Assembly (NCBI GenBank): GCA_021162815.1
Contig: JAGGXW010000003.1
Location: 3,542 to 67,541 of the forward strand
Source of the DNA: Thermoplasmata archaeon
GTDB taxonomy: Archaea; Thermoplasmatota; E2; UBA202; JdFR-43
Direction: 5' to 3'
Length of the DNA: 64,000 bases
A model generated the notes under the pieces. That model made no database searches. It worked only from the letters and a program-made list of their open reading frames with translations, and was not told the DNA's origin. Numbering within the stretch: position 1 is the first letter of the stretch; every line of letters starts with the position of its first letter. Below are positions 1-64,000 of this stretch, one piece after another. The translations under genes were made by a program, and so were the position numbers.

Positions 1-125
1 TTTATTGATATCGCCTTTGAACCGACAGCCGTTGCCATTGAATTGGCAACATCGTTGGAGCCGATGTTCCATGCCATGTAAAGTCCGGCAAAAATGACTA
101 TCGCTAGTATAGCGAGGGAAATCAT
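1..125 (-). CDS. Inorganic phosphate transporter, PiT family (N-terminal fragment, runs off window start)
   Basis: Reverse strand from the ATG at 125..123 reads MISLAILAIVIFAGLYMAWNIGSNDVANSMATAVGSKAISI. This is the conserved N-terminus (GxNDxAN region) of PiT phosphate permeases. The ORF is truncated by the window edge and absent from the ORF track. Confidence 0.6.
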   Translation of the reverse strand, partial: MISLAILAIVIFAGLYMAWNIGSNDVANSMATAVGSKAISI

Positions 126-173
126 GAAAAGAAATGAGGAAAATGTTAAAATATCTTTCTCACTACATTACCC

Positions 174-1412
174 ATGGATATAACAATCATAGGAGGAGGA
201 TATGTGGGGCTTACCACAGCGGTTGCATTTGCCAGTCTTGGTAACAATGTTAGAATAATAGATGTTGACGAGGAAAAGGTAAGAAAGATAAATGATGGCA
301 TTGCCCCCATATATGAGGAAGGGCTGCAGGAGATGATGAATGAAAACATGCACAGAATAAAGGCAACCTCTTCATATGATGAGATTGATGATGTTGTTTT
401 CATATGCGTTGGCACCCCATCCATGCCGGATGGCTCCATCAATCTTGATTATGTCATGAAGGCTGTTGATATGGTTTCTGATAGAATGGAGAGTGGATTG
501 ATCATAATAAAAAGCACCGTTTTTCCAGGAACGACTGAAAGGTTGCTTTATCCGATGGTAGAGAAGAAGGGCAAGGATATAAGCATGGCGATGAATCCTG
601 AATTTCTGAGAGAGGGAGTGGCACTCCATGATTTTCTCTATCCTGATAGAATTGTCATAGGTGTGATGGATGAAAGAGGGGAAAAGGTGCTTAAAGAACT
701 TTATTCCCCAATAGACGCTCCTGTTCTTGTAACAACTCCAACAACTGCAGAAATGATAAAGTATGCAAGCAACGCATTGCTTGCAACAAAAATAAGCTTT
801 GCCAATGAAGTGGGCAATCTCTCCAAAATGCTCGGAATAGATGTTTACGAGGTTATGAAAGGCGTTACAATGGACCACAGAATCTCTCCCTATTTTCTCA
901 ATGCTGGCGCTGGCTTCGGCGGCTCCTGCTTCCCCAAGGATTTGAGGGCTTTGCGGGAGGGGGCAAAGAAGATGGGATATGAGATGAGGATAGTTAATGC
1001 TGTGCTTGAAGTTAATGAGAGGCAGCCTTTGAAAATGATAGAATTGCTTGAAAAGTATGTTGAGGCGAGGGGAAGCAGCATAGCGGTTCTTGGTTTGGCA
1101 TTCAAGGCGAATACGGATGATATAAGGGAATCGAGGAGCATACCACTGATAAGAGAGCTTCTGAAGAAGGGCGCAAATGTAAAAGCATATGATCCCATGG
1201 CGATGGATAACATGAAGAAGATATTTCCTGAAATTGAGTATTGCAACAGCGTTGATGATGCCCTTAAAGATGCTGATGCCTGCCTCATAATGACTGACTG
1301 GAATGAATTCAAAAACATTGATTTCAGTGGAATGAAAAGAAAGATTGTAATAGAGGGAAGGAGAATTCTTGAGAACAAGGAAGGAATAATATACGAGGGA
1401 ATATGCTGGTGA
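174..1412 (+). CDS. UDP-glucose/GDP-mannose 6-dehydrogenase family (nucleotide-sugar dehydrogenase)
   Basis: 412 aa. N-terminal Rossmann motif IIGGGYVGL, catalytic-Cys motif GAGFGGSCFPKD and a C-terminal UDP-binding domain pattern. Confidence 0.85.
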   Translation: MDITIIGGGYVGLTTAVAFASLGNNVRIIDVDEEKVRKINDGIAPIYEEGLQEMMNENMHRIKATSSYDEIDDVVFICVGTPSMPDGSINLDYVMKAVDMVSDRMESGLIIIKSTVFPGTTERLLYPMVEKKGKDISMAMNPEFLREGVALHDFLYPDRIVIGVMDERGEKVLKELYSPIDAPVLVTTPTTAEMIKYASNALLATKISFANEVGNLSKMLGIDVYEVMKGVTMDHRISPYFLNAGAGFGGSCFPKDLRALREGAKKMGYEMRIVNAVLEVNERQPLKMIELLEKYVEARGSSIAVLGLAFKANTDDIRESRSIPLIRELLKKGANVKAYDPMAMDNMKKIFPEIEYCNSVDDALKDADACLIMTDWNEFKNIDFSGMKRKIVIEGRRILENKEGIIYEGICW

Positions 1413-1452
1413 AATAGGTCAAATTTTTAATTCTCATCTCTCTTTATAAATG

Positions 1453-1525
1453 GGGCCTGTAGCCTAGCGGAGAAGGCGGCAGCCTTCGGAGCTGCAGATC
1501 GAGGGTTCGAATCCCTCCAGGCCCG
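1453..1525 (+). tRNA. tRNA-Arg (anticodon TCG)
   Basis: 73-nt cloverleaf folded by hand. Acceptor GGGCCTG pairs with CAGGCCC and discriminator G. D stem GCCT/AGGC. Anticodon stem GCAGC/GCTGC with loop CTTCGGA (U33, anticodon TCG, G37). T arm GAGGG-TTCGAAT-CCCTC. CCA is not encoded. Confidence 0.75.
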
Positions 1526-1695
1526 TAAAATTCTTAAGATAAGCTTTTGCCAAGACCCTCCGATTTTTGGGGGGTGTTGATTTCTCCTCTTAGGCTTGAG
1601 TTTTAATGGGTCTTCAAGATCTGGATTTTCCACGGCTTTTATACACGAAATTTTAATCTTCAAAAAATTGATATTTATTCAAACTATTTAAATTA

Positions 1696-2238
1696 ATGAT
1701 TAAGAAAATCATTGTTGTTGCTCTTGTATTTTGTATGCTGACTCCCTTAATTTCAACAGCATTCTATGATGATATAAACAATGCTGGTGGGGATGGCATT
1801 CATGCTATGGGTGATATGGAAAATCATAAATGTCTTGTGTTGGGAATAGGGTATTTTATTGATTTAAGTTCTGTTGGGCACAGGATCGTAAATTTCACCC
1901 TTTTTATACTGGAACACTTTATCTATATAACAGATGTGGTTCTCTGGACTGTTTTAGTGATTTATCTCTTCATTTCAAATATTCTCCCTGGAATGAAAAT
2001 ACCTCATCAGAAGTTTATGGTTACTTATTACTCAGCGGGTTATGTATGGGCATATGGAAAAGAGGAGAAATGGATGGTATCCTCTGAAGGGGATGAAGGG
2101 CCATTCGCCATGGGAATGAGAAACTTTACAGGGATATGGTTGCAATTGCCGATAATAATAAACCCCATAAAATATCCTCCAATATGTATGGATGTTTTTG
2201 CAGGATATGCCGATGATATTTATATATGGCGTGAATGA
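1696..2238 (+). CDS. Hypothetical protein with N-terminal signal/TM segment
   Basis: 180-aa ORF directly downstream of the tRNA with a hydrophobic N-terminus. Composition is Ile/Tyr/Asn-rich and I recognise no family. Confidence 0.35.
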   Translation: MIKKIIVVALVFCMLTPLISTAFYDDINNAGGDGIHAMGDMENHKCLVLGIGYFIDLSSVGHRIVNFTLFILEHFIYITDVVLWTVLVIYLFISNILPGMKIPHQKFMVTYYSAGYVWAYGKEEKWMVSSEGDEGPFAMGMRNFTGIWLQLPIIINPIKYPPICMDVFAGYADDIYIWRE

Positions 2239-3623
2239 GTGATGGGTGTAAAAAAGAAATTAAGCTAGGTGTAAAACAGGAATATATTATGTTGCAATTT
2301 CCAATGCTGGAGTTGGATATAAATAAAAAATATCAGAATATCTCAAAAATTTTTTTATCTCATTATGGTTGTATTTCCATGGAAGAAGACGAACCAACTG
2401 GAGCGGACAATGAATTTTCCGATGAATTCTATGGTGACTATGAAGATAAAATTGAAGAGAATCTCCAGATGGAAGGGAAAAAGAAGGAAAGAAAAAGGAG
2501 AATAAGGGAAGTTAATGTTAAAAGCTCATCCCTCACCTTTGTTGCTGGAGTTATGTCCTTGATAGCCTTCTCCATGTTTTTGTATGCATTTCCTTCTGGA
2601 ATTGATGTTGCACCTGTGCATTCCATACTGCATGAGGGAGAGTTCGCATTTTATGGTGCCATTTATGGAAACGGAAACATAGAGCTTTATGGAGAAAACT
2701 GCACATTGTATGTGGAAAATGGAACATTCAATGTTGATGAAGTGAAGATAGTTGGGGTGGCATTATATAATATCTCCTATGCATATTACAACTCAAGCGG
2801 AGCCAGATTTCATGAGATCTTTCTGAAGGGAAATGTTACAATCATGTCCCGTGAAATATATTACTCGGGCTATGTAAATGGAAAAATCAATGGCAACATG
2901 TCAGCAAGATTTGGGGGAGAGATAGAAATGAAGGGTGCAAAATATGTTGACAGTTATGTTTATGAAGAAAAGCCATTTCTCAAAATAGTTCCCGTAGCCA
3001 TGGATAAGATATTCATTCTTGAGGATGGTTATACTGAGATAGAGGGAACGAGCATAAATGCCAGCAAGCTTTATACAAGAGGAGAAGGAAAGTTGATGGG
3101 TGAGGGGCTGAGCATAAAAAGCCATATTGAATTTGTTGATAGTAAATTTTACACCACGGAAAAGTCATTCTATATCATCCCATACAAAATCATATTTATA
3201 TGGATTGCAGCCATAATTATATTCATTGCATCTCTCTTTGTTAAAGGTGGGCAGAGAGATATGGATAAAAAACTTTATGGGACAAGCGTGATTCTGGGCA
3301 TATTTTTCTTTGCCATTTCACTATTTCTCTGGATAAAGCAGGCTGAGGTGATATTTGGAAAAAGCATTGCTTTATCCCTCACCCTTTCAAGCATTGTTAC
3401 GATAACATTCTTCCTGCTCCCATATATAGTTGCAGTTGCCATAATAGGATTTCCCATCAAAACAGCCATAACATCAGCCATGAGCATGCTCGGCATGACC
3501 AATCTTGGCAAGGCAATAGGAAGGCCCGCTGGCTTCATTGCCTCCTTCTGGCTTGGCATTGTGCTGCTTCCGTGCATACTGAACATGATAATTGTTCCTT
3601 TCATAAGGTTGTTTTCGGGTTAA
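2235..3623 (+). CDS. Hypothetical membrane glycoprotein (extracellular Asn/Tyr-rich domain plus C-terminal multi-TM region)
   Basis: 462 aa, overlapping the upstream stop (ATGA). Central region has many N-x-S/T sequons (NCT, NGT, NIS, NSS, NVT, NMS, NAS). The C-terminal ~150 aa forms four or more hydrophobic helices. The real start may lie downstream of the charged N-terminus. Confidence 0.45.
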   Translation: MSDGCKKEIKLGVKQEYIMLQFPMLELDINKKYQNISKIFLSHYGCISMEEDEPTGADNEFSDEFYGDYEDKIEENLQMEGKKKERKRRIREVNVKSSSLTFVAGVMSLIAFSMFLYAFPSGIDVAPVHSILHEGEFAFYGAIYGNGNIELYGENCTLYVENGTFNVDEVKIVGVALYNISYAYYNSSGARFHEIFLKGNVTIMSREIYYSGYVNGKINGNMSARFGGEIEMKGAKYVDSYVYEEKPFLKIVPVAMDKIFILEDGYTEIEGTSINASKLYTRGEGKLMGEGLSIKSHIEFVDSKFYTTEKSFYIIPYKIIFIWIAAIIIFIASLFVKGGQRDMDKKLYGTSVILGIFFFAISLFLWIKQAEVIFGKSIALSLTLSSIVTITFFLLPYIVAVAIIGFPIKTAITSAMSMLGMTNLGKAIGRPAGFIASFWLGIVLLPCILNMIIVPFIRLFSG

Positions 3624-3624
3624 A

Positions 3625-4398
3625 ATGAATCTGCAGCCAGTTTATGGTGAACGAGCTCTTTACTGGAAAGATGAGAATGCCATCATTGTGGCTGATCTGC
3701 ATATCGGAATGGAATTTGAATTTAGAGAGCATGGAATAAACATTCCCTTCCAGACTGACAGGATGGTGGAGAGATGTGAGAGGCTTATAGAGAGCACGGG
3801 GGCAGAGAGGATTATAATACTTGGAGATTTGAAGCATATGATAGCTGGCAAAGAACAGCTCATGGAGGAGAGAAAGCATGTTTCAATTTTTCTCAAAAGG
3901 CTGTCTGAAAAAGTTGAGATAGTGCTTGTAAAGGGAAATCATGATGGGAGCATAAGAAGCAGGAGAATGAAAATATATGGTCCAAGGGGAATAAAGATTG
4001 GAGAGGTTTTCCTCTTTCACGGTCATGCTTGGCCGGGAAAGGAAATTGCTGATGTATCCATTGCCATTGCCTCTCATCTCCATCCCCATGTAAAGATTGT
4101 AAACGAGCTGGGTTATTCGTACATTCAGCCATGCTGGGTGAGAGGAAAAATGAAAAAGGAAATTATGAAAAAGAGATACGGAAGGGAAAAGAAAATGGAA
4201 TTCATAATAATGCCGGCATTCAATGAAATTGCTGGAGGTGTTGCAATAAATGAGAGCATGCCTGAAAAGGTGTTTTCCATGATGGATATGGATAATGCAA
4301 ATGTTTTCTCTCTTGAGGGAATAAATTTTGGAAGGATAAGAAATTTAAGGTATACGCATATTATGCATGGTGAGAAAAATGAAGGTGCTGATAACTGA
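3625..4398 (+). CDS. Calcineurin-like metallophosphoesterase (ICC/COG1407-like)
   Basis: 257 aa with the ordered phosphoesterase motifs ADLHIG ... ILGDLKH ... GNHD ... GHAWP. Confidence 0.6.
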   Translation: MNLQPVYGERALYWKDENAIIVADLHIGMEFEFREHGINIPFQTDRMVERCERLIESTGAERIIILGDLKHMIAGKEQLMEERKHVSIFLKRLSEKVEIVLVKGNHDGSIRSRRMKIYGPRGIKIGEVFLFHGHAWPGKEIADVSIAIASHLHPHVKIVNELGYSYIQPCWVRGKMKKEIMKKRYGREKKMEFIIMPAFNEIAGGVAINESMPEKVFSMMDMDNANVFSLEGINFGRIRNLRYTHIMHGEKNEGADN

Positions 4399-5311
4399 TG
4401 AGGTTGCTGAGGAAGCAATCAATAAGCTTAAAGAAAAGCATGAGGTTGTTTATAAGGAGCTGAGAGGAGAGGAACTTGCCAAGGAAATTCCAGAGTATGA
4501 TGCTTTGATGGTGAGGAGTGGCACAAAGGTGACAGCAGATATAATTGAAAAGGCTGAAAAACTGAAGGTAATAGGAAGAGCAGGCATAGGAGTGGATAAT
4601 ATTGATGTGGAGGCAGCAAGCAGGAAAGGAATATATGTTGTTAACGCTCCATCTGGCTCAACCATAAGTGTTGCAGAACTCGTCATAGGGCATATGCTCT
4701 CTCTTGCCAGACACCTTCCAAAGGCTGATTATACACTGAAGCACGGAGAATGGGCAAAGAAAAAGCTCAAGGGCATAGAGATTTATGGGAAAACCCTTGG
4801 CATAATAGGGCTGGGCAGAATAGGCAGGGCTGTTGCTGAAAGAGCAAAGGCAATGGGAATGAATGTGATAGGCTATGATCCATACATAAAGGAATGCGAG
4901 GTTGCAGAGATGATGCCTTTTGAGGAGGTGTTAAAAAAAGCAGATTTTGTAACAATACATGTTCCTCTGACGGAGGAAACAAGACATATCATCGGAAGCA
5001 GAGAGCTGGAGATGATGAAAAATACAGCGTATCTCATAAATTGTGCGAGAGGAGGAGTCGTTGATGAGAATGCATTGTACGAAGCCCTTGCCAATGGAAA
5101 AATAGCGGGCGCCGCCCTGGATGTTTTTGAAAAGGAACCTCCAGAGGGAAGCAAACTGCTTGAGCTTGGTAACATTGTTGTGTCCCCCCACATTGGTGCA
5201 TCAACCAAGGAAGGGCAGATAAGGGCAGGGGTGATATGCGCGGAGCAGATAATGAAAGTTCTTGATGGAGTGGAGCCAGATTTCTGGGTAAACAGGAACA
5301 TGATGAAATGA
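4367..5311 (+). CDS. D-isomer-specific 2-hydroxyacid dehydrogenase (D-3-phosphoglycerate dehydrogenase-like, no ACT domain)
   Basis: NAD-binding motif GIIGLGRIGRAVAERA and a catalytic-domain pattern with a conserved RGG and a His in the PHIGAST region. The likely true start is the ATG at 4379 (MKVLITDE). Confidence 0.8.
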   Translation: MVRKMKVLITDEVAEEAINKLKEKHEVVYKELRGEELAKEIPEYDALMVRSGTKVTADIIEKAEKLKVIGRAGIGVDNIDVEAASRKGIYVVNAPSGSTISVAELVIGHMLSLARHLPKADYTLKHGEWAKKKLKGIEIYGKTLGIIGLGRIGRAVAERAKAMGMNVIGYDPYIKECEVAEMMPFEEVLKKADFVTIHVPLTEETRHIIGSRELEMMKNTAYLINCARGGVVDENALYEALANGKIAGAALDVFEKEPPEGSKLLELGNIVVSPHIGASTKEGQIRAGVICAEQIMKVLDGVEPDFWVNRNMMK

Positions 5312-6981
5312 AATTTGAGGTAAAGAGCAGGTGCTGCTTTACTAGGAAGGGCATACTCAGCATTTTCGAGAGGGAGGTGGAAACCCCTGCCATATTCTGG
5401 TATGCCTCCAAGAGAATAAAGGCTCCGGAATGGGCCGAGGTGAGGCTTGGAGAGGATATAAAAGCAGGAGGAAGTTTTTTCTATCCTGCAGAAGGAGACA
5501 TGCCCTCTCCATTGATTTATCCTCACTTTTTTCCAGAAGAATTCCATGAATTCATGCTTTCCACTGGTGGCTCAGACACTTTTCAGATTGTGAGCGGGAA
5601 GATAAAGAAAAGGTATGGTGGGGAGAAGATATACATTCTTGCAAATTCAATGGAACTTTACTCCAACCCAAGAAATTTTGTTAATGCCATTGTGAATGTT
5701 AGGAATAGCATAGGCTACTCGCCATTATACGCTCCAGCAATAGCATTGCCATACAATATTCCTGTGCTTGCATACATGGGCATAGATATCTTTGATTCTC
5801 TTGCCACAATAATGATGAGCAGAGAGGGCTATCTCCTTTCATCAGAGCACTTTGTCCCGTCGGAATTGCCTTTCGAGGAAGTGCTGATGCACAATTACAA
5901 AGTCATGGAGGAGGAGCTAAGAAAAACAAGGCATGCCATCCAGCACGGATGGCTCCGCAGCCTGGCGGAAAGCAGGGCGATGCTTTATCCGGAACTTGCT
6001 TCCATGATAAGGCTTTTTGATGAGGAGCATTATGAATTTGCGGAGAAAAGATGGCCGGTGAATGGTGGCCAGATTAAGGCAACATGTATGTCCCTCAATA
6101 GAGCAGATATAAGGAGGTTTAGAGAGCGGGTCATATCAAGGTACAGGAAGCCAGAAAGTGCAAAAATTCTTCTCCTGCTTCCATGTTCTGCCAGAAAGCC
6201 GTATTCTGCGTCAAAGTCCCACAGGTTATTCAGAAAGGTTATCAATGAGTCTGCAAACAAGAATGTGATTCATGAGGTTATTCTTACTTCCCCTCTCGGA
6301 ATAGTTCCAAGAGAGCTTGAGAATTTTTATCCTGCTATGCACTATGATATCTCTGTCACAGGAAAATGGAGTGAGGATGAAAAGAAAATGCTTCTTGACA
6401 TGCTGAATGAGTATCTGAGAATAAATGATTATGATGTGATAATAAACCATCTTCCTCCAGAGATGGATTTTGTGGATATTGGAAGGAGAACAGCCAAGAA
6501 ACATGTCACAAGTGAGGAGAGCCTGAAAATGCTCCAGGATGCTTTGAGAGTGTCGGAGGAATATGAATATGTTCACCATGGAAAGAGAAGATACGACAAT
6601 GCTCATTCCATGCTTCTATTCCAGTTTGGAAAGAGCTTTATTGAAGGATGCAATGTTAAGGGCAGATTCCCGGGTTATAGAATTTTCTGTGATGACAAGC
6701 AAATTGCAGCCTATGTTCAGTCCAGAGGAATGTTTTCATTGACCCTTGCGGGAGCGGATAGAATAAAGGATAGTTACTGGGTTGAAATTGATGACTTCAT
6801 TCCAAAGGGAAGTGTTTTTGCAGCGGGAATAAAGAATGCAAGTGATGAAATAAGGTCTGGAGATGAGGTTGTTGTAATTCACAATGAAGAGATAAGGGCT
6901 GTTGGTGTGGCGGTAATGAATGGCGAGGAGATGGTGAGGAGCAGGAGAGGGGAAGCGATAAAAACAAGACATCACATATAG
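5308..6981 (+). CDS. arcS: Archaeosine synthase ArcS (TGT-like N-domain, PCx3KPY motif, C-terminal PUA domain)
   Basis: 557 aa. The motif LPCSARKPYS matches the ArcS signature PC-x3-KPY. The C-terminal ~80 aa have a PUA-like pattern (VVVIHNEEIRAVGVAVMNGEEM). Start overlaps the upstream stop (ATGA). Confidence 0.7.
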   Translation: MKFEVKSRCCFTRKGILSIFEREVETPAIFWYASKRIKAPEWAEVRLGEDIKAGGSFFYPAEGDMPSPLIYPHFFPEEFHEFMLSTGGSDTFQIVSGKIKKRYGGEKIYILANSMELYSNPRNFVNAIVNVRNSIGYSPLYAPAIALPYNIPVLAYMGIDIFDSLATIMMSREGYLLSSEHFVPSELPFEEVLMHNYKVMEEELRKTRHAIQHGWLRSLAESRAMLYPELASMIRLFDEEHYEFAEKRWPVNGGQIKATCMSLNRADIRRFRERVISRYRKPESAKILLLLPCSARKPYSASKSHRLFRKVINESANKNVIHEVILTSPLGIVPRELENFYPAMHYDISVTGKWSEDEKKMLLDMLNEYLRINDYDVIINHLPPEMDFVDIGRRTAKKHVTSEESLKMLQDALRVSEEYEYVHHGKRRYDNAHSMLLFQFGKSFIEGCNVKGRFPGYRIFCDDKQIAAYVQSRGMFSLTLAGADRIKDSYWVEIDDFIPKGSVFAAGIKNASDEIRSGDEVVVIHNEEIRAVGVAVMNGEEMVRSRRGEAIKTRHHI

Positions 6982-7550
6982 CCGACCATCTCTATTTTTC
7001 CATTATCTATGAGTACATAGTCCCCTCGCCTTCCAACACTGCAGTTTATGACATATGTTTTATTGTAAAGTGTATAACCCGGATTTTCATGAACATGCCC
7101 GCATAGCAGGTATAAAGGCTTTTTTCTTTCAATTAGTTCAAGCAACCACTTATTTCCAATATGCCATCCAAGAAATGATTTGTCCTGCAGCCTGTAAGGA
7201 GGAACATGGGAAACAATGATATCAAACTCAGTCTCCTCAATAGGTATTCTTTCTCCATTCAATGTGAGATATTCCCTTTCAGGATTTTCTCCGCCAAAAC
7301 CGGCAATTTTCATTCCACCGTATTCAAAAATTTCTCCATCTATCATCTTTATTCTTTCAAATTTCAATCTTCCATCCATATTGCCATGCACTGCCAGAAT
7401 TGTGGCATTATCTGGAACAACGCTTTCATCTATGTTTCCTATATCTCCTGCTATTATTGCCAGCTCCGGCTCAAGCTCCTTTATGGCATTAAAAAATTTG
7501 GTGTATCTTTCCCTTCTACCATGAAAATCAGCAGAGCATACTATTTTCAT
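6972..7550 (-). CDS. Metallophosphoesterase (YfcE/MJ0936-like)
   Basis: 192 aa with motifs DFHG ... AGDIGN ... HGNMD ... GHVHE. Confidence 0.7.
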   Translation of the reverse strand: MKIVCSADFHGRRERYTKFFNAIKELEPELAIIAGDIGNIDESVVPDNATILAVHGNMDGRLKFERIKMIDGEIFEYGGMKIAGFGGENPEREYLTLNGERIPIEETEFDIIVSHVPPYRLQDKSFLGWHIGNKWLLELIERKKPLYLLCGHVHENPGYTLYNKTYVINCSVGRRGDYVLIDNGKIEMVGYM

Positions 7551-7768
7551 TTCTGCTGCTTGTATTTCCAGTTTATTGCCCTGTTGAGCTTTATATATAT
7601 CTCTGCTCCCTTATCAATAACCTTTGTTTCCTCAACAACATTTATTGCCTCCTCTGCTAAAATATGAAGTATTTTTCTTATCTCCTCTCTATTCTTATCA
7701 AGCAGTCCATGAAGCTCCTTTATAATCTCATTTAGGTCTTCACCTTCTATTGTTACCTGAATCTTCAT
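7547..7768 (-). CDS. Hypothetical small protein (73 aa), co-oriented with the RHH gene upstream
   Basis: ORF with ATGA start/stop overlap to the downstream phosphoesterase gene. Charged, helical composition and no recognisable family. Confidence 0.4.
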   Translation of the reverse strand: MKIQVTIEGEDLNEIIKELHGLLDKNREEIRKILHILAEEAINVVEETKVIDKGAEIYIKLNRAINWKYKQQK

Positions 7769-7772
7769 GATC

Positions 7773-8018
7773 TTACCTCCTTTTCTTCTTTATTTTTTCA
7801 TCAAGAAGCATCAGAAGCTCCTCTATTTCATCCTCGCTCACATAGCTCTCTCTCTGCTCCATTTTTATCTCAAATAATCTCAGTCTTATTGCCTCCTTGC
7901 ATAATTCAGCGACACTGGTATAACCCAGCTCGGGATTTTTTGTTATAAGCTTTTCAATTTCCTCGTGAAGCTCCTTCGGTATTGAAATGGTGCTGTACTT
8001 GAGTTTCTTCTCTTCCAT
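7773..8018 (-). CDS. Ribbon-helix-helix (CopG/Arc/MetJ-like) DNA-binding protein
   Basis: 81 aa. The N-terminus KYSTISIPKELHEEIEKL fits the RHH beta-strand and first helix. It is a clear paralog of the ORF at 8999..9226. Confidence 0.6.
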   Translation of the reverse strand: MEEKKLKYSTISIPKELHEEIEKLITKNPELGYTSVAELCKEAIRLRLFEIKMEQRESYVSEDEIEELLMLLDEKIKKKRR

Positions 8019-8065
8019 AAAGCCTAATGTATATATTGATATATTTATTTTACTATTGTTTTGAG
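8019..8065. promoter_or_regulatory. Bidirectional AT-rich promoter region with a palindromic TATA-like element between the RHH gene and the AGT-EndoV gene
   Basis: TGTATATATTGATATATTTATTTT lies about 25 to 35 nt upstream of the ATG at 8066, and on the other strand upstream of the ATG at 8018. This fits archaeal TATA spacing for leaderless transcripts. Confidence 0.3.
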
Positions 8066-8968
8066 ATGGGTGTTAATATTCCAGATTTATATGAAGAAAC
8101 TTACATGCTAACAAAGCAGATTCCGAGGGGCGAGGTATCAACCTACGGCGCAATAGCCAGGGCGCTGGGCGATGTGATTGCGGCCCGAGCAGTTGGAAAG
8201 ATGCTGCATGAGAATCCATATAAGGAGGTGCCATGCTATCGTGTCATTCATTCTGATGGCAGGGTTGGAGGCTATGCTGGAGGTGTGGAGAAGAAAATTG
8301 AGATGCTTAAAAGAGATGGAATTGAGATAATAAATGGAAAAATTGATCTGAACAAATACCTGTTTGATGATTTTGTTACGGACATGCCATTAAAGAGGCT
8401 GAGAGAGGAGCAGGTGAGGGTAGCATCCATGGTAAAGCAGGATGGAGAACTGGAATGGAAGATAATAGGGGGGATGGATGTTTCGTACGGCAACTACGCC
8501 CACGGAGCATATGTTGAGATGGACAGTAATGGCAGGATAATAAGAGGTTATACTGTTTCAATGAAGATAAGATTTCCCTATATTCCCACATATCTTGCAT
8601 TCAGAGAGCTTCCCGTTCTGGAGAGGCTGTATGAAAAGGCAGAGGCGGATATAATAATGGTGGATGGAAATGGTATTCTCCATCCCTTAATGGCGGGTCT
8701 TGCAAGCCATTTTGGTGTTGTTATGGATGTGCCAACCATAGGTGTTGCAAAGAAATTACTCCTCGGAGAGATTTTGAATGATAGCATCATATTTAATGGA
8801 AAGGTTGTTGGAAAAAAGGTTGGCAGGGTTTACATCTCTCCAGGACATAAAATTGGTGTTGAAAGTGCGGCAAAAATTGCAAAAAATTTTATGAAATACT
8901 CCATTCCAGAGCCAGTAAGGCAGGCTCACATTCTTGCCAATAAGGAGAGGAGAAAGAGAGAGGGATAA
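8066..8968 (+). CDS. nfi: Bifunctional O6-alkylguanine-DNA alkyltransferase (C-terminal AGT domain) fused to endonuclease V
   Basis: N-terminal ~90 aa show the AGT DNA-binding and active-site pattern (STYGAIARALG ... AARAVGKMLHENP ... VPCYRVI ... GGYAGG). The remainder carries EndoV motifs (GMDVSY, YIPTYLAFRELP, VDGNGILHP, GVAKK). The ORF track starts at 8027, but its first 13 aa read like translated promoter sequence, so the start used here is the ATG at 8066. Confidence 0.8.
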   Translation: MGVNIPDLYEETYMLTKQIPRGEVSTYGAIARALGDVIAARAVGKMLHENPYKEVPCYRVIHSDGRVGGYAGGVEKKIEMLKRDGIEIINGKIDLNKYLFDDFVTDMPLKRLREEQVRVASMVKQDGELEWKIIGGMDVSYGNYAHGAYVEMDSNGRIIRGYTVSMKIRFPYIPTYLAFRELPVLERLYEKAEADIIMVDGNGILHPLMAGLASHFGVVMDVPTIGVAKKLLLGEILNDSIIFNGKVVGKKVGRVYISPGHKIGVESAAKIAKNFMKYSIPEPVRQAHILANKERRKREG

Positions 8969-8980
8969 ATTATATATTTC
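8966..8980 (+). promoter_or_regulatory. TATA-like box upstream of the second RHH gene
   Basis: AAATTATATATTT lies about 20 to 30 nt upstream of the ATG at 8999. Confidence 0.3.
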
Positions 8981-8998
8981 CCTCATGATTTAGTGAGC

Positions 8999-9226
8999 AT
9001 GGTAAAATACAGTACCGTCTCCATACCAAAAGAACTCCACGAGGAGATAAGAAGGACTGTTCTCGCTGACCCGAGGTTCAAATACAGGAGTGTGGCTGAA
9101 TTTTCTATAGAGGCCATACTTATAAGACTGGATGAAATAAGAAGAGAACTTGAAAAGGAGAAAAGAAATAGAAAAAAAAGACTGGCAAAAATTGTCCAGG
9201 ACATTAAAAAGGAGCTGAAGCTGTAG
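8999..9226 (+). CDS. Ribbon-helix-helix DNA-binding protein (paralog of 7773..8018), first gene of the ten-gene operon
   Basis: MVKYSTVSIPKELHEEIRR aligns with KYSTISIPKELHEEIEK of the other RHH gene. The ORF track opens at 8993 with a GTG, and the ATG at 8999 is more plausible. Confidence 0.6.
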   Translation: MVKYSTVSIPKELHEEIRRTVLADPRFKYRSVAEFSIEAILIRLDEIRRELEKEKRNRKKRLAKIVQDIKKELKL

Positions 9227-9271
9227 TAGAAAAGTTTATATATTTGTTGCTATATATGCAAAATGGTGATT

Positions 9272-9317
9272 TAATATGCCATGGGGTTATGGATTTGGTA
9301 GAGGATGGAGAATGGGA
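9272..9317 (+). repeat. Direct repeat, copy 1 (about 42 nt spanning RBS/start of micro-protein A)
   Basis: TAATATGCCATGGGGTTATGGATTTGGTAGAGGATGG recurs at 9489..9535 with one mismatch plus a 1-nt indel. Confidence 0.7.
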
Positions 9318-9491
9318 AGAGGAAGAGGATTTGGAGCCACACTTGGTTACTGTCCATATACAGGCTTACCAAGAGGCTGGAGATGGTTTATGCCTTATGG
9401 AAACGCAGGGGCGTATGGATACAGAGTGCCGTACACATACTACACACCTTATACACCATATTACAGGCCATACTATCCATGGTGGTGGTAA
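9276..9491 (+). CDS. Gly/Tyr/Trp-rich low-complexity micro-protein A (71 aa)
   Basis: MPWGYGFGRGWRMGRGRGFG ... YYRPYYPWWW. It shares its first 11 aa and about 42 nt with the next ORF, and its stop lies 2 nt before the next ATG. Confidence 0.45.
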   Translation: MPWGYGFGRGWRMGRGRGFGATLGYCPYTGLPRGWRWFMPYGNAGAYGYRVPYTYYTPYTPYYRPYYPWWW

Positions 9492-9535
9492 TAATGCCAT
9501 GGGGTTATGGATTTGGTAGAGGATGGGGAATGGGA
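9489..9535 (+). repeat. Direct repeat, copy 2
   Basis: See copy 1. Confidence 0.7.
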
Positions 9536-9706
9536 TGGCAGTACGGCATGCCATGGCAGCAGTATGGACAGTCATACATGCCTTATCAGCCATACCAGCC
9601 AAGTGTTGAGCAGGAACTTTATATGATTGAGCAGGAATTGAATGCCATAGAGGCAAATCTCGCAAACATAAAGAGAAGGCTTGAGGAGCTGAAAAGAAAT
9701 AAATAG
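9494..9706 (+). CDS. Gly/aromatic-rich micro-protein B with C-terminal coiled coil (DUF5320-like architecture)
   Basis: MPWGYGFGRGWGMGWQYGMPWQQYG ... followed by the heptad-like EQELYMIEQELNAIEANLANIKRRLEELKRNK. The ORF track merges it into the longer, implausible ORF at 9305. Confidence 0.5.
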   Translation: MPWGYGFGRGWGMGWQYGMPWQQYGQSYMPYQPYQPSVEQELYMIEQELNAIEANLANIKRRLEELKRNK

Positions 9707-9722
9707 GGATAGGGTTTAAGGG

Positions 9723-10229
9723 TTGATTAATATGAGAATACTTGTAGCGACAAATTCAGGTGGACTGGATGACATGGTATCATCGGTTTTTGCAAGAAGC
9801 CCCACATTTACTATAATAGAGGCTGATGGGCAGGAAATAAAGGATGTTAAGGTTATACCGAATCAGTTTGCAAACGCCGTACATGGAGCGGGAATACAGG
9901 CAGGCCAGTTTGTGGTGAGCCAGGGAATAGATGTGGCAGTTGCAGGCAATTTTGGGCCCAATGTTTCCTCCATACTTGCCCAGGCAGGGGTGAAGGCAAT
10001 TCCCGCCCAGGGAGTGGTGAAAGATGTCGTCAATGACATACTCTCTGGAAACATGCAGGCTCAATCATTGGCAACTCCAGCACCATCCTATCCTTCTCCG
10101 CAGCAGTATGCACCACCACCCTCCATAAATCCAGATGAAAAAATAGATGAGATGGAGGAGAAGATAGCAAGAATAGAGGCGATGATAAAGGAAATAAAGG
10201 ATATGCTGAAGCATCTCAGGGAGGAATAA
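9723..10229 (+). CDS. NifX/NafY-like dinitrogenase FeMo-cofactor family domain protein (PF02579-like) with Pro/Gln linker and coiled-coil tail
   Basis: MRILVATNSGGLDDMVSSVFARSPTFTIIE ... GAGIQAGQFVVSQGIDVAVAGNFGPNV ... AGVKAI fits the NifX-like fold. The C-terminus PQQYAPPPS ... EKIARIEAMIKEIKDMLKHLREE resembles the tail of micro-protein B. Confidence 0.75.
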   Translation: MINMRILVATNSGGLDDMVSSVFARSPTFTIIEADGQEIKDVKVIPNQFANAVHGAGIQAGQFVVSQGIDVAVAGNFGPNVSSILAQAGVKAIPAQGVVKDVVNDILSGNMQAQSLATPAPSYPSPQQYAPPPSINPDEKIDEMEEKIARIEAMIKEIKDMLKHLREE

Positions 10230-10230
10230 A

Positions 10231-10461
10231 ATGGCAATGGGCATGGGCAGAGGAGCAGGCGCAGGCAGCGGCAAAGGAAGAGGAGCCGGAGGCGGAGCAG
10301 GCGGCGGCTACGGCGGTAGAGGCAGAGGCGGAGGAAGAGGAGCAGGGCCAGGTGGAGAGTGCAGGTGCCCTGCTTGTGGCTATACCATGCCTCATCAGCC
10401 AGGTGTGCCATGCTTTCAGCTTACCTGCCCCAAGTGCGGGGCAAAGATGATAAGAGTTTAA
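10231..10461 (+). CDS. Gly/Arg-rich micro-protein with C-terminal C4 zinc ribbon
   Basis: GRGAGAGSGKGRGAGGGAGGGYGGRGRGGGRGAGPGG followed by CRCPAC ... CPKC, four Cys in ribbon spacing. Its ATG is 2 nt after the upstream stop, and its stop abuts the next ATG. Confidence 0.5.
   Translation: MAMGMGRGAGAGSGKGRGAGGGAGGGYGGRGRGGGRGAGPGGECRCPACGYTMPHQPGVPCFQLTCPKCGAKMIRV
10240..10355 (+). repeat. GC-rich (GGN)n simple-sequence tract inside the micro-protein gene
   Basis: About 115 nt of GGC/GGA/AGA/GCA repeats in an otherwise AT-rich window. Confidence 0.6.
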
Positions 10462-11298
10462 ATGATAATAGCTGTTGCAAGCGGAAAGGGGGGCACAGGC
10501 AAAACAACCGTTGCGACAAATCTGGCCATCTCCATAGGAAAAGCCCGCATACTTGATTGCGATGTTGAGGAGCCAAATGCCAACATTTTCCTTAAATTTG
10601 ACATGGAAAAGAAGGAGGATGTGAATGTTCTCATTCCATCCATAGATAAGCAGAAGTGCACACTCTGCGGGGATTGTGTGAATGCATGCAGATATAATGC
10701 CCTCGCAATGTTGCCAAAGGATATTCTTCTTTTTCCAGAGCTTTGCCATGGATGCGGGCTATGCAGCATGGTTTGCAAATATGATGCAATAACCGAGGTG
10801 CCGAGAAAGATAGGTGAGATACTATATGGAAAAAATGAGGAAATAGAACTGTATCAGGGTCTCCTCAACATTGGAGAGGCGATGGCAACACCCATAATAA
10901 AGGAGTTGAAGAAATATTCCAATGATATGACAATAATAGATGCTCCTCCAGGAAATGCATGCCCCACCATGGAGGCGATAATAGATTCAGATTTCGTCAT
11001 TCTTGTTACAGAGCCAACTCCATTTGGCCTTCATGATTTGAAGATTGCTGTAAGCATTGTGAGAAAATTTGGAATACCTTTTGGAGTGATAATAAACAAG
11101 TATGGAATAGGTGATGATGGAGTGGAAAAATACTGCGAGCAGGAGGGGATAAGGATTATGATGAAAATACCCCACAGCAGGGAAATAGCAAATCTTTACT
11201 CCAAGGGCATACCCTTCGTTGAAAAAATGGAGGGATGGAAGGAAAGATTTATTGAGCTTTATGAGGAGATAAAAAATGAAACAGGTGGCAATAGCTAG
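10462..11298 (+). CDS. MinD/ParA-family P-loop ATPase with inserted 2x[4Fe-4S] ferredoxin domain
   Basis: Deviant Walker A SGKGGTGKTT. Two ferredoxin-type Cys clusters (CTLCGDCVNAC and CHGCGLCSMVC) are inserted after the P-loop. Confidence 0.85.
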   Translation: MIIAVASGKGGTGKTTVATNLAISIGKARILDCDVEEPNANIFLKFDMEKKEDVNVLIPSIDKQKCTLCGDCVNACRYNALAMLPKDILLFPELCHGCGLCSMVCKYDAITEVPRKIGEILYGKNEEIELYQGLLNIGEAMATPIIKELKKYSNDMTIIDAPPGNACPTMEAIIDSDFVILVTEPTPFGLHDLKIAVSIVRKFGIPFGVIINKYGIGDDGVEKYCEQEGIRIMMKIPHSREIANLYSKGIPFVEKMEGWKERFIELYEEIKNETGGNS

Positions 11299-12133
11299 TG
11301 GAAAGGGTGGAACAGGAAAGACAACCCTCACTGCATCATTTGCATCTCTGGCAAAAGATAATACTGTATTTGCAGATTGCGATGTGGATGCATCAAATCT
11401 CCATTTAATTTTTGATCCCGTTGTTAAGGAAAAGGAGGATTTCTACGGCATGGAGCTGGCTGTTGTTGACAAGGAGAAATGCATAATGTGCATGGAGTGT
11501 AAGAAGGCATGCAGGTTCGATGCTATAACAGAGAATATTGACATAATAGCGGAGAGATGCGAGGGATGTGGTGTATGCGAATATGTATGCCCCGTCAAGG
11601 CAATAGAAATGAAGCCAAGGAAATCGGGAGAGGTTTTTGTCTCGGAATCAAGATTTGGATGGCTTGTTCATGCAAGGCTCAATATCGGTGAGGAAACAAG
11701 CGGGAAGCTGGTGGCGGCGGTGAGGAATAAAGCCAAAGAGGTGGCAGAGAAGAATGGTAAAGATATGATAATAATAGACGCTCCGCCAGGCGTTGGATGC
11801 CCCGTTATTGCTTCCATAAGTGGCGTTAATCTCGTTGTTATTGTTGTTGAACCCACGTCTGCTGCAATTCATGATATGAAGAGGGTTAAGGAGGTTGCAG
11901 ATCACTTTAAGGTGCCATGTGCTGTGTGCATAAATAAATATGATATAAATGAGGAGAAGGCAAAGGAGATTGAGGAGTATTGCAGGGAGAATGGAATTGA
12001 GATTGTTGGCAAGATTCCCTATGATACAGTTATCACAGATGCGATGGTGAATGGCAAGAGTGTTGTTGAATACAATAAGAAAGTGGCAAATATTATGAAA
12101 GATATATGGATAAATGTCAAAAATAAATTATAA
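11276..12133 (+). CDS. MinD/ParA-family P-loop ATPase with inserted 2x[4Fe-4S] ferredoxin domain (paralog)
   Basis: SGKGGTGKTT with CIMCMECKKAC and CEGCGVCEYVC. Overlaps the upstream gene by 23 nt. Confidence 0.85.
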   Translation: MKQVAIASGKGGTGKTTLTASFASLAKDNTVFADCDVDASNLHLIFDPVVKEKEDFYGMELAVVDKEKCIMCMECKKACRFDAITENIDIIAERCEGCGVCEYVCPVKAIEMKPRKSGEVFVSESRFGWLVHARLNIGEETSGKLVAAVRNKAKEVAEKNGKDMIIIDAPPGVGCPVIASISGVNLVVIVVEPTSAAIHDMKRVKEVADHFKVPCAVCINKYDINEEKAKEIEEYCRENGIEIVGKIPYDTVITDAMVNGKSVVEYNKKVANIMKDIWINVKNKL

Positions 12134-12620
12134 GGTGCTGAAAAGGATAAAGCTCGTGATTACAGTTATTATAATTGCTGGAGTTATAATTGACACCACC
12201 CTTGTTTACATGGCTGCAAGTTCTCTCAAAATAAATGGAGAGAGAATAAACGGAATATATCCTGAAAATGTTGTTAAGGGCTATTATGAGGTTAAATTTG
12301 AGTTGCAGATTGAAAATCCACAGGACAAGAGCATAGAGGTTGATTACATAAGTTACAACGTTTATATAAACAATGAATTTGTGGGAAAGGGAGCAAAACC
12401 TGCTTTTTCAATTCCTCACGGGGTGCATAACTACACATTCAGCTTGACATTCAACATTTACAATCTCTCTTCATCAACTTCTTCCATAATAATGAATCAG
12501 GGAAACGTGGATGTTAAAATTAAAGGGGATGTTATTGTTCCATTGAAATTTCTTGGCTTATTCACATGGAGGTATATAAAATTGCCATATGAGAAGACTG
12601 AGAATGTGAGAATAAAATGA
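12114..12620 (+). CDS. LEA14/WHy-like (LEA-2 family) membrane-anchored protein
   Basis: N-terminal TM helix followed by a beta-rich domain whose pattern (VKGYYEVKFELQIENPQDKSIEVDYISYNVYINN) is typical of LEA-2/NDR1-like folds. Overlaps the upstream gene. Confidence 0.45.
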   Translation: MSKINYKVLKRIKLVITVIIIAGVIIDTTLVYMAASSLKINGERINGIYPENVVKGYYEVKFELQIENPQDKSIEVDYISYNVYINNEFVGKGAKPAFSIPHGVHNYTFSLTFNIYNLSSSTSSIIMNQGNVDVKIKGDVIVPLKFLGLFTWRYIKLPYEKTENVRIK

Positions 12621-13846
12621 AAAAGGAATTGCTCAAAGCAGGATATAAAAGTGCGTTTTATGTTCTCATAGCCACTTTTGCCCTCTCCATATTCAAACTT
12701 GCTGCAGGTATAATCTCAAACACTCTTGTTGTGGTTGTTGATGGTATGCATTCAATGGTTGATATGGTTGTTCTGATGGTGGCATACATTGGAATAAGAA
12801 TATCATGCAAGGAACCTGATAGAAAATTTCAGTATGGGTATTACAAGGCGGAGAGCATAGCCTCTCTTTTCATTTCTTTATTCATTTTTATTGTTGCATT
12901 TAAATTCATGTACGAAGGCTATATGGCTCTTTTTAAAGAGCCTGAGAGCAAAATGCCATATCTTGCAATATTTGCAACAATCGTTTCCATAATCTCCTCA
13001 TATCTCATGTCTGTTTATCTTCTCAAAGCGGGAAAGAAAACAAAGATGCACTCCCTCATAGCCACATCAAATGAAAGAAAAATGGACATGCTTTCCTCCC
13101 TGATTGTCATTATTGCAATAGTGCTTGGTATGTACCACATAAGATATGTTGAGGGGATAATAACCATGGGCATAGCAGCAATAATACTGAAGACAGGCAT
13201 TCTGAGCTTAAGAGATGCCATAGCCTCTCTCATGGATGTGAGCCCGAGAGATGCTGAGGAGAGAGTAAGAAAAATACTGGAAAATGCCAGAATAAGAGGA
13301 TACAAGGATTTAAAGCTTAGAAAGGCAGGGCCCTTCATATTCGGAGAGGTGAAAATTCTGCTCGATGCATCAATGGATATCCAGTCAGCCCATGATATTG
13401 CAGATGAAATTGAAGAAAAGGTAAAGAAAATAGGGAATGTTGATGGTTTCATAACCCATATCGAGCCATATTCTGGAGATGAGGTTAAGATGGCAATACC
13501 TGTGGAGAAAAGAAGCGGTGATGCAAACATAAGCAGAATATTCGGAAGATCCAGATATTTCATGCTCGTTTATATTGATACAAAGAATAAGGGCATAAAG
13601 AAACTATTCTTTGAGGACAATCCCCATCACGCAAAGGAAAAGCACGCTGGATTGGCGGCCGCCAGCATGCTTGCGGAGACGGGCGTGAGGTGCGTGGTGG
13701 TGAATAAGATAGGGGAGATAGCGTATTATGCTTTGAAAAATAAGGGAATCAGGATTTTTGAGTATGATGGCAGGGCTCTGGAGGCTGTGGATGAGTATAT
13801 GAAAGGGAAGCTTAAGGTGTTGAAAGAGCCAAAGAAGGTGGAATGA
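12617..13846 (+). CDS. Cation diffusion facilitator (CDF) metal transporter fused to a C-terminal NifX-like (PF02579-like) domain
   Basis: Six TM helices with the CDF signature (VVDGMHSMVDM, HxxxD sites). These are followed by the usual cytoplasmic CDF C-terminal domain and then an extra ~100 aa (RIFGRSRYFMLVYIDTKNKGIKKLFFEDNP ... LAETGVRCVVVNKIGEIAYYALKNKGIRIFE) matching the NifX-like fold. Confidence 0.8.
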   Translation: MKKELLKAGYKSAFYVLIATFALSIFKLAAGIISNTLVVVVDGMHSMVDMVVLMVAYIGIRISCKEPDRKFQYGYYKAESIASLFISLFIFIVAFKFMYEGYMALFKEPESKMPYLAIFATIVSIISSYLMSVYLLKAGKKTKMHSLIATSNERKMDMLSSLIVIIAIVLGMYHIRYVEGIITMGIAAIILKTGILSLRDAIASLMDVSPRDAEERVRKILENARIRGYKDLKLRKAGPFIFGEVKILLDASMDIQSAHDIADEIEEKVKKIGNVDGFITHIEPYSGDEVKMAIPVEKRSGDANISRIFGRSRYFMLVYIDTKNKGIKKLFFEDNPHHAKEKHAGLAAASMLAETGVRCVVVNKIGEIAYYALKNKGIRIFEYDGRALEAVDEYMKGKLKVLKEPKKVE

Positions 13847-14427
13847 TGTCATATGAGGATTTTTATGCAACGGACTTCGGAAGGTTTGTTCTTATGAATG
13901 AGGCAGGATATGTGGCAAAGAAAATGCACGGTCTGTTGTTAAGTGTTGGATGCGGTACGGGTATAATAGAAAGGGAGATAGCAAAGGAGGGAAATGAAAT
14001 AATATGTCTTGAGCCATCTGAGGAGATGGTAAAGCTTGCCAGGAGCAGGGTTGAGGTGGTGGAGGGTTATGCAGAGAATATGCCTTTCAGAGATGGAATG
14101 TTTGATGGCGTGTTTTTCATAACCTCCCTCGAGTTTGTTAACGATTATAAGAAAGCCATTGAAGAAGCCCACAGGGTTCTCAAGGAAAATGGAGTGTTTC
14201 TTGCCATGATGCTCAATTTCTCATCCGATTACTTTGCAAGAGCCTATGAAAAGGAGGGCTACATAAGAAGAAATATAAAGCACATGAATAATGAAATGAT
14301 AAAGAAGCATGCTGAAGAATTTTTTGATACCCGGCATTCTCTCTTTCTTTGCGAGGATATGGGCAGTGAATGCGATGATAAAAACAAACTTCTTTATGTG
14401 GTGGAGGGAATAAAGCTCTTACCATGA
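13843..14427 (+). CDS. Class I SAM-dependent methyltransferase
   Basis: Motif I LSVGCGTGII and a post-I acidic residue, a Methyltransf_11-like pattern. ATGA overlap with the upstream gene. Confidence 0.75.
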   Translation: MMSYEDFYATDFGRFVLMNEAGYVAKKMHGLLLSVGCGTGIIEREIAKEGNEIICLEPSEEMVKLARSRVEVVEGYAENMPFRDGMFDGVFFITSLEFVNDYKKAIEEAHRVLKENGVFLAMMLNFSSDYFARAYEKEGYIRRNIKHMNNEMIKKHAEEFFDTRHSLFLCEDMGSECDDKNKLLYVVEGIKLLP

Positions 14428-14844
14428 TTTTAACCTTTCCAGAATTATGGAGGGATTTATTTCCAGCACTCCCTCCATGCTCTTTATTTTATCAAGCAAT
14501 CTGTTCATCTCCCTGCTATCCTTTGCCCATATATCGGCCATTATCATATGTCCTCCCGATGTTATCGCCACACATTTAACATTTTCCATCTCCGTAAGCC
14601 TGCATGCGATTTTCAGAAATGCATTTGTATCTGTATTTATGCCCACATGAGCCACTATTTTGTATCCAATTTTTTCAGGATTTATCTTAAGTGTGTATCC
14701 CTCTATTATTCCATTTTCCTCCAGTTTCTTTATTCTCTTCCTCACCGCCGTCTCGGATATACCCAGCCTTCTGGCTATCTTTATGTAAGGCGTCCTTGCA
14801 TTCTTTGAAAGCATTTCCAGTATTATTTCATCCTTTTCGTCCAT
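14419..14844 (-). CDS. Lrp/AsnC-family transcriptional regulator
   Basis: N-terminal HTH (ILEMLSKNARTPYIKIARRLGISETAVRKRIKKLEENGII) and a C-terminal RAM domain. Confidence 0.85.
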   Translation of the reverse strand: MDEKDEIILEMLSKNARTPYIKIARRLGISETAVRKRIKKLEENGIIEGYTLKINPEKIGYKIVAHVGINTDTNAFLKIACRLTEMENVKCVAITSGGHMIMADIWAKDSREMNRLLDKIKSMEGVLEINPSIILERLKSW

Positions 14845-14904
14845 TCTGGTTCGGAATTTAAACCAAATGGTTATATATTCGCTCTTTATAACTCTTCTGA
14901 TATC
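14845..14904. promoter_or_regulatory. Divergent promoter region between the Lrp-family regulator and the Mbx/Mbs-like operon
   Basis: 60-nt AT-rich spacer containing TTATATA-like elements on both strands. Confidence 0.3.
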
Positions 14905-15417
14905 ATGGAGGAGGGAAAATTTGCATATGTCGCAGTAGTTTTAACCATTATATGGATTGCCCTGATATACAGCCCGGGCATATCAATGGAAGCTTTTCTC
15001 CAGGAGTTTATTGCAGGGGTTGTTGTTGCAGTGGCCATAGCTGCCATAACAGCAGGGAATTTTGAGGATGCTGGATTGAGATATTTTCATCCGAGAAGGG
15101 TGGCATATTTCATAGCATTTCTGTTCATATTTCTCATTGAGATGATAAAGGCAAATCTCAACATGGCAAGAATTGTCCTCTCGCCAAAACCTCCTGTGAA
15201 GCCAGGTATAGTTGAGATAGAAACAGAGCTAAAACAGCCATCTGCAAGGCTTTTCCTGGGGAATGCAATAACTCTAACTCCTGGAACAATGACCCTCGAT
15301 TATAAAGATAACAAGGCATATATTCACTGGGTTTATGTTGAAAGCGAAGACAGCAAAAAGGCGGGAGAGATAATAAAGGGAAAGTTTGAGAAATTCCTGA
15401 AGGAGGTGTACTCATGA
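14905..15417 (+). CDS. Mrp antiporter-like subunit E (MbsA/MbxA-like)
   Basis: Hydrophobic N-terminus and the MnhE-type motif ITLTPGTMTLD. Confidence 0.65.
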   Translation: MEEGKFAYVAVVLTIIWIALIYSPGISMEAFLQEFIAGVVVAVAIAAITAGNFEDAGLRYFHPRRVAYFIAFLFIFLIEMIKANLNMARIVLSPKPPVKPGIVEIETELKQPSARLFLGNAITLTPGTMTLDYKDNKAYIHWVYVESEDSKKAGEIIKGKFEKFLKEVYS

Positions 15418-15674
15418 ATCTGTATTTCTTTTATTTGATAATATCAATTCTTGCTCTTGCCATAGCTCTCTCCGCATACAGGCTGATAAAGGGACCAAGC
15501 TCTGCTGACAGGGCTGTGGCTCTTGATGCCCTCACAAACATAACAACGGCTCTTCTTGCATTAATAGCTGTAATTTCCGCAAGATTCATCTATCTTGATG
15601 TCGCCCTTGTTTATGCCATACTTGCTTTCATAGGTGTTATTGCCATAGCAAGATATCTGGAGGGGGGAATATGA
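15414..15674 (+). CDS. Mrp subunit F-like (MbsB-like)
   Basis: 86 aa with the MnhF motif GPSSADRAVALDALTN. ATGA overlap. Confidence 0.65.
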   Translation: MNLYFFYLIISILALAIALSAYRLIKGPSSADRAVALDALTNITTALLALIAVISARFIYLDVALVYAILAFIGVIAIARYLEGGI

Positions 15675-16006
15675 CGGAAATATTGAATTACCTCGGCATG
15701 CTATTTGTTTTCATCGGAGCCCTGTTTTTCCTCTTCGGCTCCATAGGGTTGATAAGAATGCCAGATTTATACAACAGAATGCAGGCATCAACAAAAACCA
15801 CAACATTGGGGGTGCTATCCTTCCTATTTGGCCTGGGTTTGATGGACCTGCAGTGGATGATTAAATTACTTGTAATAGCTCTCTTCATCGTTCTCACAGC
15901 ACCCGTGGGAGCGAGCGCTCTCGCCAGAGCGGCGTACAAGCATGGTATAAAGCTATGGGAAAACAGCGTTGTTGATAAGTATAGGGGAGGTAAGAAAAAT
16001 GATTGA
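15671..16006 (+). CDS. Mrp subunit G-like (MbsC-like)
   Basis: MnhG motif GLIRMPDLYNRMQASTKTTTLG. Confidence 0.7.
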   Translation: MTEILNYLGMLFVFIGALFFLFGSIGLIRMPDLYNRMQASTKTTTLGVLSFLFGLGLMDLQWMIKLLVIALFIVLTAPVGASALARAAYKHGIKLWENSVVDKYRGGKKND

Positions 16007-16247
16007 GTTCACCATAATGGCATGGATACTTGCATTGCTGGCTGCTGCAGCCGCCATATATGCTGTTGAGACAAAAGATTTGATTTCATCTGCCATAGCA
16101 ATGGGGGTTGCAAGCCTGGTTGTATCAATAATGTTTCTTCTGCTTCAGGCTCCAGATGTGGCGATAACGGAGGCTAGTATAGGGGCTGGAATTACAATGG
16201 CCGTGTTTGTGTATGCAATAGGAAAGACAGGGAGGTGGGAAGAATGA
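15969..16247 (+). CDS. MrpB N-terminal-domain-like small membrane subunit (DUF4040/MbhD-like)
   Basis: Two or three TM helices containing APDVAITEASIGAGI. Confidence 0.55.
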   Translation: MLISIGEVRKMIEFTIMAWILALLAAAAAIYAVETKDLISSAIAMGVASLVVSIMFLLLQAPDVAITEASIGAGITMAVFVYAIGKTGRWEE

Positions 16248-16969
16248 GAAAGCTGGCAGGAATTGTCATAGCAGGAATATTCTTCATTTCAATGATGATG
16301 CTATTTTACCACCTTCCAGCCTCTCATGACTTATCTTCAAATGAGTATTATTACAGGAATCCAATAAATGGAAGCGTTGCCAACGAAAGCATTCCGGAGC
16401 ATTATATAAAATATACAAAGAATGAGACAGGAGCTGTCAATGCAGTTACAGCAATAGTTGTTGAGTACAGAGGTTTTGATACCCTTGGAGAGGTGACGGT
16501 TCTATTCACGGCAGCAACAGGTGTTTCCTTTTTACTTTCCCTTGCCGTGAGAGGAAGGAAAAGGGAGGAAGCAAATCTCATTCTTAAAGAGGGTTCAAAA
16601 CTTGTTCTTCCATTCATACTGCTTACTGGTGCATACATATTCATTCATGGGCATTTAACACCAGGAGGAGGATTTCCAGGAGGGAGTGTTGTTGCCTCTG
16701 GTTTCCTACTCATGATGCTTGCCTATCCGAAGTTCTTCATGAAGGATAGAATATCATGGTTTGAAAGCGCCGCAGGCACCGCATTTGTTGTTATTGGATT
16801 ACTCGGCCTTGTTCTTGCCACCTCATTTCTGCAGAATTTCATTCCTGTTGGCACGCCGGGACAGCTTGTAAGTGCTGGAATAATTCCTCTCATCTACATA
16901 GCCATAGGATTTAAAGTTGGCTCTGAGTTGAGTGCAATAGTTAATAAAATGAAGGAGGTGCAGGGATGA
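16235..16969 (+). CDS. MrpB-like membrane subunit (MbhE-like)
   Basis: MnhB-domain motif NAVTAIVVEYRGFDTLGEVTVLF. Confidence 0.65.
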   Translation: MGRMRKLAGIVIAGIFFISMMMLFYHLPASHDLSSNEYYYRNPINGSVANESIPEHYIKYTKNETGAVNAVTAIVVEYRGFDTLGEVTVLFTAATGVSFLLSLAVRGRKREEANLILKEGSKLVLPFILLTGAYIFIHGHLTPGGGFPGGSVVASGFLLMMLAYPKFFMKDRISWFESAAGTAFVVIGLLGLVLATSFLQNFIPVGTPGQLVSAGIIPLIYIAIGFKVGSELSAIVNKMKEVQG

Positions 16970-17298
16970 TATGGGCAATGTATTTTGCGGTTGCAGTGCT
17001 TCTGACAGCAGGACTTTATGGGGTAATAACAAAGAAGAATCTGATGAAGGTGTTCATTTCACTTTCAATAATGGAGACAGGAGTAAATCTCCTGCTCATA
17101 ACCATAGGCTATATACCTGGAGGAACGGCTCCAATTGAGAATGGTAACTTTGCGAAATATGTTGATCCAGTTCCTCAGGCTCTCGTTCTCACAGCCATAG
17201 TCATAGGTGTTTCCGTTACGGCCCTTGCATTATCACTTCTCATAATGTATCATTCAAAGGCAGGAACACTAGAATATAAGGAGGGGATGAAATGGTAA
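16966..17298 (+). CDS. MrpC/NuoK-like membrane subunit
   Basis: 110 aa with three TM helices and a NuoK/MnhC-like pattern (LSIMETGVNLLLITIGY). Confidence 0.65.
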   Translation: MIWAMYFAVAVLLTAGLYGVITKKNLMKVFISLSIMETGVNLLLITIGYIPGGTAPIENGNFAKYVDPVPQALVLTAIVIGVSVTALALSLLIMYHSKAGTLEYKEGMKW

Positions 17299-18644
17299 TG
17301 CATCCTGTATTGCTTATAGCCATTCCATTGCTTGTTGCCTTCATTATACCACTCTTCAAAAAATATGGTCCCAGCATAGCTCTTGGTGCCCTTGCTCTGA
17401 ATACCGGCATATCCATAGCTTTATTCTCTGTTGTCTACTCCACAGGAACAGTTCATGAAATCATAGCAGGATTTGCTCCTCCCATAGGCATATTTCTTGC
17501 AGTCGACAGTCTCTCTGCCCTCCTTGCAATGATAATCAATTTATTTGCTCTGATAAACTTCATGGCGATAGGGAAGGCAAGCGAATACAAATTTTCAATG
17601 CTTTACCTTCTCGCAGTCGCTGGCTCCACGGGAATAGTGATAACGGGAGACATATTCAACATGTTTGTATTCTTTGAGATAACTGCAGTTGCTTCCTATG
17701 CTCTTGTGGCATCCAGAAAGGATAAGAAGTCAATGGAGGGAGCCATAAAATACATGATTCTCGGCTCTCTGGGCTCAATATTCATACTCATCGGTATAGC
17801 CCTAATATACAGCCAGCTTAAGAGCCTGAATATATATGATATAGCAAGCAGAATCTCAACAATGGATGCAAAAATAAAGTGGGCATCCGTTGCCATGCTG
17901 CTTACAGGAATAGGTGTGGAGGCGGAGATATTCCCTCTCAATGGATGGGTTCCGGATGCATATCAGGGTGCTTCTGGTGGTGTTGCATCTCTCCTTTCTT
18001 TTGGACCTTCGAAGGCAGCCATATATGCAATAGCGAGAATAATGCTTGTGATATTTCCTCTTCAGAAGGTTTATTACCTTGTGCTTACCATTGGAGTTAT
18101 CACCCTGCTGATAGGTGAGCTGGCTGCTCTGAAGCAGGAGAATGTTAAAAGAATGCTGGCATACTCCTCCATAGGACAGATGGGGCTTATAACAATAGCC
18201 ATAGCCATGGGCATGAATGAGAAGAATGCAATACTGGCAATATTCTTTTTAATGGTGAGCCATGCATCATCGAAAGCATCTCTCTTCTTGCTTTCCGACT
18301 CCAGTGGAATGGGAAGCGCGGCGACCAAATATACTGGCATTGTCTCTGTGCTGGGCATTGTTGGAATGCCTCCATTTGCCGGATTCTGGGGCAAATGGTA
18401 TCTTTTGATGGCTGCCATAAATGGTAATATGCTCTGGGTGATAGTACTCATATTCTTCTCCGGCATAGTTGAGGCAGCATACTTTGCAAGATATCTGCAC
18501 AGATATTATGGCAATGAGGAGAGTTTCTCGAGGCTTACAAAATACTCAATGGCAGTGCTTGCCACAATGAGCCTGATATTTGGATTACTCCCGCTAATAT
18601 ATGAAATGGGTTTAAAAACACTATTTGGAATGGGAGGTGTGTGA
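17292..18644 (+). CDS. MrpD/NuoN-like antiporter-type membrane subunit (MbsH-like)
   Basis: 450 aa, polytopic, with the NuoL/M/N-family proton-pumping fold pattern. Confidence 0.75.
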   Translation: MVMHPVLLIAIPLLVAFIIPLFKKYGPSIALGALALNTGISIALFSVVYSTGTVHEIIAGFAPPIGIFLAVDSLSALLAMIINLFALINFMAIGKASEYKFSMLYLLAVAGSTGIVITGDIFNMFVFFEITAVASYALVASRKDKKSMEGAIKYMILGSLGSIFILIGIALIYSQLKSLNIYDIASRISTMDAKIKWASVAMLLTGIGVEAEIFPLNGWVPDAYQGASGGVASLLSFGPSKAAIYAIARIMLVIFPLQKVYYLVLTIGVITLLIGELAALKQENVKRMLAYSSIGQMGLITIAIAMGMNEKNAILAIFFLMVSHASSKASLFLLSDSSGMGSAATKYTGIVSVLGIVGMPPFAGFWGKWYLLMAAINGNMLWVIVLIFFSGIVEAAYFARYLHRYYGNEESFSRLTKYSMAVLATMSLIFGLLPLIYEMGLKTLFGMGGV

Positions 18645-20475
18645 AATGCTTGATATAATACTTGCCGAAATACTGGTGGCTGCCATAATAACATTTTTTG
18701 TGGGGAGAAAGTTAGCAGCCATTATAGCCATGGCCGTTTCAATTCTCCCTTTAATCGCTCTGCTTGACTGGGCATCTCTGTATGGGTTTAATATCATACA
18801 TCTTGGAATTGAAAAAAGCATTTCCATACCAATTGCTGGCGTTTCGCTGAATCTCGCCATAACTCCCTTAGGATGGTTCTTTGCTCTGATGATTATTCCA
18901 TTATTCCCGGCAATAATGCTTTTTTCCTACTCCTTCTACAAGAAAAATGATGGTTTCTATCCATTTATGCTGCTTGCACTTCTCTCCAGCATAGGCATAA
19001 TAATGGCAAAGGACATGCTCACATTCTTTTTATTCTGGGAGATGATGTCATGGTCGTCCTTCCTTCTCGTTTACAGAAGCCGGGATAAGGAGGCGGTGAT
19101 GAGTTATTTCATATTCTCTTCTCTCTCAGCATTTCTGATATTCCTGGGCATACTCATAATATATCAGCAGAACGCCTCTCTCCTCCTTTCAAGTATAAAC
19201 ATTGAGAGCAATGCCTATGGAGTTGTTGCAATCATTTCACTCATTGCAGGGTTTGCAATAAAAAGCGTTCTCATGCCACTGCATGCATGGGCACCCTATG
19301 TTTACTCTAAGTCAGATGAACCATTTGTTGCTTTTCTTGCAGGAGGCCTGAGCAAACTTGGCTATTACGGAATGTTTCTCATTCTTTTCATTCTTGCAGG
19401 AGCAAAGGTTCTTGAAACTTACTTTACAAATCTCTCTCCAAATTACATTCTGGCTGTGTTCGGCGCTTTATCTGCGTTCATAGCAACTTTAATAGCCTTC
19501 ATGCAGGATGATATGAGGAAGCTTCTGGCTTACTCCTCCATAGGTCAGCTTGGATACATAGCCATTGGATTTGGAATAGGCACTCCTCTGGCAGTATCTG
19601 GAGCATTATTCCAGGCATTCAATCATGCTTTCTTCAAGGCTGTGCTTTTCCTGGCTGCTGGGGCTGTGGCATATCGCACAGGCAAGTGGAAGATAAGTGA
19701 GCTTGGAGGAGTTGGATACAGAATGCCTTTCACATTCATGGCTACCTTATTTGCCATATTTACTCTCGCTGCAATACCTATAACCAGTGGATTTGCAGCA
19801 AAATGGTTGCTTTATGAATCTGCCATAGATGCCAAATACATATTTGTGGCTCCAATCATGCTCATAGCAGGTGTGGGAGCATTTCTCTATTCTTTTAGAA
19901 TACTGTATGGCGTCTTTCTCGGAGAGAACCGTTATCCCAACATAAAGGAGGCGCCAAAGAGCATGGTTGCAGCAATGTTCATTCTTGTCATGCCTCTCCT
20001 GATATTTCTCATCTTTCCTGGCTACATGCTTGATATGATGCATGATGCACTCATATCGGGCAATATAGCCACGCTGAATCATAACGCGTTTGTCATAGAA
20101 ACATCTCTTGCATCCTACAACACCATTGCTGTGATAGTGGCATTGATGATTGCCCTCATTCCAGCCATACTCATATATAAGACGAGAAAGCATAGAGTTG
20201 TTGATTTCATGGATAATTATCTTGCTGGAGAGCTTCCAGAGCTATATGATAATAAGATATCAATGCATGCAGCAAGCAGGTTCTACAAGCCCATAGAGGA
20301 GATAATAGGGCCGTATTTTGAGCCAGGAACAATGAGTTACTATATGGCTATCTATAGAGGTCTTAAAGCAATATCAGATGCTGTAAGGAAGATTTATACT
20401 GGTAAGGCGGGTGATTATGCAATATATGTCACTCTCTTCCTTCTCATAATAATGGGGTGGTTTATATGGATGTGA
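18625..20475 (+). CDS. MrpA/D / NuoL-like antiporter-type membrane subunit (MbsH-prime-like)
   Basis: 616 aa, polytopic, second antiporter-like paralog. Overlaps both neighbouring genes. Confidence 0.75.
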   Translation: MEWEVCEMLDIILAEILVAAIITFFVGRKLAAIIAMAVSILPLIALLDWASLYGFNIIHLGIEKSISIPIAGVSLNLAITPLGWFFALMIIPLFPAIMLFSYSFYKKNDGFYPFMLLALLSSIGIIMAKDMLTFFLFWEMMSWSSFLLVYRSRDKEAVMSYFIFSSLSAFLIFLGILIIYQQNASLLLSSINIESNAYGVVAIISLIAGFAIKSVLMPLHAWAPYVYSKSDEPFVAFLAGGLSKLGYYGMFLILFILAGAKVLETYFTNLSPNYILAVFGALSAFIATLIAFMQDDMRKLLAYSSIGQLGYIAIGFGIGTPLAVSGALFQAFNHAFFKAVLFLAAGAVAYRTGKWKISELGGVGYRMPFTFMATLFAIFTLAAIPITSGFAAKWLLYESAIDAKYIFVAPIMLIAGVGAFLYSFRILYGVFLGENRYPNIKEAPKSMVAAMFILVMPLLIFLIFPGYMLDMMHDALISGNIATLNHNAFVIETSLASYNTIAVIVALMIALIPAILIYKTRKHRVVDFMDNYLAGELPELYDNKISMHAASRFYKPIEEIIGPYFEPGTMSYYMAIYRGLKAISDAVRKIYTGKAGDYAIYVTLFLLIIMGWFIWM

Positions 20476-21422
20476 GCGCAATTATGATAAAATCTGCGGT
20501 TGTGATTGCATACGCTTTCATAGGAACATTTATTGGCTTGCTCTTCCTCGGTGTAGGAAGAAAAATTGTTGCAAGGGTGCATAATAGAGTTGGCCCTCCA
20601 TTCTATCAGGGTTTCATAGATGTTGCAAAACTGCTGAGTAAAAAAACCAACATAAGTCATGGATGGATATTTGACCTCGCTTTATTATTCTCCATATCCG
20701 GCATACTGCTTGCATTTGCATTCCTTCCTGTTGGAGGGATAAAGCTTCTCAGCACGGATGGTGATGCATTCCTTGTTCTTTATCTTCTTGCCATCCCTGC
20801 TCTGGGCTTTGCGCTGGGTGCAGGGGCTTCAGGTAATCCAAATGCCGGGATAGGGGTTATGAGGGCTCTTGTCATGATGCTTTCCTATGAACTGCCATTT
20901 GTGATAACCATGATAGCCCTTATGATATATTATGATACAACCTCCATAGCAAGAATTGTTGAATTGCAGAGTGTGAACGGAATAAGCAGCTGGGCAATAT
21001 TCATACCACCTTTCATGCTTGCAGCCGCAGTTGCTGACATGGCTCTTCAGGGTATGCTGATGGAGCAGCCATTTGATATTCCAGTAGCTCCTCATGAGAT
21101 AGCATCTGGCCCGATGGTGGAATTCGGTGGGAAGTATCTTGGAACTTTAATGCTTTACAAGGCCATAAGCATTGTTGTGGAGACAACGCTTTTTGTTGAC
21201 TTCTTCCTTGGAGGGGGTGTAATAATGCATGGTGGCATCGTTGCCAACATAGCAAATTTCATTGTCTGGTTTGTGCTCATATTTATTGTATTCACCCTCT
21301 CCCTGCTCATAAACACTGCATTTCCACGCTTCAGAATAGAGCAGGCTTTCACATTTTACTGGAAGTATGAGGCAATACTTGCAACAGTTGCCTTAATATG
21401 GGTTTACTGGATGGTGATATAA
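20457..21422 (+). CDS. NuoH-like membrane subunit (MbsM-like)
   Basis: NuoH signature region RVHNRVGPPFYQGFIDVAKLL. Confidence 0.75.
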   Translation: MVYMDVSAIMIKSAVVIAYAFIGTFIGLLFLGVGRKIVARVHNRVGPPFYQGFIDVAKLLSKKTNISHGWIFDLALLFSISGILLAFAFLPVGGIKLLSTDGDAFLVLYLLAIPALGFALGAGASGNPNAGIGVMRALVMMLSYELPFVITMIALMIYYDTTSIARIVELQSVNGISSWAIFIPPFMLAAAVADMALQGMLMEQPFDIPVAPHEIASGPMVEFGGKYLGTLMLYKAISIVVETTLFVDFFLGGGVIMHGGIVANIANFIVWFVLIFIVFTLSLLINTAFPRFRIEQAFTFYWKYEAILATVALIWVYWMVI

Positions 21423-21423
21423 A

Positions 21424-21975
21424 ATGATGAGATATGAAGAATGGAGTGGAATAGCCAGGAAGGCAAGCAAGCGTTCATTGTGGATGGTTCATTTCTGCAC
21501 AGGGTGCGGAGCAATTGAGATGCCACCTGTTATGACATCCCGCTATGACATGGAAAGATTCGGCATAGCTTCCATGGCTACGCCCCGCCAGGCTGATGTT
21601 TTGCTCATAACCGGCTATCTCACCGTTAAAACATTAAAGAGAGTTGTACAGGTGTATGAGCAGATGCAGTCTCCAAAATATGTAATAGCCCTTGGCTCAT
21701 GTACCATGAATGGAGGTATGTACTGGGATTCATACAACACCATAAAAAGGCTGGATAAGTACATTCCTGTGGATATATATGTGGCGGGTTGCATGCCCAG
21801 GCCAGAAGGGATAATGAATGCATTCCTGAAATTAATGAAGCTCATCGATGAGGGAAAAGCCAGAGGATGGGAGAGATATAAAAAATATTATGAGAGGTAC
21901 AAGAAAAACCAGGAGATGGCATTCAATTTTGTGAAGAAGGAAGAAAAAGAGGAGGAGAAAAATGAAGGCGATTGA
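21424..21975 (+). CDS. NuoB-like [4Fe-4S] small subunit (MbsJ-like)
   Basis: Four-Cys pattern FCTGCG ... GSCTMNGG ... GCMPRP, typical of NuoB and the small subunits of group-4 hydrogenases. Confidence 0.8.
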   Translation: MMRYEEWSGIARKASKRSLWMVHFCTGCGAIEMPPVMTSRYDMERFGIASMATPRQADVLLITGYLTVKTLKRVVQVYEQMQSPKYVIALGSCTMNGGMYWDSYNTIKRLDKYIPVDIYVAGCMPRPEGIMNAFLKLMKLIDEGKARGWERYKKYYERYKKNQEMAFNFVKKEEKEEEKNEGD

Positions 21976-22432
21976 ACTGCTTGGAAAAGGGGAAGAGATG
22001 AATGGCAGGGCTTATGTGAAGATTGATAAAAGCGAGCTGGAAGAGGCGATTAAAACACTCAAGGAAAATGGTTACAATCATTTTGTCATGCTTTCATGTA
22101 TAGACTGGCTTGATGATGGAGAGTTTGAGTTAGTTTATCATCTATGGAGTTATGAGGAGAGAGAGCATGTTATGTTATCTGTTAGGGTGGCAAGAGATGG
22201 AGAGAGCATGCCATCCATGCATGAACTTTTCCCCCAAATAGAAACCTATGAGAGAGAGATACATGAAATGTATGGAATCAAATTTGAGGGCAATCCCAGA
22301 CTTACGCCTTTCTTCTTAGAGGGGTGGCGTGATATGCCCCCCATGAGGAAGGATTTTGATTCAAGAAAGTTCACCAAGGATGTGTTTGGAAACATATCCA
22401 CCATAGAGGAGGAAGAAGATGAAGGAATATGA
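21962..22432 (+). CDS. NuoC-like subunit (MbsK-like)
   Basis: 156 aa with the NuoC/30-kDa subunit pattern. Overlaps its neighbours. Confidence 0.7.
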   Translation: MKAIELLGKGEEMNGRAYVKIDKSELEEAIKTLKENGYNHFVMLSCIDWLDDGEFELVYHLWSYEEREHVMLSVRVARDGESMPSMHELFPQIETYEREIHEMYGIKFEGNPRLTPFFLEGWRDMPPMRKDFDSRKFTKDVFGNISTIEEEEDEGI

Positions 22433-23546
22433 ATTGTTTATAGGTCCGCAGCATCCTGGAATAACAGGAAACATGATGTATCATTTATGGGCAGAGGGAG
22501 ATACTGTTGTGAAGGCAGAGTGCAATGTCGGCTATCTCCACCGCGGATTTGAGAAATTGATGGAATCCCGTCTATGGATGCAGAATATCCCGCTTGTATG
22601 CAGAATATGCGTCCCCGAGCCAGATGTAAATGAAGCAGCATATTCTATGGCTGTTGAACAACTCATGGACTGGGAGGTGCCTGAGAGGGCAAGGTACATA
22701 AGAACCATTGTTCTGGAACTGGCGAGAATATCTGCATATCTCATGGCAATAGGGGGATATGCTGGCAGTATAGGAATTTACACACTCCCGCAGTGGATGA
22801 CAGGGGATAGAGATTACATACTTGACATATTTGAACAACTCACAGGGGCAAGAGTGTATCATATTTACATATGGCCTGGTGGTGTAAGATGGGATATGCC
22901 GGACAATTTGCCAGGTTTAATAGAAAGAACACTCAATTATATTGAGAAGAGGCTTGAACTTTATGATGATGTTCTTTTCAGAAACAGGATTTTCTTTGAT
23001 AGAGCCGTTGGCATTGGGAAAATTCCAAAAGAAAAGGCAATAGAATGGGGAGTTAGCGGTCCAAATCTGAGGGCATGTGGCTATGGATATGATGTGAGGA
23101 AACTCGAGCCTTATGCAGCTTATGATGAAATTGATTTTGATGTGGTTAAATATCCAGAACTCGGTAAATTTGAAGCTTTGTCAGATGGATGTGATGTGTA
23201 TACCAGAATGATAATAAGGAGACTTGAAATAGAGCAGAGCATAGACATAGTAAGGCAGGCCCTCAAAAAAATGCCTGAAGGGGATATCCTGCTCAAACAT
23301 CCAAACTGGCTGCGCTGGAAGGTGCCGGCAGGCTACGCATTTGCCAGAGTGGAGAGCAGCAAGGGAGAGTATGGTTATTTTGTTGTGAGTGATGGTGGTT
23401 TGAAACCTGTGAGGGTTCATGTTAGGGGCCCGAGCTATACGCATGGAATTAATGTTGCTGAAAGAATATTGAAGGGGGCAAATATAGCGGATGTATCCCA
23501 GATATTGTTCAGCCTTGATATTTGTCCACCGGATATAGAGAGGTGA
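22419..23546 (+). CDS. NuoD-like large subunit lacking the complete [NiFe] ligand set (Mbx/Mbs-L-like, not a hydrogenase)
   Basis: LHRGFEKL and an N-terminal CxxC (VCRIC) are present. The C-terminus ends DICPPDIER, with a single Cys where [NiFe] hydrogenases have DPCxxCxxH. Confidence 0.8.
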   Translation: MKEYELFIGPQHPGITGNMMYHLWAEGDTVVKAECNVGYLHRGFEKLMESRLWMQNIPLVCRICVPEPDVNEAAYSMAVEQLMDWEVPERARYIRTIVLELARISAYLMAIGGYAGSIGIYTLPQWMTGDRDYILDIFEQLTGARVYHIYIWPGGVRWDMPDNLPGLIERTLNYIEKRLELYDDVLFRNRIFFDRAVGIGKIPKEKAIEWGVSGPNLRACGYGYDVRKLEPYAAYDEIDFDVVKYPELGKFEALSDGCDVYTRMIIRRLEIEQSIDIVRQALKKMPEGDILLKHPNWLRWKVPAGYAFARVESSKGEYGYFVVSDGGLKPVRVHVRGPSYTHGINVAERILKGANIADVSQILFSLDICPPDIER

Positions 23547-23549
23547 AAA

Positions 23550-24038
23550 ATGAGCGTGTTAAAGCCTTTAAAGGCATGGAAACATCTTGCAAGAAAGCCG
23601 CACACCATAAGGTATCCGAAGGAAGAGCATACGGACATGGATGGAAATAAATTACCTACGGACAGGCTGAGGGGATTCCATTCAAATGATCTGAGCAGAT
23701 GCATAGGATGCAAGCTGTGCGGCAGTATATGCATGAACGGTGCTATAACATATGAAGAAATACCTGAACTTAAGGGAAAAGAGGGCGTTAAGGGAATAAA
23801 CATCCGCCCTGTCATAGATTATGGAAGGTGCTGCTTCTGCGGTTTATGCACCGATATATGTCCGACCAAATCTCTGAAACTCACACCCAATTACAAACTC
23901 ATAAGCACGGACATAAATGACTTCAAGTTCATGCCAACCCAGCTTGTGGAAAAGAATGAAAATTTCGAAATGGACCTGAATGCAGTGATGTTCAGCGCAA
24001 AGGAGTATGCAGAAAAATTTGAGAAGGAAGAAGACTAA
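23550..24038 (+). CDS. NuoI-like 2x[4Fe-4S] ferredoxin subunit (MbsN-like)
   Basis: CIGCKLCGSIC and CCFCGLCTDICP motifs. Confidence 0.8.
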   Translation: MSVLKPLKAWKHLARKPHTIRYPKEEHTDMDGNKLPTDRLRGFHSNDLSRCIGCKLCGSICMNGAITYEEIPELKGKEGVKGINIRPVIDYGRCCFCGLCTDICPTKSLKLTPNYKLISTDINDFKFMPTQLVEKNENFEMDLNAVMFSAKEYAEKFEKEED

Positions 24039-24865
24039 TCCTCTTTCTCTTTTTTTCCTTTCATCAGGTCAAGCATTTTCTTCTGTATTTCCAGCTGCTG
24101 TCTCGCATATGGAGCAATTGTGTTGTCCTGCACAAGCTCTTCAAATAGCATTTTTATCTCTTTAAATGGATGAATCCCATGCAGTTCATAGTAGCTCCTT
24201 GCCCTTGGAGTGCTTATCTCCCTTCCAGCTGCGGCAAATCCGAAGAACTTTCCCTTTTTTTCCACTCCTGCTCCTCCACCTATGATTGCTTCATCATCTC
24301 CAAGCCCAAAGCCAGATTGAGTTATGGGTATGATATTTCCAAAATCAAATATTCTTCCCAATATGCCCTGCTCACTGCTCAGATCAGCTATTTTGTCATA
24401 TCTCAGGCTTCTCTCCTTCCTTATTATTATCCCTCCCCTGGTTATGAGACGGAAGTTTGTTATGATGTATTTGTGGCTTTTTCTATAGACCTCCACAATG
24501 AACAGTCCAAGAATGAAGACCAGAATTGTATATGCAGGTATAAACCATCTATAGTTGCTCCATAAATTATAATACCATAGCATTAATATTCCTGCTGCAG
24601 AAACTGCAGCATAGACGAGAAAAATCAGCCATCTTATGAAAAGAAACGAGAGCACTATGCCAAGCACAATCATGCCAGCAATCCATATCGTCAACCCCTT
24701 CATCATGTCAATGGAAGAGCTGCTCATGCCACCATAAAAATAAAGCATCACAGCACCCCATATTACTGGCAGGAGCCACAGCATGTGATATTTTAAAAAT
24801 GAAAGAGGATGGGGCACAAGCTCATTCAGTTTTTTCTCATTCTCAAGCAGTTTTTCCACATTCAC
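24035..24865 (-). CDS. Membrane protein with bacterial PH (bPH_2/YdbT-like) domain
   Basis: Four N-terminal TM helices followed by YIITNFRLITRGG ... RYDKIADL, typical of bPH domains. Confidence 0.5.
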   Translation of the reverse strand: MNVEKLLENEKKLNELVPHPLSFLKYHMLWLLPVIWGAVMLYFYGGMSSSSIDMMKGLTIWIAGMIVLGIVLSFLFIRWLIFLVYAAVSAAGILMLWYYNLWSNYRWFIPAYTILVFILGLFIVEVYRKSHKYIITNFRLITRGGIIIRKERSLRYDKIADLSSEQGILGRIFDFGNIIPITQSGFGLGDDEAIIGGGAGVEKKGKFFGFAAAGREISTPRARSYYELHGIHPFKEIKMLFEELVQDNTIAPYARQQLEIQKKMLDLMKGKKEKED

Positions 24866-24900
24866 TTAACACGAATGGATAATAAATTTTGTTATATTTC

Positions 24901-25557
24901 TCATCTGGATTGTTCGAGTAATTCCTTTATAGTTTTCTGTTTCTCCTCCGAAAGCTTTTTCATTCCATTTCTTAACATGTATGCGATATTTCTATCACTT
25001 TCCTCCGCCCATTTTTTAAGAATATGAAAAACAGATTCTTCATCCTTCTTTGTTATCTCTCTCAGAGCCCATGCAACGGCTTTTTTCACATCCATGCTCT
25101 CATCTTTCATAAGGCCATCAAGCAGATCAAGACATTTCCTGCTTTCCTCTTTCCTTGTTATTATATATGCTGGCAATGTTGCTGCTGCCAGCCTCCTCCT
25201 CCTCCACACATTTTTGGAATTGGTTTCTTTCTTCAGCATTGAAAAAATTTCATTCTCATCTATCAACGCGAGATTTGATACAACTCTCAACGCCATCTGA
25301 TCGCATATCTCCCAATCAGATATATCATCCATCGTATCCAGAGCAAATTTCTTTACCTTTCCATACTCTGCCCTGCTCAATTTTTGAAGTGCAGCAATGA
25401 CAATCAGCCTTCCTTCTCTTCCTCCTCTCTTCCACAGCTCCATCATTGCCTTCTCATTCCATCCTTTTTTTGCAGAAAGTTTTCCGACCTCATTGCCTAT
25501 GGAGTTCAGCATGGTTGTTTTTGTCAATTTCATCTTGCCTGTCTTTTCCTGCCTCAC
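24901..25557 (-). CDS. DNA alkylation repair protein (AlkC/AlkD-like HEAT-repeat glycosylase family)
   Basis: 218 aa, helical-repeat protein with a pattern that resembles the DNA_alkylation family (NVWRRRRLAAATL ... VKKAVAWALRE). Confidence 0.6.
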   Translation of the reverse strand: MRQEKTGKMKLTKTTMLNSIGNEVGKLSAKKGWNEKAMMELWKRGGREGRLIVIAALQKLSRAEYGKVKKFALDTMDDISDWEICDQMALRVVSNLALIDENEIFSMLKKETNSKNVWRRRRLAAATLPAYIITRKEESRKCLDLLDGLMKDESMDVKKAVAWALREITKKDEESVFHILKKWAEESDRNIAYMLRNGMKKLSEEKQKTIKELLEQSR

Positions 25558-25644
25558 CTTCTCAAAAATTATGGAAAGGCTGATTCAATATCATCATTTG
25601 CCATGCATTCATAAATTTCCCGTGCAATTTCCTTTTCATTCATT

Positions 25645-26139
25645 TCAATACTCCAGTCCCTCTATGGCATTTGTTCCTGAATCAAAATAGTGCTTCACAT
25701 TCCTCATTTCTGTTACCAGATCTGCGGCATTTATTATCCTTTCATGAGCATTTCTTCCCGTTATTATTAAATTTGTTTCTCCTCTCTCCTCAATCAATCT
25801 CATTGCATCATCTATGTTAACGAGTCCCATTGATATGGCAACATTGAGCTCATCGAGTATGAGAAGGAAGGGCTTTTCCTTTTTTATCAATTCTCTTGCA
25901 AAATCCATGCCCTCTCTGGCAAGTTTATAATCTTCTTCAGATGGCTTTATCACGAATTCCTCCCTTCCAAACTGATATACGGGAAATGGTATGGCTTTTA
26001 TCTCTCCATACTCTCCCTTCTTGAGAAATTGCACCATGAACACCTTTTTGCCGTGACCATGCGCCCTGCAGCCTGTGCCTATGGCTGCGGTGGTTTTTCC
26101 CTTGCCGTCTCCTGTGAAGACAAGTACCTTTCCCTTCAT
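25645..26139 (-). CDS. cobO: Cob(I)yrinic acid a,c-diamide / corrinoid adenosyltransferase (CobO/BtuR type)
   Basis: P-loop TGDGKGKTTAAIG and the LDE motif (LLILDELNVAI). Confidence 0.75.
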   Translation of the reverse strand: MKGKVLVFTGDGKGKTTAAIGTGCRAHGHGKKVFMVQFLKKGEYGEIKAIPFPVYQFGREEFVIKPSEEDYKLAREGMDFARELIKKEKPFLLILDELNVAISMGLVNIDDAMRLIEERGETNLIITGRNAHERIINAADLVTEMRNVKHYFDSGTNAIEGLEY

Positions 26140-27314
26140 TCGAATTTATCCTTTGTTATTATTCTTATTTCTGCAGGAAGCTTTGCCACCTCTCCCATGG
26201 TTGTTGCCACTATTTCCTTTACTCCATTCTCAAAGGCTGTGTCCACAAGGCGCTGTGTTATGACGCCATCAAAAACGATGGTGTGGGGCTTGCTTTTTTC
26301 AATGTTTTCAACCAGTTTGGCAGTTTCCACCCTCGAAATTTCGTTGCCTTCTTCATCAATCAGCACTGCAGTGTGATTTCCCTTAACAGAATCGTATATT
26401 CGCTTTATTTTCTCCATCTCGTCATCCAGTTCCTTTTTCTTCATTCCCATGCTTTCCATGTACTGCTCGGCAGGAATCTTGTTTTTCAGTGCCTTCATCA
26501 CAAGCTTGTATGGTAGCTCTTCAACTTCCCTTGTTGGAGGCGCTCTTGCAACAAAATCAATGTCAGCCACCTGAAGAAGCTCTCTCAAAACAAGTTCTCC
26601 CCCTCTGTCTCCATCAACAAAGGCTGTGGCTATCTTTTCATTGCACAGCTCTATGATTGTTTTGGGTATGTTTGTTCCCTCCACCGCTATTGCATTCTTT
26701 ATTCCATGCCTGAGAAGATTGACAACATCATTTCTTCCTTCCACAACTATTATGGCATCGCTTTTATCCACATTTGGTCCTGCTGGAAGATGTTCTGGGC
26801 CATAGTATGTTATCTCCTCCACCTGCACGGACTGCCGTATCTCATCCGCAAGATTCGGCATCTCCTCCTTGCCCTGCTTTATCATGTCCGCAAGAATCTG
26901 CTTTGCCCTCTCCACAAGTTTCTTTCTCTTTGCAACTCTTATATCCTCAACCTTCTCGACCTTTATCTCAGCCTTGCATGGTCCTATTCTGTCAACACTC
27001 TCTATTCCTGCTGCAATTATTGCAGTTTCCACCTTTTCTAAGGCGGAGGTTAGTGTTAAGCTCCCCTCGCTCTTTCCCTTGTTTGTCTTGAGTTCAACCT
27101 CTATTCTTCCTATCCTTGCAGATTTCTGAAGATCTCTTAAATCGAGCTCCTCTCCCATCAAACCTTCTGTCTGCCCGAAAAGAGCCCCTATAACATCGCT
27201 CTTATCAACTACTCCATCCACCTTTATTTTAGCCTTTATCAAATATTTTGCCGCTGAAGGATCCAATGACAATGATATCACCTCTTTTAAACCAAATGCC
27301 TTAATCACAAACAT
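26136..27314 (-). CDS. dnaG: Archaeal DnaG-type primase (Toprim domain)
   Basis: Toprim signature AIAVEGTN ... FVDGDRGGELV plus the N-terminal domain typical of archaeal DnaG. Confidence 0.85.
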   Translation of the reverse strand: MFVIKAFGLKEVISLSLDPSAAKYLIKAKIKVDGVVDKSDVIGALFGQTEGLMGEELDLRDLQKSARIGRIEVELKTNKGKSEGSLTLTSALEKVETAIIAAGIESVDRIGPCKAEIKVEKVEDIRVAKRKKLVERAKQILADMIKQGKEEMPNLADEIRQSVQVEEITYYGPEHLPAGPNVDKSDAIIVVEGRNDVVNLLRHGIKNAIAVEGTNIPKTIIELCNEKIATAFVDGDRGGELVLRELLQVADIDFVARAPPTREVEELPYKLVMKALKNKIPAEQYMESMGMKKKELDDEMEKIKRIYDSVKGNHTAVLIDEEGNEISRVETAKLVENIEKSKPHTIVFDGVITQRLVDTAFENGVKEIVATTMGEVAKLPAEIRIITKDKFE

Positions 27315-27782
27315 TATTAAAAGCTTGCGATGATGAGGTTTGTAGAATATCGGAAGAAATAATAATACCTGTCTCCGCTCTTCTTTATCTTTTTATTAAA
27401 ACCAGAATGTAGTTATCCAGAAGTAAAATATCAATCTAAATATCAAAATAATATTTCAGATAATATTCTCTCCGTATTTGGAATTATTTTCTGTATTTTT
27501 GATTGCCGCCATGACATTTACTCTGTGATACTTTAATTACATAATGGATTTGGCTACCTTCAAATCATTTGATATTGCTCTTCTGAATATAAAACCGTTT
27601 TCAGTTTATAAAGTGATACATAGACCCCACTGGAGCAATTTTGTTATCTGAGCTGCACAGAACACACCATAATATCCACTTATTTAAACTGTTCTTCTGC
27701 CTGATTCAGTTGTAAATATAGAACATTCCAGAGATGGTGGAAAAATTTATTTTATTTCAATTCATGTATCCATAGGAATTGT

Positions 27783-28916
27783 ATGAAAGTTGCAATGGTC
27801 ACAGAGTGGTTTGATGCGAGGGGTGGTGGAGTTTCCGTGCATGTAAGGTATCTTACTGAGTTCTTGAGTAAATATGGTGTTGAAGTTGAGATAATAACAA
27901 GTCGCTGGAATTATGAAGAGATGCCCGTAGATGTACCGGTGCATGTGATTAAAGGACCAAAAGATCCATTTTTTAGAGTCAACATATCTCCCTGGATGTC
28001 TAAAGATATGATAAAAATAATAAAAAATGGAAATTTCGATGTTATTCATGCGCATCATGCATTTGCAAGAATGCCTCTTAGTGCCATCAGCATTGCCAGA
28101 GAGCTTGGTGTGCGAAGTGTGCTCACCACGCATACAGTATCATTTATGCCAGATTACGAATACCTCTGGAAAACGGTAAGTTACAGTTATCCTCTATATA
28201 GAATGATGATATCAAAGGCTGATGAAATAATTGCAGTGAGCGAATCTGCCAGAATGTTCATTTCTTATTTTACTGATGTGCCTGTGATAGTTATACCCAA
28301 TGGGGTGGATACATACAAATTTAGAAATATTGATAAGCGTATGGCTCGAGAACTGTTGGGGTTTGGTGATGAGCCATTTTTCCTGTATGTTGGCAGACTT
28401 GTGAGCAAGAAAGGCCTTTTTACTCTATTATTGGCGTTTAAAAGTGTTTTGAAAGAGGTTCCAGAAGCAAAGTTGAGGATCGCAGGCAAGGGGAAACTAA
28501 AAACTGTTCTATCTTCTTTTGCAAAAGCGCTGGGGATTGATAAAAATGTGGAATTTTTAGGTTATGTTCAGGACAATCTTCTAAATCCTCTTTTTTCGTC
28601 TGCGGATGTATTTGTTTTGCCGTCGGCATTTGGGGAATCCTTTGGCATAGTTATCCTGGAAGCTATGGCGTCAGGTACTCCAGTGATTGGCACAAAGGTG
28701 GGTGGCATAGAAGAAATTCTCAGCAATGGTAATGGTGTATTGGTTCCACCCTCAGATCCATCAGCACTGGCGAATGCTATGATTTCTCTTATAAATGATG
28801 CGGATTTACAGAGAAAAATTGTAAGAAGGGCTTTAGAAAGTGTGAGAGAGAAGTACGACTGGAGATGTGTTGCAAAAAAGGTGATGAGTGTTTATGAGAA
28901 GTCTTATGTATCGTAG
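27783..28916 (+). CDS. GT4-family glycosyltransferase
   Basis: GT-B fold with the EAMASGTPVIGTKVGGIEE donor-binding motif (E-x7-E). Confidence 0.8.
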   Translation: MKVAMVTEWFDARGGGVSVHVRYLTEFLSKYGVEVEIITSRWNYEEMPVDVPVHVIKGPKDPFFRVNISPWMSKDMIKIIKNGNFDVIHAHHAFARMPLSAISIARELGVRSVLTTHTVSFMPDYEYLWKTVSYSYPLYRMMISKADEIIAVSESARMFISYFTDVPVIVIPNGVDTYKFRNIDKRMARELLGFGDEPFFLYVGRLVSKKGLFTLLLAFKSVLKEVPEAKLRIAGKGKLKTVLSSFAKALGIDKNVEFLGYVQDNLLNPLFSSADVFVLPSAFGESFGIVILEAMASGTPVIGTKVGGIEEILSNGNGVLVPPSDPSALANAMISLINDADLQRKIVRRALESVREKYDWRCVAKKVMSVYEKSYVS

Positions 28917-29212
28917 CTCAAAACTCTATACTTTGATGCTTCAAACTATTCATGGAAAGTATTTGGATCGAAGATATCGAGAAATTGCAAGTATTGTGAA
29001 CAATCGAAGAGTTTTTGGTATTGGATGTGGACCTGCATTACTGGGTGAATACATTGTGAATACATTGGAAAAGATAGATATGCTGGGATGGATTTAAATC
29101 AGAAATTCGTGTTGTATGCCAGAAAGAAGGGATATAACTGTACAGTTGGCGATATTTTCGAAGAAGAATCCCCTGTGGTGGATGTTGGTGTGGCAGTAGA
29201 TGTACATCACTG
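28888..29212 (+). pseudogene. Frameshifted and C-terminally truncated class I SAM methyltransferase remnant
   Basis: Frame 1 gives ...RRVFGIGCGPALLGEYIVNTLEKIDM then a stop at 29097. The +2 frame continues YAGMDLNQKFVLYARKKGYNCTVGDIFEEESPVVDVGVAVDVHH then stops. Together these span MTase motifs I and II only, about 110 aa against the ~200 aa expected. Confidence 0.5.
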
Positions 29213-29342
29213 AAAACCAATTTTAGCACTTTTCAAACGACCCAATTTTTGACATTCAGTTCTTTTTCTATGATTCGGTAAATCAAAACCATGATAATCT
29301 GTGAATAAGGCTCTATCTGCCGTTAAAATTATTCTTGCCATC

Positions 29343-30725
29343 TTAATCACCTTTCATCACAGAACTTGCCATCTTTATAGCGCTGGGAATCGCCCTTCTG
29401 AATATGAAGCCCTTTCTTAAGATTAAATCTTTGATGAGATACAACGGGCGTATGTAGAAGGATATATATGCTTTCTGCAACAGTTTTGTTATTTGCTGGG
29501 AGGTGAAGTTTTTGAGTTTCATCACAGGATCCAAGGTTGTGTATTTTCTCCAGTTGAAACTCAGTATGAGGTTTTTCGATAAAGAATAATTCCACAATCT
29601 TGTTCCGGGATAGGGAGTGGCTATAGTGAACTGTGCATAATCCACTCCCACCCTTTTTGAAAATTTAATGGTTTTCTTTATATCTTTCTTTGTTTCATCA
29701 GGGAATCCAATAATGAATGCTCCTAAAGCACGGAGTTTATATTTTTTTGCTTTCTTAACTGCAGCAAGCGATTGCTCCGGTGTTATTCTTTTACCTATAA
29801 AATCCAGAGTACGTTTAGAACCGGATTCAATGCCAAAATACACGGTATGACATCCACCCCTTTTAAGAGATTGGGCAATTTCTTCATTAAAAAGATCAAC
29901 TCTGGAAGAGGCTGTCCACGAAATATCAAGTCCTTCCTCCACAATTCTTTTTGTTATCCTTATCGCTCTTGGTCTGTTAAGAGTAAAGGTATCATCTAAA
30001 AACTCTATTTCATGAATCCTGTATTTTTCATGAAGGTATTTCAATTCTTCAATTACCCTTGAATCGCTGTGCCCGCGCCACCTCTTTCCAAATTGAAGAG
30101 AAGAAGAGCAGAATGCGCAATTAAACGGGCATCCTCTGCTCGTCATTACAGTTCCAAATCTGACTCCATCTACCTGATATTTTTCCATTGGAAGTAAATC
30201 GTAGGAGGGCATGGGAATTGTATCAACATCCTTTATAAGAGGGCGCGGAGGATTATTCTTTATTTTACCGCCCATATTTATGCTTAACCCCAAAATATTT
30301 GAGACATCTCTATTTTTTTCTAAGGCATCAATAAGCTGTTTGAATGTTATTTCTCCTTCTCCCCTCACTATAAAATCTATGCATGGACATTCTTTGAATG
30401 TTTTTTCGGGAACAAATGTTACATGCGGTCCTCCTATTACGATTTTCACATTTTCATTATGTTTTTTTGCCATTTTTGCGACAGTATATGCATCAGGAAT
30501 CATGGATGTGGTTGAGGTGATACCAATAACATCGGGGTCATAACTCCTTATTATTCTATCAACATCCTCGTATGTATAATCTTCTGCCAGAGAATCAACT
30601 ATGTGAATATCATGTCCATCTCTCACCATGGAAGCCAGATATGCCAAACCGAGAGGTGGACCTGTTGTTCCGACAATTGCTTTAATTGCACTTATAGTTG
30701 GGGGAGAGAGTAGCAGAATTTTCAT
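29343..30725 (-). CDS. B12-binding domain / radical SAM protein (class B radical SAM)
   Basis: N-terminal cobalamin-binding Rossmann-like domain and the radical SAM motif RGCPFNCAFCSS. Confidence 0.8.
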   Translation of the reverse strand: MKILLLSPPTISAIKAIVGTTGPPLGLAYLASMVRDGHDIHIVDSLAEDYTYEDVDRIIRSYDPDVIGITSTTSMIPDAYTVAKMAKKHNENVKIVIGGPHVTFVPEKTFKECPCIDFIVRGEGEITFKQLIDALEKNRDVSNILGLSINMGGKIKNNPPRPLIKDVDTIPMPSYDLLPMEKYQVDGVRFGTVMTSRGCPFNCAFCSSSLQFGKRWRGHSDSRVIEELKYLHEKYRIHEIEFLDDTFTLNRPRAIRITKRIVEEGLDISWTASSRVDLFNEEIAQSLKRGGCHTVYFGIESGSKRTLDFIGKRITPEQSLAAVKKAKKYKLRALGAFIIGFPDETKKDIKKTIKFSKRVGVDYAQFTIATPYPGTRLWNYSLSKNLILSFNWRKYTTLDPVMKLKNFTSQQITKLLQKAYISFYIRPLYLIKDLILRKGFIFRRAIPSAIKMASSVMKGD

Positions 30726-32309
30726 TTAGCTCACCTCTATTTTTTCTATCTTTATATCCATCGGTTCCAGGGGCTTATCAACATCAACACCTTTCCTGAT
30801 TGCCCATTTTCTTATGCTTTGAACAATCAATCTTGAACCGAACTTTGCAAGTGGCATGAATACCAGTAAATTTGGATTCCCTTTAGTTACTCTCTTTAAA
30901 CCGTGGTCTACCTCCCATGCGAGATGTCTCCATGCATGATAAATATGCAGAATTCTTCCTTTGGTAAGATGCTCCTCAACATTAAAGAATTCCTTCTCCT
31001 TCAAACTGGCCATGGGAACAAAACCCAATGGAGTTACAGAGAAATGTGCTTTCTCACCCAGTTTTTCATATAATTTATTCTCCATTGTAACAATCAGCCT
31101 TGCTGTATCTATCTCATCTTCATCTGTCTCCCAGGGCAGGCCAACTATAGTTGTATATGCCGGAAACCAGTAGAATTTATTGAATGCGTATGTTCCGTTT
31201 AGCAGAACCCAGGGCCATTCATCAGCGCTGAATGGTTTCATCTTGTTGTTTGCTATCTTTTTTATCAACTCTGGAGAGGCTGTCTCAAACCCAACCTGGA
31301 TGCCAATCCATTTATTCAAATTTGCGTGGTCCAGCTCAGCAACCCTTTTAAGTATCCGTGGCGCAGCAAGAGCGCCTGCCACAGTGCCATGAGTGGGATT
31401 TGCGAAATCAGCTTTACTTAAAACCTCTTCAAATAAATTGATTACAGCATCTTCATTTGGATAAAAATTTCTCCTGTCCTCTACCATATAATTAAATATG
31501 TCCTCGCTGTGCAACCATGCCGTCCTCTGCCCGGCACCCAGATTTATATCCACTTCTTTCAATATTTTTTCTAAAGGATAAAATCTTGCCCTTCTCAAAT
31601 TTGGAGAACAAAATCTGCACCCTCTGCCACATCCACGCATAACCTCTATCATTCCTTTATAGGTGGGATTTACAACTGTGGGAATATCCTCAATCTTTGG
31701 CCAGTTTTTAATCTTTATAAAATTATCTGCTCCTTCATTTTCTATATCTCTGAAAATATCTCCTATGACGTGCTCGGTTTCTCCCCATATTACATGGTCT
31801 ATGCCTAACTCTTCCGTCAGATCCTGCTTCAATTCAAACTGCCATCCCGCCTGGCTTCCAACAACTATCTTGAATTTATATCCCTTTCTTTCTCTGTAAT
31901 CCCTTAATCTTCTTATAAAGGAAGTAAAAAGATATTTTGAATAGGATGTTTTCTTACCTCCCTCAGTAAACATTAAAGTTACGGGCCCCAAACCATAAGG
32001 GTCCATTGTGTTCACTCCAACTATCGTTGTTTTCTCATCTATAAATTTTTCAATCTTTTTTGGATGAGCGACTATGATATCCTCTCTCTTAAAGCCATCT
32101 TTTATAAGTGCTGCCTCCACCTTTCTTATTGCATATGGGGCCTGGATTAACATACCCCCCCTGTCTGGAAGCTGGGTGTCCAGAATTTTGTATATAAACT
32201 TTGGCACAGTTTCAACGGGTGCACATGGTAAAAAATCGAGAAGAGGTATATTCCTAAATGTGGATGTCAAGCTTGGGTCAGAGGTTAGGACTATTCTCAT
32301 TCTAATCAC
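30726..32309 (-). CDS. B12-binding-like domain / radical SAM protein (second paralog)
   Basis: A ~220-aa N-terminal Rossmann-like domain, then MRGCGRGCRFCSP. Its stop directly abuts the downstream gene. Confidence 0.7.
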   Translation of the reverse strand: MIRMRIVLTSDPSLTSTFRNIPLLDFLPCAPVETVPKFIYKILDTQLPDRGGMLIQAPYAIRKVEAALIKDGFKREDIIVAHPKKIEKFIDEKTTIVGVNTMDPYGLGPVTLMFTEGGKKTSYSKYLFTSFIRRLRDYRERKGYKFKIVVGSQAGWQFELKQDLTEELGIDHVIWGETEHVIGDIFRDIENEGADNFIKIKNWPKIEDIPTVVNPTYKGMIEVMRGCGRGCRFCSPNLRRARFYPLEKILKEVDINLGAGQRTAWLHSEDIFNYMVEDRRNFYPNEDAVINLFEEVLSKADFANPTHGTVAGALAAPRILKRVAELDHANLNKWIGIQVGFETASPELIKKIANNKMKPFSADEWPWVLLNGTYAFNKFYWFPAYTTIVGLPWETDEDEIDTARLIVTMENKLYEKLGEKAHFSVTPLGFVPMASLKEKEFFNVEEHLTKGRILHIYHAWRHLAWEVDHGLKRVTKGNPNLLVFMPLAKFGSRLIVQSIRKWAIRKGVDVDKPLEPMDIKIEKIEVS

Positions 32310-33787
32310 TTATCTGGAAGAGTTTGAGTTATCTTTTTCCACTCTTTTTCCATTATTATACATCCCGGATCTGGAGAAAGAATATCTCCGTAATAGGCAT
32401 ATGCCCTTGCCCTGCATCCTCCGCAAACATATCTGAATGAGCAGGTGTGGCACGCGTAATTTTCTGCATCTCTGTCTCTCAATTTGTTGAATACTTCACT
32501 GTTTTTCCATACATTTGTAAATCCATCTTTTAGAACATTACCTACTTTTATTGGAAGGAATACACACGGTTGGATATCTCCATTATGCTCTATTGAACAG
32601 TAAATTCTTCCTGCTCCGCATCCTCCAATGAATTCTGTTAAAGCCTTGGCGGCGCCACCAAATTCTGCAGGTATTTCCATTTCAGCAAAATGAGTTGGTG
32701 ATACCTTATCTCCTGTGCCTTTATCCATTGCAGTTATTGATATTCTTGCATATGCAGGACATGTGGAAAAAATCTGCATTTTTCCTTTTTCCCATTCATC
32801 ATATAAATACTTCATAAGTTTTTCTCTTTCAATGGGGCTGAGATCTTCTTTCACTATCTCCTTTCCTCTCCCGGTTGGTATGAAATTGAAAACAATAAAT
32901 CTATCCACCATTAACTTTCTGGCAAGCTCTATCATTTCTGGGAGGATATCCAGATTATAGTGAGTTATGGTGGTGGCTATACCTGTGGATAAACCGGCAT
33001 CTCTTGCATTTTTTATACCCCTTACTGCCCTCTCAAATGCATTCTTAACTCCTCTAAACTCATCATGAATTTCAGAATTCGGGCCATCCAAGCTAACTTC
33101 AACATATCTTATTCCAGTCTCCTTCAATCTTTTTGCAATATTCTCTGTTATCAGTGTCCCATTTGTCGCAATCGAAATATAAAATCCTTTTGAAGCGGCG
33201 TATTCTGCAACTTTCCAGAAATCTTTATTCATCAACGGCTCTCCTCCTGAGAAAGATATTGCTGCCACACCTGCCTCATCCAGTTGGTCAACAACATTTA
33301 ATTTTTCTTCTAAAGTAAGTTCATCAGGTGCCGGATATGGCGTTGCATTGGCGTAGCAATGCTTGCATTTGAGATTGCATTGCTTTGTAAAATCCCATAC
33401 AACCATAAAAGGGGCAATTAATCTCTGGGGTTTTGTAATCCCGTATTCGGCAATACTCCTTATTACTACTGCAAAACCTTTTCTCATATAGGGATCTTTA
33501 AGAAATTTTTTAATTGCATCTGGTTCTGCACCAAATTTTTCAGCACCTTTTTCAAGTGTACTTCCTACAATCTTGGCATGAAGACCTTCTCTAACATCTT
33601 CTGGCTCTTCAACACCTGCATATATCGCAAATGATTTCTCCAATTTTTTCACTTCGGTCATTTTTTTCAGAATGAAATTTATAAATTTATGATCCATAAT
33701 TTTGTGGAGATATTCTATGATCTCCCCTTCATTCATGTTATTTTTCATGTTATTTTTCTCACTCATTGCTACCCACCTCTTCATCAA
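32306..33787 (-). CDS. Radical SAM protein with C-terminal SPASM/twitch-type auxiliary cluster domain
   Basis: CNLKCKHC (Cx3Cx2C) about 130 aa from the N-terminus. C-terminal Cys-rich region CGAGRIYCS ... CHTCSFRYVCGGCRARAY. Confidence 0.8.
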   Translation of the reverse strand: MMKRWVAMSEKNNMKNNMNEGEIIEYLHKIMDHKFINFILKKMTEVKKLEKSFAIYAGVEEPEDVREGLHAKIVGSTLEKGAEKFGAEPDAIKKFLKDPYMRKGFAVVIRSIAEYGITKPQRLIAPFMVVWDFTKQCNLKCKHCYANATPYPAPDELTLEEKLNVVDQLDEAGVAAISFSGGEPLMNKDFWKVAEYAASKGFYISIATNGTLITENIAKRLKETGIRYVEVSLDGPNSEIHDEFRGVKNAFERAVRGIKNARDAGLSTGIATTITHYNLDILPEMIELARKLMVDRFIVFNFIPTGRGKEIVKEDLSPIEREKLMKYLYDEWEKGKMQIFSTCPAYARISITAMDKGTGDKVSPTHFAEMEIPAEFGGAAKALTEFIGGCGAGRIYCSIEHNGDIQPCVFLPIKVGNVLKDGFTNVWKNSEVFNKLRDRDAENYACHTCSFRYVCGGCRARAYAYYGDILSPDPGCIIMEKEWKKITQTLPDK

Positions 33788-34199
33788 TCTTTCCCAGATA
33801 TCTCAAACCATCTTCTATATGCTTAATTAATTCTCTATATTTATCTTTTTTATTTTCAAGAGATTCCCTCGCCTCGGTAAGAAATTTTATGACTCTTCTT
33901 CTTTCATTAGTTATTATTTTTACAAAATCAATAACTGCTCTGTAAGCGTAACATTTGCCCTTTTTATCTCTCTCTACAAGTTCATACCTCCTTAAATGAT
34001 TTAGAGCATTGACCACAGAACTATATGCATAGTCTATTTCTTGAGATATCTCCTTAGCACTCATGGGGGTGTTTTTAATTGCAAGTAAGGCGTATATTGT
34101 TGCTTCAATATCTCCCAAACCCCAGTGTGCCATTACTTTTTTTAAAGTGCGAAATGCTGCATGGTTTATAATATTTCTCATGTATTTGAGATATATCAT
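33759..34199 (-). CDS. Winged helix-turn-helix transcriptional regulator
   Basis: MSAKEISQEIDYAYSSVVNALNHLRRYELVERDKKGKCYAYRAV gives an HTH plus wing pattern. Overlaps the start of the radical SAM gene. Confidence 0.55.
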   Translation of the reverse strand: MIYLKYMRNIINHAAFRTLKKVMAHWGLGDIEATIYALLAIKNTPMSAKEISQEIDYAYSSVVNALNHLRRYELVERDKKGKCYAYRAVIDFVKIITNERRRVIKFLTEARESLENKKDKYRELIKHIEDGLRYLGKIDEEVGSNE

Positions 34200-34470
34200 A
34201 ATGATATATAAATATTCCTCCTATTTTTAACCAGCTCTTCATTATATTTTCTTTACCCCTTCCAAAGAATGGAAAAAAGAAAAGAATAAAATTTGCTATT
34301 CGTTCAACAAAGCAGTTATATGTATAACTCAGGCATCATCAAAACAAAATGAACAAATTTATTCATCATCACACATTCATTTTCATTTGATTTTTCATCT
34401 GTTAAATTAAACTTTAACGGGGTTAAAATTCTTTTTAGGTAGTGTTTATTTATATGCCTAATTTTAAGGT
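34200..34470. promoter_or_regulatory. Divergent intergenic region between the wHTH/radical-SAM operon and the LuxE-like/transglutaminase-like pair
   Basis: 271-nt AT-rich spacer. GGAGG sits 17 nt before the regulator ATG. Confidence 0.3.
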
Positions 34471-35832
34471 TTGATGCAGAATAATGATTATCTACCGAAG
34501 TTCAATAAGTATGCGAAAGATTATGTCCCGCATGTTAATACTCCAGTGGAGAAGGCAGTTTATGAGCCAAAGAGCTTTTTCAGCATTCCCGACAGGGAGG
34601 CAAATGAGTACAAATTCAAGGCAATAAAGTATGCATTCAAACATCATTATGAGAACAATTCATTTTACAGGCAGATGTGCAAGGAGAAGGGTGTGACTCC
34701 AGATGATATAAAGAGTATAGATGATTTTGTTAAGATTCCTCTTGTGCCTCATGAATTTTTTAAAGGTTATCCATCCGGCAAGGAATTTGCCATGTGGCTT
34801 GTTAGCATAATGAGCATTGACCCTCCAAAAATAGTTGTTAAGGGTAAAAATCCAACATATGATGATGTTATCTCAGCCTTTGCAGATGCCGGCATAGTTG
34901 TTGCATACAGCAGCGGAACGACGGGCAGATTCACATTCATACCCAGAGATGAGAACACATACAAGATGGCGGAATATTCCATAGGAAAGAGTGCCATTGA
35001 CATGCTCCAGCACTGGTGGGATTATGATACCTATGCATATCTTCTATTCCCCGATCCCAGAACAACAAACATATATGTGGGAAAGGTTACAAGAATTCTC
35101 TTTGATGTTGTGAAGGATACGAGAGTTGCTATTGAAACGAAAATAACCACAGACCTGCTCCGCATTTCCATGGGAAACGTTAGAAATCTGAAGGAAAAGA
35201 TGTTGAGCAAGCTCATAGCAAGCAAAATGAAGAAGATGAATGACCAGATGGTAAATAAGATAATAAAATGGGCTGATGAAAGGAATAAGAACAAAGACAG
35301 GATATTCTTTGCAGGCGCTCCCTTCATACTCAACATGGTCATGGAAAAGATGGATGAGGATGGCATTCGGTATGATTTTGGAGAAAGAGGAGCGATACTC
35401 ACGGGCGGCGGCTGGAAGACGCAGGAGGACAAAAGATTGCCTGTTGAGGAGTTCAGAAAGAAGGTGGAGGAGTTTTTCGGCATACCTCCTGAGAATACTC
35501 TTGACTTATATGCCATGGTGGAGGGAAATGGATTCATTGTTCACTGTCCGGAGAGCCATTATCTGCATATTCCAAAAACATATTATCATCCCATTGTGCT
35601 TGATGAGAATGATGAGCCTGTAGCTCCAGGAGAGGAGGGCAGGTTTGCATTCCTTGATGCTATTCCAAAAAGTTATCCTGGTTTCATAAAGACGGGAGAT
35701 AAAGTGAAGCTTATCGATAGCTGCGATTGCGGAAGAGAGGGTTATGTTCTTGAGCCTGAGGTTAGCAGAATAAGGGGCGAGGAAATAAGAGGTTGTGCTG
35801 AGGAAATGAGAAGAATTTTGAGAGAGGGATAA
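34471..35832 (+). CDS. Adenylate-forming enzyme, LuxE acyl-protein synthetase / PaaK-like family
   Basis: AMP-binding motifs AYSSGTTGRFTFIP and ILTGGGWK. Overall length and pattern resemble LuxE/F390-synthetase-like enzymes. Confidence 0.6.
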   Translation: MMQNNDYLPKFNKYAKDYVPHVNTPVEKAVYEPKSFFSIPDREANEYKFKAIKYAFKHHYENNSFYRQMCKEKGVTPDDIKSIDDFVKIPLVPHEFFKGYPSGKEFAMWLVSIMSIDPPKIVVKGKNPTYDDVISAFADAGIVVAYSSGTTGRFTFIPRDENTYKMAEYSIGKSAIDMLQHWWDYDTYAYLLFPDPRTTNIYVGKVTRILFDVVKDTRVAIETKITTDLLRISMGNVRNLKEKMLSKLIASKMKKMNDQMVNKIIKWADERNKNKDRIFFAGAPFILNMVMEKMDEDGIRYDFGERGAILTGGGWKTQEDKRLPVEEFRKKVEEFFGIPPENTLDLYAMVEGNGFIVHCPESHYLHIPKTYYHPIVLDENDEPVAPGEEGRFAFLDAIPKSYPGFIKTGDKVKLIDSCDCGREGYVLEPEVSRIRGEEIRGCAEEMRRILREG

Positions 35833-35834
35833 AA

Positions 35835-36812
35835 ATGAGGAAGTTAAGAGAGATAAGGGAGAAGGGCCACATCATGCCCTGGAGAATGTTTAAGGTGACC
35901 ATGCGCGCCTTGCCACCACTGGTAAAGGCAATGGTAAAGCATCCTGTAATGATAATCAAGAGCAACATGAATGCAAAGAAAATGATGGCAGAGATGAAAT
36001 ATGAGCTGCCATATGAAATACCCGTGTATAAACCAGGTATGCCCTACTGCAAATCAAATAAGAGGTATCTCAGGCCAACCCATCTATGCAATCCTCATGC
36101 ACCTGAGATAGTAGCCCTTGCCAACGAACTTGGAGCATTCCAGCTTGATGATTATGAATATGCGGAGAATGTTTTCAACTTTGTCAAAAACAACATAAAA
36201 CTTGCATTTGTCGGGCTGGATAGAGAGGTGGATACTTTGAGAAGAGGAGCCGGAACATGCGTTCATCAGCTTTCATTGCTTATTGCACTTCTCAGAGCAG
36301 GATGTGTTCCAGCAAGATACAGGCTATACAGTCTTGCCGTGGTTGAATCTCTTTATGAAAATGAGGTGAAAGCATCTGAAGTGGTTAGAGAATGGTATGA
36401 TGCGATGGGGGCCTTCATGCTTCATGGCACTGGAGAGGTTTACATAGATGGTGAGTGGCTTACGGCTGACCCAACATTCACGCCAGCCTACGAAGCAGCC
36501 ATGGGATTGCCACTTGCAAAGTTTGGCGAGGATCCTGTTGGCGTGTGGAACTTCCCGGTTGAGGGAACAGTAATGAGACTGGAAGGTCTGCCTTATGGGG
36601 CTGGAGCAGCATGGAACATCCTTGCAAATTTCATTGCAAAGGGAGAGAGGCTTAAGATAGACATGAGTATGGAGAGGGCAAGGGAGGAAGGAAGAAGGAT
36701 ACTTGAAGAGATGGGAATGGAAGCATATGATGAGATGGTTAGGAGGAAATATAAGGCAAAGATACCAAAAATAACCCTGGAAAAATCTCCACAGCTTGTA
36801 TTCGTAGATTAA
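35835..36812 (+). CDS. Transglutaminase-like cysteine protease superfamily protein
   Basis: Core motif GAGTCVHQLSLLIALLRAGCVPARY with downstream His/Asp candidates. Translationally coupled to the upstream gene by a 2-nt gap. Confidence 0.6.
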   Translation: MRKLREIREKGHIMPWRMFKVTMRALPPLVKAMVKHPVMIIKSNMNAKKMMAEMKYELPYEIPVYKPGMPYCKSNKRYLRPTHLCNPHAPEIVALANELGAFQLDDYEYAENVFNFVKNNIKLAFVGLDREVDTLRRGAGTCVHQLSLLIALLRAGCVPARYRLYSLAVVESLYENEVKASEVVREWYDAMGAFMLHGTGEVYIDGEWLTADPTFTPAYEAAMGLPLAKFGEDPVGVWNFPVEGTVMRLEGLPYGAGAAWNILANFIAKGERLKIDMSMERAREEGRRILEEMGMEAYDEMVRRKYKAKIPKITLEKSPQLVFVD

Positions 36813-36872
36813 GGAAAGCCGAACAAAACGTATTTAAATTTATTCCCTTTTCCTATTTGGAGGTAAATAAAA

Positions 36873-38486
36873 ATGAAATCTAAAATGCTGGCAGTATTTG
36901 TGGTTGCTGCAATGCTTGCAGCGGGTTTTGTTTCTGCAATTAACATGCAGATAGAGAAGAAAGAAATAAGAATAACAGGTGTGGCATCAGGCAATAGCTT
37001 GAGTGTTGCAGTGCACAAAATAAAGCCAATGAATCTTGCCATGGAAGGAAAGGAGATAAAGAATGCATTTCATCCTGTGGCAAGAACCACGGATATACCT
37101 GTAGGAAATCAAGAAACGACGGAGATGCATCCTACCGTTGCTACAGATGGCAAGGTTTATTTTGCGGGATATACAAATTCAGAGGATATTCTCACACAGG
37201 ATATATATATGGCATATTCTCCAGATGGAACAAACTGGCAGCCAACAGGGTACTGGAACATAGATGGAGTTGAGGATTATCCATCCTTTGATTACTGGGG
37301 AAATGGAAAGTATTACGGAACATTCCAGCCTGATCCAAGCACTTCCTATCAGTATCTCATGAACGCATCTGACATAACTGATCCAAGCACATACAGTCTT
37401 GTTTACTGGGACTGGAGCAGCTATGGATGGTATGATTTTAAAGAGCCTGCCATAGCATGTGACGGCAGCCAGAATCCATGGGAATATGGATTTATAGCAA
37501 CAATAGCATCAACAACCTACACTGGTTATGAATGCACAAATGCTCCTCATATGTTCTTTGCAGACCCGGAGGATTCAAATAGAGGTTATATAAGCTGGTA
37601 TAACACATACAATAACACAATGCACTGCGATGTGGATATTGATACCTCAACTCATATGGGTTACGCAGTTTATGACTGGCTCAATGAAAGCAGCAGCAAG
37701 TGGACAATCCTTATCTGGGAGAGAAGCTTTGAAGATCCTTTAAATGGAGACAGCACAGTTATTGAACTGAACAGTCAGCACAATGACCAGGTTCCATCTG
37801 TTGGAGCGGCAGGTGGATATGTTTACATAGCATGCCAGGAGGATTATAATATACCCGGTAAGAATGACATAGTTTGCTATTACAGCCATGATGGTGGCGT
37901 CACCTGGGAGGAGAGCGTTATAGCAGGAGATCCTGCAAAGGATGAGATGTATCCAAAGATTATTGCCTATGGCGACAGCGCAGCCTGCATATATCTCATG
38001 GATGGTGATGTGTACTATTCATTTACCACAGATGGAGGAGCAACATGGAGCGAGCCTGAGAAGGTAAATGATAATGCTGGCTCTGTTGTAATGGAATACA
38101 GGTCTGCAATGCTTGCCAAGGGTGGAGCCGTAATGTGGACAGATAATCAGGCAGGAAATTATGACGTGTATTATGACAATGTTGGAGTGCCATCAGCTCT
38201 GATTACCATAGAGGGCATAAAGGGAGGATTTGGAGTAAGTGCAACCATAAAGAACATTGGAGGAGCAGCTGGAAAGAGCATACCATGGAGCATAAAGTTT
38301 GATGGACTTGTTTTCCTAAACAAGGAGAAGAGTGGAACAGTTGATATAGCTCCTGGAGAGGAGAAGACAATCAGCACAGGATTTGCCCTTGGAATAGGCC
38401 CTGTCACAGTAACAGTAACAGCAGGAAGTGATACAGCAACTGCCAAAGGATTCATGCTTGGTCCCCTTGTGCTGGGACTCAAGTAA
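36873..38486 (+). CDS. Secreted BNR-repeat (sialidase-like beta-propeller) protein with C-terminal CARDB-like domain
   Basis: Signal peptide. BNR motifs YSHDGGVTWEES and FTTDGGATWSEP. C-terminal beta-sandwich pattern. Confidence 0.6.
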   Translation: MKSKMLAVFVVAAMLAAGFVSAINMQIEKKEIRITGVASGNSLSVAVHKIKPMNLAMEGKEIKNAFHPVARTTDIPVGNQETTEMHPTVATDGKVYFAGYTNSEDILTQDIYMAYSPDGTNWQPTGYWNIDGVEDYPSFDYWGNGKYYGTFQPDPSTSYQYLMNASDITDPSTYSLVYWDWSSYGWYDFKEPAIACDGSQNPWEYGFIATIASTTYTGYECTNAPHMFFADPEDSNRGYISWYNTYNNTMHCDVDIDTSTHMGYAVYDWLNESSSKWTILIWERSFEDPLNGDSTVIELNSQHNDQVPSVGAAGGYVYIACQEDYNIPGKNDIVCYYSHDGGVTWEESVIAGDPAKDEMYPKIIAYGDSAACIYLMDGDVYYSFTTDGGATWSEPEKVNDNAGSVVMEYRSAMLAKGGAVMWTDNQAGNYDVYYDNVGVPSALITIEGIKGGFGVSATIKNIGGAAGKSIPWSIKFDGLVFLNKEKSGTVDIAPGEEKTISTGFALGIGPVTVTVTAGSDTATAKGFMLGPLVLGLK

Positions 38487-38575
38487 TCTTTTCCCCTCTT
38501 TTTTGATTTTTAATGGCTTTTTTGAAATATCTCCCAAATCTTAAAAATGTTTATTAACTTCATTCATTTTCTTGC

Positions 38576-40306
38576 TTGATGTACATTCGACAGCCAATTG
38601 TAGCAGTCCTCGGTCATGTTGACCATGGAAAAACAACATTGTTAGATTACATAAGAGGCTCTGCCATAGCTGCAAGGGAGGCAGGCGCCATTACGCAGCA
38701 TATTGGCGCCACTGAAGTACCGCTTGATGCTATAGAAAAGATTTGCGGAAACCTGCTCAAAGGAAAGAAGTTTAAGATTCCGGGGCTGCTATTTATCGAC
38801 ACCCCAGGACATTTTGCATTCATGACTTTGAGGGCGAGAGGTGGTGCTCTTGCTGATATAGCTGTGCTGGTTGTTGATATAAACGAAGGTATACTTGATC
38901 AGACTGAAGAATCGATAAAAATACTTAAGAAGTACAAAACCCCCTTTGTTGTTGCTGCCAATAAAATAGATGCCATACCGGGATGGAGAAAGGTTGATGG
39001 AATCATTTCAAAAAGAATTGAACAGCAAAATGATATGGCGAAGAAAGAGTTTGAGGAGCGATTGTATAAACTCATAGGAGGACTGTATGATAGGGGTTTT
39101 TCATCCGAGAGGTATGACAAAATAAGGGATTTTACAAGAAACATTGCTGTTGTTCCCATCTCTGCAAAAACAGGGGAGGGCATACCTGAATTGCTTATGA
39201 TACTCATAGGACTGGCACAGAGATATCTTGAAAAGAATCTGGAGAGCGAGGATAAGGCAGGAGAGGGGACAATACTGGAGGTTAAGGAAGAGAGAGGACT
39301 TGGAACGACGGTGGATGTTATTGTTTACAATGGGACCATAAAAGCAGGTGATAAGATTGTTGTTGGTGGGAGAGATGGTGCATTCATAACGCAGGTTAGA
39401 GCATTGCTTAAGCCCAAGCCACTGGATGAAATAAGGGATCCAACTGACAAATTCCAAAATGTTAAGGAATGCATAGCAGCATGCGGAATAAAGATTGTTG
39501 CTCCAGAGCTTGAGAGAGCGTTTGCGGGCGCCCCCATAAAGGTGCTTGAGAATGAGGAAGAGGATATCAGGAAGATAGAGAAGGAGATGAGAGCAGATAT
39601 TAAAACAGATGATGAGGGAATAATTGTAAAGGCTGATGCCCTCGGCTCTCTGGAGGCTCTTTCATTTTTACTCAGGGACAAGGGAATAAAGATAAGAAAG
39701 GCTGAGGTGGGGGATATTTCGAAGAGGGACATAATGGAGGCAACCACAAATGCAGACAGACTTAATAAAGTAATACTGGGATTCAATGTCAGAGTTCTTG
39801 AGGAAGAGCATGAGGATGTGGAAATAATTGTTGATAGAATAATATACAAACTTCTTGAGAAATTTGAGGAGTGGAGAGAGAATAAGAAGAAGGAAATAGA
39901 GGAGGAGAGGAGAAAGGAGATAACATATCCCGGAATGATTTTGCTTTTGCCTGACTATGTATTCAGGGTGAGCAAGCCAGCCATAGTTGGGGTGAGGGTG
40001 GTTGCGGGAGAAATAAGAACGGGGCAAAAGCTCATAAGAGATGATGGCAAGCAGGTGGGGAGAATAAAGAGCATTCAATCTGACAAGAGAAGCGTTCAGG
40101 TGGCAAAGCAGGGAATGGAGGTTGCCGTTGCCATAGAGGGAGCAACAGTTGGAAGACAGATAAAGCCAGGGCAGACGCTGTTTGTGGACATTTCTCAGGA
40201 AGAGGCAAGAAAGTTGCAGGAAATGGAACTCTCTCCAGATGAGGCAGATGTGCTCGACAAACTAATAAAAATAAAAAGAAAGGAGAACAAATTATGGGGG
40301 GCATAG
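38576..40306 (+). CDS. infB: Translation initiation factor aIF5B (IF2 homolog)
   Basis: GTPase motifs GHVDHGKTTLLD, DTPGH and NKID, plus the characteristic C-terminal beta-barrels. Confidence 0.9.
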   Translation: MMYIRQPIVAVLGHVDHGKTTLLDYIRGSAIAAREAGAITQHIGATEVPLDAIEKICGNLLKGKKFKIPGLLFIDTPGHFAFMTLRARGGALADIAVLVVDINEGILDQTEESIKILKKYKTPFVVAANKIDAIPGWRKVDGIISKRIEQQNDMAKKEFEERLYKLIGGLYDRGFSSERYDKIRDFTRNIAVVPISAKTGEGIPELLMILIGLAQRYLEKNLESEDKAGEGTILEVKEERGLGTTVDVIVYNGTIKAGDKIVVGGRDGAFITQVRALLKPKPLDEIRDPTDKFQNVKECIAACGIKIVAPELERAFAGAPIKVLENEEEDIRKIEKEMRADIKTDDEGIIVKADALGSLEALSFLLRDKGIKIRKAEVGDISKRDIMEATTNADRLNKVILGFNVRVLEEEHEDVEIIVDRIIYKLLEKFEEWRENKKKEIEEERRKEITYPGMILLLPDYVFRVSKPAIVGVRVVAGEIRTGQKLIRDDGKQVGRIKSIQSDKRSVQVAKQGMEVAVAIEGATVGRQIKPGQTLFVDISQEEARKLQEMELSPDEADVLDKLIKIKRKENKLWGA

Positions 40307-42159
40307 ATATATTCCCCTATGAGCCGAGAGAAAACCAGATAAAAATAATGGAGGATATACTCTCTGCCCTATCAAATAAAGAAAATTTTATATTCAACGC
40401 TCCTGCAGGCAGCGGAAAAACAGCATGCGTTTTGTCCTCCTCCTTAAAATTTGCACTGGAGAATGGCAGGAGAATAATATATCTCACAAGAACAAATTCT
40501 CAGCAGAGACAGGCCATAAAGGAATTGAGGGCAATTTCCAGAAAAATTGATTTCAAGGCCATTGCAATCCAGGGAAAGGCGAACATGTGTTTGCTCATAG
40601 AGCAGATGCCATCCATGAAGGAGGGCAGCAATGAGGATATATCACGACTATGCAATGCCAGAAAGAAAAAGAGCATAGAGCATCTTAGAGGCATAAAGCA
40701 TGAGAATAGATGCACCTTCTTTGAAAATTTCATAATGAACAGGGAAAAACTGATTTTTTCTGGCATACTCTCAGCGGAGGAGATGATGGAGTATGGGAGA
40801 AAGCATGGAATATGCGCCTATGAGATAAATAAATTGAATATATCAGATGCAGATGTTGTTGTGGCGCCATACACATACATATTTGATCCATCTTTGAGAG
40901 AGAAATTCATATCGTGGTATGGTGGTAGATTTGATGACACAATACTCATAGTTGATGAGGCTCACAACCTTCCTGATTTTGCAAGGGAAGTGATGAGTGT
41001 TTCTTTATCCATCGGCACCGTAAAAAATGCGATGAAGGAGTATGAGGAGTATAACATTTCGGATGAGATTATATTTGAAGTCCTTGTCCTGCTTGCAGAA
41101 CTCATGGAGGGAATGGAAGAGGAACTTAAATTTTCAGAAACGGATGACATGCTCATTGAGGGCAGAATTGAAAGGGAGATGAAGGAAAGGGGTTTTGGAA
41201 GGGATAACCTAAAAAAGGTGGCTGAAGGCATGATGGTATATGGTGATGTTGTATCTGATATGAAGGAGAGCCAGAACATGTTGCCCCGCTCATATCTCAG
41301 AAGTACGGGAAATTTCATTGATATGTGGCTGGATACAGATGCCAAGTGGGTTAAGATAGCGGAAATGGGGACGAGAGGGACAAGAATAGAGGCATACTGC
41401 ATGGAGCCTTCTGTGGCCACATCCGTCATCAATAATTTTTACTCCAGCATTCACATGTCCGGCACATTGGAGCCAGTGGAGGAGTATGTGATGAGCATAG
41501 GAATAGAGGGAAAGATTGCCAGATATGGCTCTCCTTTTCCGGAAGAAAACAGAAAGGTTGTTTATGTTAAGGGGGTCACAACAAAATACTATATGGGCGA
41601 TGAAATGCTGTCCAGAATAGCTGAAATGGTTGTTAACACAGTCAATAAAGCGGGAAAAAATACACTCATATTCTTTCCCTCCTACTCTATAATGGAGAGA
41701 TTTTTATCCCTGCATCCAGAATTCAATTTAAAGGTTTTTGTGGAGAGAAAAAACGAAAAGCATGTTCAGCTTATCAAAAAAATAGATAGTTTTCGTAAGC
41801 ATGGGGGTGTTTTTCTTTCCGTGATGGGCGGCAGGCTGGCGGAGGGAGTGGATTTTCCGTCGGATGAGCTTGAGATGGTGATAATATTCGGCATACCATA
41901 TCCTCCTCCCTCCTCAAAGATGTTTGCACTGCAGCATTACTACGATAGAAAATTCGGGAATGGATGGAAATATGTTGTTGAGGCAAAGGCTGTGAGAAGA
42001 ATCCTGCAGGCTGTTGGAAGGTTGATAAGGAGTGAGAATGACAGGGGCATTGCCATAATAATGGATGAGCGGGCAAAAAGATTCACAAAATACATTGAAA
42101 TGGAAGAGGTTTCCTCTCCTGCAGAGGTTGTAATGGAGTTTTTCCAAAAAATAAAATAA
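40294..42159 (+). CDS. xpd: XPD/Rad3-family 5-prime to 3-prime DNA helicase with FeS domain
   Basis: Walker A APAGSGKT, DEAH-box-like VDEAHN, and four Cys in the insertion (MCL, LCN, RCT, ICAYE) consistent with the XPD 4Fe-4S domain. Confidence 0.8.
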   Translation: MGGIDIFPYEPRENQIKIMEDILSALSNKENFIFNAPAGSGKTACVLSSSLKFALENGRRIIYLTRTNSQQRQAIKELRAISRKIDFKAIAIQGKANMCLLIEQMPSMKEGSNEDISRLCNARKKKSIEHLRGIKHENRCTFFENFIMNREKLIFSGILSAEEMMEYGRKHGICAYEINKLNISDADVVVAPYTYIFDPSLREKFISWYGGRFDDTILIVDEAHNLPDFAREVMSVSLSIGTVKNAMKEYEEYNISDEIIFEVLVLLAELMEGMEEELKFSETDDMLIEGRIEREMKERGFGRDNLKKVAEGMMVYGDVVSDMKESQNMLPRSYLRSTGNFIDMWLDTDAKWVKIAEMGTRGTRIEAYCMEPSVATSVINNFYSSIHMSGTLEPVEEYVMSIGIEGKIARYGSPFPEENRKVVYVKGVTTKYYMGDEMLSRIAEMVVNTVNKAGKNTLIFFPSYSIMERFLSLHPEFNLKVFVERKNEKHVQLIKKIDSFRKHGGVFLSVMGGRLAEGVDFPSDELEMVIIFGIPYPPPSSKMFALQHYYDRKFGNGWKYVVEAKAVRRILQAVGRLIRSENDRGIAIIMDERAKRFTKYIEMEEVSSPAEVVMEFFQKIK

Positions 42160-42179
42160 TGAATGCATGATATTGTTGC

Positions 42180-43508
42180 ATGATATGTCCTCTTGACTTT
42201 AGATATGGCAGGGATGAAATAAAAAATATTTTCAGTGAGGAGAGCCGGCTGCAGTACTGGCTGAGGGTGGAGGCAACACTTGCCAAGGCTCATGCGCATG
42301 TGGGAAATATTCCCAAGGAAGCTGCAGAGGAGATAGAAAAGAAGGCAAATCTGAAGTATGTTAAGATTGAAAGAGTTAAGGAGATAGAGAAGGAGATAAG
42401 GCATGATGTCATGGCAATGGTGAAGGCTCTTGCCGAGCAGTGTGAGTACGGAAAATATATACACCTGGGAGCAACATCCTATGATATAGTGGATACATCA
42501 AATGCTCTTCAGATGAGAGATGCTCTGAACATAATTGAGGATGAAATGAAAAAACTGCTGAAAACCCTCCTCTCCCTTGCAAAAAAATATAGAAACACTG
42601 TCATGATTGGAAGAACTCATGGACAGTTCGCTCTTCCCATAACATTTGGTCTGAAGATGGCCGTTTTTGCATCCGAGGTGGGAAGGCATATAATGAGGTT
42701 GAGGGAAGTAAGAGAGGAAATATCAGTGGGAAAAATGTCAGGTGCTGTTGGTACAGGAGCTGCCTTCGGAGAAAAATTCTTTGAAATACAGGATTTTGTC
42801 ATGAAGGAGCTGGGTTTGAAGGCAGAGATTCCCGCAACCCAGATTGTTGGTAGAGATAGATACATATCTCTTTTCAGCCTTCTTTCAAATATCGCTGCCT
42901 CCATGGAAAAGTTTGCCACAGAAATAAGAAATCTTCAGAGAAGCGAGATAGGAGAGGTGGAGGAATTCTTTGAAAGCAGCAAGCAGGTTGGCTCCTCAAC
43001 AATGCCTCATAAAAGAAATCCAATAGTGTGCGAGCAGATAAGCGGGCTTTCCAGAGTTATAAGAAGCAATCTTATCCCCGCCTGGGAGAACGCTATACAG
43101 TGGCATGAGAGGGATTTAGCAAATTCGTCATCAGAGAGATTCATAATTCCCCATGCTCTTGTGCTGACTGACTGGGTGGTATATCAGATGAACAGGGTAT
43201 TCTCAAACATCGTTGTGAATGAGGACAGAATGAAGGAGAATATAGAGAAAAGCATGGGCCTGCCGATGGCGGAGGCTGTCATGATAAAGCTGGTGGAAAA
43301 AGGAATGAGCAGACAGGATGCTCATGAGCTCTTGAGACAGTGTTCAATGGAAGCAAGGGAGAGAAAAGTGCATTTGAGGGAGGTTCTTAAAGATCACGGA
43401 ATTGATAAAAAGATTGATGTGGATGAATTGTTCAGGCCTGAGAATTATACTGGAAAGGCTGGAGAGATTGTGGATATGGTTGTTGAGAAATTATCCAAAG
43501 AAATCTGA
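42180..43508 (+). CDS. purB: Adenylosuccinate lyase
   Basis: Fumarate-lyase signature region (GSSTMPHKRNP) and a PurB-like N-terminus. Confidence 0.9.
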   Translation: MICPLDFRYGRDEIKNIFSEESRLQYWLRVEATLAKAHAHVGNIPKEAAEEIEKKANLKYVKIERVKEIEKEIRHDVMAMVKALAEQCEYGKYIHLGATSYDIVDTSNALQMRDALNIIEDEMKKLLKTLLSLAKKYRNTVMIGRTHGQFALPITFGLKMAVFASEVGRHIMRLREVREEISVGKMSGAVGTGAAFGEKFFEIQDFVMKELGLKAEIPATQIVGRDRYISLFSLLSNIAASMEKFATEIRNLQRSEIGEVEEFFESSKQVGSSTMPHKRNPIVCEQISGLSRVIRSNLIPAWENAIQWHERDLANSSSERFIIPHALVLTDWVVYQMNRVFSNIVVNEDRMKENIEKSMGLPMAEAVMIKLVEKGMSRQDAHELLRQCSMEARERKVHLREVLKDHGIDKKIDVDELFRPENYTGKAGEIVDMVVEKLSKEI

Positions 43509-44843
43509 TATATCGAAATCAAGCTTATTGAGCATGTTTATAACCCTGCTGTCCCCTCTGAATTCATAATTATTCATGAAAAATGATATTCCTCCCATCA
43601 TGAATCCCCCAGAAAATGCTCCATGCCTGAATTTATTCATTCCATCTACATCTATGAGGGCGGAGACACCCATGAACGGGGCTGATGCCTGAGAATAGCT
43701 TCCCGCCTTGTATATATCATTTCCTATGAAATCTATTATTGCTGCAAATCCCATTTTTCCTGCATATCCCTGAGAATTATCTCCTGCCTGATAGTAGTCA
43801 TCTCCTTCCATGTTGAGAAGAATTGCAACTCCTTTGTTATTGCTCCCTGTTGCAAATGCCTGAGATGCATTTCTGGCAAGAAACATGTCATTTCCGGAAA
43901 GATCTATGAGAGCTGAAACCCCATCGAAAGAGCTTGCCTGCGAGAAATTTTTTGCATCGTATATGTCATCTCCCGATACATCAATCAAAATGGAGAAAGA
44001 CGACTCGGAATAACACTGCGTTCTCTCATTTCCTTTGTAGATATCACATCCAGATGCATCAAATAGCAAGGCAAGGCTGTTGTTATAGGAGGAGCATATG
44101 CTTCCATTGTATCTGTCATTTCCGTTCAGGTCCATGGTGAGGGCAAAGCCGTTACTGGCAGTGCATGTGTTAAGATAATTATCATTGCCTTCCTCATCAT
44201 ATATTACACAGCTTCCGTTTATGGAGTCAATATTTCTGTATTTATCATTACCCATGGAATCAAAAATGAAGGAGTTGTTCATATTTCTGTAAATATCATC
44301 TCCACCTGTTTCTATTATGAATCCGGGAGATGTATAAACATCATTTTCCTTTCCGCCTATCACAAACAGGCCATATGGCCCTCTCACTGTGGATGAATTT
44401 ATTTTTTCAATTATTGGAGCAGTTTCTCTTATTGCATTTATTATTCTGAACATGGAATTCATGTTATTCTCATTTGCCGTTTGAATATAGGAGTAGATGA
44501 GAAGGGCTATTGCCGCTCTCTGCTCCTCAGTTAATGATAAGGAATTTACAAACTGCTCTACCTCTGTGCCGTTGTACTCCATTCCCGTAAAATTGTAGTA
44601 GTCCTTCATTGCCTTTGATAACCAGTTGTTGCTGTCTTCTCCATTTATCACTATTAAATCCTCATATATGTTACCAGAGGAAAAGAAATTATTTTTTATT
44701 GCCATGCCAAAAGAGTGAACAAATCCTGTTATGTCCTCCTTGCTTGGTAGATCCTCTATATTAATATCGCTCTTTTCATAACCATGGGATGGCTGGTCAA
44801 CCAGCAGGACAATTAATATGAGGAAAGGAATAATCTTTTTCAC
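43491..44843 (-). CDS. Secreted protein with about nine tandem ~22-aa repeats (predicted beta-helix/beta-roll)
   Basis: Signal peptide, then the recurring unit [aliphatic]-[aliphatic]-D-x-S/G-G-N/D-D-x-Y-x4-SQA-x5. Confidence 0.55.
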   Translation of the reverse strand: MKKIIPFLILIVLLVDQPSHGYEKSDINIEDLPSKEDITGFVHSFGMAIKNNFFSSGNIYEDLIVINGEDSNNWLSKAMKDYYNFTGMEYNGTEVEQFVNSLSLTEEQRAAIALLIYSYIQTANENNMNSMFRIINAIRETAPIIEKINSSTVRGPYGLFVIGGKENDVYTSPGFIIETGGDDIYRNMNNSFIFDSMGNDKYRNIDSINGSCVIYDEEGNDNYLNTCTASNGFALTMDLNGNDRYNGSICSSYNNSLALLFDASGCDIYKGNERTQCYSESSFSILIDVSGDDIYDAKNFSQASSFDGVSALIDLSGNDMFLARNASQAFATGSNNKGVAILLNMEGDDYYQAGDNSQGYAGKMGFAAIIDFIGNDIYKAGSYSQASAPFMGVSALIDVDGMNKFRHGAFSGGFMMGGISFFMNNYEFRGDSRVINMLNKLDFDISDFFG

Positions 44844-44874
44844 TTTCTATTAAAACATCAATCCTATATATTCT

Positions 44875-45102
44875 TTATGAAAGATGCTTCAATTCTTCCA
44901 GCTCTTCTTCCAGTTTCTTTATCTTTTCCTTTATCTTCTCAAGCTTTTTCTCATATTTCTCCATCAGCTTATTGTATTTCTTTTCGTTTATCTCGTGCTT
45001 TCTCTTCTTCAAATCCTTTATATCCTCTCTTATCATCGCCCTTATTGAGTTCAGATCTTCAATCTTATCCTGGATTTTCTCCTTTCTCTTGTTTGCATCC
45101 AT
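44875..45102 (-). CDS. Hypothetical K/E-rich coiled-coil micro-protein
   Basis: 75 aa with continuous heptad character. The mirror ORF on the + strand is Leu/Ser/Pro-rich and implausible. Confidence 0.3.
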   Translation of the reverse strand: MDANKRKEKIQDKIEDLNSIRAMIREDIKDLKKRKHEINEKKYNKLMEKYEKKLEKIKEKIKKLEEELEELKHLS

Positions 45103-45140
45103 GATAGTAATATAAATCTATAAAAAAAGCTTTATGATTT

Positions 45141-45779
45141 ATGAAAGTTAAAAGATTACTTGGTTATGGAATGGAATCAAATGTTTATCTGATACTTGAC
45201 GAAAAAGTTGTTATGATTGATACCGGAACAGGATTTGAACATGAAGAATTGATGGAAGAGGTGAAAGAAATTGTTTCACCAGATAAAATAGATTATGTGA
45301 TAATAACCCATGAGCATTTTGATCATTGCGGGGGTGTGAAGAAAATTAAGGAGGAAACCATGGCGGAGATAATGATGCATGAAATTGCCGCTGAAATTGT
45401 GGAGAGCGGAAATTCAATATATGCATCCTTTTTTGGAGCAAGCCAGGAAAAATGCAGTGTTGATGTTAAATTCAGAGGAGGGGAAGTGCTGAATATTGGA
45501 GAAGGAAAACTCAAAATAATATATACGCCAGGGCATTCTCCGGGTAGCATATCCATATATGAGGAAAGAAGCAGAACATTATTCTCGGGAGATACAGTTT
45601 TTTCGGGGGGCTATGTTGGAAGAACTGATTTTTATGGTGGTGATATCAATGCTCTTGGAAAATCCATCTTGAAACTGGCGGAACTGAATGTTGAAACCCT
45701 CTGTCCCGGACATGGAGAAATGGTGGAGAATGGCGGAGAGCATATAAGAATGGCTCTTTTCTATCTCAATCTTCTATGA
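45141..45779 (+). CDS. MBL-fold metallo-hydrolase
   Basis: HEHFDHCGG motif plus downstream His/Asp ligands. Confidence 0.8.
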   Translation: MKVKRLLGYGMESNVYLILDEKVVMIDTGTGFEHEELMEEVKEIVSPDKIDYVIITHEHFDHCGGVKKIKEETMAEIMMHEIAAEIVESGNSIYASFFGASQEKCSVDVKFRGGEVLNIGEGKLKIIYTPGHSPGSISIYEERSRTLFSGDTVFSGGYVGRTDFYGGDINALGKSILKLAELNVETLCPGHGEMVENGGEHIRMALFYLNLL

Positions 45780-46143
45780 TTGGTTTATATGAAGAGATTT
45801 TATCTATTGCCTCCTCTATATTCTCCACCTTTGTTACAAGATAATATGATATCTTTTCCTCTCCTCCCTCTATTCTGCTTACCTTCATTATATATCCATC
45901 CTTGCCTTCATAGATTATCTCCTTTTTCACTTTCTCCTGACTTTTTTCCGGGTTTTTCTCGGTCATTTTGTTCTCCAGTCCCTCATCAATGAGTCTCTCT
46001 ATTTCCTTTAAGCTCTCCTTTGCTCTCTTTTCCCATGTCTTTTCCTTCAGTTTATCCTCCATACCAGAAAAGTATTCTTCCTCCATCTTCCTTTTCCTTT
46101 CATAAGGCAATGAGAATTCAGGCAGTACAAATTCCTTAACCAT
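45766..46143 (-). CDS. Hypothetical charged protein downstream of SRP54
   Basis: 125-aa Lys/Glu-rich ORF with no recognisable family. Confidence 0.35.
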   Translation of the reverse strand: MVKEFVLPEFSLPYERKRKMEEEYFSGMEDKLKEKTWEKRAKESLKEIERLIDEGLENKMTEKNPEKSQEKVKKEIIYEGKDGYIMKVSRIEGGEEKISYYLVTKVENIEEAIDKISSYKPIIED

Positions 46144-46171
46144 GAGAATTATTCAAGTAGCATTTAAAAAA

Positions 46172-47491
46172 TTAACTGAGTTTGAACTGCTTCATCAGTT
46201 TGCGCTGCATTTTTTTGTTTGAGAAACTCTTCATCATTTTCTTTGATATGTTGTATTGTTTGAGAAGCTCCTTTACATCCTTTGCCTCCACTCCTGCTCC
46301 TCTCGCTATCCTCTTTATTCTTGATGACTTTATTATGGACGGATTTTCAAGCTCTTCCTTCGTCATGGAATCCATTATCACCTTGAATTTTTTGAGCCTC
46401 TGCTGCGCTGCATATATATCATCATCTTTCATCTTCCCTCCGAAGGGGAGAAGTTCCATTATCTTGTTCAGGGGTCCCATTCCAGAAAGCATCTCCATCT
46501 GTTCGTACATGTCAATCAGTGTGAATCTGCCGCTCATCATCTTCTTTGCCTTCTCCTCCAGATCCTTCTCCTTCCCCTTTGCAACTTCTCTTGCCCTCTC
46601 CATCAGCGTTTCCAGATCCCCCATGCCCAGCAGACGGGAGAGAAAACGGGCCGCATTGAATTTCTCCAGGTCATCCATATGCTCTCCAGTTCCCACATAT
46701 ATTATCGGCGCTCCTGTCTCAGCCACAGCGGAGAGGGCGCCGCCGCCCTTTGCGGTGCCGTCCATTTTGGTGAGTATCACGCCTGTTATTCCTATGGCCT
46801 CGTTGAAAGCCTTTGCCTGCTTTCCTGCCTGCTGGCCCACTGAAGCATCTATGACGAGGATTTTTTCATCGGGTTTGGCAATGGATGCTATTCTCTTCAT
46901 TTCATCTATTAAATCGTCTTCAAGGGAGTGTCTTCCTGCCGTGTCTATTATTATTACATCATATCTGGAGAATTTTTCCAGGCCTTCCTTTACTATCTCT
47001 TCAGCTTTCCTGCCCTCTATGCCTCCATGAACCGGAACATTTATTCTCTCTGCTATTGTGGCAAGCTGCTCATATGCTGCGGGTCTGTGAATATCGGCTG
47101 CTATGAGAGCCACTTTCATCCCTCTTTTCTGGAACTTTCTTGCCAGTTTTCCGCAGGTTGTTGTTTTTCCCTGGCCATATAATCCAACCATCATTATTCT
47201 CTGCCTTTTCAATGGCAGCTCCCTTCCCTCTCCAAGTATTGATGAAAGCTCTTCATAAAGAATTTTGAGAACATGCTCTCTGTTGCTCATTCCCTTTGGA
47301 GGTTTTTCCTCAAGAGCCCTCTTTTCAATCTTTTTTGAAACCTTTAAGACAAGGGAAACATTCACATCCCCCATTATCAATGCTCTTTGAATATCCCTAA
47401 CAACTTCCTTTACGAGGGATTTATCCACAAATGGAGCATTTGCAACCTTTTTGAAAGCGCTTTTTAAAGCCTCACCAAAATTTTTCAGCAT
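46172..47491 (-). CDS. srp54: Signal recognition particle protein SRP54
   Basis: N, G and M domains. GTPase motifs GLYGQGKTTT, DTAGR and TKMDG, and a Met-rich C-terminus. Confidence 0.9.
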   Translation of the reverse strand: MLKNFGEALKSAFKKVANAPFVDKSLVKEVVRDIQRALIMGDVNVSLVLKVSKKIEKRALEEKPPKGMSNREHVLKILYEELSSILGEGRELPLKRQRIMMVGLYGQGKTTTCGKLARKFQKRGMKVALIAADIHRPAAYEQLATIAERINVPVHGGIEGRKAEEIVKEGLEKFSRYDVIIIDTAGRHSLEDDLIDEMKRIASIAKPDEKILVIDASVGQQAGKQAKAFNEAIGITGVILTKMDGTAKGGGALSAVAETGAPIIYVGTGEHMDDLEKFNAARFLSRLLGMGDLETLMERAREVAKGKEKDLEEKAKKMMSGRFTLIDMYEQMEMLSGMGPLNKIMELLPFGGKMKDDDIYAAQQRLKKFKVIMDSMTKEELENPSIIKSSRIKRIARGAGVEAKDVKELLKQYNISKKMMKSFSNKKMQRKLMKQFKLS

Positions 47492-47539
47492 CTTAAAATG
47501 AAAAAAAATGTTGTTAATATATTTTGGGATATGGGCTGC

Positions 47540-47695
47540 TTAACTATACTTCTTGAAGCCCATTTCCTCTGCTACTTCTCTGAAGCACTGTCTGCAGAGA
47601 TGCATTCCATATCTTCTTATTATTCCTCTTTTCCTTCCGCATCTCTCACATCCTTCTATTCTTCCATACTTCTTCTTTTTCTCCTTTATCTTCAC
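47540..47695 (-). CDS. rps14: Ribosomal protein uS14 (zinc-ribbon type, S14p/S29e), GTG start, not in the ORF track
   Basis: Reverse strand reads [51 protein letters not shown], which shows the conserved C-x2-C ... C-x2-C pattern and the [14 protein letters not shown] box. The GTG overlaps the L5 stop (GTGA) and a GGAGGTGA Shine-Dalgarno sits upstream. Confidence 0.8.
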
Positions 47696-48204
47696 TCTAT
47701 CACCTCCACATTAAACTCCTTCTTCATGAATTCCATTGTTTCCTCTTTCTTAACTCTATGCTTTGCTGGCAATTTTCTCTTTTCTATTCTTCTCTTCTTT
47801 ATTCTGTATCCCGGCTTTTCCATCGTAACGCATATGTCCATTCCGAATATGCCCACCTCAGGATCGTACTTCATGTCCTTGAATTCTGTGTGGTCTGTTA
47901 TTCCAAATGCAAAATTTCCCTCTTCATCAAATGACCATGCTGGCAATTTATAATTTCTTACCCACAAAGCTTCCTTCAGGAATTTTATTGCCTTCTCCTT
48001 CCTCAGTGTTACCTTGCAGCCTATGGGCATGCCTTTTCTTATGCCAAAATCTCTGTTGGTCATCTTGGATATTGTCCTCACGGGTTTCTGTCCTGTAAGT
48101 TCTTCCAGTAATTTTTCAGCCTTCCTCAGCCTCTCTCCGCCTTCTCCAACACCAATATTTACGGTAACCTTCTCTATCCTAACATTCTGCATCGGGTTAC
48201 TCAT
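47692..48204 (-). CDS. rpl5: Ribosomal protein uL5
   Basis: Typical L5 pattern ([14 protein letters not shown] ... [16 protein letters not shown]). Confidence 0.9.
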
Positions 48205-48904
48205 AGATATCCACCTTCGGCAACTCTACAACCGGTTTATCCTTTCCAACAGGAAATACATATGGTTTGATTGTGGAAAAGTTCTTCATCTTTACAATAT
48301 TTGGCATACTGCTTCTTGTTATTATTTCCTCATCAATTTCATCAATCTCTCCAGCATGCTCTCCTCCAGTTATTAGGGCAAGGTATCCCTTTTTGAACGG
48401 AATTTCATCAATTATCTCCTGCTCCGGAACCTTTATTTTGAGTACATCTCCTGTTTTGTATTTATCTTCATCCACGATCAAATTCCTTCCATCATGCATA
48501 TTGAGCTGTATTTTTCCTCCTCTCACCATTGTTTTGTTGTTTATTCTGCTCAGTTTCCATGTTGCCTCCTCTTCAGTTATCTTAACCAACCTCAGTCTTC
48601 CCTTGGTATCCATCATCATGCGATAATGTTCATTCATTTTCGGTATTGAAACAACATCCATCAGCCCGCACGGATATTTGTGGTCCCTCCTCGCCTTTCC
48701 ATCCACAAGTATTTCTCTACCTGCAATTATCTTCTTTGCCTCCCTTCCTGTATCCGCTATTTTGAGGTAATCCCTCACCACAACAAGCAGGGGGAGACTT
48801 CTATCAGCTGGATGGGGGCCAGGTGATGGTTTCACTGCCCACTTTTTGACTTTCCTCTCAACTCTCCATGTTTCCGGAGCACTAAATCTTTTCAGATGCG
48901 CCAT
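48197..48904 (-). CDS. rps4e: Ribosomal protein eS4
   Basis: [13 protein letters not shown] ... and a KOW-like region typical of S4e. Confidence 0.9.
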
Positions 48905-48940
48905 ATTCTCTGCCTGTAACTATTTTCTTATTAAAATATT

Positions 48941-50272
48941 TTACTGTTGAAATTTCATCAATTTTTTTACAACCTGCTCTGGATTTTTACCGAAGACCAG
49001 AATCATTGGTTCCTTTCCCACATCTCCCTCATGGTATATCATGTCAGGAAACTTTTTGACCTTTTTAATTGCAGTCTCCACTCCCCATGGCAGAGTTGCT
49101 CCCTCCTTTGCCTTTATTTCATCAGGCTCCTCTCTTCTATCATAGCTTGAAACGGTGAAGATTTTCTCCGCCCTCTTTATAATTTTTCTGTCAAATTTTA
49201 TGTTTATAACGCTTCTCTGTTCCTCATCATACTCCATTGCTTTCAGAAGAACTCTTGCAAGATGACGGGATGCACCAAATCTTATGCTGCCAGCCATTAT
49301 CATACCATCCATGCCTTTAGAAATTCTTCCATCTATTGCTGCTATGCCTCCAATACCCTTTGCATACTCCTTTGGCAGGGAATAGGCAAAATTTGTTCCC
49401 ACCTCGGGAATCATTTTATGGAAGGAATTCATTTTTTTGAGTTTATTTATTGCTCTTTCAAGAGATTCAACAGCATGCCATTTCATTGCAGGAATCATGG
49501 AATACGACATGTGATTTACAGGACAGTGACATTTGCCAATATTTGTCCCATACTGTATTGCCATGGTTATGAATTCCTTTGCAATTTTGACAGAGTTATA
49601 GACATTCTTTCCTTTTGCCATATTTGCTGTTATTGCAGCAGAGAAGCTGCATCCAATTCCATGTGTGCATCCTTCCTTTCTCAATGCTTTGTATTCCTTA
49701 ACCTTCCCATTGTGATACAGAATATCTGTGGCATACTTTCCACCGAAATGTCCTCCCTTAATTAAAACATATCTTGCTCCCATATCTGAAATTTCCTCAG
49801 CAGCTTTTATGGCATCCTCTTTACTTTCTATTTTCATGCCTGCAAGTTTTTCAGCCTCCATTCTGTTTGGTGTTATTACATCTGCCAGAGGAACAATGTA
49901 TTTTATGAATGCAGATATGGCGGAATCAGCAAGCAACTTATCCCCTGTTTTGGATATCATGACAGGATCCGAGACGAGAGGAATCTCATATTCCCTTATT
50001 GCTGATGCCACTCTCCTTACTATGTTTGCATTCATTAGCATGCCCGTTTTTGCAGCATCTATTCCTGTATCCTCTGCCACCGATACAATCTGTTTGTAAA
50101 CAACTTCTGCAGGAATGGCATGGATGGCAGAGATGCTGCACGTGTTTTGGGCTGTAACAGCCGTTATGGCAGCCATGCCGTGAACATTGAATGTCGAAAA
50201 TACCTTCAAATCAGCCTCTATGCCAGCGCCGCCGCCGCTGTCGCTGCCTGCTATGGTGAGTGCTTTTTTCAT
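48941..50272 (-). CDS. thiDN: Bifunctional ThiD (HMP/HMP-P kinase) - ThiN (thiamine-phosphate synthase) fusion, archaeal ThiDN
   Basis: N-terminal ThiD ribokinase-fold motifs (IAGSDSGGGAGIEADLK ... GCTHG) plus a ~170-aa C-terminal ThiN-like domain. Confidence 0.8.
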   Translation of the reverse strand: MKKALTIAGSDSGGGAGIEADLKVFSTFNVHGMAAITAVTAQNTCSISAIHAIPAEVVYKQIVSVAEDTGIDAAKTGMLMNANIVRRVASAIREYEIPLVSDPVMISKTGDKLLADSAISAFIKYIVPLADVITPNRMEAEKLAGMKIESKEDAIKAAEEISDMGARYVLIKGGHFGGKYATDILYHNGKVKEYKALRKEGCTHGIGCSFSAAITANMAKGKNVYNSVKIAKEFITMAIQYGTNIGKCHCPVNHMSYSMIPAMKWHAVESLERAINKLKKMNSFHKMIPEVGTNFAYSLPKEYAKGIGGIAAIDGRISKGMDGMIMAGSIRFGASRHLARVLLKAMEYDEEQRSVINIKFDRKIIKRAEKIFTVSSYDRREEPDEIKAKEGATLPWGVETAIKKVKKFPDMIYHEGDVGKEPMILVFGKNPEQVVKKLMKFQQ

Positions 50273-50354
50273 GTTTAATGCATTTGGTTTTGTATATTAA
50301 ATTTTTCAGTGGTTTTGTTAAAAAACATTTTAAATGGAACTGCATTGAATTATC

Positions 50355-51263
50355 ATGAAGGCTCTATTTGTTTCATTAATTGTTGTTGCTTCCTCATTTG
50401 CTATGGCGTTGCCTGCAGGAATATGGGTAAATATAGATGGGCCGGAGAACAATTCTCTTCTTCATTACAGGCATATCTATGTGAACGGCTCCGTTACGGC
50501 ATGCTGCAATGATAAGATAGTTAAATGGGGCTGGACACACTTCTGGAATGGAGGGAATGAGAGCAGAGAATATGAAGTGGAGTCAACTGTTCTCGTGAAC
50601 TTTTCAATAAAGATGGATTTGTGGCCTGGCAAAAATGAGATAACGGTGTATGGAGTTGCCATGTCGGGAAGCAAGGGATACAAGACCATAAATCTTTACT
50701 ATGATGGTCCTGTGGTCATTATAAATGGAAGTTATTCAGCAAAATCTGGAGAGAAAATTGATTTTAAAGGATATGCTTATGGAGGAACCAGGCCATATAA
50801 CTACACATGGCATTTTGGAGATGGAAGCGTTGCATATGGAAGCAACGTAAGCCATATATATTCAGATAAGGGTACTTACACTGTAACATTTGTTGTTAGA
50901 GATGCCAGTGGATATTATGATGAAGCCACAACAACAGTGGTGATTTATGAAGGGGAAGCACAGCCTCCGGAGATAAGCATATTGAAACCCATGCATGGTT
51001 TATACATAAATGACAGGAAAATACTGCCTCTTCCTGTATCTCTAATTGTGGGGGATATAACCATCGAAATAGATGCAAAAGATGAGCAATCTGGAGTTAA
51101 GATGGTCTCTCTTTACATAGATGACAGGCTCGTTGAGAATATTACAGAGCAGCCCTATGAGTATGCATATTCTCCCTCCTTGGGTCTTCATGCCATCTCC
51201 GCCATTGCCTATGATTATGCAGGAAATTATGCTCAGGCGGATTCTGTAATCTTTGCCATATAA
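50355..51263 (+). CDS. Secreted protein with PKD domain and C-terminal shared Ig-like domain
   Basis: Signal peptide. PKD motif YNYTWHFGDGSVAYGSNVSHIYSDKGTYTVTFVVRDASG. The C-terminal ~100 aa are homologous to the C-termini of 54441..55475 and 60183..62348. Confidence 0.65.
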   Translation: MKALFVSLIVVASSFAMALPAGIWVNIDGPENNSLLHYRHIYVNGSVTACCNDKIVKWGWTHFWNGGNESREYEVESTVLVNFSIKMDLWPGKNEITVYGVAMSGSKGYKTINLYYDGPVVIINGSYSAKSGEKIDFKGYAYGGTRPYNYTWHFGDGSVAYGSNVSHIYSDKGTYTVTFVVRDASGYYDEATTTVVIYEGEAQPPEISILKPMHGLYINDRKILPLPVSLIVGDITIEIDAKDEQSGVKMVSLYIDDRLVENITEQPYEYAYSPSLGLHAISAIAYDYAGNYAQADSVIFAI

Positions 51264-51300
51264 CCCGTAATCATTAAAATGATGTTGTGAATACAGGAAC

Positions 51301-52203
51301 ATGAAGCTGGTTGAATGTGTGCCAAATTTTAGTGAGGGGAGGAGAAAGGAGGTTATAGATGCCATAGTTGGAGAGCTCAATAACTACAAAGTCAAGGTGC
51401 TGAACATACATGCTGATGCTGATCATAACAGGACGGATGTAACATTCATAGGAGAGCCTGAAGAGGTGAAGAAGGCTGCGCTTGCCATGGCGCTGAAGGC
51501 TGTGGAGCTTATAGACATGAATAAGCATAAGGGAGAGCATCCCAGAATGGGAGCTATGGATGTCGTTCCATTCATACCCGTTGCAAATGTTACAATGGAA
51601 GAATGTGTTGAACTTGCACATGAATTTGCGAAGGAATTTTCAGAAAAGACTGGGGTGCCATGTTTCATGTATGAGGAGGCTGCTACGAGGGAGGATAGAA
51701 GAAATCTTGCAGATGTGAGGAGAGGAGAGTATGAAGGGCTAAAGGAGGAGATAGGTAAAAATCCTGATAAAACACCAGATTACGGGCCCAATAAGATGCA
51801 TCCCACAGCGGGAGCAACTGCAGTTGGAGCGAGGGAATTTCTCATAGCATTCAATGTTAATTTAGCAACCAATGATATTCAGATTGCAAAGAATATTGCA
51901 AGGGCAGTAAGGCACAGCAGCGGAGGCTACAGATATGTCAAGGCAATGGGCTTTGAAATCAAGGAGAGGGGAATAGTGCAGGTGTCAATGAATATGACAA
52001 ATTACAGAAAAACCCCTCTCTTCAGAGTGTTTGAAACCATAAAGAGAGAGGCGGAAAGGTATGGCACAAGGGTTCTATCAAGCGAGATAGTCGGAATGCT
52101 TCCAATGGAAGCCATGGCAGACATAGCATCATTTTATCTCCAACTGGAAGGATTTGACATCCAGCAGGTAATAGAAAAACGCCTCCTGGAGGAATTGCTA
52201 TGA
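51301..52203 (+). CDS. ftcD: Glutamate formimidoyltransferase (FtcD N-terminal transferase domain)
   Basis: VECVPNFSEGR N-terminus and the formiminotransferase-domain pattern. Confidence 0.8.
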   Translation: MKLVECVPNFSEGRRKEVIDAIVGELNNYKVKVLNIHADADHNRTDVTFIGEPEEVKKAALAMALKAVELIDMNKHKGEHPRMGAMDVVPFIPVANVTMEECVELAHEFAKEFSEKTGVPCFMYEEAATREDRRNLADVRRGEYEGLKEEIGKNPDKTPDYGPNKMHPTAGATAVGAREFLIAFNVNLATNDIQIAKNIARAVRHSSGGYRYVKAMGFEIKERGIVQVSMNMTNYRKTPLFRVFETIKREAERYGTRVLSSEIVGMLPMEAMADIASFYLQLEGFDIQQVIEKRLLEELL

Positions 52204-52799
52204 TGGTGGAGCAGCCATTCATCAATATCCTGGAAAAAATCGCCTCAAAAAGCCCCACGCCTGGCGGGGGGAGCGTGGCCGCCATGGCGGGAGCGATAGC
52301 GTGCAGTCTTGCAGAGATGGTATGCAACCTTACCATTGGAAAGAAGAAGTATGCTGATGTGGAAGATGATATGAAAGAGTATGCATCGAGGATGAAAGAG
52401 GCGAGGAAAAGATTTGAAGAGCTGGTGGATGAGGATGCCAGAGCTTTTGATGAGGTTATGAATGCCTATAAAAGCAATGATAAGGGAAAGATTGAGAATG
52501 CAATGAAGAAGGCTGCAGAAACGCCACTCAACACTGCAATGCTGTGCAGGGAGATTGCTGGTACGCTTGTAGAAATAGCCAGAAAGGGGAACAAAAATGC
52601 CATAACGGATGCTGGAGTTGCGGCATACATGATGTATACATGCTTTAACTCTGCTGTTTTCAATGTGAGAATAAATCTGAAGTATATTGAGGATGAGAAT
52701 TTTAAGGAAATCACAGTTCAGAAACTGAATGAGGCTGAGAAGGAAATAAAAGAATCTTTTGATTTGATTATTGAGGAAGTGGAGAGAGAATTAAAGTAA
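52200..52799 (+). CDS. Formimidoyltetrahydrofolate cyclodeaminase / methenyl-THF cyclohydrolase-like
   Basis: SPTPGGGSVAAMAGA motif of the cyclodeaminase domain. ATGA overlap. Confidence 0.75.
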   Translation: MMVEQPFINILEKIASKSPTPGGGSVAAMAGAIACSLAEMVCNLTIGKKKYADVEDDMKEYASRMKEARKRFEELVDEDARAFDEVMNAYKSNDKGKIENAMKKAAETPLNTAMLCREIAGTLVEIARKGNKNAITDAGVAAYMMYTCFNSAVFNVRINLKYIEDENFKEITVQKLNEAEKEIKESFDLIIEEVERELK

Positions 52800-52830
52800 A
52801 AAACTTTAATGACAAAGCGATAACATTGGC

Positions 52831-54444
52831 ATGAGGGAGATACAGGAAGTTGCAGCATCACTTGGATTGAAGGCAGAGGATATAATACCCTATGGAAGGT
52901 ACAAGGCGAAGGTAAGCATTGATGTGTTGAAGAGAGCGAATAAGAAAGGAAAGGTAATTCTGGTAACAACCATAAACCCCACACCTGGGGGAGAGGGAAA
53001 AACAACGGTCACAATAGGAATAGCACAGGCTCTTGCAAAGCTTGGTAAAAAGGCAACCCTTGCGATAAGAGAGCCCAGCATCGGACCCACCATGGGAATA
53101 AAGGGAGGAGGTACAGGAGGAGGAAAAAGCATGGTGGTTCCTTCAGATGACATAAATCTTCATTTTAATGGGGATATGCATGCTGTGAGCATGGCTCACA
53201 ATCTTCTTGCTGCAATGGTGGATAATCACATATATCATGGAAATGAATTCAACATAGATCCCAGGTATGTGGTATGGCCACATGTGGTTGATATGAATGA
53301 TAGAAGCCTGAGAAACATTGTTATCGGTCTTGGAAGCCCCAGGGATGGCATGCCCAGGCAGGATAGATTCTCCATAACGGCGGCATCAGAAATAATGGCC
53401 ATATTGTGCCTCTCAAAAAATATGGATGAGTTGAAGAAAAGATTGGCAAGGATAATAACCTCCTACTCTTACAATGATAAACCCATAACGGCTGGGGAGT
53501 TAAATGCTGTTGGCGCAATGGCAGCACTTCTGAAAGATGCCATAAATCCGAATCTTGTTCAGACGAGTGAGGGAGTTCCTGCCCTTGTTCATGGTGGTCC
53601 ATTCGCAAACATAGCTCACGGAACAAGCAGCATACTGGCTGCCATGATTGGCAGAGGATTTGCCGATTATTTTGTTACCGAAGCAGGATTTGGGAGCGAT
53701 CTGGGAGCAGAGAAATTCATTAACATTGTTTCCAGGCATGGTATAAAGCCGGATGCTATTGTGCTTGTTGTTTCAATAAAAGCCCTGAGATGGCATGGGG
53801 GAGGAGATATTTCAAAGAAAAGCATCAGAGCGGTTAAGAAGGGATTGAAAAATCTTGAAAAGCATGTAGAAAACATATCCATGTTTGGCATTCCATTCAT
53901 TGTTGCACTGAATAAATTCAAGGGAGATGGGGAGAATGAGATAAAAATTGTTGAAAATTTCTGCATGGAGAATGACATACCCTTTGCTGTTGCAGAGCCT
54001 TATGAGCATGGCGGAGAGGGATGCATTGAACTTGCAGGCAAACTTGTTGATATTCTCAACAACAGAAAGGCAAAATTGAAGTATCTTTACTCTCTGGAGG
54101 CGGGAGTCAAGGAAAAAATAGAAAGAATAGCCACTTCCATTTATGGGGCAGGAAGAGTGGTATATAGCGTTGCTGCAGAGGATGATATAAGAATAATTGA
54201 TAAACTCGAGCTTAACGAACTTCCAATATGCATGGCCAAAACTCCTTACAGCCTTTCAGATGATCCATCATTGAGAGGGAGGCCCAGAAATTTCAAAATA
54301 ACCATAAAGGAAATTCGCATCTCTGCAGGAGCTGGCTTTCTCGTTCCCATAACGGGCAAAATAACCACCATGCCAGGCCTGCCGAAGCATCCCAATGCCG
54401 TTAAAATAGATGTGGATAAGAGGGGAAGGATAATAGGGATTTAA
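52831..54444 (+). CDS. fhs: Formate--tetrahydrofolate ligase
   Basis: TINPTPGGEGKTT P-loop and full-length FTHFS pattern. Confidence 0.9.
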   Translation: MREIQEVAASLGLKAEDIIPYGRYKAKVSIDVLKRANKKGKVILVTTINPTPGGEGKTTVTIGIAQALAKLGKKATLAIREPSIGPTMGIKGGGTGGGKSMVVPSDDINLHFNGDMHAVSMAHNLLAAMVDNHIYHGNEFNIDPRYVVWPHVVDMNDRSLRNIVIGLGSPRDGMPRQDRFSITAASEIMAILCLSKNMDELKKRLARIITSYSYNDKPITAGELNAVGAMAALLKDAINPNLVQTSEGVPALVHGGPFANIAHGTSSILAAMIGRGFADYFVTEAGFGSDLGAEKFINIVSRHGIKPDAIVLVVSIKALRWHGGGDISKKSIRAVKKGLKNLEKHVENISMFGIPFIVALNKFKGDGENEIKIVENFCMENDIPFAVAEPYEHGGEGCIELAGKLVDILNNRKAKLKYLYSLEAGVKEKIERIATSIYGAGRVVYSVAAEDDIRIIDKLELNELPICMAKTPYSLSDDPSLRGRPRNFKITIKEIRISAGAGFLVPITGKITTMPGLPKHPNAVKIDVDKRGRIIGI

Positions 54445-55475
54445 AGAAGAACAGCGCTTATCATGTCTTCAGAGTACATTCCTGTATTATCATATGCTAT
54501 GGCTGTTAGAGAATGTCTTCCCGGAGAATGCCATCTGAATGCTCCATTGTAGTTCATCAATTTTTCGCTGTCCTGGTACAACTCTATTCTATTTATCCCG
54601 CTCTCATCGTAGCTGTATATGTTTACATCCACTCCACCAATTATGAGGGTATATGGCGTTGTGAGTATCTCCCTGCCAAATATGTAAAGTCGATTCTGCT
54701 TTGGAGATAATATGCTCACAGTAGGCGGTGTGTTTGAGGATATGAAAATACTTGCTGCATCTGCATAATATGCCTTGAAAGAATTTGTTTCATTTCCTGC
54801 ATTTTTTTCATGTGGCGTGCTGTTAAAAACTGCTGCTATGACGGCCAGATTATTCACATCATCCTGATCAATGTCCGGGAAGTTTATTTTTGAATCCCAG
54901 CTTACTGGTATCAACACTTCATCATGTGGGGCTATACTTATATTGCCAGTGTAAGCAAATTCCAGAAACCCAAAATGATACTGCATGGCATTGCAGTCAT
55001 CATATCTTGAGTTATACTCTGCAATATAAATTCTCAGAATGCCATTGTATTCTGTATTCCTCGCATTTTTTATTGTGGTTGTTATAAACAAACCTCTCTG
55101 GCACGGACATTCTATCCATGTTGCATTCACATTTATGTCGATGTTACTGCTTAACTTACTGCATTTATCTATTTTATTCGATATGTCTGAAACGTTGCTT
55201 CCTGTGCTTATCTCATACCCGCCGTTAAAAAATATCTCGGGATATGAATTGAAGTTATAATCATTTTTTATTCTGTTATGTGCAAATTCGTTCTTATCTT
55301 CAATCATTGTTACGTAAACAAAATCCCTCCGGCTGTTGTAGAGTGCGAAAAGCTCTTCATTAACTCTTGCTGAACCCTCATCCGAAGAATTTGATGCCAC
55401 TTCCAGAATAACTGACGCATTGGATAATGGAAGAACCAAAATAACCAGAATGGCAATCCCGCCCGCTATTTTCAT
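54441..55475 (-). CDS. Secreted protein with C-terminal shared Ig-like domain
   Basis: Signal peptide and many N-x-S/T sequons. The C-terminal ~100 aa (PPTVSILSP ... TAIAYDNTGMYSE) are homologous to the other two family members. Confidence 0.55.
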   Translation of the reverse strand: MKIAGGIAILVILVLPLSNASVILEVASNSSDEGSARVNEELFALYNSRRDFVYVTMIEDKNEFAHNRIKNDYNFNSYPEIFFNGGYEISTGSNVSDISNKIDKCSKLSSNIDINVNATWIECPCQRGLFITTTIKNARNTEYNGILRIYIAEYNSRYDDCNAMQYHFGFLEFAYTGNISIAPHDEVLIPVSWDSKINFPDIDQDDVNNLAVIAAVFNSTPHEKNAGNETNSFKAYYADAASIFISSNTPPTVSILSPKQNRLYIFGREILTTPYTLIIGGVDVNIYSYDESGINRIELYQDSEKLMNYNGAFRWHSPGRHSLTAIAYDNTGMYSEDMISAVLL

Positions 55476-55520
55476 AAATTATAAGGATATATCTATATAT
55501 AAAAGTTTTCAGCCTATATT

Positions 55521-57149
55521 TTATTTATTTTTCTGGTAAAACTTTATTTCCCTGCATCTGTTTAGGGCGGCAATAACCTCATATTTTCTTGGTTCTGCAT
55601 ATATGCCTTTAGGAGGAAGTAAGGAAAGAAATCCCTTCTGTTCCATTTCATTGACGACATCTCTCATCAATCCATTTTTCTTCAGCACAAGCTTTATTAT
55701 CTCTCCTATCGCATTTGATTGATAAGATTCTGCAATCTGCTCCACTTTCGATACATCTATTCTCCATCTTCCTATTCTTATCTCCTTCATACTTCCCTTA
55801 ACCTTTTCATTTGCCTCAACTCTTCCACTTGCCATTCTGTATGAAATGTTGAACTCTCTCGGCTCTTCTCTTATCCTATTGCTCTTTATTCTTTCAGCAA
55901 CTCTTTTTGCATCACTGCTCACATCTCTGGCCACATAGGAATCCATCATTATGACGCTGTCTGCAACATCAAAATATTCTCCAATTCCCCCGGCAACCAT
56001 TATTATTGAAACGCCAGTTTTTTTAAGCACTGGAATCATGTCTATAAACGGAGTTATGGGCTCCTTTTCTTTTGGAACGAGCTCCTGCATCTTTCTATCT
56101 CTTATCATTAGATTTGTGGCAGATGTGTCCTCATCAATCAGAAGCAATTTTGAACACGCTTCTACTGCCTCTGCTATGGCGGCGGCCTGCGAGGTGCTTC
56201 CCGATGCATTGGATGTGGTGAATTTTGATGTATCCTCTCCGTTTGGAAGGTGAGAGATGAAAGAGGAGATATTCACATTTCCTACAGTCCTTCCATCCTC
56301 TGCCCTTATTTTTACAGCATCTCTCCTTGTTATGACAAACTCTCTTCCATCATCGGGTATGTGGTTATACACTCCAGCGGATATTGCATCAAGCAGGGTT
56401 GATTTTCCGTGATATGCCCCTCCTACAATGAGAGTCATGCCTTCCTTTATCCCCATTCCCTCGTGCTTTCCATTGGGTGCATCAAATTCAACAAACATTG
56501 TTTCAGGAGATATGAAAGGCACTGCATTTTTCAACGGTTTCTCGCTTATGCCACTCTCCCTTGGAAGAATGGAGCCATTTTTAATGAACGAGACAATTCC
56601 CATTTTTTTCATCTTTTCTCTTATGAATTCTGCATCCTCATAGGTTGATACATGTTTTCTCACGATTTCATAGTCCTTATTGTCATAAACCATGGATTTC
56701 ATGGCTGCGGGAATGTCATTGAAAAAGATTCTAATGGCATTTTTTGAGATTATTCTCCTCCCATGAGCAGGGAGAGACACAAAGAATCTTATGATCAGCT
56801 CGTTTCCATGCAACTCCACAGAACTTCTTTTCAAAATTTTCTGGGAAGGTTTTATTATTTCAATATATCCTCTTTCTCTATTTCTTGGAGAGACAGTGAA
56901 CTCAAAAAATCTTCTGTTTATGTAGTCCTCAAATGCTACTTTCCTTATCCCTTCATAGAACTCTGCAGGATATGAAAGCCTGTCCATACTTACTGTTATG
57001 CTTACAGAGGAGGGAGGGGCAAACGGGTCAGGCTGGACATGATGAATGGTAAGCAAAAAATCTCCAAAATTGTATTTTCCTTCTATGCTTTTATATGCCT
57101 TGTATCCTCTGCCATCTATGCTCTTTAATTTTTTTATTAATTCGTTCAT
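55521..57149 (-). CDS. Predicted ATPase of the ABC class (COG3044-like)
   Basis: Walker A GGAYHGKSTLLDAI and Walker B LLLIDEDTSATN in the C-terminal half of a 542-aa soluble protein. Confidence 0.7.
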   Translation of the reverse strand: MNELIKKLKSIDGRGYKAYKSIEGKYNFGDFLLTIHHVQPDPFAPPSSVSITVSMDRLSYPAEFYEGIRKVAFEDYINRRFFEFTVSPRNRERGYIEIIKPSQKILKRSSVELHGNELIIRFFVSLPAHGRRIISKNAIRIFFNDIPAAMKSMVYDNKDYEIVRKHVSTYEDAEFIREKMKKMGIVSFIKNGSILPRESGISEKPLKNAVPFISPETMFVEFDAPNGKHEGMGIKEGMTLIVGGAYHGKSTLLDAISAGVYNHIPDDGREFVITRRDAVKIRAEDGRTVGNVNISSFISHLPNGEDTSKFTTSNASGSTSQAAAIAEAVEACSKLLLIDEDTSATNLMIRDRKMQELVPKEKEPITPFIDMIPVLKKTGVSIIMVAGGIGEYFDVADSVIMMDSYVARDVSSDAKRVAERIKSNRIREEPREFNISYRMASGRVEANEKVKGSMKEIRIGRWRIDVSKVEQIAESYQSNAIGEIIKLVLKKNGLMRDVVNEMEQKGFLSLLPPKGIYAEPRKYEVIAALNRCREIKFYQKNK

Positions 57150-57204
57150 TTTTCGTTTAATCGGCCGTGGTTTTAAAATGGTTTGGTAAGAAAGATTTTA
57201 TTGC

Positions 57205-57600
57205 ATGGTGCATTTAACAAATGTGAAAATAAGGGGTATAGAAAGGGAATGCCTTGATACCATAAAGGAAGGGGCAAAGTCGGTTCATCCAAGGGAGTTC
57301 ATAGCTTTGCTGTCTGTGGGGGATGATAAAAGCATAATATCTGAAATTGTTATGTTGCCACAAATGATGTCAGGAAAAAGGCATGCCACATTCAACATCT
57401 ACATGGCCCCCATAGATTTTTCAATTGTTGGCACCGTGCATTCTCATCCTTCTGGCAATCCAACACCATCAGATGAAGATTTGATATCCTTCAGCAAGAA
57501 TGGAATTGTTCATATAATAATTGGATATCCCTATGAGGATGATACATGGAGGGCCTATGATTATAACGGTAAGGAAATAGAGCTTGAGGTGATTGATTGA
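57205..57600 (+). CDS. JAMM/MPN+ metalloprotease
   Basis: JAMM motif HSHPSGNPTPSDED (H-x-H-x7-S-x2-D) with an upstream Glu. Confidence 0.75.
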   Translation: MVHLTNVKIRGIERECLDTIKEGAKSVHPREFIALLSVGDDKSIISEIVMLPQMMSGKRHATFNIYMAPIDFSIVGTVHSHPSGNPTPSDEDLISFSKNGIVHIIIGYPYEDDTWRAYDYNGKEIELEVID

Positions 57601-58694
57601 TGGATGAAATTAAAAAAGAGATTGAAGATGCTTTTAAAGAGGACTTACAATTTTCATCAGGAAGAATTTTAGGTTCGATGTGTACATCTCCTCATCCATA
57701 TGCAAAAGAGGCGTATATAAAATTCATTGAATCCAATCTCGGTGATCCGGAGCTGTTTAGGGGGAGTAAAAGGCTTGAGGAAAGAGCCATAAATTTTGTT
57801 GCAAAAATGCTTCATGCTCCAGATGGCTATGCAGGCATAATGACCTCTGGCGGGACGGAGAGCAACATAACTGCCATGTGGATATGCAGGGAGCTTATGA
57901 AAACAAAAAAAGCAATAGTGCCAAAGCATGCCCATTTCTCATTTGAAAAGGCCCTATCCATGCTGGGGATGAAAGCAGTTGTGGCAGATGGGAAGTACAG
58001 GATTACTCTGAAGGATGTGAAGCATGCTTATACGGGCAATGAAAAATGTGTTGTGGCAATAGCAGGGAACACCACATTTGGCTATATAGATGAAATAGAT
58101 GCCATATCTGACTTCTGCAGAGATGAGCATCTCTTCCTGCATGTTGACGCTGCATTCGGAGGCTTTGTTATACCCTTCCTCGATAACATGCCAGCCTTTG
58201 ATTTCCTGAATGATGGAGTGAGCAGCATTGCTGTGGATGCACATAAAATGGGAATGTCAGTGATACCATCTGGCTTTTTAATAATGCGCGAAAACTGGTT
58301 CGAAAAAATAAAGGTGAGGAGCAGATGCACTCACACAAGATACCAGTTCACCATGCTCGGTACCCGCCCTGGCGCTGCCGCTGCCGCATCCTTTGCCGTG
58401 ATGCATCATCTTGGAAAAGAAGGCTATAGAAAGGTTGTGAGGGCGTGCATGGATGTTACAGAGCATCTGGTCAGATTGCTTGAGAAGAATGATATCGAAT
58501 ATGTCAAGCCAGTGCTGAATGTCGTGGCCATTAAGGTGGAAGATGCTATTGAGGTTGCGGAGAAGTTGAAAAAAATGGGATGGATGGTTGGATATGACGA
58601 GGATAATGGGGTTATAAGAATCGTTGTGATGCCGCACGTCAAGAAAAAATTTATAGATGCTTTTGTTGAGGATTTGAAAAAGGTGGTGCAATGA
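57597..58694 (+). CDS. mfnA: PLP-dependent L-tyrosine/L-aspartate decarboxylase (MfnA family)
   Basis: Group II decarboxylase pattern with the PLP-lysine region SIAVDAHKMG. ATGA overlap. Confidence 0.8.
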   Translation: MMDEIKKEIEDAFKEDLQFSSGRILGSMCTSPHPYAKEAYIKFIESNLGDPELFRGSKRLEERAINFVAKMLHAPDGYAGIMTSGGTESNITAMWICRELMKTKKAIVPKHAHFSFEKALSMLGMKAVVADGKYRITLKDVKHAYTGNEKCVVAIAGNTTFGYIDEIDAISDFCRDEHLFLHVDAAFGGFVIPFLDNMPAFDFLNDGVSSIAVDAHKMGMSVIPSGFLIMRENWFEKIKVRSRCTHTRYQFTMLGTRPGAAAAASFAVMHHLGKEGYRKVVRACMDVTEHLVRLLEKNDIEYVKPVLNVVAIKVEDAIEVAEKLKKMGWMVGYDEDNGVIRIVVMPHVKKKFIDAFVEDLKKVVQ

Positions 58695-59236
58695 AGGTTG
58701 AGGAATGGATGAAAAAATCGCCCGTGGTGGATAAGAACGGATACAGATATGTTATACATCCCATCACCGATGGCATTCCGTATATAGAGCCGGAGATGCT
58801 TGAGGAGGTTGTTGAATGGATTGAGAAGGAAATGCCGGAATGCGAGCTTATTGTAACTATGGAGGCAATGGGCATCCCAATTGCAACAGCCCTTTCATTA
58901 AAGACAGGAATACCATTCAACATAATAAGGAAGAGAAAGTATGGGCTGGAGGGTGAGATTGAGGTTCTGCAGAAAACGGGTTATTCAGAAAAGAAGCTAT
59001 ACATCAATGGAATAGAAAAGGGGAGCAAAATCATTATCGTGGATGATGTCGTTAGTACAGGAGGGACATTAAAGGCTGTTGTTAATGCCTTGAAAAAGAT
59101 AGCTGATATAAGAGGAATATTCATAGCGGTGGGAAAGGGAGAGAGGGAAAAACTGGAGGAAGAAATTGGAATGAAAATCAGAACATATGTGGACATAGTG
59201 GTGGATGATGAGATTAAAATATTACGAAGTGAGTGA
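58691..59236 (+). CDS. Phosphoribosyltransferase-family protein (purine PRTase-like)
   Basis: PRPP-binding motif IIIVDDVVSTGGT. Confidence 0.7.
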   Translation: MKVEEWMKKSPVVDKNGYRYVIHPITDGIPYIEPEMLEEVVEWIEKEMPECELIVTMEAMGIPIATALSLKTGIPFNIIRKRKYGLEGEIEVLQKTGYSEKKLYINGIEKGSKIIIVDDVVSTGGTLKAVVNALKKIADIRGIFIAVGKGEREKLEEEIGMKIRTYVDIVVDDEIKILRSE

Positions 59237-60188
59237 GGAGGAGATTCTTAAAGCCGTAGAGGGGAGAAAAAGAATTTTGCTGAGAATGCCGGAGGGGCTG
59301 ATGTCCTATTCATCTAAAATTGCAAGCTTTTTGAAAGAAAATGGTGTTGAAGCAATCATAAATGCAGATGGATGTTTTGGAGCATGTGATTTCGTTGCCC
59401 CGCCGTCACTTCCAACATTATGCATAGGAGAGGCGGAGATGCCATATCTCAAAAAAACTTACAGAAATGTTGAATTCATTGAGGCAAGGTATCCTTTTGA
59501 TTGCTCCTTCATTGAGGAGCGTGCGGAAGAATTGCCGGAGAAACTTGGTATTGCAAGCATTACACCCTTCATTCAGGGCATTGATGAATGCAGGAGAATA
59601 CTGGAAAGGAATGGAAAGGAGGTTTTTATTGGAAAAAAGAGCAGGAGAACAAAATATGATGGTCAGTTGTTGGGATGCGATTTCTCATCTGCAATGCAGA
59701 TTTCCGGCCATGTGGATGCCTTTCTTTATATAGGGGATGGTATCTTTCATCCTCTTGGCCTGGCTATTTCCACAGGGAAGAAGGTCTATGTTGCTGATCC
59801 CATTGAAAGGAAGGTGGATTCTTCTGCCATCTCTGATGAGGTTAACAGAGTGATGAAAAAGAGATATGCTGTAATTAGCAGAGCCATGGGGAGAAAAACT
59901 GCGGGAATAATACTCTCCAGCAAAATCGGGCAGCGCCGCCCGCTGCTGGCAAGGGAGATGATAAAGCTTGCGGAAAAGGCGGGCATTGATGCGCATATGA
60001 TAGAAATGAACAATGTTAATGAAACCATAGATTACCTTCCATTTGACTTTTATGTTTCCACAGCATGCCCGAGAGTGGCGATAGATGATGCAACAAAATT
60101 CAGAAAACCTGTCCTCACGCCGATAGAATTTGAAATAATTGTGGGGGAAAGAGAATGGGAGAGTTACGAATTTGACCAGATTTTATAG
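59205..60188 (+). CDS. dph2: 2-(3-amino-3-carboxypropyl)histidine synthase Dph2 (diphthamide biosynthesis)
   Basis: Three-domain pattern with conserved Cys (DGCFGACD and two further domain Cys). The length is typical of archaeal Dph2. Confidence 0.85.
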   Translation: MMRLKYYEVSEEEILKAVEGRKRILLRMPEGLMSYSSKIASFLKENGVEAIINADGCFGACDFVAPPSLPTLCIGEAEMPYLKKTYRNVEFIEARYPFDCSFIEERAEELPEKLGIASITPFIQGIDECRRILERNGKEVFIGKKSRRTKYDGQLLGCDFSSAMQISGHVDAFLYIGDGIFHPLGLAISTGKKVYVADPIERKVDSSAISDEVNRVMKKRYAVISRAMGRKTAGIILSSKIGQRRPLLAREMIKLAEKAGIDAHMIEMNNVNETIDYLPFDFYVSTACPRVAIDDATKFRKPVLTPIEFEIIVGEREWESYEFDQIL

Positions 60189-62348
60189 GTTGAGACAGAG
60201 TATTTTTTCAATATTGTATGATGCTGAATTTCCAGCATTGTCGTATGCTGTAACGTTCAATGAATGCACTCCCAGGTCAGGATTCCATGTCCATGTGTAT
60301 GGCTTTTCATACATGTGATACATGTCCTTTCCGTCTGATGAAATTATTATCTGCTGCACTCCCGAATGAGCATCGCCTGCCTCTATTCCAACCGTTATCC
60401 TGCCTATCACCACTGCATCATATGGCAGCCCTATCAATGGAAGGGGAGGTATTATCTCTCTGCCAAATATGTTGATGTAGATATATCCTTTCATCGGTTT
60501 GTATATATTCACTGCAGGCGGTGTCTTATCAATTGTGAAGTTTGAGGTTATTCCTGTGCCAACATTACCAGCATCATCTATTGCAACAACCTTTATCCTA
60601 TATGTCCCATCGTCCCAGTCCTTTGCATTCACAGGCTGATTTCCATCATTGTTTGTTTTATTGACTATATTCTTCCATTCTCCATTTCCGTTGTACTCAA
60701 AATAAATGTATATGCTCCCATCCAGGTTTTCGTCAATATCATCGGCTGCTTCCCATGCTATGTCTATTATTATGTTTCCATTGCTATCCTTTCCGAAGGC
60801 TTCACCTCCTTTCGGAAATGTTACCGTTACCACCGGAGGGAGATTATCAAGAGTGAACATGGGTGATGTTCCTGTGCCAACATTACCAGCATCATCTATT
60901 GCAACAATCTTTATTAACGCCTTGGCAGAGTCGGTAAATGGATATGTATTCCAGCTGTAATTGCCCGTGTTATTCAGGCCCTCCTTAACAAGCACCCATG
61001 TTGTGCCATTATCTGAGGAATAGTATATTGAGATGTTTCCACTCAGATTTTCATCAATGTTATCTGATGCATTGTATATTATATAACACAATTTTTTGAC
61101 AAATCCGCCATCAGGCTTTATCACATTTATCTCCGGTGGAGATGTATCTTTCTTAAGGCTTATATTTTCAATTGCAACATTCCCTGCCATATCAACTGCC
61201 TTAAAATATATCTCATGTATTCCATCTGGCACTATGGGATAGCCCTCATATGGATACCATGCATCATCATCTATTCTGTAATACAATTCATCGAGATAAT
61301 CATCTGTTGCGGATAGAGTTATTTCCACATTGCTCACATACCACCCATTCTTTCCATCTGGGGAAGAAGGAGACAGTGAATAATGTATGGCAGGGGGAGT
61401 TGAATCTTTTTTGACAGTGCAGTTTTGAATTTCTCCTCTATTTCCTTTTTCATCAATTCCATAGAAGTATATTACATGAATGCCATCATCTGTTATGTTA
61501 AAGCTTCCATCATATATGCTCCAGTTATTCATGTCAAAGGAATAGTAAATGGTGGCATTCTCATCAGCATTTAATGTTACGGATACATTGCTTATGAACC
61601 ATCCATTCTCCCCTGCAGTTCCATTAAAGGAGCAGGTTATTGAGGGTGGAAAGATGTCGTAAGGGGAAATTAAAGGATACTCATCCTTATTTCCGTTTCC
61701 AGGTATGGAATAATTTTCATCTCCTATTCCATCTCCATTGCTATCGTTGCCGGAATAATCACTCCAGTAATTTCCCTCTCCATTGTCATACCATGTATTT
61801 ATTCCGGCATCAAAAGCACTGTTGGTGTTATTTATGAAATTGTTGTGATATATTTTATTTCCATCTCCCTGGCTGTATATTCCATAGTTGTTGCTATAGA
61901 ATCCATTCTGAAATATTATGTTATTCCCTCCATTTAATTCAATTCCCATATTGGCACCGTTTATTATATTGTGGCATATTGTACAGTAACTTCCGTTCAA
62001 TACTATACCGCTGCTTGATATAATGCAGTCTCTTACAATGCTATTATTTTTTTCTATCACCACGCCCTCAACAGAAAGATTAACAAGGGTAACATTTGTT
62101 GCATTTATTCTTATAATTCCCTTTATCACACTGCTTCCTTTATCTCCCACTATGCTTATGCTCTTGTTTATCCATAGATTTTCGTTGTGAGTGCCATGAA
62201 CATATATGGTATCGCCATTTCCAGCGGCATTTATAACAGCCTGTACGCTCTCTCCGTCATCCACATTGAAATTTATTGCAATGGTGTAAATACCTGCCAT
62301 TAATACAATCACAGTAAGTAATACAGCCTTCCTCATTTTTTCACGCAA
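60183..62348 (-). CDS. Secreted protein with right-handed parallel beta-helix (NosD/PbH1-like) followed by four or more tandem Ig-like domains
   Basis: Signal peptide. PbH1-like repeats (NNSIVRDCIISSSGIVLNGSYCTICHNIINGANMGIELNGGNNII). Four ~100-aa repeats each begin D-x-T/S-PP and end AIDDAGN/AYDNAGN. The last repeat equals the shared C-terminal domain of the other two family members. Confidence 0.7.
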   Translation of the reverse strand: MREKMRKAVLLTVIVLMAGIYTIAINFNVDDGESVQAVINAAGNGDTIYVHGTHNENLWINKSISIVGDKGSSVIKGIIRINATNVTLVNLSVEGVVIEKNNSIVRDCIISSSGIVLNGSYCTICHNIINGANMGIELNGGNNIIFQNGFYSNNYGIYSQGDGNKIYHNNFINNTNSAFDAGINTWYDNGEGNYWSDYSGNDSNGDGIGDENYSIPGNGNKDEYPLISPYDIFPPSITCSFNGTAGENGWFISNVSVTLNADENATIYYSFDMNNWSIYDGSFNITDDGIHVIYFYGIDEKGNRGEIQNCTVKKDSTPPAIHYSLSPSSPDGKNGWYVSNVEITLSATDDYLDELYYRIDDDAWYPYEGYPIVPDGIHEIYFKAVDMAGNVAIENISLKKDTSPPEINVIKPDGGFVKKLCYIIYNASDNIDENLSGNISIYYSSDNGTTWVLVKEGLNNTGNYSWNTYPFTDSAKALIKIVAIDDAGNVGTGTSPMFTLDNLPPVVTVTFPKGGEAFGKDSNGNIIIDIAWEAADDIDENLDGSIYIYFEYNGNGEWKNIVNKTNNDGNQPVNAKDWDDGTYRIKVVAIDDAGNVGTGITSNFTIDKTPPAVNIYKPMKGYIYINIFGREIIPPLPLIGLPYDAVVIGRITVGIEAGDAHSGVQQIIISSDGKDMYHMYEKPYTWTWNPDLGVHSLNVTAYDNAGNSASYNIEKILCLNL

Positions 62349-62387
62349 CTTAAATATTTCCTCATTTAAAATATTTTCCTGAATTGT

Positions 62388-63857
62388 TCATCTGAATGCA
62401 TATACCTCTCTGTATATTGGAGAGGAGATTATCTCATCCTTCTTTTCCCTGAATTTTATTACCCTTTCCTTTGCTTCCCTTGATTTTTCCTGCAATTCCT
62501 TCTCTTTTTCTCCTTTAACTCTGTGTATTTTGAGGAACCTATCTCTGTGAATATCTGGAAATACATTATACGTGCAGAATGGTATGATTCTTCTGCCTGC
62601 TGCATAATGGATGCTGCATCTCTGCACTCGATTAACATCATAATTGTAGTAATCCTGAAAATGCATCATTCCAAAGAACAGGAAGTAGTTATGGAACATT
62701 CCGAGAGACTTATAATCACCCTTCTCAAAAATTGCATCAAGTATTGCAGAGAGTTTATTTCCATTTGGCAACTCATCCTGAATTATGTATGTGCCGAGTT
62801 TTTTGGCCAGCGCCTTTCTTATTCCTCCATGAACTATTGCTCCTGGAATCAGTTTTGCTCCAAATACAGCCTTTTTAAGCTTGCTTCCGTGCATCTCATC
62901 TATCTCCTTTAGAAATCTATCAACATCAATAAATTCTGTTATTGGAATTAGTTTCTTCCTTTCTCTGTCCACATATGCATATGTCGCTATGCCGCACTTC
63001 TCATTGTTATAAAAATGAACATGCGGCTCATTTCCTATCACATCTGCCAGCGAAGCCACAGCAGGCACAGGGTACCAGGCTTCCATTCCAACTCCAAAAT
63101 GCTTCTTCATCTCATCTACTATGTCTGATTGCACTACCCTGAGTTTATCCCTATCTCCCTTCTTTATGTATCCAACAAGTGAGATGGGCTGAAAGTTTAC
63201 ACCTTTTATACCCTTATCCACATTATGCATTGCGAATCTTGCTATGTCTGGTGTTTCATGCAGATTGAGCTGACTAACCGTCGGCACTAAGACAATACTC
63301 CTTACTCCTCCTTCTCTATAAGCCTCAAGGGCAAAAGGAATTTCATAATGATTTTTTATATTACTCTTTGCATCTGCAGTCAATCCATCAAAGCTTGTGT
63401 ATATTGTATTAAGCCCTGCCTCTTTCCACTTCTTAACCTTTTCCACGGTTTTTTCTTTATTCTCGTAATAATCTATGCCCAGCGAGACGGAATTTGTATT
63501 CAGTTGGACATGCGGGGAGCCCATATCCTTTATCATTTTTATTATTACATCAAGGTCATCTCTTAGTGATGGCTCTCCTCCCGTAAGCTGCACTGGAGGA
63601 GTGTAACCGTTCATTTTCTTCGCAACTTCAAGCTCTTCTCTTATCTCCTCTATGCTTGGCTCATACACAAATCCTGCCTTTTCTTCATAAAAAAAGCAGT
63701 ACCAGCATCTCAAATCGCATCTGTTTGTGAGAACTATGTTTAGAAGGGCTGTTGTGTTCTTGTGCTCATTGCACAATCCGCAGCTTGCAATATCTCTCTT
63801 ATGCTTTATGTTTGTATTTATCTTTGCAACAAATTCTTCTGTAGCCTTGAATTTCAT
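62388..63857 (-). CDS. Radical SAM protein with N-terminal CxxC and long C-terminal extension (MJ0619/Tes-like, putative). The reading frame stays open to the window end.
   Basis: CDLRCWYCF (Cx3Cx2C) preceded by SCGLC. About 300 aa follow the rSAM core with further Cys (EKCGIATY, RCSIHYAAGRRIIPFCTY). No stop in this frame between 63858 and 64000, so the true N-terminus may lie beyond the window. Confidence 0.55.
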   Translation of the reverse strand: MKFKATEEFVAKINTNIKHKRDIASCGLCNEHKNTTALLNIVLTNRCDLRCWYCFFYEEKAGFVYEPSIEEIREELEVAKKMNGYTPPVQLTGGEPSLRDDLDVIIKMIKDMGSPHVQLNTNSVSLGIDYYENKEKTVEKVKKWKEAGLNTIYTSFDGLTADAKSNIKNHYEIPFALEAYREGGVRSIVLVPTVSQLNLHETPDIARFAMHNVDKGIKGVNFQPISLVGYIKKGDRDKLRVVQSDIVDEMKKHFGVGMEAWYPVPAVASLADVIGNEPHVHFYNNEKCGIATYAYVDRERKKLIPITEFIDVDRFLKEIDEMHGSKLKKAVFGAKLIPGAIVHGGIRKALAKKLGTYIIQDELPNGNKLSAILDAIFEKGDYKSLGMFHNYFLFFGMMHFQDYYNYDVNRVQRCSIHYAAGRRIIPFCTYNVFPDIHRDRFLKIHRVKGEKEKELQEKSREAKERVIKFREKKDEIISSPIYREVYAFR

Positions 63858-64000
63858 TATTTTATCCCAGTATTCTTTTGTTCCGATCCTCTCTATTGTT
63901 CCATTTTTTTTCAGAAGATATACGGTGCCATCTTTTTCAATATATGCAGCATCTATGGTTTCCGGTATTCTTCCGTTTCCGATAGTATTTTCATCAACAC

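What the first reader, a model, noticed from the sequence alone, without database searches (positions are those of the whole stretch)
12617..13846. CDF metal transporter carrying an extra C-terminal NifX-like cofactor-binding domain
The protein has a complete CDF architecture, six TM helices plus the canonical cytoplasmic C-terminal domain. It then continues for about 100 aa with a fold pattern (RIFGRSRYFMLVYID ... GVRCVVVNKIGEIAYYALKNKGIRIFE) matching the stand-alone NifX-like protein at 9723..10229 in the same operon.

NifX-family domains bind FeMo-co-like metalloclusters or act as small cluster carriers. Fusion to a CDF exporter would couple cluster or metal delivery to membrane transport. 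I do not recognise this architecture as described.
Basis: partly seen in the sequence, partly recalled or inferred. Interest (0 to 1): 0.65.

Follow-up and report, generated by a model that had tools for sequence, protein, structure and literature searches.

The report
Metal exporter fused to iron-sulfur-binding domain
This archaeal gene really does encode a metal-efflux transporter with an extra cytoplasmic domain of the NifX/IssA type; the fusion is old, is found in several hundred uncultivated archaea and bacteria, almost always sits beside iron-sulfur-handling genes, and was not described in any paper I could search.

Summary
Confirmed. ORF 12617-13846 (+) is one uninterrupted 409-aa gene: Cation_efflux (aa 14-206), ZT_dimer (212-285) and Nitro_FeMo-Co/PF02579 (303-395, 55.8 bits against a cutoff of 26.3). 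It is not an artefact. All 120 listed homologues and all 80 retrieved genome loci have the same three-domain protein. A CTD+tail profile finds 167 representatives at E<=1e-30 among 1.84 billion.

The tail is not a nitrogenase NifX. It belongs to the MTH1175/TM1816/PH0822/ORP branch, which a published cladogram treats as IssA-type. It has no conserved cysteine (FGRA where stand-alone neighbours have FGRC) and is strongly basic (pI about 9.6). In 11 of 81 homologues it is followed by an IssA-like Arg/Gly/Trp tail. The fused domains form one clade, which suggests a single old fusion.

The gene is part of a conserved same-strand module: two MinD-ferredoxin ATPases (Orp3/Orp4-like), a stand-alone NifX-like protein, a Gly/Arg-rich zinc ribbon and DUF5320. 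At least one partner is present in 30 of 37 loci with enough flank.

Best reading, inferred rather than shown: a FieF/MamB-like Fe2+ (or other divalent metal)/H+ exporter whose extra domain receives or senses an anionic Fe-S species, or docks the ORP-like complex. I rate it a new variant of a known kind, undescribed in the literature searched.

The parts
12617..13846 (+). Whole fused gene, 409 aa: CDF transporter plus a NifX-like (PF02579) C-terminal domain
   Evidence: Intact ORF. Three Pfam domains above threshold. An identical protein is called in NCBI assembly GCA_053989895.1.
12617..13234 (+). Transmembrane domain, aa 1-206: six helices, with transport site A = H45, D49 (TM2), E153, D157 (TM5)
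   Evidence: Cation_efflux 14-206. Six helices in the AF2 model. Alignment to Shewanella YiiP maps H45/D49/E153/D157 onto D47/D51/H155/D159. Conservation in 62 family members: H45 in 50, D49 in 62, E153 in 54, D157 in 44 with H in 18.
13250..13471 (+). Canonical cytoplasmic C-terminal domain (ZT_dimer), aa 212-285. It retains H259, H281 and E283, which are equivalent to YiiP H261/H283/D285.
   Evidence: PF16916 E 2.7e-13. Alpha-beta-beta-alpha-beta in DSSP. Residue mapping and conservation.
13475..13846 (+). Extra NifX-like domain, aa 287-409, of the MTH1175/IssA/ORP type. It is basic (pI 9.5, net +7), lacks a conserved Cys and is joined to the CTD by a linker of only about 5 residues. The range includes the stop codon.
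   Evidence: PF02579 E 6e-15. PDB sequence hits to TM1816, MTH1175, PH0822, TM1290 and ORP. Domain model pLDDT 94.6. Foldseek TM 0.75-0.79 to ORP, TM1816 and PH0822. Charge. Conserved F309-G310-R311, F315, N335, A344-G345, G366.
9276..9491 (+). Small Gly/Arg/Trp/Tyr/Pro-rich protein (71 aa, MPWGYGFGRGWRMGRGRGFG...), first gene of the operon. A TATA-like TTTATATA lies at 9235-9242 and GGTGA at 9265-9269 upstream.
   Evidence: Translation and sequence. The promoter assignment is inference from the sequence.
9494..9706 (+). DUF5320 small protein (70 aa). It has the same MPWGYGFGRGW N-terminus as the first gene, followed by a predicted coiled coil.
   Evidence: The PF17253 match lies in this part of the longer ORF. 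DUF5320 homologues lie near the fused gene in 7 of 37 full-flank loci.
9723..10229 (+). Stand-alone NifX-like protein: PF02579 domain plus a Pro/Gln-rich linker and a coiled-coil tail. The likely true start is the ATG at 9732.
   Evidence: PF02579 E 2.4e-15. Gene call of 165 aa. A homologue is present on the same strand within 6 kb in 28 of 37 full-flank loci.
10231..10461 (+). Zinc-ribbon protein with a Gly/Arg-rich N-terminal tail
   Evidence: Translation. Weak Zn_ribbon matches. A homologue is present in 28 of 37 full-flank loci.
10462..11298 (+). MinD/ParA-type P-loop ATPase with an inserted 2x[4Fe-4S] ferredoxin domain (Orp3/Orp4-like), copy A
   Evidence: CbiA/ParA plus Fer4 families. 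Deviant Walker A GKGGTGKT in the translation. Orp3/Orp4 description in PMC6345978.
11276..12133 (+). MinD/ParA-type P-loop ATPase with an inserted ferredoxin domain, copy B. It overlaps copy A by 23 nt.
   Evidence: Both ATPases are present in 26 of 37 full-flank loci.
12114..12620 (+). LEA_2-domain protein with an N-terminal hydrophobic anchor. It is lineage-specific, found only in the close Thermoplasmata relatives.
   Evidence: PF03168 E 1e-6. Present only in L004-L006 among the loci.
13843..14427 (+). Class I SAM methyltransferase, last gene of the operon (lineage-specific). It converges on the Lrp/AsnC regulator gene at 14419-14844 (-).
   Evidence: Methyltransf_11 E 1e-22. Present in 8 of 80 loci.

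Best explanation
The gene encodes a homodimeric, FieF/MamB-like cation diffusion facilitator: a proton-coupled exporter of a divalent metal, most likely Fe2+, with Zn2+, Co2+ and Cd2+ not excluded. Its regulatory cytoplasmic domain is extended, through a linker of about 5 residues, by a third domain of the non-nitrogenase NifX superfamily (MTH1175/IssA/ORP type).

That domain is cysteine-free and strongly cationic. The most likely role is as the cytoplasmic receptor of the transporter. It would bind an anionic inorganic iron-sulfur species (thioferrate-like or cluster-like), and/or dock onto the ORP-like Fe-S machinery encoded in the same operon: two MinD-ferredoxin ATPases, a Cys-bearing stand-alone NifX-like protein and Gly/Arg-rich small proteins. 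Because it hangs directly below the CTD metal site (H259/H281/E283), its occupancy would be passed to the CTD dimer that gates transport. The effect would be to tie the cell's Fe-S storage and trafficking pool to metal efflux.

Shown here: the architecture, its conservation, the single origin of the fusion, the sub-family of the domain, its charge and lack of Cys, and the conserved gene neighbourhood.

Inferred: the transported metal, the ligand of the extra domain, and the coupling mechanism.
For: Architecture.

Conservation: all 120 listed homologues have the three domains. All 80 best genome loci, out of 295 species-level hits, are fused in one ORF. There are 167 representatives at E<=1e-30, and most of the 150 listed match CTD plus tail contiguously.

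Single origin: 81 of 81 fused domains form one clade apart from 65 neighbouring stand-alone NifX-like proteins. The initiator Met of the stand-alone proteins aligns to fused position 290.

Retained functional core: F309-G310-R311, F315, N335, A344-G345 and G366 are shared by the fused and stand-alone groups. N335 and G366 are 100% conserved in both.

IssA-like properties: the best sequence relatives are MTH1175, TM1816 and PH0822. Vaccaro 2017 places MTH1175 in the IssA clade and shows that the IPR003731 domain alone binds Fe and S (PMC5524996). Median pI is 9.6 and net charge +7, against 6.3 and 0 for the stand-alone neighbours. Eleven of 81 homologues add an acidic linker and an Arg/Gly/Trp tail with an RRGPWW motif, like the IssA tail.

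Fe-S context: at least one partner gene lies on the same strand within 6 kb in 30 of 37 full-flank loci, and both ATPases in 26 of 37. [quoted passage not shown]

Metal: the closest named CDF models are MamM, FieF and MamB (124-127 bits), ahead of ZitB (53) and DmeF (40). Site A has one His plus three carboxylates, the same ligand set as YiiP's DD-HD.
Against: No experiment exists on any member of the family.

All named CDF equivalog models score far below their cutoffs. The HD-ED site-A quartet occurs in a bacterial clade assigned to Zn and other metals, and site A alone does not fix selectivity (PMC5703985).

The domain lacks the Cys that most of its stand-alone neighbours have. The window protein has no IssA-type tail, and it departs from the family consensus at several fused-specific positions (H343, Y371, N375, F381).

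High pI could simply reflect closeness to the membrane.

Seven of the 37 full-flank loci have no partner gene nearby.

The relative placement of the domains in the monomer model is uncertain (pTM 0.60).

It is not obvious why an exporter would need an Fe-S receptor.
Confidence: 0.4

Rival explanations
1. The extra domain is only a structural or allosteric add-on. It would act as a second dimerisation or metal-sensing module that clamps the two CTDs, binding free metal ions or nothing. It would have kept the NifX fold but lost cluster binding. The transporter would then be an ordinary metal-detoxification CDF.
For: The fused clade has replaced the FGRC cysteine of its stand-alone neighbours with alanine, and 51 of 81 domains have no Cys at all. 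It has gained its own conserved polar residues (E367, H371, D375, Y381), which could form a simple metal site or an interface. The isolated Di-Nase domain of MrpORP is a dimer (PMC6345978). The linker of about 5 residues places the domain directly under the CTD dimer tip.
Against: The family-wide core motif (FGR, N335, AG345, G366) is kept at 90-100% across a very divergent set, which argues for a retained ligand site. This explanation does not account for the conserved co-location with Fe-S ATPases and a stand-alone NifX-like protein. It also does not account for the IssA-like cationic tails on 11 homologues.
Confidence: 0.25
2. The protein is mainly the membrane subunit of an ORP-type complex. 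The NifX-like domain would be the docking module that recruits the MinD-ferredoxin ATPases and small proteins to the membrane. The cargo could be a heterometallic thiometallate (Mo/W-S-Cu type, as in the Desulfovibrio orange protein) or its metal component, rather than iron.
For: The best fold match of the domain is the orange protein ORP itself (2wfb, TM 0.79). The operon has the ORP-complex composition of two Orp3/Orp4-like ATPases plus PF02579 proteins. Orp3/Orp4 carry MinD-like membrane-targeting helices, and MrpORP localises to the cell pole (PMC6345978).
Against: CDFs transport divalent cations, not oxo- or thio-anions, and site A is a standard His/carboxylate cation site. ORP is only the sixth-ranked relative by sequence (E 1e-8 against 5e-22 for MTH1175). 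No Mo or W uptake or cofactor genes were seen in the window.
Confidence: 0.15
3. The domain is a true nitrogenase-cofactor carrier (NifX/NafY-like) that binds FeMo-co or NifB-co, and it links cofactor biosynthesis to Mo or Fe transport.
For: The Pfam family name, and a shared fold with NafY (1p90, TM 0.67) and NifX (9ian_F, TM 0.65).
Against: The family profile does not hit NafY, NifX or NifB sequences even at E<=1. No nif genes occur in the 64-kb window or in the conserved neighbourhood. Many of the organisms are DPANN archaea and Patescibacteria, which to my knowledge have small genomes and are not known to fix nitrogen.
Confidence: 0.02
4. The fusion is an assembly or annotation artefact that joins two adjacent genes.
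For: Stand-alone NifX-like genes often lie directly next to the CDF gene in related loci. In the window, an SD-like GAGGT lies 4 nt before an internal ATG (M292) at the junction.
Against: The reading frame is continuous, with no stop. The same single ORF is found in 80 of 80 independent loci from different assemblies and in most of the 167 representatives. The fused domains form their own clade, distinct from the adjacent stand-alone genes.
Confidence: 0.01

Closest known systems
YiiP/FieF (E. coli, Shewanella oneidensis): CDF family, TC 2.A.4
   Same: Best solved-structure relatives of aa 1-285 (E 1e-21; Foldseek TM up to 0.78 on the target). They share six TM helices, a site A on TM2/TM5 with one His plus three carboxylates, and an alpha-beta-beta-alpha-beta CTD with the H261/H283/D285-equivalent ligands conserved.
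   Different: About 24% identity, and below the FieF equivalog cutoffs (124 against 420 bits). Site A is HD-ED instead of DD-HD. The site-B histidines are absent, and two of the CTD site-C histidines are Lys. No solved CDF has a third cytoplasmic domain: all PDB alignments in the top 50 end near residue 290.
MamM / MamB magnetosome CDFs
   Same: The highest-scoring named CDF models (127 and 124 bits). These are Fe2+-handling CDFs that work within a dedicated iron-biomineral machinery. In Desulfovibrio magneticus that machinery also includes FmpB, a protein carrying a NifX/NifB domain (PMC4287615).
   Different: Scores are far below the equivalog cutoffs of 350. There are no other magnetosome genes. 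In magnetotactic bacteria the NifX domain is on a different protein, not on the CDF.
IssA (Pyrococcus furiosus PF2025), the thioferrate iron-sulfur storage protein
   Same: The same IPR003731 globular domain of the non-Nif branch; MTH1175, a top hit here, was the modelling template for IssA and lies in its clade (PMC5524996). High pI. No cysteine is needed in the globular domain. Eleven of 81 family members carry a C-terminal Arg/Gly/Trp tail of IssA-like character. The operon also encodes separate Gly/Arg/Trp-rich small proteins.
   Different: IssA is a soluble 179-aa protein that forms nanoparticles; here the domain is tethered to a membrane transporter. The window protein itself has no cationic tail. 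Thioferrate binding is untested.
ORP (orange protein) complex of Desulfovibrio: Orp3/Orp4, Orp8 (ORP), Orp9 (MrpORP)
   Same: The same building blocks are clustered: two paralogous MinD-like ATPases with 2x[4Fe-4S] motifs plus PF02579 proteins (PMC6345978). ORP is the best fold match of the tail. MrpORP is a precedent for fusing this domain to another Fe-S-related protein, and there the fused domain binds a [3Fe-4S] cluster.
   Different: In the ORP papers I could read, no transporter is listed among the five ORP-complex proteins. The MrpORP Di-Nase domain uses the Cys/His motifs CXHFGHCE and CDH, which are absent here (FGRS in the window, FGRA in the family). The P-loop/Di-Nase fusion arose many times, whereas the CDF fusion arose once.
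NifX / NafY / NifB C-terminal domain (nitrogenase cofactor carriers)
   Same: The same Pfam family (PF02579) and the same alpha/beta fold (1p90 TM 0.67, 9ian_F TM 0.65).
   Different: No sequence-level match even with a family profile. There is no nif context. The host lineages include DPANN archaea and Patescibacteria, which to my knowledge are not known to fix nitrogen.

Membership tests
Cation diffusion facilitator family (PF01545 / TIGR01297) | Sequence match to the family models above the curated cutoffs | tested here: met
   PF01545 145 bits against a cutoff of 26.6. TIGR01297 198.7 bits against 82.35.
Cation diffusion facilitator family (PF01545 / TIGR01297) | Six transmembrane helices with a four-residue site A on TM2 and TM5 | tested here: met
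   Six long helices in the AF2 model. H45/D49/E153/D157 align to YiiP D47/D51/H155/D159 and are conserved.
Cation diffusion facilitator family (PF01545 / TIGR01297) | Cytoplasmic alpha-beta-beta-alpha-beta C-terminal domain (ZT_dimer) | tested here: met
   PF16916 50.2 bits against a cutoff of 26.7. DSSP shows H211-222, E228-237, E240-249, H255-270, E275-284.
Cation diffusion facilitator family (PF01545 / TIGR01297) | Homodimeric metal/proton antiport activity | not testable with these tools
   Needs biochemistry. The monomer model says nothing about the dimer.
FieF / MamM / MamB / MntE / ZitB / DmeF equivalogs (NCBIfam) | Score above the equivalog cutoff, which is what would transfer a named metal specificity | tested here: not met
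   MamM 127.5 against 350; FieF 123.9 against 420; MamB 123.9 against 350; MntE 95.6 against 500; ZitB 53.4 against 408; DmeF 40 against 250.
PF02579 / IPR003731 (NifX-NafY-NifB-C / 'Di-Nase' superfamily) | Sequence match above the Pfam gathering score | tested here: met
   55.8 bits against 26.3, aa 303-395, covering 91 of 94 profile positions.
PF02579 / IPR003731 (NifX-NafY-NifB-C / 'Di-Nase' superfamily) | The family's alpha/beta fold | tested here: met
   Domain model pLDDT 94.6. Foldseek E 4.5e-10 to 1.5e-6 and TM 0.71-0.79 to ORP, TM1816, PH0822, MJ0327, TM1290, Ta1041 and MTH1175.
Nitrogenase cofactor carriers proper (NifX IPR013480, NafY IPR031763) | Sequence membership of the NifX/NafY clades and a nif gene context | tested here: not met
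   The profile of the fused domain gives no NafY, NifX or NifB hit at E<=1. No nif genes are in the window.
Nitrogenase cofactor carriers proper (NifX IPR013480, NafY IPR031763) | Binding of FeMo-co / NifB-co | not testable with these tools
   Requires biochemistry.
IssA-type iron-sulfur storage proteins (Vaccaro 2017) | IPR003731 domain of the IssA/MTH1175 branch | tested here: inconclusive
   The best relatives are MTH1175, TM1816 and PH0822, and MTH1175 is placed in the IssA clade by PMC5524996. The IssA sequence itself was not available, so no tree including it was built.
IssA-type iron-sulfur storage proteins (Vaccaro 2017) | High isoelectric point | tested here: met
   The window domain has pI 9.47 and net charge +7. 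The family median is 9.57, and 79% exceed 8.5.
IssA-type iron-sulfur storage proteins (Vaccaro 2017) | Unstructured cationic Gly/Arg/aromatic C-terminal tail | tested here: not met
   The window protein ends ...LKEPKKVE, directly after the domain. The feature is present in 11 of 81 family members, so it is met in part of the family but not in this protein.
IssA-type iron-sulfur storage proteins (Vaccaro 2017) | Thioferrate / Fe-S binding and nanoparticle formation | not testable with these tools
   Requires anaerobic biochemistry and spectroscopy.
ORP (orange protein) complex gene cluster | Two paralogous MinD-like ATPases with two [4Fe-4S] ferredoxin motifs (Orp3/Orp4) | tested here: met
   10462-11298 and 11276-12133 both match CbiA/ParA plus Fer4 families. 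They are conserved next to the fused gene in 26 of 37 loci. The Orp3/Orp4 description comes from PMC6345978; no direct alignment to DVU2103/2104 was possible.
ORP (orange protein) complex gene cluster | Single-domain PF02579 protein(s) in the cluster | tested here: met
   9723-10229. Present in 28 of 37 loci.
ORP (orange protein) complex gene cluster | MrpORP (Mrp/NBP35 P-loop plus Di-Nase fusion, CXXC motif) | tested here: not met
   Only weak partial matches to NF041136 (at most 50.6 bits against a cutoff of 450). No such gene lies in the operon.

The most novel reading that the evidence does not exclude
The CDF-NifX fusion would be the membrane component of a previously unrecognised iron-sulfur mineral or cluster handling machine in anaerobic archaea and ultra-small bacteria. 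The machine would comprise the transporter, IssA-like NifX proteins, Gly/Arg/Trp-rich polycation proteins and two MinD-ferredoxin ATPases. It would nucleate, store or dispose of thioferrate-like Fe-S material at the membrane. It would be functionally analogous to the MamB/MamM-centred magnetosome machinery, and it would finally give a function to the long-enigmatic ORP complex and to the non-nif NifX-like proteins.
Probability: 0.15. Interest if true: 0.8.

Novelty: new variant of a known kind. Interest (0 to 1): 0.6.

Why it matters
Three sets of proteins have lacked a firm physiological role for about two decades:
- the non-nitrogenase NifX-like proteins (MTH1175, TM1816, PH0822 and others, all solved by structural genomics);
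- the anaerobe-specific ORP complex;
- IssA-type Fe-S storage outside Pyrococcus.

A conserved fusion that arose once, joining such a domain to a divalent-metal exporter inside an ORP-like operon, is 'Rosetta stone' evidence. It suggests that this machinery is connected to metal (probably iron) flux across the membrane.

It also adds a new kind of cytoplasmic regulatory or receptor domain to the CDF family. Until now, known CDF regulation has involved only the CTD and His-rich loops.

The family is concentrated in DPANN archaea, Thermoplasmata and Patescibacteria, which to my knowledge have reduced genomes. Its retention there suggests an important role in sulfidic, iron-rich anoxic habitats. 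The hypothesis is directly testable with one recombinant protein and a deletion of the last 120 residues.

Tried and rejected
- **Frameshift or artefact.** Rejected: the ORF is continuous and 80 of 80 independent loci are fused.

- **Long tblastn spans.** Spans of about 1,700 nt looked like inserts or split genes. ORF analysis showed they are the fused gene plus an adjacent stand-alone NifX-like gene.

- **Recent duplication of the operon's stand-alone NifX gene as the source of the tail.** Rejected: only 23% identity, and the fused domains form their own clade.

- **Nitrogenase role.** Rejected.

- **Metal assignment from site A alone.** Abandoned after PMC5703985 showed that HD-ED occurs in a multi-metal clade and that site A is not decisive.

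- **Profile search with the tail alone through the word-indexed database.** It returned only five short proteins, at least two of them fragments of the fused family, and was uninformative about other architectures.

- **Literature.** Fievet 2011, the original ORP-complex paper, is not held. Searches for CDF+NifX, PF01545+PF02579, CDF+iron-molybdenum cofactor and IPR003731+cation efflux found no description of the fusion. The only near miss is an ANME-2a network paper that lists a CDF gene beside 4Fe-4S, NifX and P-loop genes and speculates about nickel and F430, without noting any fusion.

- **Domain packing.** I drew no conclusion from the full-length monomer model (pTM 0.60).

- **Taxon labels.** Labels such as 'Gammaproteobacteria', 'Pseudomonadales' and 'Actinomycetota' on some co-assembled MAG contigs were not verified and should not be relied on.
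Full report
**1.
The window contains an uninterrupted 409-codon ORF at exactly 12617-13846 on the + strand. Its start overlaps the stop of the upstream gene by 4 nt, and its stop overlaps the start of the downstream gene by 4 nt.

Pfam finds three domains, all above their gathering scores:
- Cation_efflux, aa 14-206, E 3e-42
- ZT_dimer, aa 212-285, E 2.7e-13
- Nitro_FeMo-Co (PF02579), aa 303-395, E 6e-15, 55.8 bits against a cutoff of 26.3

NCBIfam's CDF superfamily model scores 198.7 bits. An AlphaFold2 model built on 62 homologues (pLDDT 86) shows six long helices, an alpha-beta-beta-alpha-beta CTD and, after about five linker residues, a separate alpha/beta domain.

Both are PF02579.

**2. 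The fusion is real, old and recurrent in nature.**
An identical protein is called on NCBI contig JBMXDA010000086.1 of assembly GCA_053989895.1. A 100% identical aIF5B from the window is labelled Thermoplasmata archaeon.

- Among 277 homologues at E<=1e-10, all 120 listed, down to about 34% identity, carry the same three Pfam domains in proteins of 404-504 aa.
- A scan of one genome per species found 295 genomes with a relative. The best 80 all match query residues from about 1 to 407. ORF analysis shows a single fused ORF in 80 of 80.
- A profile of only the CTD plus the tail, searched against 1.84 billion representative proteins, gives 167 hits at E<=1e-30. Most of the 150 listed match the whole profile in one contiguous stretch; the rest are shorter matches on truncated metagenomic genes.

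The source labels include Thermoplasmata, Aenigmatarchaeota, Woesearchaeota, Micrarchaeota, Iainarchaeota, Bathyarchaeota, Methanomassiliicoccales, 'Methanosarcinales', and Patescibacteria (Nealson-, Portnoy-, Saccharibacteria). A few other bacterial labels on co-assembled MAGs were not verified.

**3. What kind of NifX-like domain it is.**
By sequence, the tail and its family profile hit only the small structural-genomics proteins: MTH1175 (5e-22), TM1816 (2e-21), TM1290, PH0822, MJ0327, the Desulfovibrio orange protein ORP (1e-8) and Ta1041. NafY, NifX and NifB are not hit even at E<=1.

A domain-only model (pLDDT 94.6) superposes on ORP, TM1816, PH0822, MJ0327, Ta1041 and MTH1175 at TM 0.71-0.79. 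It superposes on NafY (1p90) and NifX (9ian_F) at 0.67 and 0.65. Nothing below those is meaningful. The fold membership is therefore secure, but the domain lies outside the nitrogenase carrier clades. The window has no nif genes.

In an NJ tree of 81 fused domains and 65 stand-alone NifX-like proteins encoded next to them, all fused domains form one exclusive clade. Mean distances are 0.55 within the fused group and 0.80 between the groups. The initiator Met of the stand-alone proteins aligns to fused position 290. This fits a single head-to-tail gene fusion.

Both groups share a core: F309-G310-R311, F315, N335, A344-G345, G366, L373 and L399, with N335 and G366 at 100% in both. That argues for a retained site rather than just a retained fold.

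The groups differ in three ways:
- The stand-alone neighbours have FGRC (Cys in 81%). The fused clade has FGRA (88%), as in MTH1175 and TM1816, and 51 of 81 fused domains have no Cys at all.
- The fused clade has its own conserved positions: P295, R/K343, T362, E367, I368, H371, D375 and Y381.
- The fused domains are strongly basic (median pI 9.57, net +7), against 6.30 and 0 for the neighbours. In the window the values are 9.47 and 4.75.

Eleven of the 81 fused proteins continue past the domain with an acidic linker and an Arg/Gly/Trp tail, with a recurring RRGPWW motif.

These features match the published description of IssA, the Pyrococcus thioferrate storage protein. IssA has an IPR003731 domain of the MTH1175 branch, a high pI, and a cationic Gly/Arg/aromatic tail. 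Its globular domain alone binds Fe and S (PMC5524996).

**4. The transporter part.**
The best solved relatives are Shewanella and E. coli YiiP/FieF (E 1e-21; Foldseek). Among the top 50 PDB structural matches, no CDF aligns beyond about residue 290.

- *Site A.* The alignment maps site A to H45 and D49 on TM2 and E153 and D157 on TM5. In 62 family members D49 is invariant; position 45 is H in 50 and D in 8; position 153 is E in 54 and D in 8; position 157 is D in 44 and H in 18.
- *Other sites.* The site-B histidines of YiiP are absent. In the CTD, H259, H281 and E283 (equivalent to YiiP H261, H283 and D285) are conserved, while the other two site-C histidines are Lys.
- *Named models.* The closest named CDF models are MamM, FieF and MamB (124-127 bits), then MntE (96), ZitB (53) and DmeF (40). 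All are far below their equivalog cutoffs.
- *Published context.* The HD-ED quartet is known in one bacterial clade assigned to Zn and other metals, and site A alone does not determine selectivity (PMC5703985).

I therefore treat Fe2+ as the most likely substrate, based on context and on nearest named relatives. This is not established.

**5. The neighbourhood is the strongest functional clue.**
In the window the gene is the eighth of nine tightly packed or overlapping same-strand genes, 9276-14427:
1. A small Gly/Arg/Trp/Tyr-rich protein (9276-9491).
2. A second small protein with the same N-terminus; this one is the DUF5320 match (9494-9706).
3. A stand-alone NifX-like protein with a Pro/Gln-rich linker and a coiled coil.
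4. A zinc ribbon with a Gly/Arg-rich N-terminus.
5. A MinD/ParA ATPase with an inserted 2x[4Fe-4S] ferredoxin domain.
6. A second ATPase of the same kind.
7. A membrane-anchored LEA_2 protein.
8. The CDF fusion.
9. A methyltransferase.

A TATA-like TTTATATA at 9235-9242 precedes the first gene (inference).

Thirty-seven related loci have at least 3 kb on both sides. Counting genes on the same strand within 6 kb:
- a stand-alone NifX-like gene in 28;
- at least one MinD-ferredoxin ATPase in 29, and both in 26;
- the zinc ribbon in 28;
- DUF5320 in 7;
- at least one of the stand-alone NifX-like gene, an ATPase or the zinc ribbon in 30, and none of them in 7.

LEA_2 and the methyltransferase are confined to the close Thermoplasmata relatives.

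This composition matches the building blocks of the Desulfovibrio ORP complex. Orp3 and Orp4 are paralogous MinD-like ATPases with two [4Fe-4S] motifs; ORP (Orp8) is a PF02579 protein; and MrpORP carries a fused PF02579 'Di-Nase' domain that binds a [3Fe-4S] cluster and dimerises (PMC6345978).

An ANME-2a genome paper lists the same neighbourhood (a CDF next to 4Fe-4S, NifX and P-loop genes) without noting any fusion, and speculates about nickel (PMC12622379).

**6. Most likely mechanism (inferred).**
The protein is a FieF/MamB-like divalent-metal/proton exporter. Its gating CTD is rigidly extended by a cationic, cysteine-free NifX/IssA-type domain.

That domain most plausibly binds an anionic inorganic Fe-S species non-covalently, as IssA and ORP bind their inorganic ligands. 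Alternatively, or in addition, it docks the ORP-like ATPase and NifX machinery.

The domain begins five residues after the conserved H281-x-E283-P284 of the CTD metal site. Isolated Di-Nase domains dimerise. Its occupancy could therefore be passed on to the CTD dimer that controls the transport cycle. The outcome would be to couple the Fe-S storage and trafficking pool to metal efflux. I put this at about 0.4.

The rivals are:
- a purely structural or allosteric add-on (0.25);
- a membrane anchor for an ORP-type complex handling a heterometallic thiometallate (0.15);
- a true nitrogenase cofactor carrier (0.02);
- an artefact (0.01).

**7. Caveats.**
- Nothing has been tested experimentally in any member of the family.
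- The window protein lacks the IssA-like tail. It also departs from the family consensus at several fused-specific positions (H343, Y371, N375, F381).
- High pI could reflect closeness to the membrane.
- Seven of 37 loci lack nearby partner genes.
- Domain packing in the monomer model is unreliable (pTM 0.60).

**8. Novelty.**
None of my literature searches found a description of a CDF carrying this domain. Database entries are named only 'cation diffusion facilitator family transporter' or 'hypothetical'. The components are known families, and fusions of the Di-Nase domain to other Fe-S proteins are known (MrpORP, NifB). I therefore class this as a new variant of a known kind, with moderate to high interest (0.6). 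It gives a testable link between two enigmatic systems (ORP and the non-nif NifX-like proteins, and IssA-type storage) and membrane metal transport.

**9. Context seen in passing.**
Immediately downstream, and divergent from an Lrp/AsnC regulator gene, lies a 13-gene Mrp-type respiratory module with two antiporter-like subunits. Its catalytic subunit lacks the NiFe cysteine motifs and scores as NuoD-like, so the module is MBX/MBS-like rather than a hydrogenase. In Pyrococcus, the sulfane reductase MBS and IssA are both induced by elemental sulfur (abstract of PMC8219758). This adjacency is suggestive for this lineage only and is not used as evidence.

Noticed in passing
window 9276-9491 and 9494-9706 (+): Two tandem small genes (71 and 70 aa) both begin MPWGYGFGRGW and are rich in Gly, Arg, Trp, Tyr and Pro. 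The second carries the DUF5320 coiled coil. The public record instead calls one 133-aa ORF (9305-9706), which appears to merge an out-of-frame stretch of gene 1 with gene 2. Their composition resembles the thioferrate-binding tail of IssA.
   Followed up: partly
window 10231-10461 (+): A 76-aa zinc-ribbon protein with an N-terminal GRGAGAGSGKGRGAGGGAGGGYGGRGRGGGRGAG tract. Homologues lie beside the fused CDF gene in 28 of 37 full-flank loci, sometimes fused to a longer N-terminal part. No Pfam family reaches its threshold.
   Followed up: partly
loci L008, L009, L010, L016, L017, L021, L027, L028, L030, L033, L057 (C-termini of the fused CDF genes): Eleven of 81 family members extend beyond the NifX-like domain with an acidic linker followed by an Arg/Gly/Trp tail (for example ...RGWGRRGWWWRGRGPWWRR). 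This reproduces the IssA domain-plus-cationic-tail layout on a membrane transporter.
   Followed up: partly
window 13475-13492 (+): Exactly at the CTD/NifX junction, GGAGA and GAGGT (Shine-Dalgarno-like) lie 4-10 nt upstream of an in-frame ATG (M292). This could be a relic of the ancestral intergenic region, or it could allow separate translation of the tail. Met at this position is not conserved in the family (1 of 62).
   Followed up: no
window 14905-~24000 (+): A 13-gene Mrp/Mbh-type membrane complex (MnhE, MrpF, MnhG, MbhD, MbhE, two Proton_antipo_M subunits, NuoH/B/C/D-like subunits, ferredoxin). Its catalytic subunit (22419-23546) lacks the N-terminal RxCGxC and C-terminal DPCxxC NiFe motifs (it ends DICPPDIER) and passes the NuoD equivalog cutoff. 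It is MBX/MBS-like or Nuo-like, not a hydrogenase.
   Followed up: partly
window 8027-8968 (+): Endonuclease V fused to an N-terminal O6-methylguanine-DNA methyltransferase DNA-binding domain (PF01035 plus PF04493).
   Followed up: no
window 7773-8018 (-) and 8993-9226 (+): Two paralogous ribbon-helix-helix-like small proteins (shared motif KYSTxSIPKELHEEI) flank the EndoV gene. The second ends 50 nt before the operon's first gene and could be its regulator. There is no Pfam or NCBIfam match.
   Followed up: no
window 29343-36812: Three consecutive radical-SAM genes on the minus strand (a B12-binding rSAM, an rSAM, and an rSAM-SPASM). They are followed on the plus strand by a LuxE-like acyl-protein synthetase and a transglutaminase-like protein. 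This may be a peptide or cofactor modification cluster.
   Followed up: no
loci L002-L081 (stand-alone NifX-like genes next to the fused gene): The stand-alone neighbours carry a conserved Cys in the FGRC motif (81%), while the window's own stand-alone protein has FARS. The window lineage may therefore have lost that Cys.
   Followed up: no

Follow-up and report, generated by a model that had tools for sequence, protein, structure and literature searches.

The MBS complex of Pyrococcus furiosus (formerly Mbx) is a hydrogenase relative without a nickel-iron site, for which a structure is available (PDB 6U8Y) and direct reduction of sulfane sulfur has been shown (PMC7684303). Here we describe a comparable locus in a 64-kb stretch of DNA (the window) from an uncultured hydrothermal Thermoplasmata archaeon, a relative of DHVE2/Aciduliprofundum. 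The operon consists of 13 consecutive, densely packed ORFs on the plus strand (14905-24038), which overlap by 4-38 nt or are separated by 1-3 nt (Table 1). The larger overlaps fall to 4-10 nt with the start codons as called in the closest relative, L029. For example, the true start of MbsD is likely the ATG at 15999, its counterpart in L029 having been called as an 82-aa gene, and likely starts are 16244 for MbsE, the ATG at 18646 for MbsH' and 20466 for MbsM.

By Pfam assignment, the gene order is MNHE, MrpF, MnhG, MbhD, MnhB/MbhE, NuoK-like, two Proton_antipo_M proteins (450 and 616 aa), NuoH, NuoB, NuoC, NuoD and a NuoI-like 2x[4Fe-4S] protein. The assignments and junction lengths agree with the closely overlapped MrpE-to-NuoI order of the initial annotation, which had also correctly placed a divergent Lrp-family gene beside it. 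For all 13 subunits, the top match among solved structures was the cognate chain of 6U8Y, above the corresponding chain of the P. furiosus hydrogenase MBH (6CFW), so that the 13-subunit Mbx/Mbs layout of Thermococcales, including its two antiporter-like H subunits, was recognized rightly. Sixteen loci with sufficient sequence share this order; they come from Thermoplasmata, DHVE2/Aciduliprofundum, Ignavibacteriales, WOR-3 and Caldisericaceae.

Structure matches, phylogeny and motif states agree on a non-hydrogenase complex, as had been proposed, and support its assignment to the already known MBS/Mbx type. The best explanation for the locus as a whole, with a probability of roughly 0.72, is a ferredoxin-oxidising, ion-pumping and probably polysulfide-reducing complex. 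We infer the acceptor from a single characterised enzyme, whose large subunit shares only 53% identity with the one here.

Table 1. Features of the operon and the divergent regulator gene (positions in the window)
Feature	Positions	Strand	Basis
LrpA-like (Lrp/AsnC, FFRP) regulator, 141 aa	14419..14844	-	Pfam HTH_AsnC-type + AsnC_trans_reg; divergent from operon
17-bp box GGTTCGGAATTTAAACC, candidate LrpA-type operator	14848..14864		SELEX resemblance and conservation
TATA-box-like TTATATAT	14871..14878		~30 bp upstream of first gene's ATG; within invariant core AAACCAAATGGTTATATAT
MbsA (MrpE-like)	14905..15417	+	Pfam MNHE; best PDB match 6u8y_A, 113 bits
MbsB (MrpF-like)	15414..15674	+	Pfam MrpF_PhaF; best PDB match 6u8y_B, 71 bits
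MbsC (MrpG-like)	15671..16006	+	Pfam PhaG_MnhG_YufB; best PDB match 6u8y_C, 105 bits
MbsD (MbhD/DUF4040)	15969..16247	+	Pfam MbhD; best PDB match 6u8y_D, 61 bits
MbsE (MrpB-like, MbhE+MnhB domains)	16235..16969	+	Pfam MnhB + MbhE; best PDB match 6u8y_E, 174 bits
MbsG (MrpC/NuoK-like)	16966..17298	+	Pfam Oxidored_q2; best PDB match 6u8y_G, 104 bits
MbsH, antiporter-like, putative proton-pump subunit	17292..18644	+	best PDB match 6u8y_H, 252 bits vs MbhH 151
MbsH', second antiporter-like subunit, C-terminal lateral-helix extension	18625..20475	+	best PDB match 6u8y_X, 253 bits
MbsM (NuoH-like membrane anchor)	20457..21422	+	Pfam NADHdh; best PDB match 6u8y_M, 245 bits vs MbhM 101
MbsJ (NuoB-like), proximal [4Fe-4S] cluster carrier	21424..21975	+	best PDB match 6u8y_J, 240 bits
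MbsK (NuoC-like)	21962..22432	+	Pfam Complex1_30kDa; best PDB match 6u8y_K, 89 bits
MbsL (NuoD / [NiFe] large-subunit homologue)	22419..23546	+	best PDB match 6u8y_L, 391 bits, 53% identity
MbsN (NuoI-like)	23550..24038	+	Pfam Fer4 / Fer4_7; best PDB match 6u8y_N, 73 bits

Cysteine register of the large subunit

The cysteines of MbsL were placed by MAFFT and by transitive HMMER alignments with MbhL (6CFW), E. coli HycE, Nqo4 and the solved MbsL. Both methods align R62-I63-C64 of the VCRIC sequence with R-x-C of the RxCGxC motif; C64 is therefore the first [NiFe] ligand, Glu67 stands at the second ligand position, and C61, three residues upstream of the motif, is an extra cysteine outside it. 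In the C-terminal DPCxxC motif, C369 aligns with the first Cys, whereas the second is replaced by Asp372. Two of the four [NiFe] ligands are thus left as a vestigial site, C64 and C369 being the counterparts of C85 and C385 in P. furiosus MbsL, where the other two positions are filled in the same way; the roles of these residues in P. furiosus have been described, and the C85A/C385A mutants stay active (PMC7684303). The initial annotation had taken VCRIC for a retained hydrogenase CxxC and the C-terminal DPCxxC pair for lost. VCRIC and the DICPPDIER ending are both present, but C64 is the one VCRIC cysteine in register with a [NiFe] ligand, and only the second Cys of the C-terminal pair is gone. 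This register is the sole error in that reading, and its conclusion that a canonical four-Cys [NiFe] site is lacking stands.

A true H2-evolving Mbh-type [NiFe] hydrogenase, with ligands masked by a sequencing error or frameshift, would be in keeping with the homology of the large subunit to MbhL and HycE (144 and 114 bits, against 391 for 6u8y_L and ~230 for NuoD) and with weak precomputed PF00374 matches in a few close homologues. It is nevertheless exceedingly improbable, as Glu67 and Asp372 replace the ligands inside well-aligned, unbroken motifs, and Glu or Asp occupies both positions throughout 22 loci and in all but one of the 120 closest homologues, the exception being truncated at the N-terminal motif. 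The proton-transfer residue Glu21 of MbhL is Gly17 here, and no hyp or protease gene was found within the 64-kb window. At the sequence level, the hydrogenase reading is refuted. A frameshift artefact is excluded: 22 related loci share the ending C-P-P-D-I-E-R-stop, as do 119 of the 120 closest homologues, and the layout matches that of the solved MbsL down to the same end residue.

The large-subunit phylogeny suggested with the initial annotation was run as a neighbour-joining tree of 154 relatives with 50 bootstrap replicates. The window sequence falls with MbsL, apart from MbhL, in a 13-member clade in which every member has the two-Cys pattern; the MbsL clade remained small and free of MbhL in 50/50 replicates.

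Another potential reading is that the MBS-type architecture and ion pumping are retained in this lineage while the physiological electron acceptor differs, for example an organic or protein persulfide or disulfide, thiosulfate-derived sulfane, or an Fe(III)-linked carrier. The identity of only 53% between the large subunits speaks for this. Moreover, C61 forms a CxxC beside the vestigial site that is missing in the P. furiosus enzyme, so that the chemistry of the pocket could differ and might use C61/C64 together with C369. Of the 120 closest homologues, 95 have Cys61, and so do the Thermoplasmata, Ignavibacteriales and WOR-3 loci. Cultured Aciduliprofundum reduces S0 and Fe(III), which also fits a different acceptor. 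However, the position of Cys61 is Pro in Aciduliprofundum and Caldisericaceae and Leu in Pyrococcus, and it is therefore dispensable in close relatives. The activity of the P. furiosus cysteine mutants also counts against this reading, as does the conservation of all the catalytic features ascribed to polysulfide reduction in MBS (the three-Cys proximal cluster geometry of MbsJ and the chamber-forming subunits). On balance, we consider a different acceptor unlikely.

Proposed electron path and antiporter-like subunits

Polysulfide reduction coupled to ion pumping, the preferred reading, can be outlined from the homologous P. furiosus enzyme, whose structure has been solved and activity assayed. 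MbsN, the presumed entry point, would take up electrons from reduced ferredoxin on its two [4Fe-4S] clusters; eight Cys in two CxxCxxCxxxC(P) motifs can be read in its translation. It has 162 aa vs 208 aa in P. furiosus and aligns with its counterpart over part of its length only. The next carrier would be the proximal [4Fe-4S] cluster of MbsJ. This subunit aligns with 6u8y_J without gaps (12-168 to 12-168), and the numbering of Cys25/28/93/123 is identical to that of P. furiosus. Its Cys loop has three residues fewer than that of the hydrogenase subunit HycG of E. coli, and because of this shortening, it is proposed, the cluster is held by three cysteines, leaving one iron free. The free iron would reduce the S-S bond of polysulfide in a hydrophobic chamber that MbsL, MbsJ and MbsM make up together. 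MbsL has no [NiFe] site, and the counterparts of its vestigial C64 and C369 are dispensable in P. furiosus.

Two other destinations for the electrons were considered. Before 2018, Mbx was proposed to be a ferredoxin:NAD(P)+ oxidoreductase regenerating NADPH for a cytoplasmic sulfur reductase, a hypothesis still repeated in comparative papers (PMC4758237; PMC6349859), and the N subunit's best NCBIfam match is indeed a 611-aa NuoI-GltD-type fusion model, to whose N-terminal part it corresponds. The subunit has, however, the two-cluster ferredoxin domain only, and a GltD/flavin or nucleotide-binding domain was not found in any gene of the operon. With direct sulfane sulfur reduction established for the P. 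furiosus enzyme, this role is very unlikely. A complex-I/Fpo-like quinone or phenazine reductase without an NADH module is highly improbable. PGAP-style models would call the large subunit NuoD (NF004739, 432 bits vs a cutoff of 360), and NuoD structures are its second-best PDB class, but the quinone head-group ligands His38 and Tyr87 of Nqo4 are replaced by Thr16 and Val65, MbsJ has a CxxC instead of the tandem CC of NuoB, and the locus encodes a full Mrp Na+/H+ module with membrane subunits that match MBS chains far above those of complex I.

In the polysulfide-reducing complex favoured here, energy would be relayed through the loop cluster and a charged axis to two proton-pumping subunits, MbsH and MbsH', and an Mrp-like Na+/H+ exchange module (MbsA-G) would complete the system. 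ATP synthesis would draw on the resulting ion gradient. Of the five charged-axis residues named for P. furiosus, MbsH and MbsH' each conserve four. MbsH keeps E129, E210, K241 and the TMH12 Lys (K368); E210 corresponds to E219 of P. furiosus MbsH, the TMH7 Glu hallmark that is Lys in MbhH, and the exception is H330, which is Leu320. MbsH' aligns with 6u8y_X (11-611 to 6-615), with E139, K213, K244 and K393 matching E128, K217, K248 and K399, and Gln330 in place of H336. Although the central-axis His is replaced in both subunits, a His four residues further on is retained.

The divergent regulator

The best PDB match of the regulator is P. furiosus LrpA (1I1G; also P. horikoshii FL10), an autorepressing FFRP, at 153 bits over the full length (next match, 75), and both proteins have 141 aa. 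Its score against the NCBIfam LrpA model is 166 bits, under the equivalog cutoff of 250. In the window's clade, all ten loci with sequence upstream of the operon (L001-L007, L010, L011 and L029) have the gene at the same divergent position. In Aciduliprofundum loci the operon is present and the lrp gene absent.

In the 60-bp intergenic region, the start codon of the regulator and a TATA-like element flank the box GGTTCGGAATTTAAACC, an arrangement also seen in the lrpA promoter. Its GGTTCG(A/G) half-site and A/T centre resemble the FL10/LrpA SELEX optimum GGTTCGA[W3]TCGAACC (PMC2715240), but the right half-site is degenerate (TTAAACC vs TCGAACC). It is the sole match to this optimum at <=3 mismatches in the 64 kb, and with its 3 mismatches an equal-quality match appeared in 21% of shuffles of that length; its weight comes from position and conservation, not from the quality of the match. 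All ten orthologous intergenic regions keep the outer GTT/AAAC and the A/T centre, and the composite element occurs once at each of the ten lrp-mbx loci and in none of the other loci fetched. The TATA-like element TTATATAT, in the core AAACCAAATGGTTATATAT, is invariant in the ten-locus alignment and unique in the window; judging by its spacing, it may be a promoter element with a near-leaderless transcript.

No SurR motif was found at the operon. The LrpA-type regulator would bind the box and, like P. furiosus LrpA, repress its own gene, and the expression of the operon is probably linked to this regulator in the lineage. The suggestion of Lrp-family control has thus gained a conserved synteny and an operator-like box, in the window's own lineage only. 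For Pyrococcus lrpA, adjacency to mbs is not described.

Comparison with known systems

Mrp Na+/H+ antiporters (PDB 6Z16, 7QRU, 7D3U) have homologues of A-G and H/H' in MrpE, F, G, B, C, D and A, but they are without a redox arm, and the window genes score weaker against them than against MBS chains. MBH shares the Mrp-type membrane module and the NuoH/B/C/D/I-type arm and is ferredoxin-dependent and Na+-coupled. Unlike the window complex, it has all four [NiFe] cysteines and Glu21, one antiporter-like subunit and 14 genes; scores against its chains are 1.2-2.7 times lower than against those of MBS. The Mbx-like/Ehr loci of Ignavibacteriales, WOR-3 and Caldisericaceae have the same 13 genes in the same order and a two-Cys L, at identities of 33-72% by subunit, whereas in the Thermotoga Mbx-like complex NuoI is swapped for a GltD flavoprotein fusion (PMC4758237) that the window lacks.

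P. furiosus MBS differs from the window complex in lacking the C61-x-x-C64 pair, in the sequence of L and the length of N, in keeping His330 and His336, and in its host, which belongs to Thermococcales; in the window, an LrpA-type regulator adjoins the operon in place of a SurR motif. The two share 13 subunits in the order A, B, C, D, E, G, H, H', M, J, K, L, N, two vestigial Cys in L, four Cys and a short loop in J, the TMH7 Glu of H, a full-length H' with its C-terminal extension, and the absence of the quinone and proton-reduction residues.

Operon layout and family assignment

ORF calling placed thirteen consecutive genes on the forward strand in the order A-B-C-D-E-G-H-H'-M-J-K-L-N, the letters being those of the subunits of the P. 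furiosus MBS complex (PDB 6U8Y; formerly Mbx), with two antiporter-like subunits among them. Adjacent genes overlap by 4-38 nt or lie 1-3 nt apart, and the long overlaps come down to 4-10 nt if one adopts the start codons of L029, the closest related locus, from whose gene calls the likely starts in the table are taken. The 3' neighbor encodes a convergent bPH_2 membrane protein, so the transcription unit ends with the last gene of the operon. On the 5' side, 60 bp separate the first gene from a divergent gene for an Lrp/AsnC protein. Both the ORFs and their Pfam domains thus bear out the 13-gene layout with a divergent Lrp-family gene that was described in the initial annotation.

Features of the operon and its surroundings (bits are for the match to the corresponding 6U8Y chain)
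Feature	Position (strand)	Domain, content or sequence	Bits	Remark
ORFs of 180, 462, 257, 450 and 344 aa	1696-4398, 43491-44843, 54441-55475			no Pfam family at E <= 1e-5
Fusion ORF	8027-8968	methyltransferase DNA-binding domain and endonuclease V
Fe-S/metal-handling genes	9305-13846 (+)			just 5' of the regulator
Lrp/AsnC regulator	14419-14844 (divergent)	141 aa
17-bp box	14848-14864	GGTTCGGAATTTAAACC		candidate LrpA-type operator, abcdeW3e'd'c'b'a' form
Invariant core	14860-14878	AAACCAAATGGTTATATAT		unique in window
TATA-like element	14871-14878	TTATATAT		30 bp 5' of operon's ATG
Operon	14905-24038 (+)	13 genes
A	(+)	MNHE (MrpE)	113
B	(+)	MrpF	71
C	(+)	MnhG	105
D	likely start 15999 (+)	MbhD/DUF4040	61
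E	likely start 16244 (+)	MnhB+MbhE	174
G	(+)	NuoK-like	104
H	(+)	Proton_antipo_M, 450 aa	252	MbhH 151
Leu320 of H	18249-18251			at MbsH H330
H'	likely start 18646 (+)	Proton_antipo_M, 616 aa	253	match nearly full length
Gln330 of H'	19612-19614			at MbsH' H336
M	likely start 20466 (+)	NuoH	245	MbhM 101
J	21424-21975 (+)	NuoB	240	NdhK 134, MbhJ 114
K	(+)	NuoC	89
L	22419-23546 (+)	NuoD, 375 aa	391	NuoD about 230, MbhL 144, HycE 114
Cys61-Cys64 of L	22599-22610
N	(+)	NuoI-like, two 4Fe-4S motifs	73
AlkD-like gene	24901-25557			missing from L029
Block of about 7 kb	about 27300-34400			missing from L029

When each subunit was compared with all PDB chains, a chain of 6U8Y ranked first for all 13, and every subunit was nearer to the MBS chains than to those of MBH (the P. 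furiosus membrane-bound [NiFe] hydrogenase), Mrp or complex I. HMMER was run exhaustively against 1.84 billion cluster representatives and returned 9110 relatives of L, of which 154 were aligned with reference sequences and used for a neighbor-joining tree. The four [NiFe] cysteines were present in 23 of the 154 and a two-Cys pattern in 27, with other residues, mostly of the NuoD type, in the remaining 104. L and MbsL fall within one 13-member clade in which every member is two-Cys. The exact membership of this clade is less stable (11 of 50 bootstrap replicates), but the smallest clade that holds both proteins stays small, and free of MbhL, in 50 of 50. The large subunit therefore groups with MbsL and apart from MbhL. 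The Mbx/Mbs-type assignment made earlier from the sequence is upheld by this grouping, and also by the gene order, the top matches to 6U8Y, the two-Cys large subunit and the short cysteine loop of J. It is very likely that the operon encodes a member of the MBS family.

Cysteine motifs, other hallmarks and the electron acceptor

The register of the large-subunit motifs was obtained along three lines: a transitive alignment, in which L against Nqo4 (the complex I NuoD reference) was joined with HycE against Nqo4 and MbhL, and two MAFFT alignments of 124 and 154 sequences. In all three, R62-I63-C64 of L sits on the R-(M/V)-C of RxCGxC. This makes C64 the first ligand and puts Glu67 where the second would be. 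C61 falls three residues ahead of the motif, at a position that is Glu or Asp in hydrogenases and Leu in P. furiosus MbsL. The initial annotation had taken VCRIC for the hydrogenase N-terminal CxxC, which does not hold, since only its second cysteine is on a ligand position; VCRIC as evidence that three of the four [NiFe] cysteines are kept was rejected for the same reason. The C-terminal cysteine pair had also been reported as lost, and this is half correct: D-I-C369-P-P-D372 lies on D-P-C-x-x-C, such that the second cysteine is replaced by Asp and the first is kept. The resulting C-E-C-D pattern (C64, Glu67, C369, Asp372) is identical in L and P. furiosus MbsL, which keeps two of the four [NiFe] cysteines, C85 and C385 (PMC7684303). 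A four-Cys [NiFe] site is thus absent, as originally proposed, and with two of the four ligands replaced the chance that the complex is a true hydrogenase is negligible.

L and the solved MbsL end at the same residue, and this C-terminus recurs in 22 related loci and in 119 of the 120 closest homologues. Conservation on that scale rules out a C-terminal frameshift or sequencing error.

In MbsJ, C28, C93 and C123 hold the proximal cluster, while C25 is beyond reach because its loop lacks three residues relative to hydrogenases, so that one iron of the cluster has no cysteine ligand (PMC7684303). J aligns with MbsJ without gaps over residues 12-168, has its cysteines at 25, 28, 93 and 123 in identical numbering, and has a cysteine loop three residues shorter than that of E. 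coli HycG. A cluster with three cysteine ligands and a free iron, as in MbsJ, is accordingly predicted for J from its sequence. N carries two CxxCxxCxxxC(P) motifs.

MBS also lacks the quinone ligands corresponding to Nqo4 H38 and Y87, and the proton-reduction residue MbhL E21 (PMC7684303). L has Thr16 and Val65 at the former positions and Gly17 at the latter. A quinone reductase is for that reason extremely improbable. In the antiporter-like subunits, MbsH has Glu219 in TMH7 where MbhH has Lys, and the charged axis runs through MbsH E138, E219, K250, H330 and K393, and MbsH' E128, K217, K248, H336 and K399 (PMC7684303). The equivalent of Glu219 is E210 of H, inside a conserved VEAE(I/L)FPLN motif. 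Four of the five axis residues are kept in H and four of five in H'; the histidine is the one replaced in each (see the table), and a His at +4 is conserved in both. Residues 11-611 of H' align to 6-615 of the 618-aa chain 6u8y_X, which suggests that the C-terminal TMH15-16 and the lateral helix HL of MbsH' are present here as well.

The reading we favor, with a probability of about 0.72, is that the operon encodes an MBS orthologue, a complex that would oxidize ferredoxin, cleave polysulfide and pump ions. The figure is not higher because the acceptor is assigned by homology to a single assayed enzyme that shares 53% identity in the large subunit. Electrons would pass from ferredoxin through the clusters of MbsN to the three-Cys proximal cluster of MbsJ, which would cleave the S-S bond of polysulfide. 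Coupled to this cleavage, H and H' would pump protons and the Mrp-like module would exchange Na+ for H+. Ferredoxin:NADP+ oxidoreductase activity is very improbable, if slightly less so than quinone reduction, as no nucleotide- or flavin-binding domain is encoded in the operon.

Another possibility is that the same MBS scaffold serves a different electron acceptor, to which the extra Cys61 might point. Cys61 is present in 95 of the 120 closest homologues, with a patchy distribution: it is found in the Thermoplasmata clade of the window, one DHVE2 MAG, Ignavibacteriales, Melioribacteraceae, Bacteroidota and WOR-3, but it gives way to Pro in Aciduliprofundum and Caldisericaceae, and to Leu in Pyrococcus (P. 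furiosus). We regard a different acceptor as rather unlikely. It is more doubtful still that a three-Cys pocket (C61-x-x-C64 plus C369) beside the free-iron cluster gives a different chemistry or acceptor range and, as a lesser point, that an LrpA-type regulator, and not SurR, switches sulfur respiration in this Thermoplasmata lineage. As part of that proposal, the three-Cys vestigial pocket would be typical of this lineage and of most MBS-type complexes outside Thermococcales. Ferredoxin:thioredoxin reductase and heterodisulfide reductase have sites that combine a cluster with a redox-active disulfide. If the proposal were true, the pocket would resemble these sites, unlike the P. furiosus enzyme, in which the cluster by itself reduces sulfur.

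The divergent regulator and the intergenic region

The regulator has an N-terminal AsnC-type HTH and a C-terminal RAM domain (Pfam), and its length is in the range of LrpA-type FFRPs (about 140-150 aa). Among PDB structures it matches P. furiosus LrpA (1I1G) best, with a full-length alignment of 153 bits against 75 for the runner-up; against the NCBIfam LrpA equivalog NF040820 it reaches 166 bits, below the cutoff of 250. The protein is therefore LrpA-like and not a demonstrated LrpA orthologue. Its divergent position is kept in all ten loci of the window clade that reach upstream (L001-L007, L010, L011 and L029), with protein identities of 56-74% in the nine compared. In the Aciduliprofundum loci no lrp gene lies upstream of the operon, and in place of another regulator there are only arginyl-tRNA synthetase, ribosomal and RNA polymerase genes and a short conserved ORF. 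This divergent ORF (1970-2200 (-) in L013 and 1940-2203 (-) in L015, both Aciduliprofundum loci; translations 93% identical over 45 aa) has no Pfam match, nor an Rfam match in L015, the sole locus scanned, and may encode a small conserved protein or mark an RNA that annotation has missed.

Among the window-clade loci, the 60-bp intergenic region is far better conserved than the flanking proteins. SELEX on FL10, the LrpA orthologue of P. horikoshii, gave the optimum GGTTCGA[AAT/ATT]TCGAACC (PMC2715240). The 17-bp box departs from it by three mismatches and is the sole match in the window at <=3 mismatches, and the left half-site is exactly GGTTCGA in L001, L002 and L005. Each lrp-mbx locus has a single copy of the composite element, and the 20 other loci retrieved have none. 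A second LrpA box over the TATA element (14869-14885) is not claimed, its right arm not being conserved among the loci.

P. furiosus LrpA represses its own gene by binding just downstream of its TATA box (PMC2995911), and the same geometry is matched here, with the box between a TATA-like element and the start codon of the regulator. The box also lies just upstream of the BRE/TATA position of the operon, and activation or repression of the operon is therefore conceivable. Any role of the LrpA-type regulator and its box is one that we infer from sequence. No hyp, SurR or NSR genes were found in the 64-kb window, nor is there a SurR-like gene among its ORFs. SurR sites follow the consensus GTTn3AACn5GTT, which has zero matches in the whole 64 kb. 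The conserved LrpA-type gene and its candidate operator thus offer a testable hypothesis for how the complex might be regulated where SurR sites are absent.

Genomic setting, distribution and comparison with known complexes

The rest of the window is archaeal housekeeping (aIF5B, XPD, SRP54, ribosomal proteins L5 and S4e, DnaG), and Rfam and tRNA scans found nothing beyond one tRNA-Arg. The run of Fe-S/metal-handling genes comprises DUF5320, NifX-like (Nitro_FeMo-Co) and LEA_2 genes, a cation-efflux (CDF) transporter fused to a NifX-like domain, and two MinD/ParA-type P-loop ATPases, each with a 2x[4Fe-4S] insert. L029 shares the order LEA_2, CDF-NifX, methyltransferase, lrp, operon. It is possible that these genes supply iron or clusters to the complex. 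Two stretches downstream are missing from L029, in which DnaG is followed directly by a LuxE-like gene; they look like a lineage-specific insertion or island. The larger carries a GT4 glycosyltransferase, three radical-SAM enzymes (one B12-binding, one SPASM) and a TrmB-type regulator. Elsewhere, one ORF fuses the DNA-binding domain of 6-O-methylguanine-DNA methyltransferase to endonuclease V. Ferroplasma is known to have a bifunctional fusion of this type, and the ORF therefore fits a Thermoplasmata host.

The large subunits nearest to L belong to Thermoplasmata MAGs recovered from hydrothermal sediments (83-91% identity), followed by those of DHVE2/Aciduliprofundum MAGs (71-73%) and of Ignavibacteriales, Melioribacteraceae, WOR-3, Bacteroidota and Caldisericaceae (55-59%). 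Every related locus with enough sequence has the 13 genes in identical order. The operon recurs in several bacterial phyla, and the P. furiosus structure can therefore serve as a template far outside Thermococcales. A DHVE2/Aciduliprofundum-like 13-gene operon also occurs at 2409-11567 of L016 (CAZLJD010000030.1, 225 kb), a contig that carries the label 'uncultured Synergistota bacterium'. The large subunit of this operon shares 72% identity with L, and its residue 61 is Pro, as in Aciduliprofundum. Either misbinning or transfer from an archaeon to a bacterium would account for this operon.

Cultured Aciduliprofundum reduces sulfur and ferments peptides, and an MBS-type complex in the present lineage fits that lifestyle. 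In public annotation, close homologues of L are named 'NADH-quinone oxidoreductase subunit D'. On L itself, the NCBIfam model for NuoD, NF004739, scores above its cutoff (432 versus 360 bits), and automated annotation will therefore mislabel the complex as complex I. The identification should aid metabolic reconstruction of MAGs in which the genes get 'NADH-quinone oxidoreductase' names. Mbx-like complexes beyond Thermococcales, and their vestigial cysteines, have already been published (PMC4758237; PMC6349859). In the literature searched, we found no description of the complex in DHVE2/Aciduliprofundum or in these Thermoplasmata, so that a first description cannot be asserted. What the analysis does is assign a complete respiratory complex of the MBS type to a DHVE2-related, uncultured lineage of hydrothermal Thermoplasmata. 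This is a known kind of complex correctly identified in a new host; the regulatory association is modestly new, and the picture of the family is unchanged.

The MBS family is characterized by ferredoxin-dependent reduction of polysulfide or DMTS, which is ferricyanide-sensitive and accompanied by formation of a Na+ gradient. Group 4 [NiFe] hydrogenases (Mbh/Ech/Hyc) have the RxCGxC...DPCxxC cysteines and a proton-transfer Glu, whereas in L half of these cysteines are replaced and the position of Glu21 is Gly. Complex I and Fpo have a tandem CC in NuoB and the quinone His/Tyr in NuoD, and are without the Mrp Na+ module; in contrast, the complex described here has CxxC in J, Thr/Val in L and the full MrpE/F/G/B/C set.

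Follow-up and report, generated by a model that had tools for sequence, protein, structure and literature searches.

Organization of the locus

The stretch of DNA analysed here (the window) comprises 64,000 nt of a Thermoplasmata archaeon (assembly GCA_021162815.1, contig JAGGXW010000003.1, positions 3,542 to 67,541). At 29343-34199 its minus strand carries four tightly packed genes in the order wHTH-gms-grs-gmm (Table 1), and the ORF coordinates agree exactly with an earlier annotation made from the letters alone (the sequence-only reading), which had described four co-oriented genes there. The stop of the wHTH gene and the start of gms overlap in ATGAGTGA, provided that gms begins at ATG 33766; gms and grs share 4 nt, and the gap between grs and gmm is 0 nt. 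Concerning the starts, that of gms is likely either ATG 33766, which has an SD-like GAGGTG upstream and overlaps the wHTH stop, or ATG 33748, which matches the N-terminus of the T. guaymasensis enzyme (Tg-Gms). For the wHTH gene, alignment and the spacing to the TATA box make ATG 34181 the likely true start, giving a protein of 140 aa.

More than 30 independent loci contain wHTH, gms, grs and gmm in some combination, such that the arrangement is not a matter of chance. In the window only grs stands between gms and gmm, and in loci L005, L010, L011, L013, L014, L016, L017, L019, L023 and L037 gmm adjoins gms directly.

Table 1. Position of genes, gene remnants and predicted promoter elements in the window
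Feature	Position	Strand	Remarks
TrmB-like wHTH protein	33759..34199	-	146-aa ORF; PF01978
gms, predicted GMGT synthase	32306..33787	-	493 aa; Radical_SAM + SPASM; identity to Tg-Gms
grs, predicted GDGT ring synthase (GrsA'-type)	30726..32309	-	527 aa; Radical_SAM; identity to TK0167
gmm, predicted GMGT methylase	29343..30725	-	460 aa; B12-binding + Radical_SAM; identity to Tg-Gmm
grs2 remnant	29207..29341	-	44-aa ORF MARIILTADRALFTDYHGFD...
Class I SAM methyltransferase remnant	28894..29219	+	after the GT4 gene; frameshifted, truncated
GT4 glycosyltransferase	27783..28916	+	PF00534 2.8e-45, PF13439 7.9e-28
CobA/BtuR	25645-26139	-	PF02572 5e-53; 3.2 kb from the cluster
tes, tetraether synthase (GDGT-MAS)	62388..63857	-	unlinked, about 28.5 kb from the wHTH start
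TATA box TTTATATA of the wHTH-gms-grs-gmm unit	34205..34212	-	conserved spacing; predicted from sequence
Candidate operator O1 TTATGATATATCTCAAAT	34184..34201	-	between TATA box and start codon
Candidate operator O2 ACATGAGAAATATTATAA	34166..34183	-	abuts O1, overlaps probable wHTH start codon

The three radical SAM enzymes

In Gms, Pfam detects a radical SAM domain (PF04055, 1.1e-33) and a SPASM domain (PF13186, 4.5e-10). The sequence-only reading had recognized this type, but had missed the identity of the enzyme, which is 80% identical to Tg-Gms over 477 aa including the N-terminal extension, residues 14-127 aligning gap-free with the N-terminus of Tg-Gms. This extension separates Gms from AhbD, to which Tg-Gms is 36% identical (PMC11214058); judged by the alignments with Tg-Gms and AhbD, the window protein possesses it as well (about 100 aa, COG4001 in verified Gms). 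The alignment to the AhbD HMM covers only residues 128-477, with 318.8 bits against a cut-off of 500, and both this score and pairwise identity group the protein with verified Gms rather than with AhbD. Its radical SAM CX3CX2C motif is CNLKCKHC at residues 137-144 (C137/141/144), and the nine further cysteines (343, 390, 397, 408, 446, 449, 455, 458 and 476) suffice to ligate two auxiliary [4Fe-4S] clusters fully, according to the requirement given in PMC11186832. By orthology the SPASM enzyme is thus a predicted GMGT synthase, with an extension that would bind lipid.

The enzyme encoded by grs exhibits only the Radical_SAM domain in Pfam, which detected no B12 domain in it. Its AF2 model (pLDDT 88.4) finds its best PDB fold matches (Foldseek) in MgmA, TsrM with cobalamin, AprD4, CysS and TokK, and also in MiaB, which is not of the cobalamin type. 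The model consists of an N-terminal Rossmann-like domain of B12 type followed by a partial TIM barrel, and cobalamin binding is predicted from it; the B12-binding character that the sequence-only reading had given to this middle enzyme is therefore found at the level of the modelled fold, but not in Pfam. The radical SAM CX3CX2C motif is CGRGCRFC at 227-234 (C227/231/234), and the only other cysteine of the protein is C29, such that cysteines for auxiliary clusters are lacking. Grs is about 60% identical to the grs product of the T. guaymasensis cluster (WP_062369925.1), and 58% identical to T. kodakarensis TK0167 over 518 aa with 1 gap, a value that, together with the use of TK0167 rather than S. 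acidocaldarius GrsA/GrsB for comparison, makes the position and number of the rings uncertain. The sequence compared, P0286, was taken as TK0167 by its accession (BAD84356.1), its position at 139-141 kb, and the papers. TK0167 has been established as grs by deletion, complementation and expression, with products from GDGT-1 to GDGT-4 (bioRxiv 10.1101/2025.10.20.683597, PMC12107092), and is named GrsA' (bioRxiv 10.1101/2025.10.20.683597). The middle gene is accordingly an ortholog of this GDGT ring synthase, and its activity is predicted from orthology.

Gmm combines a B12-binding domain (PF02310, 9.5e-30, residues 13-131) with a radical SAM domain (PF04055, 4.4e-29) that carries the CX3CX2C motif CPFNCAFC at 199-206 (C199/203/206). 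It is 82% identical over 452 aa to Gmm of T. guaymasensis (Tg-Gmm), which is WP_062369928.1 according to the methods of bioRxiv 10.1101/2025.10.20.683597. Since Cgm, Pgm and Ted are only 31-34% identical to Tg-Gmm (bioRxiv 10.1101/2025.10.20.683597), the window enzyme goes with canonical Gmm; as an ortholog of Gmm, it is predicted to act as a cobalamin-dependent radical SAM C-methyltransferase.

The wHTH protein, its promoter and candidate operators

The wHTH protein matches PF01978 (TrmB) over residues 25-89 with 38.8 bits (cut-off 25.6). No second domain was detected in its 140-146 aa, the C-terminus being a predicted helical tail. It belongs to a very small family of 37 clusters, whose members are closely tied to gms: in 11 genome loci found with Gms as the search seed, the gene directly upstream of gms encodes a homolog (38-69% identity), and the same position is seen in all nine informative metagenome loci (9/9) found with the wHTH protein as seed, as well as in L046 and L047. 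The pairing thus appears whichever of the two proteins is used as seed. The examined literature on the gms, grs and gmm enzymes does not mention this protein.

Concerning the promoter, the predicted TATA box is preceded by an A-rich BRE-like stretch, and 16 distinct related loci share a TTTA[AT]ATA element at a constant distance of about 30 nt from the start codon; farther upstream their DNA cannot be aligned. Between TATA box and start codon, O1 imperfectly matches an 18-bp palindrome of approximate sequence TTATGAGAATTCTCATAA, and is the top PWM match of the entire window (score 19.7). Over the 16 loci the sites corresponding to O1 have on average 5.25 of 9 self-complementary positions, against 2.23 in control 18-mers, a value attained by none of 10000 shuffles, the loci being phylogenetically related. 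The adjacent O2 scores 17.0, which places both O1 and O2 among the four best matches in the window, and the 18-mer following O1 lies above the 99th percentile of the background in 12 of 17 loci. The conservation of O2 may owe something to coding constraint, and the palindrome motif is AT-rich. The PWM scan of the 64 kb found no further operator copies upstream of tes or of other genes. Sites between TATA box and transcription start are typical of archaeal repressors (TrmB, Lrs14 and Phr-type regulators), and the conservation of the palindrome between TATA box and start codon suggests an autoregulated repressor.

Neighbouring genes and remnants

Directly after gmm lies a remnant of a second grs-like gene, which agrees at 20 of 24 residues with the N-terminal end of an intact Grs-like protein of 534 aa in locus L040; the latter is 31-33% identical to Grs and TK0167. 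The methyltransferase that had been described as decayed is indeed so, retaining the first 105 or so codons with one frameshift, whereas the C-terminal half is missing: in tblastn, residues 1-54 and 52-106 of the intact 197-aa protein of L008 match in different frames with 91% and 84% identity, respectively. The two remnants show a cassette in flux.

The GT4 glycosyltransferase gene reported as following downstream is present, but is situated on the plus strand, convergent to the cluster and hence outside the operon. Although it is found with 79-83% identity at the same position in L008, L037, L039 and L040, it is absent from the DHVE2 and Thermococcus loci examined, and is thus a neighbour conserved only in close relatives, any functional link being putative. 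Likewise, the corrinoid adenosyltransferase noted some 3 kb away exists, but conservation lends no support to its supposed link to the cluster, as CobA adjoins the cluster in near-identical strains only and is absent from all other loci. A 13-aa ORF (MNKFIHHHTFIFI) is present in the divergent spacer as described, and this spacer is not conserved outside near-identical strains. The Tes-like gene near the window end proved to be tes, its product matching the GDGT/macrocyclic archaeol synthase of PDB 7TOL (phmmer, E 2.4e-80, residues 7-439; PF04055 4.7e-23).

Proposed function and alternative readings

Taken with a substrate from Tes, the identities of the three enzymes indicate a cluster that cross-links, cyclises and methylates tetraether lipids. 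We consider it very probable (about 0.88) that the locus is an operon tailoring the membrane-spanning tetraether lipids of a thermophilic euryarchaeon, the activities of Gms, Grs and Gmm in this archaeon being inferred from their characterised orthologs. Membrane-lipid tailoring by a GrsA/B-like enzyme and by methylation, linked to Tes, was one of three readings offered before, and it is borne out by the identities of Grs to TK0167 (58%) and of Gmm to Tg-Gmm (82%). Tes would join archaeol into GDGT and so supply the substrate of the cluster. Using the radical SAM cluster together with the two auxiliary clusters of its SPASM domain, Gms would then join the two biphytanyl chains by a C-C cross-link, giving the H-shaped GMGT. 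Grs, as a B12-type radical SAM enzyme without auxiliary clusters, would add cyclopentane rings; it may either accept GMGT or work ahead of Gms. Gmm would methylate the alkyl chain, with a preference for cross-linked GMGT. The predicted end product is a methylated and/or ring-bearing GMGT, which would make the membrane denser and more heat-tolerant.

Some matches recall a cryptic RiPP-like system, another of the earlier readings; here the SPASM enzyme would act as cross-linker of a precursor peptide and the B12 radical SAM enzymes as its C-methylases. Gms matches models of mycofactocin, PqqE and sactipeptide maturases below threshold, and the 460-aa enzyme matches ApyD and RiPP C-methyltransferase models under their cut-offs. 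All these scores are far under the curated cut-offs, however, and each of the three enzymes is an ortholog of a characterised lipid enzyme, at 58-82% identity. A small ORF conserved among related loci is lacking (the 44-aa ORF that follows gmm being the grs2 remnant), and the conserved part of the locus contains no genes for a protease, a transporter or a RiPP recognition element. The identity to lipid enzymes and the lack of a conserved precursor ORF effectively refute RiPP maturation, which we regard as extremely improbable. The same verdict applies to a tetrapyrrole or cofactor pathway, with an AhbD/NirJ-type SPASM enzyme, BchE/HpnJ-like modifiers of cofactors or hopanoids, and a supply of corrinoid by CobA, to which the former proposal of cofactor methylation belongs. 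AhbD (318.8 bits) and NirJ2 are the best NCBIfam models for the SPASM enzyme, BchE/HpnJ those for the 460-aa enzyme, and CobA lies 3.2 kb from the cluster; yet all of these scores remain under the curated cut-offs (318.8 against 500 bits for AhbD, 244.6 against 481 for BchE), the AhbD model leaves the first 127 residues of Gms uncovered, CobA is a neighbour in near-identical strains only, and no other heme or siroheme genes occur within the cluster. At 80-82% identity to Gms and Gmm this pathway, too, is effectively refuted and scarcely credible.

The role of the wHTH protein allows more doubt. The enzymes may be the lipid orthologs described while the wHTH protein is a co-transcribed passenger, serves as a small adaptor or regulates other genes; the palindrome may then be an ordinary promoter-proximal element. 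The protein lacks a ligand-binding domain, the window holds no further operator sites, the motif is rich in A and T, O2 extends into codons, and gms occurs without this wHTH gene at the head in T. guaymasensis, several Thermococci and Thermoproteota loci. On the other hand, the wHTH gene stands immediately upstream of gms in every informative wHTH-seeded locus (nine) and in L046/L047, its stop overlaps the gms start, the dyad symmetry far exceeds that of shuffled controls, and the candidate operator occupies the usual position for an archaeal repressor. We therefore hold a non-regulatory role or an unrelated target to be unlikely, though well worth considering. That the protein of about 140 aa is a dedicated, autoregulated transcription factor for the tetraether cross-linking genes, binding the candidate palindromes and responding to temperature or membrane stress, is in our estimation an even bet. 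The wHTH gene, gms, grs and gmm would form one leaderless transcript, and the wHTH protein would control the operon, by repression or in some other way, as a dimer bound to one or two of the 18-bp palindromes that lie between the TATA box and the start of its gene; the signal is possibly temperature or membrane stress. The strict wHTH-gms pairing and the conserved promoter palindrome strengthen the earlier suggestion that expression is conditional, drawn from the presence of a dedicated regulator.

The three enzymes are an ordinary example of an already known lipid-tailoring cluster, and only the wHTH gene at its head adds novelty, as the examined literature describes no dedicated transcription factor for archaeal tetraether cross-linking. 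In other archaea GMGT levels rise with temperature (PMC11214058). If the regulatory role is true, the wHTH protein offers a molecular starting point for explaining why GMGT abundance follows temperature, a link that matters for GMGT-based palaeoproxies, and its distant relative beside grs in Thermococcus is a hint that such regulators of lipid homeostasis form a broader class.

Comparison with known systems

In T. guaymasensis the same three genes lie side by side (locus L005, grs-gms-gmm), exactly as published (Garcia et al., PNAS 2024, PMC11214058), and Gms and Gmm of this species make GMGT and methylated GMGT upon heterologous expression (PMC11214058). Despite the shared adjacency of the three enzyme families on one strand, there are differences: the order is wHTH-gms-grs-gmm in the window, but grs-gms-gmm in T. 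guaymasensis, whose cluster lacks a dedicated wHTH gene at its head. A distant wHTH relative (35% identity, E 4e-10) is situated there 1.4 kb downstream along with an AsnC-type gene; in T. kodakarensis, too, these two genes come after the solitary grs. Across these different lineages similarity is far higher for Gms and Gmm than for Grs, a contrast suggesting that gms-gmm was transferred horizontally. Whereas grs is situated between gms and gmm in the window, most Thermococcales, like M. fervens, have a solitary grs.

[quoted passage not shown] The window Gms appears to share this four-part plan, with CX3CX2C and nine further cysteines, a likeness inferred via Tg-Gms only. The nearest curated HMM families to its catalytic core (residues 128-477) are AhbD heme b synthase and NirJ; AhbD, however, lacks the N-terminal extension of about 115-127 residues, and the cluster has no heme-pathway context. 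Like GrsA/GrsB of S. acidocaldarius (Saci_1585/Saci_0240) and TK0167, the window Grs has a B12-type Rossmann-like domain and no auxiliary cluster, the Sulfolobus enzymes being set beside it by description and TK0167 by sequence. Cgm (Saci_1785), Pgm (T. aggregans) and Ted (Bathyarchaeota B1_G15) belong to the B12-binding radical SAM subfamily of Gmm, which works on tetraether alkyl chains (bioRxiv 10.1101/2025.10.20.683597).

The wHTH protein has the N-terminal winged-helix domain in common with the TrmB-family regulators, and its candidate operator lies downstream of the TATA box, as in many archaeal repressors. It lacks the canonical C-terminal sugar-binding domain of TrmB, and its family is tied to gms and stands apart from canonical TrmB.

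Organization of the gene cluster

The cluster consists of four minus-strand genes, encoding a TrmB-like winged-helix protein (wHTH) and three radical SAM enzymes, whose positions match exactly those proposed in the sequence-only reading. All junctions are overlapping or abutting: gms overlaps grs by 4 nt, no nucleotide separates grs from gmm, and the wHTH stop codon is overlapped by the gms start in ATGAGTGA, if the ATG at 33766 is the start of gms, with an SD-like GAGGTG upstream. Around the cluster, the window has an archaeal gene content, with DnaG of the archaeal type, aIF5B, XPD, SRP54, and a membrane hydrogenase of Mbh/Mrp type.

Coordinates of the cluster and of further features in the window
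Feature	Position	Strand	Description
wHTH	33759-34199	-	146 aa; TrmB-type winged helix (Pfam), 38.8 bits, over cut-off
gms	32306-33787	-	493 aa; Radical_SAM and SPASM (Pfam)
grs	30726-32309	-	527 aa; Radical_SAM only (Pfam)
gmm	29343-30725	-	460 aa; B12-binding and Radical_SAM (Pfam)
grs2 remnant	29207-29341	-	44-aa ORF directly after gmm; N-terminal part only
O1, candidate operator	34184-34201		best PWM match in the whole window
O2, candidate operator	34166-34183		abuts O1; overlaps codons
class I methyltransferase pseudogene	28894-29219	+	after GT4 gene, start overlapping it; one frameshift, C-terminal half deleted
GT4 glycosyltransferase	27783-28916	+	convergent with the cluster
CobA	25645-26139		domain search of the window
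tes	62388-63857	-	Tes/GDGT-MAS ortholog; E 2.4e-80 to GDGT-MAS (PDB 7TOL)
LuxE-like acyl-protein synthetase (PaaK-like N-terminus), transglutaminase-like and BNR-repeat genes	34471-38486	+	divergent from wHTH
membrane complex genes	16235-24038	+	long co-oriented cluster; Mrp/Mbh-type membrane subunits, NuoH, NuoB, NuoC, NuoD-like and ferredoxin subunits
450-aa ORF	43491-44843	-	no Pfam family at E<=1e-4

Concerning the neighbouring genes, all those to which the sequence-only reading had pointed are present, i.e., the corrinoid adenosyltransferase gene (CobA), a 13-aa ORF in the spacer, the Tes-like radical SAM gene at the window end, the GT4 gene, and a decayed methyltransferase gene equivalent to the 5' half of one that is intact in the compared locus L008 (197 aa, 11240-11833, minus strand; L008 is without gmm). 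The GT4 gene, however, is not a downstream member of the cluster, given its strand and convergent orientation, and a part for it in lipid tailoring is unsupported. CobA adjoins the cluster in near-identical strains only and is missing from other loci, and it was thus discarded as a component of the system. The divergent LuxE-like, transglutaminase-like, and BNR-repeat genes, too, are kept beside the cluster only in near-identical strains and are therefore probably unrelated to the lipid genes. The long plus-strand cluster encodes a membrane-bound hydrogenase or Mbx-type complex.

Identity of the radical SAM enzymes

Curated HMMs gave only sub-threshold matches to the enzymes of the cluster: the AhbD model scored 318.8 bits (cut-off 500) on the SPASM enzyme, with an alignment beginning at residue 128, and both the BchE and the HpnJ match of the 460-aa enzyme fell under the cut-off. 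PDB sequence searches with all three enzymes yielded distant matches only and no solved ortholog. AhbD homologs with an N-terminal extension of about 100 aa were shown to be GMGT synthases (Gms) by Garcia et al. (PNAS 2024, PMC11214058). In Thermococcus guaymasensis (locus L005, CP007140.1), genes for a 536-aa radical SAM, a 480-aa radical SAM/SPASM, and a 462-aa B12 radical SAM protein are consecutive, and the window SPASM enzyme matches T. guaymasensis Gms (Tg-Gms) at 80% identity over 477 residues, gapless and with the N-terminal extension included, which identifies it as Gms, an assignment missed in the sequence-only reading. Its motifs are intact (CX3CX2C at C137/141/144), and its nine further cysteines are sufficient for two fully ligated auxiliary clusters, as described for Gms by Li et al. 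(PMC11186832).

The 460-aa enzyme, with an intact CX3CX2C motif at C199/203/206, shares 82% identity over 452 residues with the GMGT methylase of T. guaymasensis (Tg-Gmm), whereas Cgm and Ted, Gmm homologs with other activities, share only 31-34% with Tg-Gmm (bioRxiv 10.1101/2025.10.20.683597); by its sequence, it thus belongs with canonical Gmm.

The 527-aa enzyme shares about 60% identity with the product of T. guaymasensis grs (GDGT ring synthase, Grs) and, in an alignment of 518 residues with a single gap, 58% with T. kodakarensis BAD84356.1 (139-141 kb of AP006878.1). We take the latter to be TK0167, judging from the accession offset counted from TK0001, from its genome position, and from its being the sole family member listed for T. 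kodakarensis. The grs deletion of the T. kodakarensis host strains concerns TK0167, the expression of which leads to GDGT-1 to GDGT-4 (bioRxiv 10.1101/2025.10.20.683597; PMC12107092). A housekeeping function was suspected at first, as P. horikoshii, T. henrietii, and M. fervens each have a solitary homolog with unrelated neighbours, but this was abandoned when the T. kodakarensis member turned out to be TK0167, i.e., grs.

The CX3CX2C motif of Grs (C227/231/234) is intact, with only one other cysteine. A Pfam search of the 527-aa protein detected no B12 domain; the sequence preceding its radical SAM motif can be aligned to the last part of the cobalamin domain of Gmm, and an AlphaFold2 model (28 homologs, pLDDT 88.4) exhibits an N-terminal alpha/beta domain, with the cobalamin-type radical SAM enzymes MgmA, TsrM, AprD4, CysS, and TokK, and also MiaB, as best PDB fold matches. 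Alignment, model, and fold matches point to a B12-type architecture with predicted cobalamin binding, in agreement with the literature, where Grs is described as a radical SAM enzyme of B12 type (PMC13459092).

Distribution and variants of the cassette

Scanning GTDB species genomes with Gms as the seed yielded 29 loci, for the most part from Thermoplasmata, DHVE2, Thermococci, and Thermoproteota MAGs. The host is an uncultured thermophilic euryarchaeon, Thermoplasmata-like and hydrothermal, its nearest named relatives, as well as the named MAG loci nearest to that of the window, being Thermoplasmata/DHVE2.

Cassette variants found by mapping the window proteins onto the scanned loci (L-numbers denote compared loci)
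Variant	Loci
wHTH-gms-grs-gmm	window, L001, L048, L049
wHTH-gms-gmm	L011, L013, L014, L019, L037
wHTH-gms-grs	L008, L039, L041
wHTH-gms-grs-grs2	L040
gms-gmm-grs	L016
grs-gms(-gmm)	L005, L012

The second grs-like gene (grs2), a remnant in the window, is intact in L040 (534 aa, about 4176-5684), where its product is only 31-33% identical to Grs and TK0167 and could be GrsB-like or have a new activity; a decayed gmm remnant is in turn present in L040. Together with the methyltransferase remnant, these remnants indicate as likely ancestor a wHTH-gms-grs-gmm-grs2 cassette convergent with the methyltransferase and GT4 genes, of which different parts were lost per lineage.

In Thermococcales and M. 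fervens, grs is usually solitary. Compared to T. kodakarensis (L006, AP006878.1), T. guaymasensis possesses gms-gmm and two small ORFs inserted between its native grs and a conserved pair of AsnC-type and TrmB-MarR-like genes. Identity between T. guaymasensis and the Thermoplasmata-like MAGs, including the window, is about 80% for Gms and Gmm and about 60% for Grs, which suggests a horizontal transfer of the gms-gmm module between these lineages.

The candidate regulator and its operator-like palindrome

In 11 of the Gms-seeded loci, gms is directly preceded by the wHTH gene. A metagenome scan seeded with wHTH alone returned 10 loci, with gms next downstream in all nine that had enough downstream sequence; a narrower alignment (A2) reaching close relatives (38-65% identity) was used here, since the alignment including Thermococcus and Thermoproteales members (A1) was too diverse. 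In the two most distant family members checked (39-40% identity), gms also follows directly. With just 37 clusters at E<=1e-5 among 5.8 billion proteins, the family is very small. Neither the two Gms papers (PMC11214058, PMC11186832) nor the 2026 review (PMC13459092) mention a regulator, and our literature searches found none tied to gms, grs, or gmm.

Upstream of wHTH, only three elements are common to the loci, in the fixed order BRE/TATA, 18-bp dyad, and start codon. The dyad (consensus TTATGAGAATTCTCATAA) is situated 2-3 nt after the TATA and is perfect in L014. For 16 distinct loci, related to one another and with an AT-rich motif, its mean self-complementarity is 5.25 of 9 positions versus 2.23 in control 18-mers, a score reached by 0 of 10000 shuffles. 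O2 is among the top four PWM matches of the window, and a second site after the first, above the 99th percentile of background, is found in 12 of 17 loci. The scan of the window revealed no convincing further operator upstream of tes, the GT4 gene, or other genes, the remaining high scores falling within ORFs; one of the higher-scoring chance matches (44170-44187) lies in the 450-aa ORF.

The longest-ORF start (34199) falls inside the candidate operator, and automatic gene calls of related assemblies have the longer wHTH form. By alignment and TATA spacing, the true start would instead be the ATG at 34181, with a leaderless transcript and a protein of 140 aa. From this arrangement we infer that wHTH may act at O1 and O2 as a repressor of the operon: bound between TATA and start, as is typical for archaeal repressors, it would block transcription.

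In T. kodakarensis and T. guaymasensis, an AsnC_trans_reg gene and a TrmB/MarR-like wHTH gene are situated just downstream of grs (L006 4714-5492; L005 15714-16484), a pair that neither T. henrietii nor P. horikoshii has beside grs. The wHTH of this pair is a distant relative of the one in the window (identity 35-37% across 67-110 aa; E 4e-10 at 35%); the palindrome was not found in these Thermococcus loci. In L046, a distant wHTH-gms locus, the start of a radical SAM gene for 534 aa is overlapped by a different HTH gene of 172 aa (9332-11451), a further pairing of a small regulator with a radical SAM enzyme; by BLAST, the enzyme is not Grs-like.

Discussion

The cluster is a gms-grs-gmm tetraether-tailoring operon, and the finding is real and explained. 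Among the three options which the sequence-only reading had left side by side, lipid tailoring proves right by the orthology of Gms, Grs, and Gmm to characterised proteins, established by sequence comparison, whereas a RiPP-like maturation system and cofactor methylation are rejected.

Joining our results with published biochemistry, the following pathway can be drawn: tetraether synthase (Tes) would form GDGT, Gms would introduce the C(sp3)-C(sp3) bridge between its two biphytanyl chains to give GMGT, Grs would add cyclopentane rings, and Gmm would methylate the alkyl chains via methylcobalamin, preferably on GMGT. Since the window contains a tes ortholog, albeit unlinked (some 28.5 kb separate it from the start of wHTH), the organism can make the GDGT substrate; order of action, ring positions, and products in this organism we infer. 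Methylated, possibly ring-bearing H-shaped tetraethers are thus predicted for this uncultured lineage; Aciduliprofundum, a cultured relative, makes ring-bearing GMGTs. The cassette variants and remnants show a modular gain, loss, and exchange of the tailoring genes, which bears on inferring lipid producers from metagenomes.

How archaea regulate the modification of their membrane lipids is poorly understood. These lipids serve as environmental proxies. GMGT levels respond to temperature (PMC11214058), and for these reasons the candidate regulator, which is testable, should be of interest to the archaeal lipid field. The wHTH gene with its operator-like palindrome is a useful by-product of the analysis, and the interest of the locus, low to moderate, rests mainly on this candidate regulator and operator, the operon itself being another example of the system published in 2024, to which the cluster adds little.
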